Below are positions 1-64,000 of a stretch of DNA of 64,000 nucleotides, in pieces. A program made the translations under genes and the position numbers. The stretch is taken from contig OZ024743.1 of assembly GCA_964016885.1 (NCBI GenBank), forward strand, positions 86,304,001 to 86,368,000, in the 5' to 3' direction. This DNA is from Eledone cirrhosa (lineage: Eukaryota). Numbering within the stretch: the stretch's first letter is position 1; every line of letters begins with the position of its first letter. The notes under the pieces were generated by a model. That model worked only from the letters and a program-made list of their open reading frames with translations. It was not told the origin of the DNA and did no database searches.

Positions 1-1195
1 TACTCGGGCATTCGTTTAGAGATATCAGGGCAACAAGAAGCTGACCATCGACCCCATAGTCCTCAGAGCGTTTCACATAATGTCCTGAAGAGCTTGCCAG
101 ACACTTAGCATAGATTTTACCGAAGAAGCTTAACAAGGAGATCCCTCTGTAATTGGAACAATCACTCTTGTCTCTCTTTTTGAAAATTGGGATTATCACT
201 CCTGATTGCCATTGCTTAGGTACCTTTCCAGAGATCCAGGCCACTCGACACACACAAGCCAGCAAGAGTATCCTTCTGTATTTAAGGCTTTTAATATCTC
301 GGGCCGGATTTCATCTTCCCCAGCGGCTTAATCATATTTGTACTCTTTAACTGGTCTTGTGACTTCAGTCTCTAAGATATTAGTCACCGCTCCCAGATGC
401 ACCTCGTGTACCCGAAGGTGCTGTTGTGATCGGATTTAGGAGATCAGCAAAGTATTCTCTTCACCTCGCGAGGATGCACCTCTCTGAAGAAAGGAGAACT
501 CCAGACACGTTCTGGATAGCAGGTGTGGAGGAGGGCTTCTTATTACGAAGTCAGCCGATAGTCTGCCAGACCACTTTATTTATTGATCTGAAGCCGGATC
601 CCTGCTTAATGCCAAAGTTCTCCCATGTCTTAACTTTGAATGCCTTTACTGTCTCTGCTGCGACTTTTCGTGTCTGCTTGTACAGCTTTGTAAGACTCCT
701 TCATGCCATCCGGCGCCACACCAAACCTCTTTTGCCCGCAGCATTTAACAGCTGAAGCAGAAACTGCTGCGCTGAACAATTACCACTCTGACTAACATCC
801 TCAGTTTGCTCAGGGAGTTCTCTGAATTTGGATGCAATAGTATCTGCATACCTGGTCCTGACTTCCTTATCCACCAAAACTTCCCACTTTATCCTGTAGG
901 TCGCTCTGGACCAGCCAGTTTTGTGGGCTTCCTTGAAGTGGCAGATAACTAGATGATGATCAGTTGGCAGCTCAGCCCTTCTCTTAACACGAACATCCAG
1001 CACAGAGTCAAAGTGATCAGATACAATAACAAAATCAATTATTGATCTCTGTCCTTGATTCGCCTTATACCATGTATATTTATGGATGCCTCTGTGCTGC
1101 AAGAAGGTGTTCACAATAGAGAGTCCATTGCCAGGACAGAAGTCTAGTAGGCCCTCTCCATTCGTATTTAGATCGGGGTCGCCATTCCTTCCATA
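1..1195 (-). mobile_element. Degenerate RTE-like LINE fragment (APE endonuclease C-terminus to RT N-terminus, internally deleted)
   Basis: ORF 701-1114 has APE motifs NTFLQH..HKYTW, SIIDFVIVS and TDHHLV. Minus-strand translation near 100-215 gives QSGVIIPIFKK..NYRGISLLS, the RT N-terminus. Broken by frameshifts and stops. Confidence 0.8.
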
Positions 1196-1550
1196 AGCTT
1201 ACACCACCCACAGAGACCTATCTTTCAGCTTAAGCTTCAAGAGGCAAATCCTCCCTATAAACGGGATCCAGTCTGTAACATTTTCTAACAGCGGGGGAGA
1301 GGAGGGGGGGGGGGGTAGTATCTCCACTCCCACCTGTGCAGTCATTTATGACCCCACACCTGAATAGTGGAGTTTCCATCCCCCATACAAATCTATAGTA
1401 TCAGAGCAATGGAACTTTGTTGAGGAAACCCCGACCATATCTAGCTGGTAGCATCTAGCCTCCTACACTAGTTCCAGCTCCTTGCCTGTAAGAGTTGTGA
1501 TGTACTAGGTTCCAACTGTCCAGTAGTATAATATACTAGTGGCAGTAGTG

Positions 1551-1609
<59 letters not shown>
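1551..1609. repeat. (TAA)n microsatellite at the 3' end of Tx1-like copy 1
   Basis: Directly visible. Confidence 0.97.
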
Positions 1610-1610
<1 letters not shown>

Positions 1611-4420
1611 TTTTCTTTATTAACCACAAGGGTTTACATAAAGTAGACATTAAGGACAGTACAGGATAATACAGGACGGTACAAATGGGCATTTCTGCGT
1701 GTAAAAAAACAGAGGATGAAATAAAATAACAAAGAAAAATTCCCCAATAGGGGGGAGACTTCCGAGGGACATTTGTGGAGAAAGCCCATTAAAAGGCCAC
1801 AGTGACCCTGACCACCAGGGCAAGTGCCCTCTCCCAGTTTTCCACCTTTAATTTACAGACACATACTCAGAGTAGGCCCATTCACTCGGGCCATTCTTGC
1901 CTCTCTCACCCATCTTTCAACAAAATGCTGGGAAGAGAGCACTTCCCTCTCTACCCTGATTTTCCTTTTCAAATGAAATTTAAAAAAGTCAATCAGAGCA
2001 TCATCAAAGAGGTAAGTGCTCGTCTTCAGCCCTTTCAAACGTGTCCATCATACTATCTCTTTCGCCATGGCCACCAGACAGATAAAAGCTGCCTGCCCTT
2101 CCCGGCTAAAGGAAGGGGGCGGGGCAATCCTCACGATGGACTCAGCTGATAGCTGGATCTGTCCTACACGCGACAGCAGGTGTAGACATAAACCCACAAG
2201 TCAGCAATGCTCGGACACTGGACGAGTGCGTGCAGGACGGCTTCGTCGCCCTGCGCGCATCTCGGACATGCACGGCTGACGGCACCTCCATGCCTGTAGA
2301 GTTTATCCCGAACTGGCAAAGCTCCTCGGTAGCACTGCCAGGCCAGGGATTTCTGGAAGTTGTCCATAGGCACCGGCCCGAAAGTTCTTCCGAAGAGATT
2401 GGCTAGTTGATTTTCGTCGACGCCTAGAGTTTCCCCAAGTACGTCGTCGCTCTTCCCCTCCACTAATCCTCTATAGAACGCCAAGGTGGAGTTTACACCG
2501 ATCAAATTGCCTGATTGGTCGAGGGCTGTGAGCGCCTGAAGACATTCCAGTCTCCAAGCGCTCCCTCTCGGTTTTCGCTTGACCCAGGACTGCAGCTCCG
2601 TCAAGGAGACGAGATGGGAAAATACGCGTCTAGCAAACGGCGACCACACCTGATCACCGTTGAGGAAGAGGTGGAGATGTCGTAGCCTGAGCGCGTGTCT
2701 GCACATCATCAGCCACGGCATGCCCAGCCCTCCACGTAGCGGGTGTTGACAGCAGATGGACTGCCTGACCATCGGAGCGCATCCCATCCACAAAAAGCGA
2801 AAGAGCAAACGCTCCAGCGCAGTCAGGCGGGGCTTAGGACAAGGTACGACGGTCAGGCGGTAGTAGATGACGGACGCAATATACGCGTTAGCCACCTCCG
2901 CTCGACCTTTCAGGGATAGCTTCCTCTCCGCCCATTTCTGGGTGAGAGAAGCCACCCTGCTCGTCACCTCGTCCCAGTTTTTGTCCGTCTGGAGGTCCGG
3001 ACCGAACCAGACCCCTAGCAATTTAACTGGTCCGTCCGTCCAGCGCCCGACGACGCTGTTGGACGGCATGGACCTGCCTCTCCAGGTGCCGAGCTGCAGG
3101 CCCACTGACTTTTCCTGGTTGATCATTGCTCCTGTCACCGCTTCGTATTCTCTTAGTATAGTGCCGATCGCCTCGATGTGTTTGGCGTTCGACACCACTA
3201 CGGTGACATCGTCCGCATATGCTGATACGGATCTTCCGCATCCTAGTTCGCGCGGGACCCCCCTCAACGTCTCCAGTTTGTGCAGTAATGGCTCGAGAGT
3301 CAATACGTACAAGGGGGACGAGAGGGGACATCCTTGGCGGACCGAGCGCATGATGTTGAACGGTTCCGAAAGGTGACCGTTCACTCACCACAGAGCAGAT
3401 GTCGCTGTGCATGGCAGCGATCCAGCCTCTGAAGACGGGCCCAAAGCCAGCCGCCCTCAGGACTACCGTTAGGTAACGATGGTCGACCCTATCGAAGGCT
3501 TTCGACTGATCTAAATTGATCAAAGACCCACCCATGCCAGGTTCCCTAGCTACCCTCTCTACGATGTATCGCATGAGGTGGAGGTTGTCGTGGATGGATC
3601 TGTCGGGAATGGCGCATGTCTGTGCCTCTCCCACCAGACCACCAACGACAAACGCCAACCTCTTTGCTAGCACCTTGGCCAAAATCTTGAACTCTGTGTT
3701 TAGCAGAGTTATGGGCCTACAATTATCTATGTTATCCCCCTTGTTCGGATCCTTTCTCAGCAGCGCCACCGCTCCTCGGCTCACAGAGCTGGGAATTCTC
3801 CCGTTCTGTTGCCAGTTGCAGTAGACGTCCGCCAAGGGGCCTCCGAAGAAGTCTGGCATTTGTACGTAAAGTTCATAGGGCAGACCATCCAAACCAGGCG
3901 GTTTACCCTTTATGCAGCCAGTCATTGACTCCCGTACTTCAGCGGCTGTTATCGGCTTTTCGCAACACTCCGCCTCAGTGGCCAAGAGTCGCGGCAGTCC
4001 GTCGAGGTAGACACCAAAGTTCCTCCCTCGATCCGGCCTGCCGCTGCCCTCGAACAGCTGAGCGAAGTGTCGCTGAAGAGCTTCACACATTTGCCCGGGA
4101 TCGAGTAGCATGCGCCCGTCGTGGTCCACCAAAGACCAAATCGTGTCTTTGTTGCCACGACGCGCCTCCGCCACTCGGGCCCATTAACGGCTTTCGTCCC
4201 CTCGTGTCTGAAAGCACGCACCCTAGCTCTGACAACGCAGCCTTCGTGCTTTGCATTGAAGAATTGGTCAAGAGCCAATTTCGCCGCAAGTACGTCGGTC
4301 GCGATGCCTTTGCTAAGCGCATCGTCTAATTTTCTAACTAGTTCTCCCTCTTCTCTATTTTTCTCTATTGCTAAAGCCTTATTAAACCTAATGGACTCTA
4401 TTCTAATCGCTCTTTTCAGA
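1610..4420 (-). mobile_element. L1/Tx1-like LINE copy 1, 5'-truncated; disrupted ORF2 (RT + C-terminal CCHC) and 3'UTR with AATAAA
   Basis: ORFs 2164-3384, 3023-4174 and 1853-2038 carry RPITLLNTEFKILAK, LDQSKAFDRVDH, VRQGCPLS, AYADD and CPRC..H..C. The end is AATAAAGAAAACA followed by (TTA)n. Near-identical to copies 3 and 4. Confidence 0.92.
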
Positions 4421-4428
4421 AATAATAA

Positions 4429-7147
4429 AAACAACAAACAAGAAAGATCAGAACCTTGGTGGAAGAAACGACTGAATGGTCAAATCAAGGAAATGAGAAA
4501 AGGCATTGGAAAGCTTGATTCCCTACTGAATGGGACATTACAAAACATAGACACTAAAAATAGATTGGAAATAAAGTGCAAAACTAGGGGGACAAAGCTA
4601 AATATCATAGAAGAACTGAAGCAACGCATTGTAGCAAAAAGTGCAAAGATTAGGCGGTATGAGAACAGCAGAGTCAGTCAGTATAGACAAAACCGCATGT
4701 TTGACAACAACCAGAAGGTGTTGTTTGGACAGCTTGAAGGGAAAGAAAGAGGCAACGACTTGATCCCTGAGGCGGAACAGACTAAGACATTCTGGAGAGG
4801 AATATGGGAGCAGGATGTTGAACATAATAGTCAGGCAGTGTGGATTGAGACAGTGCAAAAGGAGATTAGTGAACAAGCACACCAACAAACTGATTTGAGT
4901 ATCACAGTTGAAATTCTTAAAGGGCAGGCCAAAAAGCTAACCAACTGGAAATCATCAGGCCCAGATGGTGTGCAGGGGTATTGGATTAAAAATATAACAT
5001 CCCTCCACCCGAAACTGACAACCATGTTCAATGACTGCTTGATGTCGGGTGAGGTACCAGAGTGGTTGACAAAAGGTTCCACAGTTCTGGTAATGAAAGA
5101 CCGAATCAAGGGTAATGATGTTACCAACTATAGACCTATCACATGTCTGTCCGTAATGTGGAAACTGTTAACAAGCATTGGGTCTGAGGAAATCTACCAT
5201 CACCTCCACATAAACAACTTGTTACCGGACGAACAGAAAGGATGCCGAAAGAAGTACCGTGGTACAAAAGACAAGTTACTTATTGATAAGATGGTAATGA
5301 GGAATTGCAAGAGGAGACACACTGGTCTTGCTATGTGATGGATAGATTACATAAAGGCATTTGACATGGTGCCTCATTCTTGGATAACCAAAAGCCTAGA
5401 GATCTTCAAGGTTGCAGATAACATCAGACAGTTGTTGATCAAAAGTATGAAGTCCTGGAAAACAGAGTTAACATCGGGTGGAGAATCCTTGGGAGGCGTG
5501 AAGATCAAGAGAGGTATCTTCCAGGGAGATAGTTTGTCCCCTCTGTTGTTTGTCCTTGCCCTGATGCCCCTGACCGTTATATTGCGAAAAGTGAGAGCAG
5601 GATACAAGTTGGGAAAAGGAGAGTTACCATCAATCACCTCCTCTTCATGGACGATCTTAAACTCTTTGGGAAGAGTGAGAAGGGGTTGGATGTACTTGTT
5701 GACACTGTCCGTGTTTTCAGCAATGATATATGTATGGAATTTGGTATTAATAAGTGTGGAATCCTAGTGATGAAGAGGGGTAAATTGAGCAGAAACAACG
5801 GAATCCAACTACCAACAGGTGAGATGATAAAGGAAATTGACACCGAAGAGGGATACAAATATTTAGGTGTTCTGGAGGCAGATGACATCAAGAACGAAAA
5901 AGATGAAGGAATTGATAAGATCTGAGTACATAAGGAGAGTAAGGAGCGTATTAAAATCACATCTAAATAATAGGAATGTCATAAGTACAGTAAATTCCCG
6001 AGCTGTGTCTATTATTAGGTACAGTGCGGGAATTCTGAAATGGAATGTTGCTGAACAAAAAGAAATGGATAGGAAACTAGGAAGCTATTGACTATCTACA
6101 TGTTCCACAAGAGGAGTGATGTCGATAGACTCGTTAAAGAGATCTGAAGGTGGAATAGGTCTTATCAGCATAGAGGACTGTGTTCAGATGGAGAAAAACA
6201 ACTTGCACAAATACATGACTGACAGTAGGGAGCCAATGCTCAAAATTATACTGAATGAGAAAACAATAGACCAGGGGATGTCCAAGGAGGAAATAACAAG
6301 GAAGAAAAGCAACCTTCATGAAAAATCCATTCATAGTACCTTCTTTAAGAAAACTGAATTTAGAGATCCACAGACATGGAACTGGTTAAAAGGAGGAGAC
6401 CTTAAAAAGGCTACAGAAGGAATGCTAATGGCTACGCAAGAGCAGGCCCTCAAAACGAAGTGGGTGAAACACCATATTTACAAGGAGGAGGCTAGCCCAC
6501 TGTAGGATCTGTGGAGAGAGAGAGGAGACTGTGGATCACATTGTATCCGGATGTAAACACCTAGTCCAGACTCACTATAAAGGCTGGAGACATGATGTGA
6601 TAGGCAGGGTGATCCACTGGCACCGATGCAAAGTAAACAATTTACCACATTCTGAGAATTAGTATGAGCATAAGCCAGAGTCGGTGATAGAAAACGATCA
6701 GGTGAAGGTGCTGTGGGATTTTAGGATACAGACGGACAAGAAATTAGAACACAATAGGCCTGACCTGGTGGTTTTGGACAAGGAAAAATGATCGTGCCTG
6801 ATTGTAGATGTAGCCTGCCCATTTGACACGAAAGTGCAAGAAAAGGAGAGGGAGAAAATTAACCGATACCAGGATTTAAAGTGGGAGGTAAAAAGGATTT
6901 TGAACTGCCATGAAATCAAGGTCGTCCCGATTGTCATAGGCGCACTAGCTACTATCTCAAAGAGTTTCCAAGGATGGTTAAAGAAGATTAGTCCAGCCCC
7001 GCTTTTTGGAACACTTCACAAGGCATGCTTGCTGGGACCAGCAAGAACCCTCCGATACGTCCTGAATATCTGAGGCTGCGGGTAGCAGCTTGATATTCAT
7101 TTCAACAAACTTTCCAGTTAAATAACATCAATGACTGAGACTCAAAG
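4429..7147 (+). mobile_element. R4/Dong-like RLE non-LTR retrotransposon, 5'-truncated, pseudogenised
   Basis: RT motifs NWKSSGPDGVQGYW, NYRPITCL, IFQGDSLSPLLF and FMDDLKL. CCHC-like ICGEREETVDHIVSGC, then RHD and the RLE motif NRPDLVV..IVDVACP..EK. Ends VVPIVIGALA..RYVLNI* at 7073, with a short 3'UTR running into AATAATAAT. Confidence 0.9.
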
Positions 7148-7159
7148 AATAATAATAAT

Positions 7160-10100
7160 GGTTTCTTTATTGGCCACTATGGCTGACATTAAGAAAAACA
7201 TTACAGACGGCACAGGACGGTACGATGTGGGTTTTGTGCGTGTAAAGATTTTTATTATTTATATAAGAAAAGAAAAAGAAAAAAGACATAGAAACATATA
7301 TATATAAACAATAAAAATGAAAATTGAAACAATGAAAAATTCCCCAATAAGGGGGAAACCTCCGAGGGTTACTTGTGGCGAAAACCACACAAAAGACCAC
7401 GGCCACCCTGACTACCAGGGCAAGCGCCCTCTCTCAATTTTTTCCCATTCCTCAAACTACAAGCGTATATTCAGAGCGGTCCCGTTCACCCGGACCATTC
7501 TCGCTACATTCACCCACCTTTCAACAAACTTGCTAGTAGGCAGCACTTGCCTCTCCACCCTGATTTTCCTCTTCAAGTGAAACTTGAAAAAGTTAATCAG
7601 GGATTCGCCGAAGAGGAAAGTGTCTGTCTTTAACCCTTTCAACCTTGTCCACCACACAATCTCTTTCGCCATGGCCACCAGGCAGATGAAAACCACCTGC
7701 CCTTCCTCCTCGAAGGAAGACGGCGAGACTATCTGCACAATGGACTCAGTCGATAACCGGATCCGTCCTACACGCGACAGCTACTGTTCGACATAGCTCC
7801 ACAAGTCAGCAATGCTCGGGCACTGAACGAGTGCGTGCACGACGGTTTCGTCGCTCTGCGCGCATCTCGGACAGGCTCGGCTGACGGCACTTCCATGCCT
7901 GTAGAGCTTATCTCGAACCGGCAAAGCTCCCCGGTAGCACTTCCAGGCCAGGGATTTCTGAAAGTTCTCCGGAAGAGAGCAAACAGCTGATCGTGCAGGC
8001 AGACATCGCGCCCTGTATTTCACCTGCTGTTAACGGCTTTTCGCAGCACTGCGCTGCGGTCGTCGAGAGCCTCAGCAGTCCGTCAAGGTATGCACCGAAG
8101 TCCATACACCGATCCGGCCCGCCGCCGGTCCCGAACAATTGAGCAAAGTGCTGCCGAAAAGCTTCACACATCTGCTTCGGTTCGAGCAACATGTGCCCGT
8201 TTTGATCACGCAAAGGCCGAATTGTGGCTTTGTTGCCACGTCGCGCCTCCACCACCCGGGCGTGTCTTAGACCACGTGCTCTAACTCTGACAACGTAGCC
8301 TTCATGCTTTGCGTTGAAGAATTGGCCGAGTGCCAATCTCGCCGCAAGCACGTGGGTTTCGATGCCTGTCCTAAACGCCTCTTCTAGCTTTCTAACTAAC
8401 TCTCCCTCTACTCTATTTTCCTCTATCACTACTCCTTTGCTAAACCTAATCGACTCTACTTTAATTGCCCTTTTCAGGACGAACCACTACCTGTGGTTGA
8501 CGACCGCTCCCGTCAACGCCCGCTTAACTAATACGCTAATCTGGTCTCTGTAGGCTTTGCGCGCCGGGAAAGACGCGTTCAGCTTCCAGTAACCGGGCCC
8601 TTGTCTATGAAGTCTGTCTATGTCGATCTCACAGATCACAAATTTGTGGTCTATGTAGTCGACTATTTTAAATTGTGGACAACTTATACTAGCCTTATCT
8701 AGTTCTCTGCAGAATACCCTATCGATATACTATCTGGATGACCCGATGCGGTTTGTCCATGTCCACATTGGCACATTCGGGTGATCCAGTCGATACCTGT
8801 CAGACAGTTCAAAACGTCTGAGCAGGTTGGTGAGGATCTTGCACTCTCCTCCCCTATCCACTAGCCCCACACAATCCCAGCGTGCATCCAATATACCGTT
8901 CCAGTCGCCCACTAACACTAATGAGAGGGACGTTCCAAGAAAGGTCTCTAGACGTCTGAAGAAATCTGGCCGTCCTGCCTCTGTTGGGGCGTAGACGGCT
9001 ACTAGCCTGAAAGCATTGCCTTCGCTGCCGGTCACGTCCAGCACCACCGTTTACCTTCTGAGTCTAGGAAGATGGCCCGTATGGCGAGATCCAAGCCTCT
9101 CCGAAAAAGGACGGCAACCCTCCCCCGATCCTGGACGGCTGGGAGATGCGTATACATCGTAGCCGTCGAAGATCGGTGCGAAGGCTTGTGCTTCGGAGAT
9201 TCTGGTCTTACTGATGGCCACCACATCTATGTTTAGTGACCTGAGGTCGTTGAGCAGGTGACCCTGCTTCCAAGATGACCCCAGACCACATGCATTTATA
9301 CTGCCTATTCTGAGTACGGCCATGTTGGATGAGAAACGGGGCAAGTGAGAAAGGGTCACTTACCTTGATCGTGTGGTGAAGGGACAGTAGAACCGTCCCT
9401 TTCTCTGGTCATGGGTGTTTCCAAGAGGATGTCAGTGTATATCCTCTTGGTAACCGACCCTCTGAAGTCTCCAACTGCGTTGGGGAGTTTTTGTTTTAAA
9501 GGTTTGTACTGTTCTATTGAGATTTCAATGATGCTTATGTTTGTCGGGAGAGTTCTTGGTGTTGGTGGGGTGTAGTAGTTTTTTACTGTGATGTCTGTGT
9601 GCTGCTTTATATATTGTATGAGTTCTTTTTTTGCCATGTTTATGGCTGTGTACATTTTGGGGGGAGGGGTGATTTTGTTGCTGTTTTCTTCTTGTTGCTG
9701 TTTGGTGTGTGCGTTTTGTTTTGTTTGCGTTGTTGGTGTTTTTGGTGATGCTGGTGGTGGTGCGGTTGTTGTTGTCAGTTGTGCTTGTGGTGGTGATGGT
9801 GATGGTGGTGGTGTTGCTGCAAGTTTCCTTGCTGCCTTTACCCCTCTTTGTGTGCCTTCGCTTTTGGAGGGTGAATCTAAGGGGTTTTTGTTTTTGTTTT
9901 TTGTGGCAGACCGTTTGCCACTTCACTCCCGCCTCAAACTCCATGTCGGATTCTGTGGCGTCTGGGAGGGGTATGTGCTCCACGGCTGCTGGTGGTGGTA
10001 GTGGAGCCCTCTTCGGCAATTTTGTTGCTGGTGTAGCTACTTCAAATGTAGCTATTGCTGTTCCCGCCACTGATGCTGCTGCTTTAGTTGTCCGTGGCCT

Positions 10101-11645
10101 TGGTACGGGTGCCACGGACGTTGCCCTCCTACTCACCGTAGAAGGGACTTCTGCGTTTGTTGCCTGCCCTGCTCTTGGTAGCAGCGGCCAGGTATTGGAA
10201 GGAGAGGGCCCTTCTTCGCTGTCTTCTGCGGACAAAAGGCCCTGAGGTGACCCTTCGACCCACAGAGATAACATTTTGGCCGTCTTCCTTCTACGCTTAG
10301 AGGGAGTTGGAGTCCTTCCTCGATGTCTATGATATCGGGGATAGCGTCGATACATTCCTGGTCAGTTTGTATAAGCATTTGCATGCCTATACCTGACCAG
10401 TTCTCTCTCCCTATTTTCTCTACTTGCAGCATGGTCGTCCTGTCCTCGATTCCAGCAAGGACAGACGCGGCTAGCCAAGGTATGGGCACGTTGAGTGGGA
10501 CCTGGGTCACTTTGACCTTCAGTAGGAGAGCACCAAGACTACCTCCTCACTCTTTAGGGTTTCCAAAGAGTGAGACTTTGATTCCGGGGGGGTGGCGAAA
10601 ATTATGTCTACTGTGGCGTACTTTCTGCCTCGGGTGATGTGGGTTTTGCGTGCCCAGACGCACCCCAAGGCCTTTTGGATTTGAACCTCCGTGGCTCTCT
10701 CCACTCGATGTGAGATTTTGCTTACGGTGCGGTAAGTCACCGTCAGTAGCTGCTGGTCCTTGAAAAAATCGGGTGGAGGTTTCAGGGAGACACTATTGGC
10801 GCTTCTTGTCACCATGGCCCTTGCGACTGCCATCTCCTCCTCTGTGACTAACACTGTCTCGATATTTCGGGCGACACCTGCAAAAGAAGTGGTCCCCTTT
10901 TCAGCAGCACCACTACTGCTGCCGCTACTGGTCTTACTGGTGGTGCTGAGATCGCTGTTACAGGTATCGATGTCATTGTTGATGTTTTCGTTGGTACAAT
11001 TGTTGGTGTTGTTGGTGTTGTTTTCGTTGATACTGTTGCTGTTGTTACTGTTATTGTGGCTGTTGTTATTATTGTTGTTTTTGTTGATTCTGTTCCTACT
11101 ATTATTGTTGTTGTGGCTGTTGTTATTGTCATTGTTATTGTCGTTCTCGACCTTACCGCTGTTATTTTTGTTATTGTCATTCTCGACTTTACCGCTGTTA
11201 TTTCTGTTGTTGCTGTTGTTATTGATGGTGTTGTTGTTGGTGTTGTTGTTGGTGTTATTGTTGGTGTTGTTTGTGTTAGAAATATTTGGTAATTTTAAAT
11301 CTGTAACAATCTTCTTTTCCTTTGTAATATTTTCGTTTATATTTACCTCCGCTGGAACGCTGTCTTGTTGACATGCTGATAAAGTCTCCCTCTCTCTGTG
11401 TTGTCTGACAGCGCTCTCTCTGTTTCTTGTGTTATCCATGTTGAAATTTTTTTCAAAAAATATTTTTACACAAATACGACATCCCGTAAAGGGGTGCCGT
11501 ATTATTTACGAGTAAACCCCTGTATTAGGTGGGTCACTTCTAAACTTTTATCAAATTTAAAACTTGAATAAAAGATTTAGAACGGTTGAAAACGAGATAA
11601 AACGTTGAAAAAAAAACTGGAGGCGATAAGAAGCGTGGCTTCACC
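7160..11645 (-). mobile_element. L1/Tx1-like LINE copy 2 (divergent subfamily); 5'UTR + ORF1 + ORF2 with most of RT deleted
   Basis: ORF2 pieces at 7457-9323 (APE: SINACGL, AVYAPT, GDWN; CCHC end), with RT missing at a junction near 7970-8010. ORF1 pieces at 9356-11439 with knuckle CYLCGSKGHLRAFC. Both ends abut TAA/CAA repeats. Confidence 0.9.
9356..11439 (-). pseudogene. ORF1 of Tx1-like copy 2 (Asn-rich N-terminus, conserved core, single CCHC knuckle, Pro/Thr/basic tail), frameshifted
   Basis: ORFs 10519-11439, 10133-10510, 9525-10355 and 9356-9655 join into one protein homologous to ORF 15223-16731. Confidence 0.85.
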
Positions 11646-11660
11646 AACAACAACAGCAAC

Positions 11661-11702
<42 letters not shown>
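11646..11702. repeat. (CAA)/(TAA)n tract between copies 2 and 3
   Basis: Directly visible. Confidence 0.95.
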
Positions 11703-11703
<1 letters not shown>

Positions 11704-11944
11704 TTTTCTTTATTAACCACAAGGGTTCACATAAAGTAGACATTAAGGACAGTACAGGACAATACAGGACGGTACAAATGGGCATTTCTGCGTGTAAAAA
11801 AACAGAGATTGAAATAAAATAACAAAGAAAAATTCCCCAATAGGGGGAGACTTCCAAGGGACATTTGTGGAGAAAGCCCATTAAAAGACCACAGTGGCCC
11901 TGACCACCAGGGCAAGTGCCCTCTCCCAATTTTCCACCTTTAAT

Positions 11945-14900
11945 TTACAGACACATACTCAGGGAAGGCCCATTCATTCGGGCCATACTTGCTTCTCTCA
12001 CCCATCTTTCAACAAAATGCTGGGAAGAGAGCACTTCCCTCTCTACCCTGATTTTCCTTTTCAAATGAAATTTGAAAAAGTTAATCAGGGCATCACCGAA
12101 GAGGTAAGTGCTCGTCTTCAGCCCTTTCAAACGTGTCCACCATACTATCTCTTTCGCCATGGCCACCAGACAGATAAAAACTGCCTGCCCTTCCAGGCTA
12201 AAGGAAGGGGGCGGGGCAATCCTCACGATGGACTCAGCTGATAGCTGGATAGGTCCTACACGTGACAGCAGGTGTTCGACATAAACCCACAAGTCAGCAA
12301 TGCTCGGACACTGGACGAGTGCGTGCAGGACGGTTTCGTCGCCCTGTGCGCATCTCGGACATGCTCGACTGACGGCACCTCCATGCCTGTAGAGTTTATC
12401 CCGAACTGGCAAAGCTCCTCGGTAGCACTGCCAGGCCAGGGATTTCTGGAAGTTGTCCATAGGCCCCGGCCCGAAAGTCCTTCCGAAGAGATTGGCTAGT
12501 TGATTTTCGTCGACGCCTAGAGTTTCTCCAAGTACGTCGTCGCTCTTCCCCTCCACTAATCCCCTATAGAACGCCAAGGTGGAGTTTCCACCGATCACAT
12601 TGCCCGATTGGTCGAGGGCTGTGAGCGCCTGAAGACATTCCAGTCTCCAAGCGCTCCCTCTCGGTCTTCGCTTGACCCAGGACTGCAGCTCCGTCAAGGA
12701 GACGAGCTGGGGAAAAACGTGTCTTGCAAACGGCGACCACACCTGATCACCGTCGAGGAAGAGGTGGAGATGTCGTAGCCTGAGCGCGTGTCTGCGCATC
12801 ATCAGCCACGGCATGCCCAGCCCTCCACGTAGCGGGTGTTGACAGCAGATGGACCGCCTGACCATCGGAGCGCGTCCCTTCCACAAGAAGCGAAAGAGCA
12901 AACGCTCCAGCGCAGTCAGGCGGGGCTTAGGACAAGGTACGACGGTCAGGCGGTAGTAGATGACGGATGCGATGAACGCATTCGCCACCTCCGCTCGACC
13001 TTTCAGGGATAGCTTCCTCTCGGCCCATTTCTGGGTGAGAGAAGCCACCCTGCTCGTCACCTCGTCCCAGTTTTTGTCCGTCTGGAGGTCTGGACCGAAC
13101 CAGACCCCTAGCAATTTAACCGGTCCGTCCGTCCAGCGCCCGACGACGCTGTTGGACGGCATGGACCTGCCTCTCCAGGTGCCGAGCTGCAGGCCCACTG
13201 ACTTTTCCTGGTTGATCATTGCTCCTGTCACCGCTTCGTATTCTCTTAGTGTAGTGCCGATCGCCTCGATGTGTTTGGCGTTCCGAAAGGTGACCGTTCA
13301 CTCTCACTACAGAGCAGATGTCGCTGTGCATGGCAGCGATCCAGCCTCTGAAGACGGGCCCAAAGCCAGCCGCCCTCAGGACTGCCGCTAGGTAACGATG
13401 GTCGACCCTATCGAAGGCTTTCGACTGATCTAAATTGATCAAAGACCCACCCGTGCCAGGTTCCCTAGCTACCCTCTCTACGATGTATCGCATGAGGTGG
13501 AGGTTGTCGTGGATGGATCTGTCGGGAATGGCGCATGTCTGTGCCTCTCCCACCAGACCACCAACGACAAGCGCCAACCTCTTTGCTAGCACCTTGGCCA
13601 AAATCTTGAACTCTGTGTTTAGCAGAGTTATGGGCCTAAAATTATCTATGTTATCCCCCTTGTTCGGATCCTTTCTCAGCAGCGCCACCGCTCCTCGGCT
13701 CACAGAGCTGGGAATTCTCCCGTTCTGTTGCCAGTTGCAGTAGACGTCCGCCAAGAGGCCTCCGAACAAGTTTGGCATTTGTACGTAAAGTTCATAGGGC
13801 AGACCATCCAAACCAGGCGATTTACCCCTTGTGCAACTAGTCATTGCATCCCGTACTTCAGCGGTTGTTATCGGCTTTTCGCAACACTCCGCCTCAGTGG
13901 CCGAAAGCCGCGGCAGTCCGTCGAGGTAGACACTAAAGTCCATCCCTCGATCCGGCCCGCCACTGCCCCCGAACAGTTGAGCGAAGTGTCGCTGAAAAGC
14001 TTCACACATTTGCCCGGGATCGAGTAGCATGCGCCCGTCGTGGTCCACCAAAGACCGGATCGTGGCTTTGTTGTCACGACGCGCCTCCGCCACTCGGGCC
14101 CATTGAACGGCTTTCGTCCCCTCGTGTCTGAGAGCACGCACCCTAGCTCTGACAACGCAGCCTTCGTGCTTTGCATTGAAGAATTGGTCAAGGGCCAATT
14201 TCGCCGCAAGCACGTCGGTCGCGATGCCTTTGCTAAGCGCGTCATCTAATTTTCTAACTAATTCTCCCTCTGCTCTATTTTTCTCTATTGCTAAAGTCTT
14301 ACTAAACCTAATGGACTCTATTCTAATTGCTCTTTTCAGAGCAAACCACCACTTGTTGTTGACGATGGCCCCCGTCAACGCCCGCTTAACTAGTTCGCTA
14401 ATCCGGTCTCTGTAGGCCTTGCGCGCTGGTAAGGACGCGTTTAGCTTCCAGTAGCCGGGTCCTCGTCTATGAAGCCTATCTAAGTCAAGCACACAGATCA
14501 CGAATTTGTGGTCCGTGTAGCTGACTATCTTGAATTGTGGACAGCCTATGCTAGACCTATCTATTTCCCTACAAAATACTCTATCTAGATATGATCTGGA
14601 TGACCCTATGCGATTTGTCCAAGTCCACATTGGTACATTCGGGAAATCCATTCGGTACCTGTCAGACAGTTCAAAACGTCTGAGCAGGTTGGTGAGACTC
14701 TTGCACCCTCCTTCCCTATCCACTAATCCCACACAATCCCAGCGTGCATCTAAGATCCCGTTCCAGTCGCCCACTAACACTAAAGAGCGGGACGTTCCAA
14801 GAAAGGTCTCCAGACGCCAGAAGAAATCAGGCCGCCCTGCTCCTGTCGGGGCATAGACGGCCACTAACCTGAAAGCTTGCCCGTCTCCGCTGGTCACGTC

Positions 14901-15188
14901 CAGCACCACCAACTTACCTTCTGGGTCCAGGAAGATGGCCCGTATGGCAAGATCCAAACCTCTCCGAAAAAACACAGCAACTCCTCCCCCCGATCCCGGA
15001 CGGCTGGGAGATGCGTACACATCGTAGCCGCCGAAGATCGGTGCGAAAGCCTGTGCTTCGGAGATTCTGGTCTCGCTGATGGCTACTACATCTATGTTTA
15101 GTGACCTGAGGTCGTTGAGCAGGTGGCCCTGCTTCCATGACAACCCCAAGCCACGCGCATTTATGCTGCCTATTCTGAGTGAGGTCAT
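11945..15188 (-). pseudogene. ORF2 (APE-RT-CCHC) of copy 3; a ~175 bp deletion near 13283 removes QGCPLS and YADD and shifts frame
   Basis: ORFs 13116-15188 and 11945-13231. Alignment to copy 1 shows the equivalent of ~3191-3366 is missing. Confidence 0.9.
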
Positions 15189-15222
15189 GTTGAAAAGGAG
15201 TGGAAAAGATGGGAAAGACCAC

Positions 15223-17224
15223 TTACCTTACTTCTCGTAGGGGAAGGACGGCTTTTCCATCCTTTTCACTGCTTGTGGCCTCCTCAGGAAGGATGTCCTT
15301 ATAAATCCTCCTGGAGAGTGCTTGTCGGAAGTCTCCGATGTCTTTGGGGAATTTTTGTTTTAGTGTCATGTACGTTTTCTGTGTGATGCGAGTGATTTGT
15401 ATGTGTGGAGGTGGTGTGAATTTTGGGGTTGTTGTGTAGTCTTTTTCTGTGATGCTGGTGTTGTGTTGGATGTAGTGTAATAATTGCTTGTTGTTCAAAT
15501 TTAATGCTGTGTAGTGTGTATCGTTTTGGTTGTTTTGTTTTGTTTGCGTTTGTTGTGGGTTTGTTTCTGTTTCGCATTTTGGTGACTTTTGTGGTGTAGG
15601 TGATGGTGGTGTTGGAGTTAATGATGGTGATGGTGTTGGTGTTTGGGTTGATGGGGTTGGTGATGCTGGTGTGGATGGTGGCATATCTGTCCTAACTTTT
15701 TTGTTTCTTAGTTTATTTGTTTCCCTCTGTATTTTGTTTTTGGAGGGGGAAGGAAGAGAATTTTTTCTTTTTTGGTTTCTTTTTTTTTTTCCGGATATCG
15801 TTTCCCACTCCTCGTCGTCACAATCTGTCTCCAGTTGTGATAGGCCGGGGAGTGGAAAATCCTCCACAGCCGTTAGTTTTGGTTGTGGTGTGGTGGATGG
15901 TGTAGGCGCTGGTGCTAGTTCTGAAGCGTTGGGTAGTGGTGGTGTTGGTTTTGCTGGTGGTGGTAGTGGTGTTGGTTTTGCTACTGTTGCTGGGGTTGTT
16001 GCTGTTATAGTTGCTTCTGTTGTTGCTGCTACAGTTGTTGCTGCCATCTCTGCTACTGGTGGTGTTGATGGTTGTGTCACTGGGGTGGGTAGGAGAGGTG
16101 GCCTCAACCTTTTAGCCTGAGGGCAGAAAGCCCTTAGGTGGGTTCCTTCACCACAAACGACACACCTAGGTCTTCTGCCCTCGACAATTACCGTGAGGTG
16201 GCTGCCGTCAGTGAGGTCTATTACCTCTGGGATCTCCTCAATGCTTTTTTGGTCCGCTTGGATCAGGAGCTCCATCCCAGATCCGGACCAGTTTTCCTGC
16301 TTTTCTTTTGCTACTGCTATTATTTTCGTGTTGGCTTCGATGCCGGCGAGGACAGCCGCTATTAGCCAGGGAATTTCGATGGCCGGTGGAATGTGGGTCA
16401 CCCTGATCTTTACGAGTCTCTGGCCACAATAGCTTGGGACGAGTGTGAGGTCGTCACTTTTTAATGGGGCCATGGAGTGTTCTCTAGCCTCCTCTGGTGT
16501 TTCAAAGAACACATCCACGGTTCCATACTTTTGCCCACGTCTGATGTGGGTTTTTCTTGCCCACACATGTCCCAAAGCTTTTTGGATTTGGGACTCGGAT
16601 GCCCGTTCCACTCGGCGCGATTTTACATTTATTGTTCTATACGACACGGTGCACAGGCGCCGATGCTCCTTTTTATTAGGTGGGGGGGGGGGGGGGGTGA
16701 GGCTGACCCTGTACCCATCTTTCTTTACCATTTGTTTGGCATTTTCTAAATCCTCCTGAGTTACCGTAAATGCTTCGAACTGTTTTGCTACTCTGGCAAA
16801 ACTCAGGGTGGTTTTTTTAATGTCATTGTTGTTGTTGTTGCTATCGTTATTTTTGCTATTATTTAATTTTAGTTTCAGTTGTGGTGACGTCAGTGGTGTT
16901 TTGTGTGGAAGTGGAAGAGTCCATTTTGGTTGAAATTATTTCGACATCACGAGTTGATTTATTTTTTCCTTTTGTTTCTGTTGTCGCGGTGGTGGTGGGG
17001 GTGGTGGTTGTCGCGGTGGTGGTGGTGGTGGAGGCTTTAACACCTGCAGTCATTGGTAATGGCGGGAAATGAATGTCTGCCTGAGACAAATTTAAAATAT
17101 TGCTACTGCTTATATTTTTTTTAGTGTTGGCAAACGTAGTAACATTTACAATGGTGGTGTCGGTGTGAGGTGTTAATTTGTGAGGAAGGCTTTCAGCTGC
17201 TTGGTGCAGAGGTGAATTAGCCAT
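15223..17224 (-). pseudogene. ORF1 of copy 3 (gag-like, CCHC knuckle CVVCGEGTHLRAFC), one frame break near 16860
   Basis: ORFs 16859-17224 and 15223-16731. Confidence 0.85.
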
Positions 17225-17434
17225 TTTTTTTTCAAAGAAATTTTTTGATAATCATAAAAGTTTAAATTTTGGGCACAAGGCCCCAATCTTTTTGGGTGTC
17301 CTTTTCGGAAAACAATGTATGTGCGCTTATATGTAGTTAACAATAAAAATTTTCCATAAATGGCAATTTTTAACAAACGGAAATAACAAACCTTTGCGGA
17401 GCTCACGATGATACGATTTACTACGTAGGTCGCC

Positions 17435-17494
<60 letters not shown>
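17435..17494. repeat. (TAA)n tract
   Basis: Directly visible. Confidence 0.97.
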
Positions 17495-17621
17495 TGTTTC
17501 TACTTTTGGCACAAGGCCAGCAATTACCCAATGCATTACTGGTACTTCATTCGATCGACCCCGGAAGGATGAAAGGCAAAGTTAACCTCGGCGGGATTTG
17601 AACTCAGATCATACAGGGAGG
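17495..17621 (-). mobile_element. 5'-truncated tRNA-derived SINE (Nin-like central domain) within the TAA array
   Basis: B-box GAGTTCAAATCC followed by GCCGAGGTTAACTTTGCCTTTCATCCTT..GGGGTCGAT. Homologous to 32857, 41492, 42037 and 63487. Confidence 0.85.
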
Positions 17622-17643
17622 TAATAATAATAATAATAATAAT

Positions 17644-20600
17644 GATTTCTTTATTAATCACAAGGGTTTACATAAAGTAGACATTACGGACAGTGCAGGA
17701 CTATACAGGACGGTACAAATGGGCATTTCTGCGTGTAAAAAACAAAAACAGAGGATGTAACAAAAAAAATAACAATGAAAAATTCCCCAATAGGGGGGAG
17801 ACTTCGGAGGGACATTTGTGGAGAAAGCCCATTAAAAGGCCACAGTGACCTTGACCACCGAGGCAAGTGCCCTCTCCAGTTTTCCACCTTTAATTTACAG
17901 ACACATACTCAGAGTAGGCCCATTCACTCGGGCCATTCTTGCTTCTCTCACCCATCTTTCAACAAAATGCTGGGAAGAGAGCACTTCCCTCTCTACTCTG
18001 ATTTTCCTTTTCAAATGAAATTTGAAAAAGTCAATCAGGGCATCACCGAAGTGGTAAGTGCTCGTCTTCAGCCCTTTCAAACGTGTCCACCATACTATCT
18101 CTTTCACGATGGTCACCAGACAGATAAAAACTGCCTGCCCTTCCCGGCGAAAGGAAGAGGGCGGGGCAATCCTCCCGATGGACTCAGCTGGAAGTTGTCC
18201 ATAGGCCCCGGACCGAAAGTTCTTCCGAAGAGATTGGATAGTTGATTTTCGTCGACGCCTAGAGTTTCCCCAAGTACGTCGTCGCTCTTCCCCTCCACTA
18301 ATCCTCTATAGAACGCCGAGGTGGAGTTTCCACCGATCACATTGCCAGATTGGTCGAGGGCTGTGAGCGCCTGAAGACATTCCAGTCTCCAAGCGCTCCC
18401 TCTCGGTCTTCGCTTGACCCAGGACTGCAGCTCCGTCAAGGAGACGAGCTGGGGAAAAACGTGTCCAGCAAACGGCGACCACACCTGATCACCGTCGAGG
18501 AAGAGGTGGAGATGTCGTAGCCTGAGCGCGTGTCTGCGCATCATCAGCCACGGCATGCCCAGCCCTCCACGTAGCGGGTGTTGACAGCAGATGGACCGCC
18601 TGGCCATCGGAGCGCGTCCCTTCCACAAAAAGCGAAAGAGCAAACGCTCCAGCACAGTCAGGCGGGGCTTAGGACAAGGTACGACGGTCAGGCGGTAGCA
18701 GATGACAGACGCGATGTACGCGTTAGCCACCTCCGCTCGACCTTTCAGGGATAGCTTCCTCTCGGCCCATTTCTGGGTGAGAGAAGCCACCCTGCTCGTC
18801 ACCTCGTCCCAGTTTTTGTCCGTCTGGAGGTCTGGACCGAACCAGACCCCTAGCAATTTAACCGGTCCGTCCGTCCAGCGTCCGACGACGCTGTTGGACG
18901 GCATGGACCTGCCTCTCCAGGTGCCGAGCTGCAGGCCCACTGACTTTTCCTGGTTGATCATTGCTCCTGTCACCGCTTCGTATTCTCTTAGTGTAGTGCC
19001 GATCGCCTCGGTGTGTTTGGCGTTCGACACCACTACGGTGACATCGTCCGCATATGCTGACACGGATCTTTCGCATCCTAGTTCATGCGGGACCCCACTC
19101 AACGTCTCCAGTTTGTGCAGTAATGGCTCGAGAGTCAATACGTACAAGAGGGACGAGAGGGGACATCCTTGGCGGACCGAGCGCATGATGTTGAACGGTT
19201 CCGAAAGGTGACCGTTCACTCTCACCACAGAGCAGATGTCGCTGTGCATGGCAGCGATCCAGCCTCTGAAGACGGGCCCAAAGTCAGCCGCCCCCAGGAC
19301 TGCCGTTAGGTAACGATGGTCGACCCTATCGAAAGCTTTCGACTGATCTAAATTGATCAAGGACCCACCCGTGCCAGGTTCCCTAGCTACCCTCTCTACG
19401 ATGTATCGCATGAGGTGGAGGTTGTCGTGGATGGATATTTCGGGAATGGCGCATGTCTGCGCCTCTCCCACCAGACCACCAACGACAAGCGCCAACCTCT
19501 TTGCTAGCACCTTGGCCAAAATCTTGAACTCTGTGTTTAGCAGAGTTATGGGCCTACAATTATCTATGTTATCCCCCTTGTTCGGATCCTTTCTCAGCAG
19601 CGCCACCGCTCCTCGGCTCACAGAGCTGGGAATTCTCCCGTTCTGTTGCCAGTTGCAGTAGACGTCCGCCAAGAGGCCTCCGAAGAAGTCTGGCATCTGT
19701 ACGTAAAGTTCATAGGGCAGACCATCCAAACCAGGCGATTTACCCCTTGTGCAGCTAGTCATTGACTCCCGTACTTCAGCGGCTGTTTTCGGCTTTTCGC
19801 AACACTCCGCCTCAGTGGCCGTGGGCCGCGGCAGTCCGTCGAGGTAGACACTAAAGTCCATCCCTCGACCCGGCCCACCGCTGCCCCCGAACAGCTGAGC
19901 GAAGTGTCGCTGAAAAGCTTCACACATTTGCCCGGGATCGAGTAGCATGCGCCCGTCGTGGTCCACCAAAGACCGGATCGTGGCTTTGTTGCCACGACGT
20001 GCCTCCGCCACTCGGGCCCATTGAACGGCTTTCGTCCCCTCGTGTCTAAGAGCACACACCCTAGCTCTGACAACGCAGCCTTCGTGCTTTGCATTGAAGA
20101 ATTGGTCAAGGGCCAATTTCGCCGCAAATACGTCGGTCGCGATGCCTTTGCTAAGCGCCTCGTCTAATTTTCTAACTAGTTCTCCCACTGCTCTATTTTT
20201 CTCTATTGCTAAAGCCTTACTAAACCTAATGGATTCTATTCTAATCGCTCTTTTCAGAGCAAACCACCACTTGTTGTTGATGATGGCTCCCGTCAACGCC
20301 CGCTTAACTAGTTCGCTAATCCGGTCTCTGTAGGCCTTGCGCGCTGGTAAGGACGCGTTTATCTTCCAGTAGCCGGGTCCTCGTCTATGAAGCCTATCTA
20401 AGTCAAGCACACAGATCACGATTTGTGGTCCGTGTAGCTGACTATCTTGAATTGTGGACAGCCTATGCTAGACCTATCTATTTCCCTACAAAATACTCTA
20501 TCTAGATATGATCTGGATGACCCTATGCGATTTGTCCAAGTCAACATTGGCACATTCGCACATTCGTTGAGCAGGTGACCCTGCTTCCACGACGACCCCA

Positions 20601-23038
20601 AGCTACGCGCATTTATGCTGCCTATTCTGAGTGAGGTCATGTTTAAAATGGAGTGGAAAAGATGGGAGAGACCACTTACCGTACTTTTCGTAGAGGAAGG
20701 ATGGTTTCTCCATCCCTTTTCACTTGATCGTCTGGTGAAGGGACCGTTGAATCGTCCCTTCGGCTGGTCGTCGGCTCTTCTATGAGTATGTCCGAATATA
20801 CTCTCCGGTTGAGAGTCCCTCCTAGGTCTCTGAAATCACCAACTGCGTTGGGGAATTTCGTTTTAATGTTTGTGTATTGTTTCTGTGCTATTTTTACCAG
20901 TCTTATGTTTGTTGGCGTTTTGATTGGTGCTGGTATTATGTAGTCGTGCTGTGAAATGTCTGTGTGTTCAATTATGTAAGTCATTAGTTTCTTGTTGTGT
21001 GTATTTATTGCCGTGCATTTGTTTTTCTGGGGGTGGGGTGTGGTTCTGCTATTTTCTTGTCGTTGTTGCTGGGTGTGTGTGTTTTGTTGTTGTGTTTGCG
21101 ATGTTGGTGCTTGTGGTGGTGGTGTTGAAGGTGTTGTTGTTGTTGGCGGTGAGGTTGTCGCCGGTGGTGATGGTGGTGCTAGTGTGGGAGGTGATGATGT
21201 TGGTGGTGTTGCTGCTGTGAGTCTCTTTGCAGTAGCCTTTACCCTTTTTTCATTTCTTTCCTCCCTTTTCGAAGGCGACGATGCGCTGCTTCTGCGTTTG
21301 TGCCTTCTTACGACCTTTTGCTATCCCTCTCCCACCTCACACTCCATTTCTGATTCTGTGAGGTCGGGGAGGGGTACCAGCTCCACTCTTTCACTTGTTG
21401 TTGTTGGTGATGTTTGGAGTGGAGTTTCTGTTGCAGCTGCATCTGGTATTACTGTTGTTGTTGTTAATACTTCCACTGCTACTGCTGTTTTTGATTTCCG
21501 TGGCGTGGGTATGGGTGCCACGGACCTATCGTTCCTGGTTGCCGCTTGTTCTGTTGCTGGTAGCCGTGGAGCCGGTTTCGGAAGGAGGGGGGTTTTCTCC
21601 TTTCTCAGGGTCTTCTCGTTGCAGAAGGCCCTGAGGTGAGTCTTCGATCCACAGCGAAAGCATTTCGGGCGTTTGCCCTCAACACTTATGGGCAGTTGAG
21701 TGCCGTTATCGAAGTCTATCAAATCCAGGATAGCTTCGATGCACTCCTGGTTGGTTTGGATTAACATCTCAATGGAGATGCCGACCCAATCTTCTCGTAC
21801 TTTTTTCTGTACTTGCAGTACAGTTGTTTTGTCCTCGATTCCGACGAGGACAGACGCGGCCAGCCAAGAAGGGGCCATCCCGGGGGGGGGGGGTCAATTT
21901 GACCCTCACAATTTTTTGCCCGCAGTAGGAGGGCACCAACACCATTTCCTCGCTCCTTAGGGTCACTAAGGATTGAGCCTTTGCCTCCTGGGGTGTGGCA
22001 AAAAGCACGTCTACGGTGGCATATTTCTTGCCTCGGGTGATATGCGTTTTCCGCTGCTACATAGACCCTAATGCTTTTTGTATTTGAGCCTTTGTGGCCC
22101 TTTCAACCCTACGGGATTTTGTGCTTACTGTACGGTACGTGACCGTACAGTGCTGTTGGGTTTCGAAAAATTTTTCGGCTGCCTTGCAGATTGCTCGGTG
22201 TCCGGTTTTCGTCACCATCTTCTTCGCTTCCTGTAATTCCTCATTTGTTATAAGGATGGTTTCCAGGTTCTTTGCGATACCTGCAAACGAGATTGGTTTT
22301 TCTTTGCTGCTGTTGTTGTTGTTGTTGTTGTTGTCGTCAGAGCTGCTGTTACTTTTGTTGTTGCTGCAGGTACTACGACTACTGCCGCCGCCGCTGTTGC
22401 TGTGGTTGTTGTTGTTGTTGCTGCTGCTGCTGTTGTTGTTGCTGTTGCTGCTAATGCTGTTGTTGTTTATGCTGCTGCTGATGCTGTTGCGGCTGCTACT
22501 GTTGTTTTCCTTGTCACTGTTGCTGCTGCTGCTGCTGTTATTACGGCTGCTACTGCTATTATTCCTGACGTCAGACGAATGAAATGGGTTTTCGTATTTC
22601 CCGCACATCTTTTTCGTCGTTGTACTCGTCGTCGTGGAGAAATCTTGCACGCTTTGCACGTGATTTTTCTTTTCTGGCGTCGCTTGCGAAAGAGAAGGGA
22701 GGGAGAGAGACACATTTAGAGAAGGGAGGGAGAGAGACGATCTTCTCTCTGCTGTAGTGACGATTGAGGAAGAAGAAGACGGAATGAGTGGGAGTGACCT
22801 ATGAAAATTCTTTTTCGTAGCCATGTTTTTTTTTGTTTAAAATAAATATTGGGCACAAAACCCCAATAAGCGGTTATTTAACCCCGAAGGGCCAAATAAC
22901 GGGCAGAAAGACCCCTCTCACGAGGAGGAGGGTGTTTTTGTCTACAATTTGGTTAAAGTTTTAAACAATTTACAATTGTTATAGCGGTCAAAATTTACAA
23001 TACCTTACAGAGCCGAGCCTCCGTCAACCATAGCATTC
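17644..23038 (-). mobile_element. L1/Tx1-like LINE copy 4; RT intact, deletions in APE (~20562) and CCHC (~18190); ORF1 20676-22824 disrupted
   Basis: ORF 18113-20419 with AYADD; ORF2 start MTSLRIGSINAR at 20640; ORF1 knuckle CFRCGSKTHLRAFC; TAA tracts at 17622-17643 and 23039-23083. Confidence 0.92.

Positions 23039-23083
<45 letters not shown>
23039..23083. repeat. (TAA)n tract
   Basis: Directly visible. Confidence 0.97.
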
Positions 23084-23084
<1 letters not shown>

Positions 23085-23979
23085 TGACTGGCAGTAGGGA
23101 GCCAATGCTCAAAATTGTACTGAAGGAGAAGACAATAGACCAGGGGATGTCCAAGGACGAAATAACAACAAAGAGGAAGGGCAACCTTCATGAAAAATCC
23201 CTTCATAGCACCTTTTTTAAGAAAACGGAATTCAGAGATCTGCAGACATAAAGCTGGTTAAAAAGAAGCGACCTTTAAAAAACTACAGCCGGAATGCTAA
23301 TGGCTGCACAAGAGCAAACACTCAAAATGAAGTGGGTGAAATATCATATTGACAAGGAGGAGTCTATCTCCTTGTGTAGGATCTGTGGAGAGACAGAGGA
23401 GGCTGTGGCGCACATCGTATCCGAGTGTAAACACCTAGCCCAGACACACTATAAAGGCTGATATTTATGCAAACTAAACAATTTACCACATTCTGAGAAG
23501 TGGTATGAGCATAAGCCAGAGTCGGTGATAGAAAACGACCAAGTGAAGGTGCTATTGGATTTCAGGATACAGACGGACAAGAAATTAGAACACAACAGGC
23601 CTGACCTGGTGGTTTTGGACAAGGAAAAAAGATCGTGCTTGATTGTTGATGTAGCCTACCCCTTAGACACAAGAGTGGAAGAAAAGGAGAAGGAGAAAAT
23701 TGACCGATAAAGTGGGGGTTAAAAAGGATTTGGGACTGTTGTGAGATCAAGGTCGTCCCGATTGTCATAGGAGCACTAGGTACTATCTCAAGGAGTTTTC
23801 AAGGATGGTTAAAGAACATTAGTCCAGCCCCCTTTTTTTGGAACAATTCAAAAGGCATGCTTGCTGGCAACAGCAGGAACCCTCCGATACGTCCTGAATA
23901 TCTGAGGCTGTAGGTAGCGGTTTGGTATTCATTTGAACAAACTTTCCAGTTAAATAACATCAATGACTGAGACTCAAAG
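23084..23979 (+). mobile_element. Second R4/Dong-like copy, 3' ~0.9 kb only
   Basis: Homologous to 6218-7147, same 3' terminus GACTGAGACTCAAAG, followed by TAA/CAA repeats to ~24050. Confidence 0.9.
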
Positions 23980-24239
23980 AATAATAATGATAACAACAAC
24001 AACAATAATAATAATAATAATAATAATAACAATAATAAAAATAATAATATAGTATAATGACCAGTGTGTAGAATTAGTCTAGAATTAATGTTGACATATA
24101 TGAACGAAATACAAGTAAAGTAAAAATGAGGTTGGGGATAGCTGATCATTAAGTAAACAAGGAATATGTCACATCCTAAGCGTAAAATAAATGGTACAAA
24201 TGTATAAACAAAGAGTTGTTGTCCATCAACGGATCTCAC

Positions 24240-24818
24240 AGAGGATAGCGCTGTTCCTATATGACCAAACACTTCTTTTACATTTGAAAAGAAGGCTTTA
24301 AAGTCTTTGCGGTCTGCAGCTGCTTGTGCTATATTGGCTATCTGTTGCCACTAATTTTTCTTCATTTGCCGAAGACTGCTCTGAATTTTTGATTTCATAG
24401 CCTTAAACATGGTGTTTTGTTGGAATTTTCGGACTTTCCTAGAATGTGTATGCACATCTCTTGTTTTTCACGTCGAAGTCATTATTAGTGAACCAATCAG
24501 TCATTTTCTTGGATTTGAAACCCAAAGTGCTTGATTCAACTTCATAGACTTGAGATTTGAAACTCTCCCAAAGTTTATCTTTATCGAGAGTAATGCTCAT
24601 AAGTCCATCTTGAAAACTTTTCAACAGCATAAGGGATCTGAAGCATGCAGAGTTTATTCTCTTTGGTATTTTAGCCCCAGCCTTTCTGATTGTTTGCCTC
24701 ATTGAGAAATTACATTTTTCCCTAACAAGTCTATGGTCCGTCCAGTATTCTGCACCTTTCATTACGTGGACATTAGTGACGTCATTCAGGGCTGCTTTGC
24801 GAACTAATATACAGTCAC
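24240..24818 (-). mobile_element. RTE-like LINE fragment (APE C-terminus and linker)
   Basis: ORF 24439-24828: DCILVR..DVTNVHVMKGAEYWTDHRLV..DWF. Confidence 0.75.
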
Positions 24819-24831
24819 ATACATACATACA

Positions 24832-25264
24832 TGGTGGCTGCCAACTCGTTTTCGAGTACGGCCACTACTTTATATCCATGTAGGAGAACCCCTACCGATG
24901 CGCTGAACGAGTGTGACTTTTTAGTCCAGCGACTAAAGTCCAGCGACTCAAGTCCAGCGACTTGAAAACTCTGGTACAAACACTACACTTGTGACAATTA
25001 TTGACACATAGTGCTGGGCCCATGGTACCATGTGACGACAAGTGCAGAGAGATCTCCAGATATAAAGCAATGCCTGTGTCGTGAAGCTTTTACAATGAGC
25101 AAAGGCATTGCACAAAGCCAGTCCCACTCTCTTAACCAAGATGATATTTACCAAAAAGAAGAACAATTAAACATCATTGGATACCATCAGGGTTGCAGGT
25201 GTTATATCAGAGTTTTCCTTCTCCTGGAATTCTGCCTTGACAAAGGCTAAGGGGTCATCTCCCG
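24832..25264 (-). mobile_element. Non-autonomous RTE-derived element family A, lacking 5' module
   Basis: Near-identical to 28277-28691, 28990-29598 and 46752-47361; (TATG)n tail. Confidence 0.8.
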
Positions 25265-25293
25265 ATATACATACATACATACATACATACATA

Positions 25294-25753
25294 CTGGCTG
25301 CAACTCGATTTCGAGTAATGCCATCGCTTGATACTTAAGCATGAGCATCACGGATGTGGCTTTTTAGTCCTGCTAGGGACTTGCCTATGGCCAGCAATAC
25401 CATCCATCGCAAAAAATGTCACATATCAAGCAATGCTTGTGCTTGAAGCTTTTTTAAGTGAGAAAAGGCTTTGCACGGAGCCAATTCCAATCTCTGAACA
25501 TTGAATGTATTTGCCCCAAAAGAAGAACTGGCCTACATCACTGGATGCAAACGAAGTCGCAGGTTTTATATCAGATGTCTGCAAAAAAAAAAAAAACTTT
25601 ATTGGGTGGCCGTTGACTCTCCTGAGTTCCTCCACCCTTTAACGGGTTTTGTTTTTCATCCCGCAGGGTGTCCAAATTCTCCCTCCTCACCAAGCAAACT
25701 TGGTTGGGTTGCCGGTTTAGTCGCCGACGACCCGACCATGCACAGGTTGTACT
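25294..25753 (-). mobile_element. Non-autonomous RTE-derived element family B
   Basis: Its 5' module (25605-25753) is homologous to 29412-29560. The 3' end GGACTAAAAAGCCACAT..ACTCGAAATCGAGTTGCAGCCA resembles family A, but the middle differs. Confidence 0.7.
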
Positions 25754-26500
25754 TGACCGGCCGCCCCGGTCAGCGCCAGAGCTGGGGAGGCCGAGGGCGA
25801 GTGGGGCGAAATAGAACAGCCGCTCCCAGTCACTGGCTCGATTGGAGTCCAGGGCGCTCTCAATCGAGGAAGCGAGGGCATCGGCCACCGGCACCCGTGC
25901 TGCTCTCGGGATCCTGAGTGGGATATTCGGGAGCCGCCTGAGCCGAGCGATGTTGACCAGCGAGGCTCGGACGTCAGGCAAGCTCGCTGTCCTATCTGGT
26001 GGTGTGCCAGACGACCGTGGCTGGGAAGACATGGGGAAGAGGCAGCTCCTGCACCTCCACGCTGCGAGGGCATTGGAAGCTCGACGAGTCAAGCCAACGC
26101 AGGTGAGGTGGTGGAAGCAGCCGCACCCCAAACAGTTCCGGCCCCTCTTCCGTTTGTTAGTAGTGCCGCAAGTGCTGCAGGTGTCGATTTGGAGGGATGG
26201 GGGTTGGGGCGTGAGGCAGGGGACTGGGGCACCGAGAGGGCATCAGGGTGGGTGGCTGGTGTGTGTGTGGTTGGAAGGGAAAGTGGTGGTAAGAGGGCAG
26301 CATAGCTCACCTATATATATGGAGGTGCCAGAAAACGAGAGCGAAAAGGGGATGCATGGAGGGGGAGACACAGGAAGGTAGAATGGCAGTAAATGAATGA
26401 GTGAATGGATGGATGTACACACAAAACGGGGGGGGGGGGAACAAGGGGTTGTTCCCAGCGGAAAGACCCAGAATTCAGCACGCACACATGCGAGCAACTG
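25754..26500 (-). mobile_element. 5' portion of a CRE-like RLE non-LTR retrotransposon with N-terminal PHD finger
   Basis: Frame of ORF 25571-26131 reads CSTC..CLGCGCFHHLTC..WRCRSC (PHD, C4HC3) and then RIPRAAR..A..L..W..LF.F...L, a pre-RT motif I recall from animal CRE elements. GC-rich; 3'-truncated. Confidence 0.6.
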
Positions 26501-27308
26501 AGAAGTTTGTCAAAGACGATATTCTCAATGGACGCGCTTACAATATTTGAATATAACTGAACCGTCGTGTCATTTAATTTGACAAGTGGAGCAAGGTAAA
26601 AGGAGAATAGTGAATTAGGAGTGTCAATCCCTTGTGATTTTTTTGTTTGTTTGTTTTTCCCAATACCGGACTTACAGTTTTCCAGGATTTATACACATTT
26701 TTTTTTTTTTTTTCCCCTTCAAAAGGATGGAGGCGTTTTATCTCCTCATGAAACTGACATTACTTAATGATGTTCGTCATCTATGGCTTATTCATATGTA
26801 TTATTTCATAACTCTATAGAACTATTAGAATGTTTGTGCAGTGTTCTGTGTCCAGCCACGTTTGTACAACAGGTAAGAAAAATGATGATTCGGTGACGGT
26901 TTCTTCTGATAGGAGCCTCTTCCACGTCGGAAGATCGAAGTGTGTTTTCTTGTCTTCTTCAATACTTTCATAAACGGCTTCGGAGATTTAAAACTTATGT
27001 TTCAATTGGTGCTTCCATTTCCACACGGTTCTATTGTCTTATTTACAAAAATATATATTTCTATATATTTCTTTATTTATTTCTCTTCTTTTAGTATAAT
27101 ATAGCGAGTTGTCACCAGTGATGTTTGAAGTTCCTTGGAGTTGGTCAGAGTATCGCTTAAAGCTTTATTTGTAGCGCCTATCCTCATATACTCTGATCTA
27201 TAGTTCATCAGTGAAATAACAACCCAACCAGGAACTGGGCATATCAGAGTATTGACAAAGTTATACACCTCAATAACATGTGTACTCGTCTCTACCACAC
27301 TAATTCGG

Positions 27309-27365
27309 ACTGCCTGAAGAGGTCACAGCCAAAGATGGCTGTCACCGAAATATATATATAGCAGT
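27309..27365 (+). ncRNA. Minimal type-I hammerhead ribozyme
   Basis: ACTGC-CTGAAGA-GGTCACAGCC(aaagat)GGCTGTCACC-GAAA-TATATAT-ATA^-GCAGT. Palindromic stem III; AATAAA follows. Confidence 0.8.
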
Positions 27366-27508
27366 AATAAACGAAGCCAAATTTTAAACATTTGACTTAT
27401 TTATTTTATTTTATTTTACATTACTCCGGAGTAACCAAACCAACCTGCGCACTTCGTCGAGTGATCCAGCCTGCATACTGAGGTGTTGGTATACAACCAA
27501 CATTTACT

Positions 27509-27565
<57 letters not shown>

Positions 27566-27664
27566 TATACATATATACACACACACATACATATAGACAC
27601 ACATATACATACATACACACATACATGCCCACACACATACATATACACATATATATATTAACAA

Positions 27665-28265
27665 TTAACGGTGCTGCGATCGAATGTGGCTTTTTAGCCC
27701 AGCCAATGATCTAAAATGTCTGCACAGAGTTGACAACCAAAACATTCACTGGGAATAACCGGCTGTGGTTGGAATTCATGTACTTTTGCATGTCGTTTGA
27801 GCCCTCCTGCTGATCTACACTCTCTACCACATGCTTGGCAGGCATGATGAGTAGCATCTCGGACAGCAGCCTGGTAGTCAACCACTGGTCTCACTTTATG
27901 ACTGCGAAGATGACTTTCGAGTCCAGCTTTGCTGAGGCAGAGTCTCGCAGAGACGCTGCATATCAACGCCACATGAGGACCTTCGCTATCTGGAAATGCA
28001 ACAGCAATGCCTTTCCTCACATCCCGTTTTACTTTCTCGTATGCGATTCGAGATGTTTCAAAAGCACAGAAGAGAGCACACATGCTTTGTACACCTTCAC
28101 CTTTGTCTTCTTGCATATGTCTCGCCGACCCCAGAGTCGCCTTTCTAGCTATCCGAAAGCACCACTTGCTTTCCTAATCCTGGGTGGAATTTCATAATCA
28201 AGATTGCTGTATCGATTGACAGTGCTTCCCAAGTAGACAAACTGATCAACCACTCCAAATTGTTT
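27665..28265 (-). mobile_element. RTE-like LINE 3' end with C-terminal C2H2 zinc fingers, internally deleted
   Basis: VVDQFVYLGS..RIRKASGAFG; CLSKAGLESHLRSH; CQACGRECRSAGGLKRHAKVH; ends GLKSHIRSQHR*. Confidence 0.8.
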
Positions 28266-28276
28266 ACATGCATACA

Positions 28277-28691
28277 TGGTGGTAGCTGCCAACTCGTTTT
28301 CGAGTACGGCCACTACTTTATATCCATGTAGGAGAACCCCTACCGATGCGCTGAACAAGTGTGACTTTTTAGTCCAGCCAGCGACTTGAAAACTCTGGTA
28401 CAAACACTACACTTGTGACAATTATTGACACATAGTGCTGGACCCATGGTACCATGTGACGACAAGTGCAGAGAGATCTCCAGATATAAAGCAATGCCTG
28501 TGCCGTGAAGCTTTTATAGTGAGCAAAGGCACTGCACAAAGCCAGTCCCACTCTCTTAACCAAGATGATATTTACCAAAAAGAAGAACAAGTCAACATCT
28601 TTGGATACCATCAGGGTTGCAGGTGTTATATCAGAGTTTTCCTTCTCCTGGAATTCTGCCATGACAAAGGCTAAGGGGTCATCTCTCCCGG
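28277..28691 (-). mobile_element. Family A non-autonomous RTE derivative, lacking 5' module
   Basis: Copy of 28990-29401. Confidence 0.8.
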
Positions 28692-28989
28692 AAGATATAT
28701 ATATATATACATAATATATATAATTTATATATATACATATATATATCCACACATATATACATACATATACATATATATATACATATATATAAATATATAC
28801 ATATATATATATACATATATATATACATATATATATACATATACATATACATATATATATACATATATATACATATACATATACATATATATATACATAT
28901 ATATATACATATACATATATACATACATATACACATACATATACACACATATACACATACATACATACATACATACATACATACATACA

Positions 28990-29598
28990 TGGTGGCTGCC
29001 AACTCGTTTTCGAGTACGGCCACTACTTTATATCCATGTAGGAGAACCCCTGCTGATGCGCTGAACGAGTGTGACTTTTTAGTCCAGCCAGCGACTTGAA
29101 AGCTCTGGTACAAACACTACACTTGTGACAATTATTGACACATAGTGCTGGGCCCATGGTACCATGTGACGACAAATGCAGAGAGATCTCCAGATATAAA
29201 GCAATGCCTGTGCCGTGAAGCTTTTATAGTGAGCAAAGGCACTGCACAAAGCCAGTCCCACTCTCTTCACCAAGATGATATTTACCAAAAAGAAGAACAA
29301 GTCAACATCATTGGATACCATCAGGGTTGCAGGTGTTATATCAGAGTTTTCCTTCTCCTAGAATTCTGCCTTGACAAAGGCTAAGGGGTCATCTCTCCCG
29401 GTGATTTTGGATGGCCATTGACTCTTAAGAGCTCCTTTGCCTTTTGACAGGTTTTGTTTTTAGTCCTGCAGGATGTCCAAAGTCACCCTCCTCACCAAGA
29501 AACCTTGGTGGGGTTGCCAGTTTAGTCGCCAACGACCCGACCATGGGACAGGTTGTACTGGGATACATGTTACCAGTAGCACCAACTGGTGACCTGAC
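28990..29598 (-). mobile_element. Family A non-autonomous RTE derivative, full length (~610 bp) between (CATA)n tracts
   Basis: Same ends as 46752-47361. Confidence 0.85.
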
Positions 29599-29627
29599 AT
29601 ACATACATACATACATACATACATACA

Positions 29628-29660
<33 letters not shown>

Positions 29661-30745
29661 CACTGGAAGAAATCGGCTGCGTTCAGACCTGGTTACATCC
29701 CCATATATCAAGACGCCGCCTCTACAGTTGCATTAGAAGTTACGGGCTTATGCATGCATACGTGAATTTTTAGGCTAACAAGTGGACATTTTTTTAATGT
29801 TACGTTTGAAAATGAACTTAAAGAAGGCCAGACAGCAGTTACCACTAGTCTCATGGTAAATAAATATATACATATATACCAGGTCCGAACACAATGGAAC
29901 CAAACTCCCCCTGTCACTGTCTCTCGCGCTCTCCACATCTCTCACTATTATGAGAAAATGGGGACCACACGCTAGCCGCCCCGCGGTCCCGGCAGACAGA
30001 ATAGAGAAGGCATTTCCCCAGAGGATGGTGAGGGAGACGTACTGGAAGATCTATTCCAGCTCATGAGGCTCACACCTGCGGGTAGCCAACTCTGTGCCGA
30101 TGGTGGTCCTAGGGCCAAGGACACCAGAAGTCTCCACTGTTACGGGGTACCGATGGTGGTGAGTAGGGAGGTGATCCTTGAACCAAGGACACCAAGAAGT
30201 CGCCACTGTTACGGGATCGACCGCAAACCTGTAGGAGAGCGACCGATATTTGAAAATTATAACTTTTATTATGTCAACTATATTTTACAAAAAGAAGTTA
30301 TACAATGATGGAAATATGAAAATGAAAGATAAAAACAAAATTAAGTAATGAAAAGAGGGGAGAAGGGGTAAAAAAGGAGCAGATCTGGCTGTAAAGAAAA
30401 GTAGAGGAAAATACTTGGTACATGTCTTTGTAACCACACGTGCATGTGTGCATGTATCTCACTGACTATATAATTTAAAAGTCTATATGTAAAAGTCACT
30501 TCAAATCACTTGATAATTAATTAAAGGACTACTTTCATTGCTTTGCTACACTTCCACTCCACCCGGGGAAGGGGGGACAGGGAGAGGAGGGGTGGTATAA
30601 TGCTGTTGAGAGGGGAGGGGGAATTCCACATGGTTAGACAGAGTCATACTTTACATGTGGGTTGGCTGTTAGATCTGCTGGAGAGAGAGAAGGGCAGAAA
30701 GAGGAGGAGGAAGGGGAGAAGGAGGAAAGAGAAATAGAACAAAAA

Positions 30746-32830
30746 TCACCACACACCTACCACTACCACTACCACTACCACTACCACCACCACCACAACA
30801 TCAACAGCCACCACTACCACCACCACAACATCAACAGCCACCACCACCACCACTTCCACCACCACCACCACTACCACCACCACCGCTACCACCACTACCA
30901 CAACAATATCAACAGCCACCACTACCACCACCACATCAACAGCCACCACCACCACCACTTCCACCACCACCACTACCACCACCACCGCTACCACCACTAC
31001 CACAACAATATCAACAGCCACCACTACCACCACCACATCAACAGCCACCACCACCACTACCACCACCACATCAACAGCCACCACCACCACTACCACCACC
31101 ACCACCACCACTTCCACCACCACTACTCCTACCACCACCACCACCACCACAACATCAACAGCCACCACTACCAATACCAGCACCGCCACAACCACTACCA
31201 CCACCACCACCACCACCAACACTGCCACCACCATCAACAACATCACAAGCCACCACCACCACCACCACCACCACCACCACAACAACCACCACCACAACAT
31301 CAACAGCCACCACCACCACCACCACCACCACAACATCAACAGCCACCACCACCACCACCACCACCACAACATCAACAGCCACCACCACCACCACCACCAC
31401 CAACATCACCACCACCACCACAACCACAACATCAACAGCCACCACTACCAATACCACCACCACCACCACCACAACAAGAGAAAGTGAAAGATAGAGAGAA
31501 AGTGAGAGAGAGAGTGAGAGAGAGAGTGAGTGAAAGTGAGAGAGAGAGAGAGAGTGATAGATGGAGTGTGAGAGAGATGTGAGAGAGAGAGGGATGAGAG
31601 AGAGAGAGAGAGAGAGATGTCAAAGGTGAAGAGGTCAGAACTCAAAACTGGAAACAATAGGGAAAGCACTTAAAGGACCAAGGAGTGTGTGTGTGTGGAT
31701 GTGTATGCGTGTGGATGTGTATGTGTGTGGATGTGTAAGTGTGTGGATGTGTATGTGTGTGGATGTGTATGTGTGTGGATGTGTATGTGTGTGGGTGTGG
31801 ATGTGTATGGATGTGTAAGTGTGTGGATGTGTGTGTGGATGTGTATGTGTGTCGATGTGTATGTGTGTGTTTGTGGATGTGTATGTGTATGGATGTGTAA
31901 GTGTATGGATGTGTAAGTGTGTGGATGTGGATGTGTATGGATGTGTAAGTGTGTGGATGTGTGTGTGGATGTGTGTGTGGATGTGTATGTGTGTGGATGT
32001 GTAAGTGTGTGGATGTGTATGTGTGTGAATGTGTATGTGTGTGGATGTGTATGTGTGTGGATGTGTATGTGTGTGTGGATGTCTATGTGTGTGGGTGTGT
32101 ATGTGTGTGGATGGTATGCGACTGTATGTGTGTGTGTGTGTATGCTTATATGTGTGTATGTTTGTATGAATACGTGCTTGTCTGAACGCGCGAGTCTGTA
32201 TGTAAAAGTGTGTGCATCTGTGTGTATGAGTGCGTGTGTGTGTGTATGTGCGTGTGTGCATGTGTATGTGTGCGAGAGAGTGTGGGTGACTGTGTAAGTG
32301 AGTGTGTGTGTTAGTGTGTGTAAGTATGTGTAAGTGTGCGTAAGTGTGTGTGTGTGTGTGTGTGAAAGTGTGTATGTGTGTGTAAGTGTGTATGCGTAAC
32401 AATGGGTTGAAAGTGTCAATTTGGCGATGTGACACTTTCTGAAGCTGTGTCACGTGTTCAACATGATTTCCTCTCAAGACGTCGAAACCCCATTAATAGT
32501 TGTCCGGGTGACCACAACCTCCACCACCACTTCTACTACCACCACTACCACCACCACCACTACCTCTACCACCACCACCACCTCTACCAGCCACTACCAC
32601 CACCACCACCTCCACTACCACCACTACCACCACCACCTCCACTACCACCACTACCACCACCACCTCTACTACCACCACTACCACCACCGCCACCACCACC
32701 TCCACTACCACCACTACCACCACCACCACCACTACATCCACCATCACCACACTACCATCAACACCACTACCACCAACATCACCACCCCTCCTACCATTAC
32801 CTCCATCACCACCAACAACAACATTACTAA
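30746..32830. repeat. Compound simple repeats: (CAC)-rich 30746-31475, (GA)n 31480-31620, (GT)/GGATGT-rich 31685-32395, (CAC/TAC) 32510-32830
   Basis: Directly visible. Confidence 0.95.
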
Positions 32831-32856
32831 CATAAAACTGACCACAACCGCCAATA

Positions 32857-33037
32857 GGCAGTATCGATAGAGGGTCGGACGCCATGCTTCGCAGCATAGA
32901 GTTATGCCCTTTTACGGTCTGAGTTCAAATCCCGCTGAGGTTAACTTTGCTTTTCATCCTTACGGGGTCGATAAAATAAAGTACCAGTAATGCACTGGTA
33001 ATAGCTAGCCTTGTGCCAAAATTAGAAACAATTATTA
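32857..33037 (+). mobile_element. tRNA-derived SINE (Nin-like domain)
   Basis: A-box-like GGCAGTATCGATAG, B-box GAGTTCAAATCC, tail AGAAACAATTATT. Confidence 0.85.
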
Positions 33038-33234
33038 CCATAACTATCACCACCGCCACCATCACTATCATCCCCCCCATCACCACCACCACCATCACCA
33101 CCACCATCACCTCCGCTATCATAACACCATCACCACCACCACCATCATTACCCAATCATCACCACCACAATCACTAACACCATTACCATCATCATTACTG
33201 CCACCACCATAACCACCACCACAACCATCACCAC

Positions 33235-35376
33235 CACCACCATCTTCACAACGACCACCCACTCCTCAAATATATCTCCCCACTACCACCACCACCACCA
33301 CCACCACCACCACCACCATCTTCACAACGACCATCCCCCCTCCTAAAATATATCTCCCCACCATCACCACCACAACCACCACCACCACCATCTTCACAAC
33401 GACCATCCCCCTCCTAAAATATATCTCCCCACCACCACCACCATTACCACCACAACCACCGCCACCACCATCTTCACAACGACCATCCCCCCTCCTAAAA
33501 TATATCTCCCCACCATCACCACCACCACCATTACCACCACAACCACCGCCACCACCATCTTCACAACGACCATCCCCCCTCCTAAAATATATCTCCCCAC
33601 CACCACCACCACCACCATTACCACCACCATCTTCACAACGACCATCCCCCCTCCTAAAATATATCTCCCCACCACCACCACCACCACCACCATTATCACC
33701 ATTACCACCACAACCACCGCCACCACCATCTTCACAACGACCATCCCCCCTCCTAAAATATATCTCCCCACCACCACCACCACCACCACCACCATTATCA
33801 CCATTACCACCACAACCACCGCCACCACCATCTTCACAACGACCATCCCCCCTCCTAAAATATATCTCCCCACCACCACCACCACCACCACCATTATCAC
33901 CATTACCACCACAACCACCGCCACCACCATCTTCACAACGACCATCCCCCCTCCTAAAATATATCTCCCCACCACCACCACCACCACCACCATTATCACC
34001 ATTACCACCACAACCACCGCCACCACCATCTTCACAACGACCATCCCCCCTCCTAAAATATATCTCCCCACCACCACCACCACCACCACCATTATCACCA
34101 TTACCACCACAACCACCGCCACCACCATCTTCACAACGACCATCCCCCCTCCTAAAATATATCTCCCCACCACCACCACCACCACCACCATTATCACCAT
34201 TACCACCACAACCACCGCCACCACCATCTTCACAACGACCATCCCCCCTCCTAAAATATATCTCCCCACCACCACCACCACCACCACCATTATCACCATT
34301 ACCACCACAACCACCGCCACCACCATCTTCACAACGACCATCCCCCCTCCTAAAATATATCTCCCCACCACCACCACCACCACCACCATTATCACCATTA
34401 CCACCACAACCACCGCCACCACCATCTTCACAACGACCATCCCCCCTCCTAAAATATATCTCCCCACCACCACCACCACCACCATTACCACCACCATCTT
34501 CACAACGACCATCCCCCCTCCTAAAATATATCTCCCCACCACCACCACCACCACCACCATTATCACCATTACCACCACAACCACCGCCACCACCATCTTC
34601 ACAACGACCATCCCCCCTCCTAAAATATATCTCCCCACCACCACCACCACCACCACCATTATCACCATTACCACCACAACCACCGCCACCACCATCTTCA
34701 CAACGACCATCCCCCCTCCTAAAATATATCTCCCCACCACCACCACCACCACCACCATTATCACCATTACCACCACAACCACCGCCACCACCATCTTCAC
34801 AACGACCATCCCCCCTCCTAAAATATATCTCCCCACCATCACCACCACCACCATTACCACCACAACCACCGCCACCACCATCTTCACAACGACCATCCCC
34901 CCTCCTAAAATATATCTCCCCACCACCACCACCACCACCATTACCACCACCATCTTCACAACGACCATCCCCCCTCCTAAAATATATCTCCCCACCACCA
35001 CCACCACCACCACCATTATCACCATTACCACCACCACCACCATCTTCACAACGACCATCCCCCCTCCTAAAATATATCTCCCCACCACCACCACCACCAC
35101 CATTACCACCACCATCTTCACAACGACCATCCCCCCTCCTAAAATATATCTCCCCACCACCACCACCACCACCACCATTATCACCATTACCACCACAACC
35201 ACCGCCACCACCATCTTCACAACGACCATCCCCCCTCCTAAAATATATCTCCCCACCACCACCACCACCACCACCACCATTATCACCATTACCACCACAA
35301 CCACCGCCACCACCATCTTCACAACGACCATCCCCCCTCCTAAAATATATCTCCCCACCACCACCACCATTACCAC
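33235..35376. repeat. Minisatellite, ~23 units of 72-102 bp (core CATCTTCACAACGACCATCCCCCCTCCTAAAATATATCTCCC + variable CAC/CAT triplets)
   Basis: Directly visible tandem array. Confidence 0.97.
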
Positions 35377-35555
35377 TTAGAGGTTTAATAATCTTATTTT
35401 TAAAAACCGCACATTCATGTTCAGCCAATTTGGAGCGAGCAATCACACAAACACACTTACACATACACACAAACACACTTACACATACACACACGCACAT
35501 ATATAAATATCCATATATATATATACATTTATATATATATATATATACATACGTG

Positions 35556-35598
<43 letters not shown>

Positions 35599-35625
35599 CA
35601 TACATACATATACATACATACATAT

Positions 35626-35675
<50 letters not shown>

Positions 35676-36095
35676 CATACATTTATATATCATATTTCAT
35701 TATATATATAATATTTGTGTATGTATGTGTGTGTATATACACGTATGTGTATTTATGGTCGCGTTGCACATTAAAACCCTGTCTGTCACACATAGACACA
35801 TATATACATTCGTTACTGGTTTATACACTAGTTATTCACTAGTTAATTGCTGACACAGGCCGTGTCTAATTACACGTTTCCTGCCTGCATCCGCTTCGTA
35901 CTTGTTGCATCACTGATATTGCTGAAGACTGTACCTTTGGATTAATCCACATCTCTCTCCAGACAATGTATATACATATGTCTATGTGTTTATATTTACA
36001 ACTGATGTAGACAGGATCACTTGACGATGGTAAGTACGAACTTTAACATAACTGTATGTAATATAAACGATTTTACACACACAAACCCACACACG

Positions 36096-36126
<31 letters not shown>

Positions 36127-36242
36127 TTAAAACAACGATAGATGAATTGCAAAACGTAGTGTTTTTCTTACTAAAACATCATAATTTACTAGTTTTACCA
36201 GTTCTACCTACAGGTGAACCACATATCATAAATGGTATATAT

Positions 36243-36373
36243 ATAGGAAGAAGTATGACCCCGACAGCAGAGCTCAAGCCGTTTCGACGGCTATTTCTGT
36301 ATTTCTGGACTCAGTCCAGAAATAGCCCTCGAAACGGCTTGAGCTCTGCCGTCGGGGTCATACTTTTTCCTAT
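36243..36373. repeat. ~130 bp palindrome made of two inverted hammerhead 3' halves
   Basis: Right arm ..AGCCCTC-GAAAC-GGC..GCC-GTC^-GGGGTCA; the left arm is its reverse complement; the centre is hairpin TCTGGAC-TCA-GTCCAGA. Confidence 0.8.
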
Positions 36374-36920
36374 TTCCCACTCTACTACTCTAACTATTGA
36401 GTACTCTGGTGCGTTATGGTCCATCTGGTTCCTTACCACAATTCCTTTGTTATATATATATATTAGGTTTATATATATCAATATATATTGATATATATAT
36501 ATATATAGTCAATAAATGAAACAATACAAAATACAGGAAGCAAAATTAGTTATATTTGGTTTATATATATATCAATATATATTGATATATATATAAACCT
36601 AATATAACTATATAGTCAATAAATGAAACAAAACAAGACACAGGAAGCAAAATTACAGTTATATTAGGTTTATATATATCAATATATATCGATATATATA
36701 AACCTAATATAACTATATATATATATTTCGTTTCTGAATTTGTTTAGCAAGATTCTTTATCTGAAAACGTGTCTTGAAACCGATATTGTTATACTTTGGG
36801 AGGGTCATGTTGCCAATAAGAAACACACGCACCAGTTGCTTTCACTTCAATTTATTATATTAAATTTATATATTTCCGGTTGGTTGGTTGGTTCCACAAC
36901 CAGATGGTTGTTTATATATT

Positions 36921-36963
36921 GTCAAAGTTCTTTCGTCACACATTCTGTGACCTCTTCAGTGAC
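36921..36963 (-). ncRNA. Minimal hammerhead motif
   Basis: Reverse complement of 37508-37550. Confidence 0.65.
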
Positions 36964-37507
36964 TGGGGATTCTTTTCTTTGTTTTTTTGTTTTTTGTGCC
37001 TCTCCTTTGTTCTGTCCTACGCCATCTTGTTTTTGTGTGTGTGTTGTGTGCTTAGTTTGCGCATGTGTTACATCCGGGTGTCTGTGTGTGTTTATATTCG
37101 TTTATTTATTTGTTTATTTATATGTAAACTGGTTGGTTGTTTGTTCTATGTGCGTGTGTGTTTTCGTTTTGTCTAAACATTGCGTCAAAGACGCAAAGAC
37201 GTCAAAGACGCAATGTTTAGACAAATCACAGAGGCAATAAACATAAAAGAATTACAACCAAAATTAAATAGAAAACATGAGTGGAACAGCAACATCACAA
37301 CTTACAATTAAGAACAAAATGAAAACACACACGCACATAGAACAAACCTGAAACATGTAAATAAACAAATAAATAAACGAATATAAACACACACACAGAC
37401 ACCCGGATGTGGCGCATGCGCAGACTGAGCACACAACACACACACAGAAACAAGATGGCGTAGCACACAACAAAGGAGAGGCACAAAAACAAAGAAAAGA
37501 ATCCCCA

Positions 37508-37550
37508 GTCACTGAAGAGGTCACAGAATGTGTGACGAAAGAACTTTGAC
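37508..37550 (+). ncRNA. Minimal hammerhead motif
   Basis: GTCA-CTGAAGA-g-GTCACA(gaatg)TGTGAC-GAAA-GAA-CTT^-TGAC. Confidence 0.65.
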
Positions 37551-37815
37551 AATATATAAACAACCATCTGGTTGTGGACCCAACCAACCAACCGGAAATT
37601 TATAAATTCCTAAATTTATAAATTTATTATAATAAATTGAAGTGAAGCAACTGGTGCGTGTGTTTCTTATTGGCAACATGACCCTCCCAAAGTATAACAA
37701 TATATATATATATATATATAGTCAATAAATGAAACAAAACAAGACACAGGAAGCAAAATTACATTTTCATGCGGTTTATATATATCAATATATATTGATA
37801 TATATAAACCTAATA

Positions 37816-37894
<79 letters not shown>

Positions 37895-37896
37895 GC

Positions 37897-37945
<49 letters not shown>

Positions 37946-37969
37946 TATATATATATTTATATATATATA

Positions 37970-38005
<36 letters not shown>

Positions 38006-38066
38006 TGTATATATATATATATATATACTGTGTGTATATATATACATATATATATATATATACTGT

Positions 38067-38106
<40 letters not shown>

Positions 38107-38147
38107 ACAGTATATATATATATATATATGTATATATATACACACAG

Positions 38148-38242
<95 letters not shown>

Positions 38243-38243
38243 C

Positions 38244-39323
38244 AAGAGAGAAGAAACATTTAGATATAATTAGTAATAAGATGTATCATACCTAAACTGC
38301 TTCTAGATTCCTCGACTACGTAGTTTCGTGGCATAATCAAAAACAATACATCATAGAGATATAGAGCTTTTGTGAGGTCTGCCGACTTATCAAGAGGATA
38401 CCTCATTTTACTAGCCTCAAGAACACGTCTATAAGATGTGAGATAGAATCCGAAAAGGTGGAGGGGGAGTCAGTCCCGTGATACAACGGTCAAGAAACAG
38501 AGCTAAGCCCCTTATAACCCTGAAAAAAATACCACGGAGGCGGAGGGGGTATTTATATCGAGGCCGTAGAAGAGGTGGTTATGCAGGCGAGAAGTATGAG
38601 TAATAGCAGCTTTCCAGCAGTCACTACATTTCAAAGATTACTCGACCAGAGGGAGTTATAAACAAAATATTGAGAAACACACAGATACATGCGGACACAC
38701 ACATATACATGAACATATCCACATCCATCCTTGAGTTAATGGTGCCAACCTTAACCGATGTTGCTCTATGAATAACCGGGACAAACCAATCCGAATGGAT
38801 TAGACTGAACCAGTATCAGAGCTAAAAGTACATTATGATATAAATACCCCCTCCGCCTCCGTGGTATTTTTTTCAGGGTTATAAGGGGCTTAGCTCTGTT
38901 TCTTGACCGTTGTATCACGTGACTGACTCCCCCTCCGCCTTTTGGGATTCTATCTCACATCTTATAGACGTGTTCTTGAGGCTAGTAAAATGAGGTATCC
39001 TCTTGATAAGTCGGCAGACCTCACAAAGGCTCTATATCTCTATGATGTATTGTTTTTGATTATGCCACGAAACTACGTAGTCGAGGAATCTAGAAGCAGT
39101 TTAGGTATGATACATCTTATTACTAATTATATCTAAATGTTTCTTCTCTCTTCATAATGTACTTTTAGCTCTGATACTGGTTCAGTCTAATCCATTCGGA
39201 TTGGTTTGTCCCGGTTATTCATAGAGCAACATCGGTTAAGGTTGGCACCATTAACTCAAGGATGGATGTGGATATATTCATGTATATGTGTGTGTCCGCA
39301 TGTATCTGTGTGTTTCTCAATAT
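38244..39323. mobile_element. Non-coding interleaved inverted repeat A-x-B-A'-B' with degenerate hammerheads (38309-38398 minus; 38998-39087 plus)
   Basis: A 38244-38558 = rc of 38838-39152; B 38665-38838 = rc of 39152-39323. Motif TCCTC-tTGATaA-GTcGGCA..TGCCAC-GAAAC-TACGTA-GTC^-GAGGA. Confidence 0.75.
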
Positions 39324-39360
<37 letters not shown>

Positions 39361-39533
39361 TATATATAAATATATATTTTTATTTTTATTTTTATCCTTT
39401 AACCTTTATATGTATATTGCCATGCTATATCATTATGATGGATGTCATCCCACTGTGGGTCAATATATGCATATGTTTTTATATGTCTCTTGTGTTGAAA
39501 AGGAGGTCAAGTATGTTATAGATCACTAAATAG

Positions 39534-39582
39534 TTGCTCCGAAGATTCCAAACCTCGGTTTGGAGGAAACAATTGTAAGCAA
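39534..39582 (+). ncRNA. Hammerhead motif with CCGAAGA core variant
   Basis: TTGCT-CCGAAGA-TTCCAAACC(tc)GGTTTGGAG-GAAAC-AATT-GTA^-AGCAA. Confidence 0.7.
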
Positions 39583-39642
39583 ATAAATGATTTAAACTGA
39601 ACTTTGATTATTGTAATCTCTCTCTCTCTCTATATATATATA

Positions 39643-39744
<102 letters not shown>

Positions 39745-39771
39745 ATATATATATATATGTATATATATAGT

Positions 39772-39802
<31 letters not shown>

Positions 39803-39916
39803 GTATATATATATATATAGTTATATTAGGTTTATATATATCAATATATATTGATATATATAAAACCTAATGTAACTGTAATTTTGCTTCCTGTGTCTTG
39901 ATTTGTTTCATTTATT

Positions 39917-39966
<50 letters not shown>

Positions 39967-40089
39967 ATACTTTGGGAGGGTCATGTTGCCAATAAGAAAC
40001 ACACGCACCAATTGCTTTCACTTCAATTTATTATAATAAATTTATAAATTTAGGAATTTATAAATTTCCGGTTGGTTGGTTGGTTCCAC

Positions 40090-40171
40090 AACCAGATGGT
40101 TGTTTATATAATTCGGGCTGTTTGTTTACAAACAAACCGAGCATTATAATAAATGTTCGGTAAACCCATAC

Positions 40172-40252
<81 letters not shown>

Positions 40253-40367
40253 CATGTATGTATATACATACTACTGTACGTCTGTATACATATATGTATG
40301 TACGTGTACATACTTACATTTAAGTATCAGCCGTACTAAGAGTGAGAAATGAAATTTCATTTTTTCC

Positions 40368-40418
<51 letters not shown>

Positions 40419-40945
40419 GTATTAGTTATACTATTTATGGTTATGTAATTTTTGATTGTACCTATTAATATAAATGTAATCTCGAAGTGTGTACTGCCAC
40501 TCTAAATTCTGTAATGAATGTTGACCCACAATGTTTGAATATGTATCAATGTTTGAATATGTGTTGGTATGTCTCTCGGCTGAAAAGGAGGTCATATAAC
40601 TGTCCATGCATTAATAAATTGCTCCGAAGAATCCAAACCTCGGTTTGGAGGAAACAGCTGTAAGCACAATAATGTTTTGAACAGTTCTTTGATTCTTATA
40701 TTTCATATATATTTATATATATATATATATATATAAATGGAAAAAATGAAATTTCATTTCTCACTCTTAGTACGGCTGATACTTAAATGTAAGTATGTAC
40801 ACGTACATACATATATGTATACAGACGTACAGTAGTATGTATATACATACATGCACACATATATATATATATATATATGTACGTATGGGTTTACCGAACA
40901 TTTATTATAATGCTCGGTTTGTTTGTAAACAAACAGCCCGAATTA
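40090..40945. repeat. Inverted repeat (arms ~40090-40372 and ~40733-40945) enclosing a hammerhead module
   Basis: AATTCGGGCTGTTTG..TTTTCCATT matches its reverse complement. Confidence 0.85.
40620..40666 (+). ncRNA. Hammerhead motif with CCGAAGA core variant (diverged paralogue of 39534)
   Basis: TGCT-CCGAAGA-ATCCAAACC(tc)GGTTTGGAG-GAAAC-AGCT-GTA^-AGCA. Confidence 0.7.
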
Positions 40946-41002
40946 TTAGCCGCACAGTGTTTGGCAACCATCGTTGCCATTTTGTTCAACACTGACAAAG
41001 GA

Positions 41003-41045
41003 ACGATGAACTAGTTTCTAGCTTATTAGCTGTCATCAGCACCGT
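41003..41045 (-). ncRNA. Minimal hammerhead ribozyme
   Basis: ACGGTG-CTGATGA-C-AGCT(aata)AGCT-A-GAAAC-TA-GTT^-CATCGT. Confidence 0.78.
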
Positions 41046-41491
41046 ATACCTTCCTGTCAGTTGATTGAACATTTGAAAGTATATACTTTCCTTGTGCATA
41101 TTAACGGCTGAGCAGCCTAATTTGCATATCGAGTGAGTTAGTCGGCCGGGCGTACCGAAAACGATAAATGGAAAACATGAAGGACTCATGCCACCCTCCC
41201 ACTATGTATATATATATATATATATGAGATACCAAGTTATCGATGATTTGATAATAGACACACACTATATTTAAGGTTGAGTGAAGCAATTTCTAATGAT
41301 TAACGGCTTGGGACTCACCTAATCAATGAAACAATTGTTAATACGGTAAATAAAACCATTTTGTACAGTCGACCATGTTATTCTTCACACTTTCACTATA
41401 TATATCTACATATATATAGTTGTTGTGAGGTTACAATAAATGCGTCCGTAGGCGGTATGCCGTTTGAGCACTCGATCCTCACAAGGAACAA

Positions 41492-41684
41492 GCGGTGGAT
41501 TGGCAGTATCGGTAGAGGGTCGGATGCCATGCTTTGACGCATAAAGTTACGGCCCTTGTCATTCTGAGTTCAAATCCCACAGAGGTTAACTTTGCCTTTC
41601 ATCCTTACGGGGTCGATAAAATAAAGTACCAGTAATGCACTGGGTAATTGCTGACCTTGTTCCAAAAAGTAGAAACAATTATTA
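41492..41684 (+). mobile_element. tRNA-derived SINE, full length
   Basis: TGGCAGTATCGG A-box, GAGTTCAAATCC B-box, Nin-like domain, ATTATT tail. Confidence 0.87.
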
Positions 41685-42036
41685 TAGATAACGAGGAATC
41701 AGTGATGCATTAAAACACAATTTATTAACATATTACATATGTTCCTCCGACGATCAGCTCAAGGCAAGATCTATTATAGATTGAACCTGACTCTGCATTC
41801 TCTGATATGTTTATCGTTTTAGTTGGAAGAAATGCCTTGAAAACTGTATAATATATATATATATATATATTATACAGTTTTCAAGGCATTTCTTCCAACT
41901 AAAACGATAAACATATCAGAGAATGCAGAGTCAGGTTCAATCTATAATAGATCTTGCCTTGAGCTGATCGTCGGAGGAACATATGTAATATGTTAATAAA
42001 TTGTGTTTTAATGCATCACTGATTCCTCGTTATCTA

Positions 42037-42229
42037 TAATAATTGTTTCTACTTTTTGGAACAAGGTCAGCAATTACCCAGTGCATTACTGGTACTTTAT
42101 TTTATCGACCCCGTAAGGATGAAAGGCAAAGTTAACCTCTGTGGGATTTGAACTCAGAATGACAAGGGCCGTAACTTTATGCGTCAAAGCATGGCATCCG
42201 ACCCTCTACCGATACTGCCAATCCACCGC
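42037..42229 (-). mobile_element. tRNA-derived SINE (mirror copy in the palindrome)
   Basis: Reverse complement of 41492-41684. Confidence 0.87.
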
Positions 42230-42491
42230 TTGTTCCTTGTGAGGATCGAGTGCTCAAACGGCATACCGCCTACGGACGCATTTATTGTAACCTCACAACA
42301 ACTATATATATGTAGATATATATAGTGAAAGTGTGAAGAATAACATGGTCGACTGTACAAAATGGTTTTATTTACCGTATTAACAATTGTTTCATTGATT
42401 AGGTGAGTCCCAAGCCGTTAATCATTAGAAATTGCTTCACTCAACCTTAAATATAGTGTGTGTCTATTATCAAATCATCGATAACTTGGTA

Positions 42492-42575
<84 letters not shown>

Positions 42576-42801
42576 GGGATAACAGATTATTGTTATAGGT
42601 AGTCCACCTAGGCGTAGTCCAGTTAGGGTACTCCGAGTAGTGGATGATATCAACGCTTGGCTAAGTTTGACTCAACAAGGCGTTTCCATAGTGATGCTGC
42701 GAGTACGCGGTGATTTCTATGTTGTTAACACTTGGAGTAATGATAAATCAGGAAAGAAGATTGACACGGTTTGCTATACAAAAAAGGTTTTTAATCTCAT
42801 T

Positions 42802-42907
42802 GCTGACAATTGTTTCTCTGAACTGGTAGGTCTAGAGATCGCTACCCGCCTGTTTTCGCGTCATTCGATCACCAATACATAGTTGTAGCCAGTCAATTCA
42901 TCAGAGC
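42802..42907 (-). ncRNA. Hammerhead motif with long stem II in the pLTR (mutated mirror copy at 44350-44455 plus)
   Basis: GCT-CTGATGA-aTTGACTGG..CCAGTTCAGa-GAAAC-AATT-GTC^-AGC. Confidence 0.65.
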
Positions 42908-43672
42908 TAGCGAGAATCAAGGGAATACACAGGCATGGCTTCTATATATAGTAATGGCATTCAATCAGAACAATATCAACAATATTAACAATGCTAGCAA
43001 TAAATTATTTGAAATAATCACAACATCACTAAGTAAGAAATATAGTATATCTACAACTTTAGCATGTAAAACGAGCTGACATGAGGCAGATGTATGAAAT
43101 TGACATGTAAAAGCTGTCATGGGGAGTATTATATATAGTATAGAGATAAGCCGGTGACTTTAAACAATGTATCATTTCCTTTACTGTAGGTCTGGTGACC
43201 GTAAGAATTATTTATTATCTGACAGATAAAATATTTATCATTGTAGTGAGGATAGTAATATTTGCGGTGTGAAGTGGATTCAATATTTATGTGGTCTATA
43301 TTAGATGAAGGGATTGTTAGTTCGAATCGTGGGGTTGTTTAGCTGTCACATCATCAATAACATACATGTATTAAATAACATTAACAGAGTAGCAATATAA
43401 TAGGTAATATAACAGGAGGAAGATGATGTTTTACTGTAGTAGTATTCTGAAAATATACTTGGATTTAGGTTTATTTGTTGAGAGTCAAGGGTGAGGAAGT
43501 TGTGTTGACAGCAGCTGAGAAGGGATATATTTATGGGTTGATAAGATATTTGCAGACATTACTGTGGTATAGAATTAAGAAGGCTAGAATCTACTTAATG
43601 ATTATAGTTCTGTGGTGGTCCGTGTAATATTGTGGATATCATATGTTGAATGCTAAGTTATGTCGGTTCGAT

Positions 43673-44345
43673 TCACGGAGGCTTAAATCTTGTGAATTTA
43701 GTGGCGAGCCTGTGTCTGCAGAAAATTGATCTTTCTAACTTGTCGTTGAGTAGCCTTTTTTCATTCCTAAGGATACACAGTAATTCAAGATCACAGAGCC
43801 TACAGTAGGACATACCGGTACTGTAAGTCCTTGCGGCCGACAACCTCGACCAGTTGATATTGTAGTTGGTGTTATTGTCCTTAAGTTCCCAGATTTTTTT
43901 GGCGAGGGTTGTAGAACCCATAAGTGCACGGTTCTTCATCGAGTGTCTGTGCACATACCATCTTTTTTTAAAAGTATCCGTGGTGGATCCAATGTAATGC
44001 CAAGTGGAGTTGCCCGATTTGACCATACACATGTACACTAGGCTCGAATCAAGGCATCTATTCGCCAATGGGCACCTATCTGGTAGGTGACAGTTGCAGT
44101 TTGAGGTGTTATTCCGTGCAGCTTCCACACTGCTGTGTACACTGCTATAAGTGGGTTGTGATTTATACCCGTTGAGGTTTTGCTGGTGCGTGCTTGTATG
44201 CGTTTGCGGTTGTGATATTGTGATGTGTTTATGTTTATAATTTGGTGCTATGTTGCACATAGGTGGGGCGGATTCCCTAGAGGTATTTCTGTGGTTGATC
44301 TTGCGTATGTGTGATTCTATATTTGCAGCCGTAGAGTATGAGAGT
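43673..44345 (-). pseudogene. PLE GIY-YIG endonuclease domain (CxCx5C linker; Naiad-like by my recollection of that clade)
   Basis: ORF track motifs; no RT upstream. Confidence 0.8.
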
Positions 44346-44506
44346 TTTAGCTCTGTTGAATTGACTGGTTACAACTATGTATTGGTGATCGAATGACGCG
44401 AAAACAGGCGGGTAGCGATCTCTAGACCTACCAGTTCAGAGAAACAACTGTCAGCAATGAGATTAAAAACCTTTTTTGTATAGCAAACCGTGTCAATCTT
44501 CTTTCC

Positions 44507-44559
<53 letters not shown>

Positions 44560-44561
<2 letters not shown>

Positions 44562-44890
44562 TCAATTCAAAACCTGTTCCCAAACAGACCTATTATATTA
44601 AATCTTTGTTGGTTTTATTCAATGAACAAATATAATTATTTCTGAAGACAGCATATGACCTATTTTCATCCCTAAAACAATCTTTCATTCATAATATTTT
44701 TTCCATCCAAAACTGAAATCTACCTTCCTCTACCTCTAAATTAAGGCTCTATTACTACTATTTTACCATCTTGACCTTCACTATATTTCTATTGGTCAAT
44801 TCAAAACCTGTTCCCAAACAGACCTATTGTATTAAATCTTTGTTGGTTTTTTTCAATAAACAAATATCATTATTTCTGAAGACAGCATAT
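44560..44890 (+). repeat. ~100 bp direct repeat (44560-44656, 44793-44889)
   Basis: GGTCAATTCAAAACCTGTTCCCAAACAGACCTATT..TCTGAAGACAGCATAT occurs twice. Confidence 0.85.
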
Positions 44891-45009
44891 ATATGTGTAG
44901 GTATGTATATTCCTTCTGATAGTTTGTATAAATTTTACATAGATCTATATGATATGCATACCAACACTAACACATATATATCCTAGAAACGATCGTAAAA
45001 TGATGAATT

Positions 45010-45455
45010 TTTTAATATAAGGATCTGTTTCTTTGTTTATTCATTATTTTTATTAATTTATCTTGACTCTGTTTTCCTGTATTTTTCATCGAAAAAAAAA
45101 TTTTTGAATACATCTTCTCTTTTCATGATATTCGGATTACATTGAGTTCTTCATACGGATTGGACACTACCGTACTTTTTGGTAGATTTATCTACATATA
45201 TAGTATGTAGATAAATCTACCAAAATATACGGTAGTGTCCAATCCGTATGAAGAACTCAATGTAATCCTAATATCAATAAAAGATATGTATTCAACAATT
45301 TTTTCGACGAAAATCATAGGAAAACAGAGTCAAGATAAATTAATAAAAACAATGAATAAAAACAAAGAAACTGGTTCCTGATATAAATTTTTTGAATTTT
45401 TGAATTTTTGAATTTTTTAAAATAAGGAACTGTTTCTTTGTTTTTATTCATTGTT
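45010..45455. repeat. Diverged foldback centred at ~45201
   Basis: ..GGTAGATTTATCTACATA-tatag-TATGTAGATAAATCTACC..; arms ~170 bp with mismatches. Confidence 0.85.
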
Positions 45456-45460
45456 TTTAC

Positions 45461-45551
<91 letters not shown>

Positions 45552-45714
45552 AATTATAAACGTAAACATGTAAGTATGTTTTTGAAACGGTGCGCGAGTT
45601 TGAAATTAGAAATGAGAAATTATAAGCTTTCACCGTATTTTAGACTAAAGGAATTTCTAGCCTGATAGTGGGGTTTATAACCCTCGGAGAAATGGAAAAA
45701 GATGAGTGTTGCCG

Positions 45715-45775
<61 letters not shown>

Positions 45776-45781
<6 letters not shown>

Positions 45782-46163
45782 GAGCGAAACAAGTAAACAT
45801 TAAACAATCTTTTTTAAATAAATTAAAATACGATTTAAATATTCATCTGTTCTAATGCTGTGACCGACGGTTTCGCTTATCAAAAGTTTGGAAATTCAGG
45901 CCTATTTATGTGTGGGTCACTTTAACGGCCTGACATCATGTATCGGGCAGAAAGCGACATACTTACAAACTGCAAGGCTTTGTTACCTGTGGTATGGAAA
46001 TTGCTGTCTGAAGAGCTGATTCTTTCCATTGGAAATTCTCTGAATTTCCAATCTTTTGATAAGCGAAACCGTCGGTCACAGCATTAGAACGGGTGAATAT
46101 TTAAATCGTATTTTAATTTATTTAAAAGATTGTTTAATGTTTACTTGTTCCGCTCATTTATAT
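45776..46163. mobile_element. Non-coding foldback: hammerhead-bearing pLTR-like unit with inverted partial copy
   Basis: 45776-45899 = rc of 46040-46163; homologous to 62510-62670. Confidence 0.78.
46002..46083 (+). ncRNA. Type-I hammerhead ribozyme, canonical core and GUC site
   Basis: TGCTGT-CTGAAGA-GCT..ATTGGAAATTC(tct)GAATTTCCAAT..AGC-GAAACC-gtc-GGTC^-ACAGCA. Confidence 0.85.
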
Positions 46164-46268
46164 AGTTCTGGTATCTCAAATTAGTACCATTGAACAACAA
46201 CTGTTATAGACACGATGAATAATTCCGTGGGTACTTAGTACCTGCTGGAATATTTATATCACTTTATA

Positions 46269-46302
<34 letters not shown>

Positions 46303-46314
46303 CATATATATATA

Positions 46315-46680
46315 CAGGGTGAGTCAAAATTATGTTAACACTAGTATGGGAGGAAATCATTTATTCAGAATTTACTGAACAGTCTCAACCTTGTCACCAG
46401 CATGATCAATACACAAAAAACCAGCGATCAACAGTACAATTTAGTGCCTGGAGACATTTCGCGGGGAATACTTGATATGACACCTTGTATTCTGTCCTCG
46501 AGTTCATCGATGTCTCTAACATTTTTGCTATACACGCGCTCCTTTACCATACCCCATAACCAGAAGTCACAGGGTGTCAGATCAGGGGAGTGTGCAGGCC
46601 ATGCCAATGCTTCACTGCGACCTCTCCAACGATTTGGAAATATTTGATCGAGAAAAGTGTTAACATAATTTTGACTCACC

Positions 46681-46683
<3 letters not shown>
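46315..46683 (-). mobile_element. Internally deleted Tc1/mariner DNA transposon
   Basis: 28-bp perfect TIRs CAGGGTGAGTCAAAATTATGTTAACACT, TA flanks, transposase remnant WPAHSPDLTPCDFWLWG. Confidence 0.93.
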
Positions 46684-46751
<68 letters not shown>

Positions 46752-46754
<3 letters not shown>

Positions 46755-47361
46755 TGGCTGCCAACTCGTTTTCGAGTACGGTCACTACTTTATATCCATG
46801 TAGGAGAACCCCTACCGATGCGCTGAACAAGTGTGACTTTTTAGTCCAGCCAGCGACTTGAAAACTCTGGTACAAACACTACACCTGTGACAATTATTGA
46901 CACATAGTGCTGGGCCCATGGTACCATGTGACGACAAGTGCAGAGAGATCTCCAGATATAAAGCAATGCCTGTGCCGTGAAGCTTTTATAGTGAGCAAAG
47001 GCACTGCACAAAGCCAGTCCCACTCTCTTAACCAAGATGATATTTACCAAAAAGAATAGCAAGTCAACATCATTGGATACCATCAGGGTTGCAGGTGTTA
47101 TATCAGAGTTTTCCTTCTCCTAGAATTCTGCCTTGACAAAGGCTAAGGGGTCATCTCTCCCGGTGATTTTGGATGGCCATTGACTCTTAAGAGCTCCTTT
47201 GCCCTTTGACAGGTTTTGTTTTTAGTCCTGCAGGATGTCCAAAGTCACCCTCCTCACCAAGAAACCTTGGTGGGGTTGCCAGTTTAGTCGCCAACGACCC
47301 GACCATGAGACAGGTTGTACTGGGATACATGTTACCAGTAGCACCAACTGGTGAACCTGAC
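46752..47361 (-). mobile_element. Family A non-autonomous RTE derivative, full length, in (TA)n
   Basis: Near-identical to 28990-29598. Confidence 0.85.
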
Positions 47362-47388
47362 ATATATATATATATATATATATATACA

Positions 47389-47475
<87 letters not shown>

Positions 47476-47561
47476 TGTATATATATATATATGTATTGTA
47501 TAAGCAATGTTTCACTCAACATGTATGTCCTACCATTGGTATCGGTATCCAGTCATGGCCA

Positions 47562-47985
47562 CCATTGTATATTTGAGGAGGCACTTTTTATTTGGACTTC
47601 ATTCGGGCACGTAGACAAAGATATATATATTAATTTTATTAAGGCTGAATAGTGAGTCGTGTTTATCATAGGGTCATCAGACTTGATGACCCTGTGATAA
47701 ACAGGCTTAATTAAATGAATATTAAAATTCTACTTGCGTCTTCCGTATTCACTCAGCTGGTATATATATATATCTGTATGTGGTTGACAGCTGAGTGAAT
47801 ACGGAAGACGGAAGTAGAATTTTAATATTCATTTCATTAAGCCTGTTTATCACAGGGTCATCAAGTCTGATGACCCTGTGATAAACACGACTCACTATTC
47901 AGCCTTAATAAAATTAATACATATATCTTTGTCTACGTGTCCGAATGAAGTCCAAATTAAAAGTGCATCCTCAAATATACAATGG
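47562..47985. repeat. Foldback with ~200 bp slightly diverged arms, each with an internal hairpin
   Basis: CCATTGTATATTTGAGG..CAGCTG and its rc. The internal CAGGGTCATCA..TGATGACCCTG contains CTGATGA but has no GAAA partner. Confidence 0.85.
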
Positions 47986-47996
47986 ATATATATACC

Positions 47997-48062
<66 letters not shown>

Positions 48063-48067
<5 letters not shown>

Positions 48068-48763
48068 AGTGGAAGCTTAGTAAAATCGAAGCTTTGGCTG
48101 TGGCCAAGCAAAGTCGACCTACAATAAGGAATGAGTTAGCAAAGCACTCAATAAGGGTAGGCCCTTAGAGTAATAACATTACGTTTAAATAGTTTGACAA
48201 ATTGAAAATTGTGGCAGGCAAAACCCAACCATACAATACCAAAGTAACGAAAGAACTAATCAGGTTAAAAAACAGACCTGGACAAATCGGACGATATTCT
48301 GCAATACGTCCGATATGTTTCTATGAATCCGAAATCATCTATCCAACTTACGTAACACGTAAGCTTGTTGTATTCCATGATCGAACAGGGGATTCATTTC
48401 ATCAACAGGGATTCCGTCCTATTGCCTCAAACTGGTGTGAGCAAACTAAATGCGACCGCTACAATAGACAGCCGTCAATCATTTCGTTGCCACGTCTTAT
48501 TTCCAACAAGGGAAGCAACCCCCGGTTTTTGGCGGGTAAATTCAAAGTGTTAACAAAGGAAAAATATTTCCACTCAATATTCCGAATAAAAGCTCTCAAC
48601 CAGATGTTATTAAACAAACACAAATAATTAACCAATCAACAGAATTGTCTAATTAAATTAATTAGTTAATTATTAAGTCTAGGAGAAAATAATACAAGTG
48701 GAAGCTTAGTAAAATCGAATCTTTGGCTGTGGCCAAGCAAAGTCGAACTAAAATAAGGAATGA
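48063..48763 (+). repeat. ~70 bp direct repeats (48063-48134, 48692-48763)
   Basis: ATACAAGTGGAAGCTTAGTAAAATCGAA..AATAAGGAATGA occurs twice. Confidence 0.85.
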
Positions 48764-48785
48764 CACAACAGTTAGTTCACCATAC

Positions 48786-48823
48786 CGAGAACAATTGTTT
48801 CACCTTAGCGGATCCTCAGCTCG
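48786..48823 (-). ncRNA. Minimal hammerhead ribozyme
   Basis: CGAG-CTGAGGA-T-CC(gctaa)GG-T-GAAAC-AATT-GTT^-CTCG. Confidence 0.72.
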
Positions 48824-49368
48824 TAATGGACATGATTATACGGAACGGTTGTCCTTCCTGTTCCGTATAACCATGTCCATACCCGTATGTTTTGTGAAGG
48901 TATGTGTACCTTCTCGTACGTATATTTGACTGTTATGGCGTATAATTTTTACATATTCTGGTATTTAGGGTTTGGCTATGTGTATACGGGAGTATTGCGT
49001 CTGCGTGAGTATGCAGGTTCGTACGTATGGTGAGTGGGTGTATATGTGTACTTCTTGTTTTAGTTGACTTACGTCTCCGAACATTCGTGTATTTATTTGT
49101 AGGTATGTGTGTGCGCTTGTTATATACGTATTTATTTACTTATATACGTTTATATAATTATTTATTTATTTGTACACAAGCATACACACACACACATATT
49201 TATATGTGCGTGGTTTTGTATACCTATGGTAAGGTTTTGCGTATGCTTGTGTATGTACGTATCTGTTTGCGTGTATGTATTTATTTGTTTCTATTACTTC
49301 TGTATTGTATTTATTTACTTTGTTCTTAACTCTGTAGCGGAGATTCATTTGGTCTCCTAGTTAGAATT

Positions 49369-49640
49369 TTAGTCTACGACTTCTGCTATACCATTTACGT
49401 GGTTTTGTCTTTGCGTGCTATTGTTCTCCACGCTCCACATATGACTTATTATCTTCGTTTTTTCGTTCATTGCCAGAGAACGTCTCTATGCACCACCTAA
49501 GAGAACATTAGTCTACGACCTCTTTTATACCATAAACGTGGTTTTGTCTTTGCGCGTAATTGTTTTTCACCGCTCCTATTAATGACCTATTATTCGTTTT
49601 TTCCCGTTCTTTGCCAGCGAACGTCACCATGAACCAAAGT
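49369..49640 (+). repeat. Diverged ~138 bp tandem duplication
   Basis: TTAGTCTACGAC..ACGTGGTTTTGTCTTTGCG..TTGCCAG.GAACGTC occurs twice. Confidence 0.8.
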
Positions 49641-49714
49641 ATCGTCTTCCTGTCTTCCTCCGGTTGCAACATTTTTTGAAATATCCAGTTCTGCGTTTAC
49701 AGATTGACTTTGTT

Positions 49715-49765
49715 AGTTTCAGAAGATCCCGTTAAGGGTGAAAGCAGCGATTCTTTGCTTAAACT
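49715..49765 (+). ncRNA. Degenerate hammerhead (CAGAAGA core)
   Basis: AGTTT-CaGAAGA-T-CCC(gttaa)GGG-T-GAAAGCA..TGCTT^-AAACT. Confidence 0.6.
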
Positions 49766-49787
49766 TTAATCTGTTATTTTAATAAAT

Positions 49788-49833
<46 letters not shown>

Positions 49834-50022
49834 TAATTTAATATATCTACTAACATAAGCGCACAGATGTACGCTAATGCCAGCAAATACACAGGTTATG
49901 TCATAGTACCTAGGTGGTTCAATGCAGGAGAATGCAGAACAATAATATATAAGACGTAAAATAAGAAAATTTCTTTAAAAAAAAAAAAAAAAAAAAAATT
50001 AACTTACTTACTTAAATTTTCA

Positions 50023-50102
50023 CTCCAACTAATTAGTTTCTGCAATGGGATAAAGACAGTTACGTAATGAACTGTTGAGAATTTCATTGCGTCATCAGGG
50101 AG
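50023..50102 (-). ncRNA. Hammerhead ribozyme (mirror copy)
   Basis: Reverse complement of 50737-50816. Confidence 0.75.
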
Positions 50103-50736
50103 GTCATTCTCAGCCGAGTCTCCAGGCGATGCGCGGACACTGGGGACTCATATAAAAATAATAATAATTCGGCAACTGGAACAGCTATCGAGGACTGGAT
50201 TCCAGCCACTGAAAATTCTCACTGCCACTGATCATATGGCCGATTCTAAAGAATCAATCACGTGACACAGAGGCTAGTTAGTAGGAATGGGATGGTAAGA
50301 TGACAGACGCCTACTAACACCCCCCAAAAAAAATTTTTAGAAGTGGTTTTGGCAGGTTTGCTCGACAAATCAGTGATTTGGAGATAAATATAGATAATTT
50401 AATATCTTATATTTAATATTTTATCTCCAAATTTTATAAATATTTAATATTTTATCTCCAAATCACTGATTTGTCGAGCAAACCTGCCAAAACCACTTCT
50501 AAAAATTTTTTTTGGGGGGTGTTAGTAGGCGTCTGTCATCTTACCATCCCATTCCTACTAACTAGCCTCTGTGTCACGTGATTGATTCTTTAGAATCGGC
50601 CATATGATCAGTGGCAGTGAGAATTTTCAGTGGCTGGAATCCAGTCCTCGATAGCTGTTCCAGTTGCCGAATTATTATTATTTTTATATGAGTCCCCAGT
50701 GTCCGCGCATCGCCTGGAGACTCGGCTGAGAATGAC

Positions 50737-50816
50737 CTCCCTGATGACGCAATGAAATTCTCAACAGTTCATTACGTAACTGTCTTTATCCCATTGCAGA
50801 AACTAATTAGTTGGAG
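50737..50816 (+). ncRNA. Hammerhead ribozyme with extended stem II
   Basis: CTCC-CTGATGA-C-GCAATG..CATTGC-A-GAAAC-TAATTA-GTT^-GGAG. Confidence 0.75.
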
Positions 50817-50875
50817 TGAAAATTTAAGTTAATTTTTTTTAAAAATTTTTTTAAAGAAATTTTCTTATTTTACGT

Positions 50876-50967
<92 letters not shown>

Positions 50968-51279
50968 TATAAATGAAAATTCTCGCTCTACATGGCTGAA
51001 TACAATAAATGTAATCTGAGTTTTTCGAATATTAATAACATTCGATTCGTTTGCAATTATACAAACAAGCCTCAATTTTATAGCCATGTCAGTAGAATGA
51101 ACCCTTCATTCTTGCTCTTGTATTGGCATGTGAACAGAACTGCAGACACTAATGTTTCTGGGTATCACCCTTCATCAGTATAGCTCACTGTTCACCTGCC
51201 AAACCATCAGAGCTAGTGAAAATATATGCTATTTTCAAAAATATACAGTGACTGATCGGCCTGATTTGCATATTAGCAG

Positions 51280-51360
<81 letters not shown>

Positions 51361-51365
<5 letters not shown>

Positions 51366-51732
51366 TGTAGTTCCTGTCTGTTTGTTTGTTTGTTCACGAA
51401 CTCCTCCTATGGTTTTGGTAGAGATAGACCCCCATAACCATATATATTCTGAAACTACATTGCCCAGAGCACTTGGATAAGTATATTTCATTTTAATCAA
51501 AGGGTTCCCCGTGGGCACAAAACCCCCGCTGAAAATGTTTTCCCTTCGAATTATATGAAGTTTAAACCATAGGTAAATGACAAGATATGAAACCTATTCC
51601 CAAAATTTCAATAATATTAAGACACTCTAATGGAGTTTTTCTCCATAAATTATATCACTGATTTAAAATCAATCATCATTTTCTTACAAAAAAAATGTGT
51701 GAAACGCAGCAAGGCGCGGGTAATTCGGCTAA
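51361..51732 (+). mobile_element. Probable non-autonomous Helitron-like element
   Basis: Starts TATATAAA..GTCTGTTTGTTTG and ends with GC-rich GCAAGGCGCGGGTAA..GCTAAT (CTAG-like), in TA repeats. Confidence 0.5.
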
Positions 51733-51811
51733 TATATATATTAGCAAAGAACAAAACGTGCAGTACGAACAGTGTTCGTATTAGGTTCACGCTTAGGTGG
51801 GGGTGGGGGAC

Positions 51812-51839
51812 GACGTTTCGAGCATAATCCCTTCATCAG
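51812..51839 (-). ncRNA. Hammerhead core without intact stem I
   Basis: CTGATGA-A-GGG(attatg)CTC-GAAAC-GTC; flanks do not pair. Confidence 0.45.
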
Positions 51840-52075
51840 CAGACAGGTGGGAAGGAAAAGTGTTCCGAGAGGGTGTGAGGGGGAGTGGTGGAAAGACATT
51901 AAAATAAAGGGGGAAAAAATTAAAAAGGACAAAAAATAAAAATAAAAACAAGTGGTGAAAGGGTGTGAGGCGTGTAGAGGTGGTGGTGGGTGGATGGAGG
52001 GGGAGGGAGAGAGAAGAAGGAAATTGGGGGGTCCAAGCGGGGAGGGCAGAAGGTGGTGTATGTGCATGTGTGTAG

Positions 52076-52115
<40 letters not shown>

Positions 52116-52207
52116 TCATAGGGATATATGTATATGTATATTTCAACATAGTCACAGATGTGGCTCAATGAAAAGATTAATTAAGCAAATAATCATTAAT
52201 CAGAGCT

Positions 52208-52825
52208 ATATAAAATTGTAAGTTTGAAGAACAGTCAGATAAAATATATCCAATTTTTCTTCTCCTTAGTCCGTAGAAGTTAACTAGATAAATAATCATT
52301 TAAACGGAGCTAAGTTTAAAATGTAACTTCACAGAAATAACAGATAAATGACACAGACTATCCCCCGCGAGGAACAGTCAGATAAAATTTACCCAGTCTT
52401 TCCTCTTAGCCCGTAGAAATTAACTAGACAAATAATCAATTAAACGGAGCTATGTCTAAAATGTAAGTTTGAAGAAAAAATGTATATAAACTTTACCAAC
52501 ATTTTTCTATTCCCGACTATCGATAATTTCGCTCGTACTTTGTGGATATGTCCAACCCTGGTATTATCCATGAGGTTTCGAGCTTCTCAAGAGACCCCTT
52601 AGTTAGGACTAAAATTGCTACAGTGATCGCAGCCAGAAATGAATTCAAAATGGGTAAGAATTATCACGTGGCCAGCGGGGATAGTCTGTGTCATTTGTCT
52701 GTTATTTCTTCGAAGTTACATTTTAAACTTAGCTCCGTTTAAATGATTATTTATCTAGTTAATTTCTACGGACTAAGGAGAAGAAAAATTGGATATATTT
52801 TATCTGACTGTTCTTCAAACTTACG

Positions 52826-52835
<10 letters not shown>
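52208..52835. repeat. Foldback/MITE-like element with ~155 bp inverted arms and an internal partial tandem copy (52372-52475)
   Basis: GTAAGTTTGAAGAACAGTCAGATAAAA..GACTATCCCC matches rc 52675-52825. Confidence 0.75.
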
Positions 52836-52856
<21 letters not shown>

Positions 52857-52907
52857 GACCCTGTGATAAACAGGCTTAATAAAATGAATATTAAAACTCT
52901 ACTTCCG

Positions 52908-53382
52908 GGCATACGTCAAAATGGCCGGTCTCAAAAGTGAAACTAATTTTTGACAGTTACGTACACGTTATAAGAGTTATTTAAATATATATATATAAAA
53001 TAAAGGAGCAAATAAGAGCATGATATGAAGTCAGTCATGTGTGTGTGTATATATATGTGTGTGTGTGTGTGTAAACGAATGTAAAAGTACACACACATAT
53101 ACACTTATATATGCACACATACACACTATAATATATACACGTGTGTGTGTATATATGTGTGTGTGTGTAAAATTCTAGGAAACCTTATCTATGCCTTACA
53201 TATATTCTTTTACATTCGTTTACACACACACACACATATATACACACACACATGACTGACTTCATATCATGCTCTTATTTGCTCCTTTATTTTATATATA
53301 TAAATTTAAATAACTCTTATAACGTGTACGTAACTGTCAAAAATTAGTTTCACTTTTGAGACCGGCCGTTTTGACGTATGCC
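52908..53382. mobile_element. Long-TIR MITE (Mutator- or Merlin-like) with 9-bp TSD
   Basis: ~180 bp TIRs beginning GGCATACGTCAAAA; CTACTTCCG duplicated at 52899-52907 and 53383-53391. Confidence 0.82.
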
Positions 53383-53421
53383 CTACTTCCGTCCTTTCAC
53401 TCAGCCGTCAACGACAAACGG

Positions 53422-53456
<35 letters not shown>

Positions 53457-53753
53457 CGTGTAGTGTGTGTGTGTGTGCGCGTGCGTGTGCTTGTGTGTGT
53501 TTGTATGTGTGTTTGTATGTGTATATATCATATATATATATATATATCATGTTGAAGTTGTTATAAAATATGATGCTATCTGTTTTCCAGGCTGCAAACG
53601 CCATCTGATAACACACCTCTATATATAGAGCAGAGTGAGATAATCTTTTTTTATCGTATATCAGCAAGAAGTGACTCTTACAATTCAAATTTCACATTGT
53701 ATCACAAGTTATATCACAATTGTGAGATCAACTAAACTACTTACACGCTATAT

Positions 53754-54089
53754 CATTGGTTCCCAACCAGAGGGCCATGGCCCACCAGTGGGCCATAGCT
53801 AGTTATTGGGGGAGCCACGGGAATTAACTAAAAATCACAAAATTTTATACATAAAAAAGAAGAGTAGTTTCCTAACAATTTTTTCTTTTTCTTGCTTCAA
53901 ATTTTTATATTCAACTTTTTATCAACTTTCTACCTTTTCTAATTATGATTTTACTTCACAAATAAAAAGACATGCCAAAATTATTTCTACATAAAATATT
54001 ATATCAAAAATTTTAATTTTTTTTTGGGGGGCATACTGTTTTGCTATATCATTAAGGTGGAATTTATTATAAAAGGTTGGGAACCGCTG
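53754..54089. mobile_element. hAT (Charlie-like) MITE
   Basis: TIRs CATTGGTTCCCAACC / GGTTGGGAACCGCTG; 8-bp TSD CGCTATAT on both sides. Confidence 0.9.
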
Positions 54090-54376
54090 CGCTATATTAA
54101 CGCGTGGCTGAGTATTGCACAAACTCGAATACATTTACATACAGAGAGAGAAAGAGAGAAAGATGTATGTAGACATATATGTTTGTATGAATGTTTGTTT
54201 AGGTCTTGTAACCCAGCGGTTCGACTAAACGGGATCGATAAAACATGTACCAGACCTTTTAAAAAATAGTCCTGAGGAGATCGATAAGCTGGAACACCAC
54301 CATGGCACAGTGTAATGATTATAACTAGTAAAAGAATAAAATTATGTATTATGTATTTGTGAATGTGTGTACGCAC

Positions 54377-54420
<44 letters not shown>

Positions 54421-55537
54421 TGTTATACTTGAGGAGGGTCATATTTGTGTAATATTGCCAGAATTAATAACAGAACACACTCACTGTTTGTTTGGTTTTC
54501 GCTTTTCGCTTCTGTGTCTTTTATATCTAATTTATTCGGTCCTCAATGTTGCCATTGACTGACCAACGGTCAAAAATACAGATACAATATAGACACAAAC
54601 ACATATATATAGTCTATCAAAGTTCTTTCCTTGCACATCTGCAACACCGTCAGTGGTGCTATTGTTTCCTCCCGTTGCATTGTATTTTCTACGCCATCTT
54701 TATTTAGTCTGTTTATATATTTATTTATTTGTTTATTTTATTTTGTCTTCTTTGCACATGCGTTTGCGTGTGTGTATAGTGTTTTGTTTGATGTGTGTTC
54801 GTGATTGGGTGACTGTGTATTGGTTAATGTATTCTATCTTTACTAGTGTGTGTTTATATGTGTTTGTTGTTATTGTGCTTGTGTATGTATTTATTTATTA
54901 TCTATTTATTTATTTATTTATTTATACTTCACTTAGGTCAGTGTTGTTTGTTTGGGTGTGGTTGTTATTCCATTCATTTTTTCTGTTTAGCCTTGGCCTT
55001 CTAAGTTCTATTTCACTGGCCTCTCTGATTTGCCTATTTGCTGGGTCATTTCTATGTTTAGATATTATTCTAATTTCTATGTTGTCTATGTTATCGTCGT
55101 GTTGTTTTCTGGCATGTTCGTATAGTACTGAACCGTTTTTTTCGTCCTTTTAGTTCCCCCCAGTGTTGGTCTCTCCTTTCACCTATGCTACGAGCTGTCT
55201 CGCCTATGTATGTTGTTGTCATGTTTCTGCAAGTACCCTCTGTACATCTTATGCTATAGACTACGGATGAATAAGAAAAAACTAGAAGAAAGGATAATAG
55301 AATATTCTCAAAAATACCCAGATAACATCAACAATATCCGTATGACTGATGTAAAACTAACGAAGAATTTACCAATGACCACACAGTAAATATTTATGGG
55401 AACACTTTAATCAGTGAACAAGAACAACAAATCCTGCAGCTACCACCAAAATTTGCCATCTACAAAAAGATTAACCCTACTGACTGCAAACGGAGCTGGA
55501 AAAGTGTTTCATAAAAATACGTTGGAATGCAAAAGTA

Positions 55538-56140
55538 AACAACAACAACAACTATACGGACAACAACAACAATAATAACGGTAGTAGTAATATAAACAAT
55601 AACTCAGAGTATAGAAATAACAGCTATAATAGTAATAGTCATAACAATAACAATAGCAGCAGAGTGAGAGATAGTATTAATGGTAATAATATTAACGATA
55701 GACAGAACAACAACAACCACAATAATAATAATAATAGAAACATTAACTACAGACACAGCAGCAGCGACCACAGTAGTAATAACGGTAACAATACGAATAA
55801 CAACAACAACAACCACAGTGGTAATAATAGAAATAATACATGTAGCAACATTAATGATAGACACAACAAAAACAAGAAACATAATAAAAGTAACAACCAC
55901 AATAGTAGAAATAACAATAACAACAACAATAACAGTGGAGAAAACAACAACAATACATCTAACAATCACAGCAACAATACATCTAGCAATCATAACAACA
56001 ATACATCTAACAATCACAGCAACAATATATCTAGCAATCATAACAATAATAATAATAATGCTAATGATAGGAACAACAACAACCACCATAATAACAATAA
56101 TAGCAACACACACAACTATGACGATAGATATAATGACAAC
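55538..56140 (+). repeat. AAC/AAT-rich low-complexity tract, Asn-rich in the PLE frame
   Basis: ORF 55664-56182 and upstream in-frame sequence. Confidence 0.9.
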
Positions 56141-56183
56141 CCCTTAGAGAAACTATTCTTCAACCCAGCTGACAAAACATAAG

Positions 56184-58451
56184 ATGGGTAATATCTATCC
56201 TACGAGGTTACCCTTTAATAAAAGAGTTTGCATACCACAACAAATAGATGACGAGACAGAGGCACAGTTCACCATAGCTAGAAATAAGATTAGACAAATA
56301 GTAGTCCGGTATACTAAGAGACAGAGCAGACCAGAGGTCCCACAACTTGGGAGGAAACCTGTAGAAGGCTTGGTTAGCCTCAAGCAGCGCACAAGGGATG
56401 GTGAGGTAGTATGTCTACTCACGGATAAGTCTGGTAGGATGTCAATAGATAGCATGCCGAACTACATCAAGGCTATGCAACCCCACATCACCAACACGAG
56501 CGAAATTGCACAGAAAATACATGATGGGAGAGAGAAAATCCTCAACGCTCACATGATGATGTGGACCGACATCCTAAAGCCAAGCAGACGCACTGCCAAC
56601 AACTCCCAGGCGTCTAACAATGGCATACCACCCTTGTATGGGCTCCGCAAAGACCACAAGACAGTCGACGACCTGACAACAGGACCACCAACAAGAGCCG
56701 TATGCGGAGCAAATATAGCTAGCAACTACAGGATCTCCTACTTCCTCTCAATGGTTATACGCCCCATAATCAAGATGTCCCCAGATGTATGTGACAGTAC
56801 AGAGAACCTCCTCAGCAGAATCAGTGAGTGCAACAAAAACAGGAACCTATCCAACTGCATAATAGGCAGCATGGATGTGGTATCACTGTACCCATCCATT
56901 AACATTGATTTTGCTGTGGAAAAATGTGTGGAGATGATCATTGAGAGTGAGGTGGAGTTCTGCGACGTCGACACAGGCGAACTGGGCCTCCTACTTAGAC
57001 TTACCTACGACACTGACTACCTAGACAGCCATGACCTTAGACGTTTCTGCCCCAGTAGACCCATAATAGGTAGACCCTCCACCATAACCTCAATGGCTAA
57101 AAAGACTCCCATGGGAAGGTGGATTGGGTGGACCAAAGCTATACGGACCTCCCAAAACAATGATCAGGTAAGAAAAATGGTCGCACATGCAATAGGGGCT
57201 AGTATCAAAACTACCTTAAAGGGCCACATATTCAAGTTCAACGAGAAGATCTACACCCAAAATGAGGGAGCAGCCATTGGCGTCAGCATAGCTGGTGACG
57301 TTGCCAACCTTTTTATGGTATGGTGGGAAAGGAGACTTAAAGATCTCCTTAATGAGAGCTCCATAGACCTCATCATGCACTCTCGTTACGTAGACGATAT
57401 CAATATAGTTATAAGAACATCCCCACAAGAGAGCACTAACAAGTTTGATTTAGAACGTAGCACAATGGAAAGCATCCAGCAGATAGCTAATTCCATACAC
57501 CAAAGTATAACTGTAACTATCGACTACCCTTCCAAACACCCTAACAATAGACTACCTGTATTAGACACGGAACTCTGGATTAACACTATAGACGAGAGAG
57601 CCCAAATTCTCCACTCACACTATGCTAAACCCATGGCCTCCAAATACCTGATACTCAAAAACTCAGCAATGTCCAGTAGTGCTAAGTTTAATATTCTGAT
57701 CGCAGACTTGGTACGAGTGATGAAGAACGTGTCCCGCATGTGCGACCCAACAGAAATGGAAAGACACATCCAACACTTCATCAACCGCATGCAGTTCTCT
57801 GGCTACAACCAAAGAGACAGGATCAGAGTATACGAAGGAGCCACGGAGAAGTATAAGACCCTCATAGAACTGGACATGAAAGGAATTTGCCCATTATACA
57901 GGAGCAAATCATGGAATAGCTTAGATAGGGCTAGACATAAGATAGGGAAAGCCACCTCATGGTACGACAACCAGAGATACCAGAGTGTCATGTTTGTGGA
58001 AGCTACTCCTGGAGGGAAATTAGCTAACCAGTGTAGAAAGGCCCTGAGAAAGACCCACTTAAAGATTAAGGTGGTAGAAAAGCCAGGAACCACCATAAAA
58101 TCCCTGATCAGTAAAACCTACCCTTTTAAGAAAACCCACTGTACTAATAGGAAATGTATCATATGTAAGGTAAACCCCCGGATAAACTGTAAAACTAGAA
58201 ACGTAGTCTATAGCATAAGATATACAGAGGGTACTTGCAGAAACATGACAACAACATACATAGGCGAGAGAGCTCGTAGCATAGGTGAAAGGATAGACCA
58301 ACACTGGGGGGGGGGGGGGGGGCTAAAAGGACGAAAAAACGGTTCAGTACTATACGAACATGCCAAACAACAACACGACGGTAACATAGACAACATAGAA
58401 ATTAGAATAATATCTAAACATAGAAATGACCCAGCAGATAGAATACATTAA
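56184..58451 (+). CDS. PLE reverse transcriptase + Cys linker + GIY-YIG endonuclease (755 aa; upstream part 55270-56183 disrupted, C-terminus truncated by deletion)
   Basis: DKSG, LYGLRKDHK, SMDVVSLYPSI, QNEGAAIG, RYVDD, LPVLD, CTNRKCIIC..C, VVYSI..YIGE..R..H. Confidence 0.9.
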   Translation: MGNIYPTRLPFNKRVCIPQQIDDETEAQFTIARNKIRQIVVRYTKRQSRPEVPQLGRKPVEGLVSLKQRTRDGEVVCLLTDKSGRMSIDSMPNYIKAMQPHITNTSEIAQKIHDGREKILNAHMMMWTDILKPSRRTANNSQASNNGIPPLYGLRKDHKTVDDLTTGPPTRAVCGANIASNYRISYFLSMVIRPIIKMSPDVCDSTENLLSRISECNKNRNLSNCIIGSMDVVSLYPSINIDFAVEKCVEMIIESEVEFCDVDTGELGLLLRLTYDTDYLDSHDLRRFCPSRPIIGRPSTITSMAKKTPMGRWIGWTKAIRTSQNNDQVRKMVAHAIGASIKTTLKGHIFKFNEKIYTQNEGAAIGVSIAGDVANLFMVWWERRLKDLLNESSIDLIMHSRYVDDINIVIRTSPQESTNKFDLERSTMESIQQIANSIHQSITVTIDYPSKHPNNRLPVLDTELWINTIDERAQILHSHYAKPMASKYLILKNSAMSSSAKFNILIADLVRVMKNVSRMCDPTEMERHIQHFINRMQFSGYNQRDRIRVYEGATEKYKTLIELDMKGICPLYRSKSWNSLDRARHKIGKATSWYDNQRYQSVMFVEATPGGKLANQCRKALRKTHLKIKVVEKPGTTIKSLISKTYPFKKTHCTNRKCIICKVNPRINCKTRNVVYSIRYTEGTCRNMTTTYIGERARSIGERIDQHWGGGGGLKGRKNGSVLYEHAKQQHDGNIDNIEIRIISKHRNDPADRIH

Positions 58452-58921
58452 CCAATACACAGTCACCCAATCACGAACACACATCAAACAAAACACTATA
58501 CACACACGCAAACGCATGCGCAAAGAAGACAAAATAAAATAAACAAATAAATAAATATATAAACAGACTAAATAAAGATGGCGTAGAAAATACAATGCAA
58601 CGGGAGGAAACAATAGCACCTCTGACGATGTTGCAGATGTGCAACGAAAGAACTTTGATAAACTATATATATGTGTTTGTGTCTATATTGTATCTGTATT
58701 TTTGACCGTTGGTCAGTCAATGGCAACATTGAGGACCGAATAAATTAAATTACCGATATAAAAGACACAGAAGCAAAAAGCGAAAACCAACCAAACAGTG
58801 AGTGTGTTCTGTTATTAATTCTGGCAATATTACACAAATATGACCCTCCCCAAGTATAACAATATTTGTTTCGACACACGATTTCATATAAAAAACCTCG
58901 CAAACTAATTCATCGCCGTTA

Positions 58922-58947
<26 letters not shown>

Positions 58948-58952
<5 letters not shown>

Positions 58953-59716
58953 ACAATACAATATAATTACCTCATTACCAGAGGTTTCCCGAATAAGACG
59001 AATACGAAAAACGTCCTCACTCGTTTATCGGACAAGGCAATTTAAAACATACTGAAATATTTGAAAAATCTCCCCAAGAAAGGCAAAAGTTTAACGGGCA
59101 AAAAAAATATATAAATAAAAGTAATGCAAAAGATATATAAAAACATAAGGAAATATAGTTAGGGTATGTGTATATGTATGTATATACACTCACAAATGTA
59201 CATATGTGTGTATGTACAAATGCATGTGTATGGTGAAAATGTGTGCGTAAGTACATATATGAGGGCAAGTATATTTGTGTAGGTGTGACCACAAATACGT
59301 ATATAATATGAGTTGAAAAAGAAATTGTAAGATAATATAGTTAACACACATGCATATACAGGTATTAAATATATACACATACGAGTATGAAAGCACGCGT
59401 ATAAACACACACACACGCGCGATCACTTATATGCGGAAGATAAATAGGGAAGGGAGTGTAATATAGTAAAAAGAAGTGTCAATCTCGATATATGTATAAA
59501 AATGAAGCAATATATGAGAATGAAAAAAATTTTTTTAAATCAAAGAGAAAAAAGAAAACAAACATAGGTACGCACGTACACACATACATATATATAAATA
59601 TATATACATAAAAATACGTACAGACAAAAGCGCGTGCATGCGTACATACATACACACGAGGCACGTATATATATATATATATCGCCACATGTATATCTAA
59701 TCACACGTACGTACGC

Positions 59717-59790
<74 letters not shown>

Positions 59791-62243
59791 GCCCATACAT
59801 ACATATACATACATATACACATACATTCACCCACATACACACACACGTATAAATAAGTATGTAAAAAACATAGATATAAAAACACACATACACACACATA
59901 TATACGCACGCACACATACGGAGGCGTTCGTATACATATACAGAACGTATGCACACTCACACGCATAGATACAAATTATAAACCAGCCGCATGAATAAAT
60001 GAGTACAAATATAAAATCGGCTGCGAAACAACAGAATATATCTTGAGTGGAAAATGCAAGTGACATGTTGTATCAGGTAGTGAAAGAAATGGGGAAATAA
60101 AATGTGGAATGTGATGATATTAGGTAAGTGAATCAAAAAGTAGGTGGGGGGGGGGGTACTGGTGGATGTGAAGTAAAAATAAAAATAAAATTAAAAATGA
60201 AAGTAAATCAGAAAGAGAAGTCTGTAAAGAGGATAATTTAAGGAAAGTGAAGAACAAGAGTTTATGGAGGATAAGTATCTGAAAGTGAGTTAAGTTTATA
60301 TGAGCTGGAAAGCAAGTGTGATTTCATGTGTGGGCAACTGGTGAAAATTTCTGTTTTTGCGTTTAGGCAGGTTTTTGGTGATTTAAGGTTCTGTAAAATC
60401 CAATATTTTTCACTTATGCAGAGTGTGCATCTTCTTGTTCCGCTTGCATATTCTTTAGATTGGTTCAAAATTGACCAATCCAATTTATATTGGATACCTT
60501 GGTCTTTCAAATCCCATATTCTGCTAGCCAGAGCTGTTGTAAATCTTTTTTCTGGATGTCAGAAAGATGCGACATGTGAGTAATAATGCGTTTTGAATTT
60601 GTCTTGTGTCATACCCACATATCGTTCGCTGGTGGCTGGTAGGTTGTTGCTGATGGTTGTCACTTTAGCCGCATAAACAATGGCTTTGGTGTTGCATTTA
60701 CCTTGTAATGGGCATTCACTTTTGACTCTACAGGAGCAATTTTGATGTTCTCTGGGTGTTTTCTTATTGATGATATAAGATTTAATAGGGGGACCGCAGG
60801 AGTAGCTAATTTTGACACAGTTTCTATTGAAGATCTTATAGTATCTATGTGTTCTAGGGAAATGTTTATCTAAGAGCTCTAGGAATTTTTTGCCTACATT
60901 AGTTTTAACTGCTAGAGAGTAGGGGTGTGTGAACCAGATTATTTTTCTTTTCCTATTATTATGTTTAAAGGAGTTAGTATTGTTGGGTATGTACTTAATC
61001 GGTTCGCTAAATTCGCTATTTTGAAGGGCTTTATTATAGTAGGGGGATGCCTTATTGAAAATAGCTTCTGAGGAAGAGAGGGTGGAGATCCTACGGCTAA
61101 TATTAGGGATAAGGTTTTTAAAAACTATAGGAGGATGACAAGAGCCTTTATTTATATATTTTAAATTTTCATTAGGTTTATGGTACGGTTTTTAAGAAGC
61201 AATAGGCAGATCTAGGTTTATATCTAGAAAATTAACATTGGAAAGGTTAGTGTCAATAGTAATTTTAAGATTAAAACTAGCGAAGGTTTTTATTAAGTCT
61301 TTCCTTAATCTATCTAAGTTATGGCCTATGGTGGTATGGGAAAGTATTAGACCATCGTCGCGCCAAAAATATGGTTAGGGAATTTTTCTTTAAGTGTGTG
61401 TAGGAGGAATAGGCCGACTAAATCACAAACATCAGCAGTCAAAAGAACCCATTGAGACATCGAATAGGTTCTCTGGGTTAGATATTTTTACCCAAGTGTC
61501 ATTATTAGTAAAAAGTAGAGTGTTTCTAGCCTGCAAGATGACATTCTCTTCAATATCAGAAATATTGATAAACTTTCTAGCGAAATTTAAGGCTTTCGCT
61601 AAAAGAGGGGGAGTAATAGACGGGTAGAAGTCTACAATGTTAAATTGGGTGAATCTAGAACTATTTTTATCTTTAATATTATTAAATCAATGTACTACGG
61701 AAGAGCTATTTATCCATTGGAGTAATTCAGACTTACTTCTAATTTGTGTGTTTATATTATTATTTTTGCTAGTAAGACTGATATCAGTCTTAGCAGGGTT
61801 GATTAATCTACAACTAGGACGATTAATAAAATCAGGTTTGTGATCTTTGAGGGTGATATAGGCATTACGTTTAGCAAGTTTTTCTGTTCTATTATCTATT
61901 TTTAAAACACTAGCTAATTCTTTAGCTTCCCTATTTATATTATTATACGTCTTTATATTAGCTATTTGGTATTTAGAGGTGATGTTATCTATTAAGAGTT
62001 GGTCATGTAAATTATTATTAACTTCGTATCAGTTTTTAGTTTTGTCGGAGAAAATGAACTTATTTTTAGAGGATTTGAATATTGAAATATCATTAGATAG
62101 TTTAGATTGAAAAGGTTTTTTTTGCCCGTTAAACTCTTGCCTTTCTTGAGGAGATTTTTCAAATATTTCACAGGACGTTTTTCGTATTCGTCTTATTCGG
62201 GAAACCTCTGGTAATGAGGTAATTATATTGTATTGTTTATTAT
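58948..62243 (-). mobile_element. Second-type Penelope-like element (Naiad-like), pseudogenised, with inverted 5' pLTR fragment
   Basis: Minus strand ~62110-60262 reads SDKTKN, K..AYITLKDHKPDF, RLINPAK, FYPSIT, RDDGL, CSCRVKSECPLQGKC, AIVYAAK..YVGMT..FK, CTLCISEK. 58948-59107 = rc of 62114-62243. Degenerate hammerhead at ~58971-59035 (minus). Confidence 0.88.
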
Positions 62244-62318
62244 ACATTAAATTTAGCTCTGGTACTTACATATGACTTACTTCACTCCTATGACTTTTTC
62301 AATTTTCAACGGAAACTT

Positions 62319-62404
<86 letters not shown>

Positions 62405-62589
62405 GAGGTAAATATCTCACTGAGTACTAAGTACCCATAGAGATATATAGGGTGTCTATAATATAATTGTTGTTCTATGGTACTAATTCGAGATACCAGA
62501 ACTATAAAAATTGATGAGCAGAACAAACAAACATTAAACAATCCTTTAAATAAATTAAAAAATGATTTAAATATCTACCTGTTCATAAT

Positions 62590-62668
62590 GCTATTACCGG
62601 CGGTTTCTATCTACAAAAGATTGGAAATTCAGAGAATTTCCAACGGAAAGTAGATTTCATCAGATAGC
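62590..62668 (-). ncRNA. Hammerhead ribozyme, paralogue of 46002-46083
   Basis: GCTAT-CTGATGA-A-ATCTAC..GTAGAT-A-GAAACC-gcc-GGTA^-ATAGC. Confidence 0.82.
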
Positions 62669-62760
62669 TATTTCCTTTCCTTCGATATGCAAATTGGGCT
62701 ACTCAGCCGTTAATATGCATTAGGTAAGTATATACGTTCAATAATCTGGCAGGAAGGTAT

Positions 62761-62803
62761 ACGTTGCTGACGATAGCTAATAAGCTTGAAACTAGTACAT
62801 CGT
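62761..62803 (+). ncRNA. Minimal hammerhead ribozyme, paralogue of 41003-41045
   Basis: ACGTTG-CTGACGA-T-AGCT(aata)AGCT-T-GAAAC-TA-GTA^-CATCGT; region 62690-63010 is homologous to rc 40790-41125. Confidence 0.78.
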
Positions 62804-63006
62804 TCCTTTGTCAGTGTTGAACAAACGAGCAACGATGGTTGCTGGACACTACGGCTTAATACGGGATGTTTGTTTACAAACACACCGAGCATTATAATAA
62901 ATGTTCGGTGAATCCATACGTACATATATATATGTGTGCATGTATGTATATATATATATACATACTACTGTACATCTGTATACATATATGTATGTACGTG
63001 TACATA

Positions 63007-63037
<31 letters not shown>

Positions 63038-63039
<2 letters not shown>

Positions 63040-63150
63040 TCGCTGAATGGTTAGAGAAATGGATTCGCAATCGTGAAGTTGTGAGTTCGATTCCTGGACC
63101 GGGCGATGCGTTATGTCCTTGGATAAGACACTTTATTCAGGTTGCTCCTT
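63038..63150 (+). mobile_element. tRNA-derived SINE head, second family
   Basis: A-box-like TCGCTGAATGG, B-box GAGTTCGATTCC, then TGTCCTTGGATAAGACACTT conserved-domain-like motif. Confidence 0.7.
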
Positions 63151-63486
63151 CTACCTGGATTTGCGACCGATAGAGAGTAGTAGCAATTAGAAAGACCAAT
63201 GGAAACATTGTTTCCTCGGTCCGATTTGGCGATTTGTGTGTGTAGTTCATTGTTTTACGATCGTTTGAGAGGATTGATTGATAATGGTAGATCGATATAT
63301 TATCTAGTCGGTATTGATTATGTCACTACCTATTTCTAGTCTCGAAATCCCTGATCCTTCAACCCATCCTCCTCAGAAACTCTCCATTTTTTTAGGGAAA
63401 CTTATGCGACGACGAGAGCCTACTACAAAAACTGTAGCTTCCACGTCTTGTTGAAGCCATCTGTTCAAGTCTGCATTGAGTTCTAA

Positions 63487-63675
63487 TAACTGTTTCTACT
63501 TTTTGGCACAAGGCCAGCAATTACCCAGTGCATTACTGGTACTTTATTTTATCGACCCCGTAAGGATGAAAGGTAAAGTTGACCTCGGCGGGATTTGAAC
63601 TCAGATCATAAAGGGACGTAACTATGCTAGAAAGCATGGCGTCTGACCCTCTACCGATACTGCCAATTCACTGTC
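63487..63675 (-). mobile_element. tRNA-derived SINE (Nin-like domain)
   Basis: Homologous to 42037-42229. Confidence 0.87.
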
Positions 63676-63731
63676 CTTGAGTTCTAATAACGTTATCAGC
63701 CCCACCATTAGCATGTGGATACCAGTATATA

Positions 63732-63831
63732 CAGGGTGTCCCCCAAAGATGTATACACACTTCAACAGCATTCTAATAAATATTGTTTGCACAGGTAATC
63801 AAAGTGTGTATATACTTTTTGGGGACACCTG
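63732..63831. mobile_element. 100-bp Tc1/mariner-type MITE
   Basis: TIRs CAGGGTGTCCCC.AAA..GTATACACACTT and imperfect rc; TA flanks. Confidence 0.8.
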
Positions 63832-64000
63832 TATATATATGTGAACAAATAACAATCACCGAGGTTCAACTCATGTAACCTACCTTATATATTTTTTTGG
63901 ATTAACTCCCTTTCCCTTCTCCCCTTCTCTCTCTATCCCTTTTACTCACACCCTCGGTCTTCTACCCCCTCTCACTTCCGATTTCTCCGTCTTTCTCTCC

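What the first reader, a model, noticed from the sequence alone, without database searches (positions are those of the whole stretch)
1551..24050. Array of L1/Tx1-like LINEs apparently specific for (TAA)n microsatellites
Seen: four copies, all minus strand and head-to-tail. Each has TAA repeats at its 3' end, and the three with intact 5' ends have TAA/CAA repeats there too; copy 1 keeps AATAATAA at its truncation point. Known: the Tx1 clade includes target-specific families (Kibi on TC, Koshi on TTC, Keno on U2, Mutsu on 5S). I do not recall a TAA-specific mollusc family. Inference: a microsatellite-specific APE family that repeatedly reinserts into one expanding tract.
Basis: partly seen in the sequence, partly recalled or inferred. 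Interest (0 to 1): 0.7.

Follow-up and report, generated by a model that had tools for sequence, protein, structure and literature searches.

The report
LINE family targeting TAA microsatellites
A young family of jumping genes, probably from an octopus-like animal, sits almost always inside TAA repeats and always faces the same way; it likely seeks these repeats out, and it shares them with an unrelated repeat-seeking element that faces the other way, a new target for a known habit.

Summary
Confirmed, with corrections. Four minus-strand L1/Tx1-type LINEs lie at 1610-23038, but the array also holds two opposite-facing Dong/R4-like fragments and a short element; all eight junctions are (TAA)n. 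Genome-wide, 84 of 87 other 5' ends follow four or more ATT units and 123 of 124 3' ends run into ATT with no poly(A). So do 21 of 34 5'-truncated copies (2+ units; background about 1.5%), so the flanks are not just a self-made tail. One off-target copy shows a 10-11 nt target duplication plus an added (ATT)3, so the tail is also element-borne. A sister family (endonuclease 58% identical) sits in (TATC)n, 0 of 60 ends in ATT. Best reading: ORF2-directed nicking of the (AAT)n strand with priming on an AUU tail (inferred, not assayed). Microsatellite-targeting Tx1 (Kibi, Koshi) and TAA-targeting Dong are known. A TAA-targeting APE family was not found in ten paper searches; Repbase could not be checked. 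Tx1-clade membership is likely but unproven. This scan noted the same family earlier on other DNA of this genome.

The parts
1551..1609 (+). (TAA)19 tract, left end of the array
1610..4420 (-). LINE copy 1, 5'-truncated (last 2.8 kb of ORF2 and 3'UTR), 96% to intact copies
4421..4428 (+). residual AATAATAA at the copy-1 truncation, neither LINE nor Dong sequence
4429..7147 (+). 5'-truncated, broken Dong/R4-like LINE (RT, zinc knuckle, restriction-like endonuclease motif seen in a genome copy), opposite orientation
7148..7159 (+). (AAT)4 shared by the Dong 3' end and the copy-2 3' end
7160..11645 (-). LINE copy 2, older subfamily (73-82%), about 1.5-kb internal deletion, third 5' module
11646..11702 (+). 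CAA-type units (copy-2 leader) then (AAT)14
11703..17434 (-). LINE copy 3: ORF1 (CCHC knuckle) about 15223-16935 and upstream, ORF2 from 15188 with intact APE domain, 172-bp deletion in RT
17435..17494 (+). (AAT)20 tract
17495..17621 (+). short, very abundant element flanked by TAA on both sides, facing as Dong does
17622..17643 (+). (TAA)7 tract
17644..23038 (-). LINE copy 4, ORF2 as copy 3 but different 5'UTR/ORF1; 470- and 205-bp deletions
23039..23083 (+). (AAT)15 tract
23084..23980 (+). second 5'-truncated Dong/R4-like fragment (85% to the first)
23981..24049 (+). degenerate TAA/CAA tract, right end of the array

Best explanation
This is a young, high-copy L1/Tx1-type LINE family that lies inside (TAA)n microsatellites in one fixed orientation, likely because its ORF2 endonuclease nicks the (AAT)n strand and the freed end would anneal to AUU repeats at the end of the element's RNA to prime copying. 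Shown: ATT on both sides of full-length copies, at most truncation points, no poly(A), a precise ATT|G 5' junction, a 10-11 nt target duplication plus an added (ATT)3 at one off-target site, and the same target for three different 5'UTR/ORF1 modules. Inferred: the nick at or next to a TA step; the RNA tail arises by read-through past the AATAAA into the tract; each insertion splits one tract into two and adds tail units, which seeds the next insertion. Dong-like elements use the other strand of the same tracts, so mixed stacks such as this 22-kb array build up.
For: 5' ends: 30/30, 30/30 and 27/30 loci follow four or more ATT-type units (each set includes one window copy, so 84 of 87 others). 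3' ends: of 126 non-window copies, 124 had a locatable end; 123 run into ATT, 118 into 2+ units, 111 into 3+, none into poly(A). 32 of 32 full-length copies picked by the 3' end have a 5' tract. Truncated copies: 21 of 34 (binomial p about 4e-30 at a 1.5% background). Split pre-existing compound tracts: L319/L136 (GAT/GGT repeats on both sides), L325 (CTT both sides), L326 (ATTATT+GTT both sides). 24 of 87 5' tracts are directly preceded by another LINE 3' end, often of another subfamily. A sister family (ORF2 67%, EN 58%, RT 75% aa) sits in TATC: 23/30 3' ends and 26/30 5' ends have 3+ units, 0/60 have ATT. APE catalytic motifs align with L1 endonuclease structures. ORF2 is open for 1146+ codons in 12 of 39 copies. 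Endonuclease-determined specificity is reported for TRAS1/SART1, Tx1L and R1Bm (PMC1919474 passages; PMC7265360 introduction).
Against: 13 of 34 truncation boundaries, and 4 of 6, have no ATT; some abut a Dong piece or a beheaded short element (possible target deletion), others are unexplained. L341 is a clear insertion at a non-ATT site. Three 3' ends carry only 1-2 ATT before CTT, GTT or AGT repeats. Searches returned the best-scoring 40 of 200-1900 candidates, so the samples lean to young copies. The truncation calls were classified by eye. No cleavage or priming was assayed, and because tail and target are the same sequence the nick position cannot be read from on-target sites.
Confidence: 0.8

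Rival explanations
1. Target choice comes mainly from the RNA: a loose TA-nicking endonuclease cuts widely, and only nicks that can anneal to the AUU tail (and an AUU leader at the 5' end) are completed.
For: The tail is element-borne (L341). No poly(A) in 124 ends. 5' junctions are exact to the base. The (GTT)n leader of the c2 type is inherited between copies. The TATC sister has the matching tail and leader, sometimes a single unit beside (TA)n.
Against: L341 primed at a site with only about 2 nt of match to the tail. The sisters' endonucleases differ more (58%) than their RTs (75%), including two residues of the beta-hairpin region. Published swaps place specificity in the endonuclease (PMC7265360 introduction).
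Confidence: 0.13
2. No targeting: the element carries ATT at both ends, inserts anywhere, and only Dong and the short element home to the tracts it creates.
For: The tail is self-added at least once (L341). About 40% of truncation boundaries lack ATT. Dong is a known TAA-seeker (PMC3812793, PMC7998251 passages).
Against: Truncated copies cannot carry a 5' leader, yet 21 of 34 have ATT there. Compound tracts continue across insertions. 24 of 87 copies sit right behind another LINE's tail with no Dong between.
Confidence: 0.04
3. Passive accumulation: random insertion with retention in microsatellite-rich, low-recombination DNA, or tandem duplication or misassembly.
For: The genome is very rich in simple repeats; a few tandem near-identical copies exist (L087-L089).
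Against: Young copies (96-99% alike) show in-register, one-strand junctions. Sisters sort onto different repeats (0/60 cross-over). Neighbours in the window differ by 4-25% and in ORF1, so they are not duplicates.
Confidence: 0.03

Closest known systems
Kibi (TC)n and Koshi (TTC)n of teleosts; crocodilian Tx1-1_Crp group on (TTCC)n/(TTTC)n (PMC4494074 section 15 and passages; PMC3812793 passages)
   Same: Two-ORF APE-RT LINEs inserted in a microsatellite; the nearest labelled relatives of this RT are YTX2/TX1-labelled vertebrate proteins (35-40% identity).
   Different: The target is (TAA)n, and a sister uses (TATC)n. The host is an invertebrate. The RT falls in a separate branch (with Argonauta and unnamed ENA/JGI proteins, SH-aLRT 100), outside the labelled vertebrate branch (99).
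Dong (Bombyx Dong, DongAg, snail DongBg, ostracod Dong), R4 clade (PMC3812793, PMC7998251, PMC3774820 passages)
   Same: The same (TAA)n target; Dong-like copies sit in the same tracts here.
   Different: Dong has one ORF and a restriction-like endonuclease and reads TAA on its sense strand; this family has an APE endonuclease and reads ATT. So a TAA-specific mollusc LINE is already known, but not of the APE type.
TRAS and SART of Bombyx (R1 clade) in (TTAGG)n (PMC7265360 abstract and introduction)
   Same: Two families insert in opposite orientations into one repeat and stack.
   Different: TRAS and SART are both R1-clade APE elements at telomeres, and SART ends in poly(A). Here two unrelated endonuclease classes share an interspersed microsatellite, and there is no poly(A).
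L1-Tx1 repeats of octopus annotations (PMC13282606: 13 recently active families, 421 insertions in O. vulgaris; PMC8967140)
   Same: The same class label, with recent activity.
   Different: No target preference is reported in the passages read.

Membership tests
L1 group (APE-type non-LTR) | ORF1 plus ORF2 with N-terminal APE, RT and C-terminal zinc finger | tested here: met
   Pfam Exo_endo_phos, RVT_1, zf-RVT; best solved relative is human L1 ORF2p, E 1e-53
Tx1 clade | RT groups with reference Tx1 families (Tx1L, Keno, Kibi, Koshi, Mutsu) | tested here: inconclusive
   Quick IQ-TREE tree of 50 rows: own well-supported branch, outside the branch of automatically labelled YTX2/TX1 proteins; deep forks open; no Repbase or vertebrate-L1 references; the careful search did not finish
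Tx1 clade | ORF1 with a CCHC zinc knuckle (feature recalled, not from a call) | tested here: met
   CX2CX4HX4C in both ORF1 types and in the sister
Tx1 clade, target-specific families | One sequence type in more than 20% of flanks (criterion of PMC4494074) | tested here: met
   84/87 5' ends, 123/124 3' ends, 21/34 truncation points
Tx1 clade, target-specific families | Endonuclease cleaves the target in vitro | not testable with these tools
   needs a cleavage assay
Kibi/Koshi lineage | Inserts in (TC)n/(TTC)n and groups with teleost families | tested here: not met
   Target is ATT (one copy in a CTT tract with ATT at both junctions); not in the fish branch
Dong/R4 (plus-strand neighbours) | Single ORF with RT, CCHC knuckle and C-terminal restriction-like endonuclease motif | tested here: met
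   P0003 shows RT, CX2C...H...C and a PD...D-type motif read by eye
Dong/R4 (plus-strand neighbours) | Inserted in (TAA)n | tested here: met
   3' ends at TAA tracts in the window and loci; many truncated 5' ends also at TAA (not tallied)
Dong/R4 (plus-strand neighbours) | RT groups with reference R4/Dong sequences | not tested
   no references at hand

The most novel reading that the evidence does not exclude
A cephalopod LINE lineage has radiated across microsatellites (ATT, TATC) by carrying a copy of its target on both ends of its RNA, so the target is set largely by RNA-DNA pairing and can be changed by swapping a few terminal repeats; together with Dong on the other strand it turns each TAA tract into a self-seeding landing pad.
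Probability: 0.15. Interest if true: 0.8.

Novelty: new variant of a known kind. Interest (0 to 1): 0.47.

Why it matters
It adds a target (TAA) and a phylum to APE-type site-specific LINEs and shows two unrelated endonuclease classes converging on opposite strands of one microsatellite. How APE endonucleases read a target is described as unclear in the papers read (PMC3812793, PMC1919474). Two young sister families in one genome, with intact ORFs, 58% identical endonucleases and non-overlapping targets, give a ready swap experiment. It also explains multi-kilobase retrotransposon stacks in this genome and warns that TAA microsatellite markers here often sit at mobile-element junctions.

Tried and rejected
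Empty-allele test: contigs and reads of 4 public runs laid on one single-insertion locus showed no joint skipping the element among the rows printed; the output was dominated by other copies and cut short, so it is uninformative. Relatives in JGI metagenome contigs (34 loci) were only 21-51% identical in RT and none of the 10 whose ends I printed lay in TAA; two ended in U2-snRNA-like sequence (recognised from recall); the flanks of the closest unnamed ENA/JGI branch were not obtained. Rfam found no ribozyme or other RNA family in 1-25000 (one chance hit, E 0.71). A search of the genome with an outside endonuclease returned only this family among the 30 loci checked. The idea that the short element is the 5' end of Dong was dropped: TAA separates them in 5 of 5 loci checked. 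Target duplications could not be read at pure tracts. No structure prediction was run. A look-up by sequence in earlier scan notes gave nothing.

Full report
Anatomy. Self-comparison and translation confirm four minus-strand LINE copies at 1610-4420, 7160-11645, 11703-17434 and 17644-23038. They are not alone. Plus-strand fragments of an unrelated RT element lie at 4429-7147 and 23084-23980, and a 127-bp short element lies at 17495-17621. A longer genome copy of the plus-strand element shows RT, a zinc knuckle and a restriction-like endonuclease motif, the build of Dong/R4. The seven elements are joined by eight junctions, all (TAA)n on the + strand. The eight bases at the copy-1 truncation match neither neighbour. 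Copies 2-4 have internal deletions. Copies 3 and 4 share ORF2 (about 96%) but have different 5'UTR/ORF1; copy 2 is an older subfamily with a third 5' module.

Host. The genome is 3.0 Gb. The best named RT match is Argonauta hians at 73%, and R4-Dong is reported almost only in cephalopods among molluscs (PMC10294476 passages). An octopod host is inferred.

Genome-wide flanks. Each search scored its best 40 candidates and returned 30 loci, so samples lean to young copies. First-look candidates were 1943 for one 3' end and 1610, 1711 and 623 for the three 5' ends; these are not copy numbers. 5' ends follow four or more ATT-type units in 30/30, 30/30 and 27/30 loci, or 84 of 87 without the window's own copies; the other three have short or interrupted runs. 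The junction is exact: ATT then G. For 3' ends, 126 non-window copies were examined; 2 were dropped because the end motif was not found; 123 of 124 run into ATT, 118 into two or more units, 111 into three or more, none into poly(A), and one into the AAT phase. Of 39 copies picked by the 3' end and extended upstream, 32 are full length and all 32 have a 5' tract; 12 have ORF2 open for at least 1146 codons. Background is 0.12-0.14% of positions for three units and 1.4-1.5% for two.

Target or self-made ends? Truncated copies cannot carry a 5' leader. Among 90 loci had a 5' boundary within 1.5 kb. I dropped 3 internal deletions, 1 inversion and 5 nested insertions shown by longer fetches. Of the remaining 34, 21 have two or more ATT units at the boundary and 13 do not (classified by eye; binomial p about 4e-30). 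In the first set 2 of 6 truncated copies have ATT, 3 abut a Dong piece head to head and 1 has other sequence (a seventh, head to head with another copy, was left out). Compound tracts continue across insertions: GAT/GGT repeats on both sides of L136, CTT on both sides of L325, ATTATT+GTT on both sides of the truncated L326, a duplication of up to 18 nt. Of 87 5' tracts, 24 are directly preceded by another LINE 3' end, 12 by Dong pieces, 9 by the short element and 42 by other DNA. So the family lands in existing tracts. It also brings ATT with it: L341 sits inside the short element at a site without a tract, with a 10-11 nt duplication and about three added ATT units.

Control. L340 holds an intact sister element (ORF2 67% aa; endonuclease 58%, RT 75%) flanked by (TATC)n. 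In its own searches, 23/30 3' ends and 26/30 5' ends have three or more TATC-type units and 0/60 have ATT. The preference is therefore family-specific, not a general pull to simple repeats. Three different ORF1 modules share the ATT target, which points to ORF2 or the 3' end as the determinant (inference). I looked for such a sister after earlier scan notes mentioned one.

Mechanism. Shown: fixed orientation, in-register junctions, no poly(A), element-borne tail, short duplication. From established work: target-primed reverse transcription, with specificity placed in the APE domain and its beta-hairpin for TRAS1, SART1, R1Bm and Tx1L (PMC1919474 passages; PMC7265360 abstract and introduction). 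The catalytic motifs and the hairpin position align with L1 endonuclease structures. Inferred: a nick on the (AAT)n strand at or beside a TA step (one site, L341); priming on AUU repeats read through past the AATAAA; 5' joining helped by an AUU leader; each event leaves two tracts, so stacks grow. Dong reads TAA on its sense strand and so would cut the other strand. That the array began as a single tract fits all eight junctions but was not shown: the empty-site test was uninformative.

Classification. The element is L1-group. A quick RT tree of 50 rows (one short row dropped; careful search unfinished) puts it with Argonauta and unnamed ENA/JGI proteins (SH-aLRT 100), apart from vertebrate proteins labelled YTX2/TX1 (99; 35-40% identity).

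Literature. Ten searches found no TAA/ATT-targeting Tx1 or L1 family. PMC3812793 (passages) lists TAA only for Dong, including a snail copy; PMC7998251 (passages) gives (TAA)n as the Dong target in most insects, molluscs and cnidarians and names its endonuclease as REL. PMC4494074 (passages and section 15) gives TC, TTC, TTCC and TTTC for Tx1; its figure and supplements could not be seen and may list more targets. PMC13282606 (passages and part 2 of 3), PMC8967140, PMC9115989, PMC4640811, PMC3774820, PMC3747384, PMC1635306 and PMC5786205 (passages only) report no such target. Kojima and Fujiwara 2004 and Repbase were not seen; a Repbase entry may exist.

Verdict. It is a new variant of a known kind: a new target and host group for a known habit, with a useful natural contrast. 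Earlier notes of this scan describe the same family on other DNA of this genome; they are not counted as support.

Noticed in passing
L340 (G000:C14:15201869-15207567, minus): Intact sister LINE (ORF1 530 aa, ORF2 1167 aa frame) flanked by (TATC)n; 657-1332 first-look candidates genome-wide
   Followed up: yes
window 11703-17434 versus 17644-23038: The same ORF2 under different 5'UTR/ORF1 modules (ORF1 core 53% aa); both types have intact young copies, so 5' modules have been swapped near the ORF1 end
   Followed up: partly
window 17495-17621; also near 32918, 41563, 42036, 63484: Very abundant 127-bp short element that sits in TAA tracts facing as Dong does; its mobiliser was not determined
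   Followed up: partly
window 1-1550 (minus): Broken APE-type LINE fragment of another clade (RTE-like by eye) ending at the left TAA tract
   Followed up: no
window 55484-58451 (+): 767-aa RT frame with Penelope-like look (weak RVT_1 hit, possible GIY-YIG at the C-terminus by eye), preceded by an Asn-rich AAC/AAT repeat frame
   Followed up: no
L345 (G000:C3:99219200-99228200): Internal Dong piece lacking its 3' end lies inside a full-length LINE copy with about 85 bp of the host duplicated; similar tract-less head-to-head Dong junctions in L127, L144, L157
   Followed up: partly
L285, L287 (JGI metagenome contigs): Tx1-like elements ending in A-rich tails followed by U2-snRNA-like sequence (Keno-like, recognised from recall); L290 ends in (AT)n
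   Followed up: no
window 24817-25293, 28265-29395, 46739-47157: A repeated 450-bp element flanked by (ACAT)n tracts
   Followed up: no
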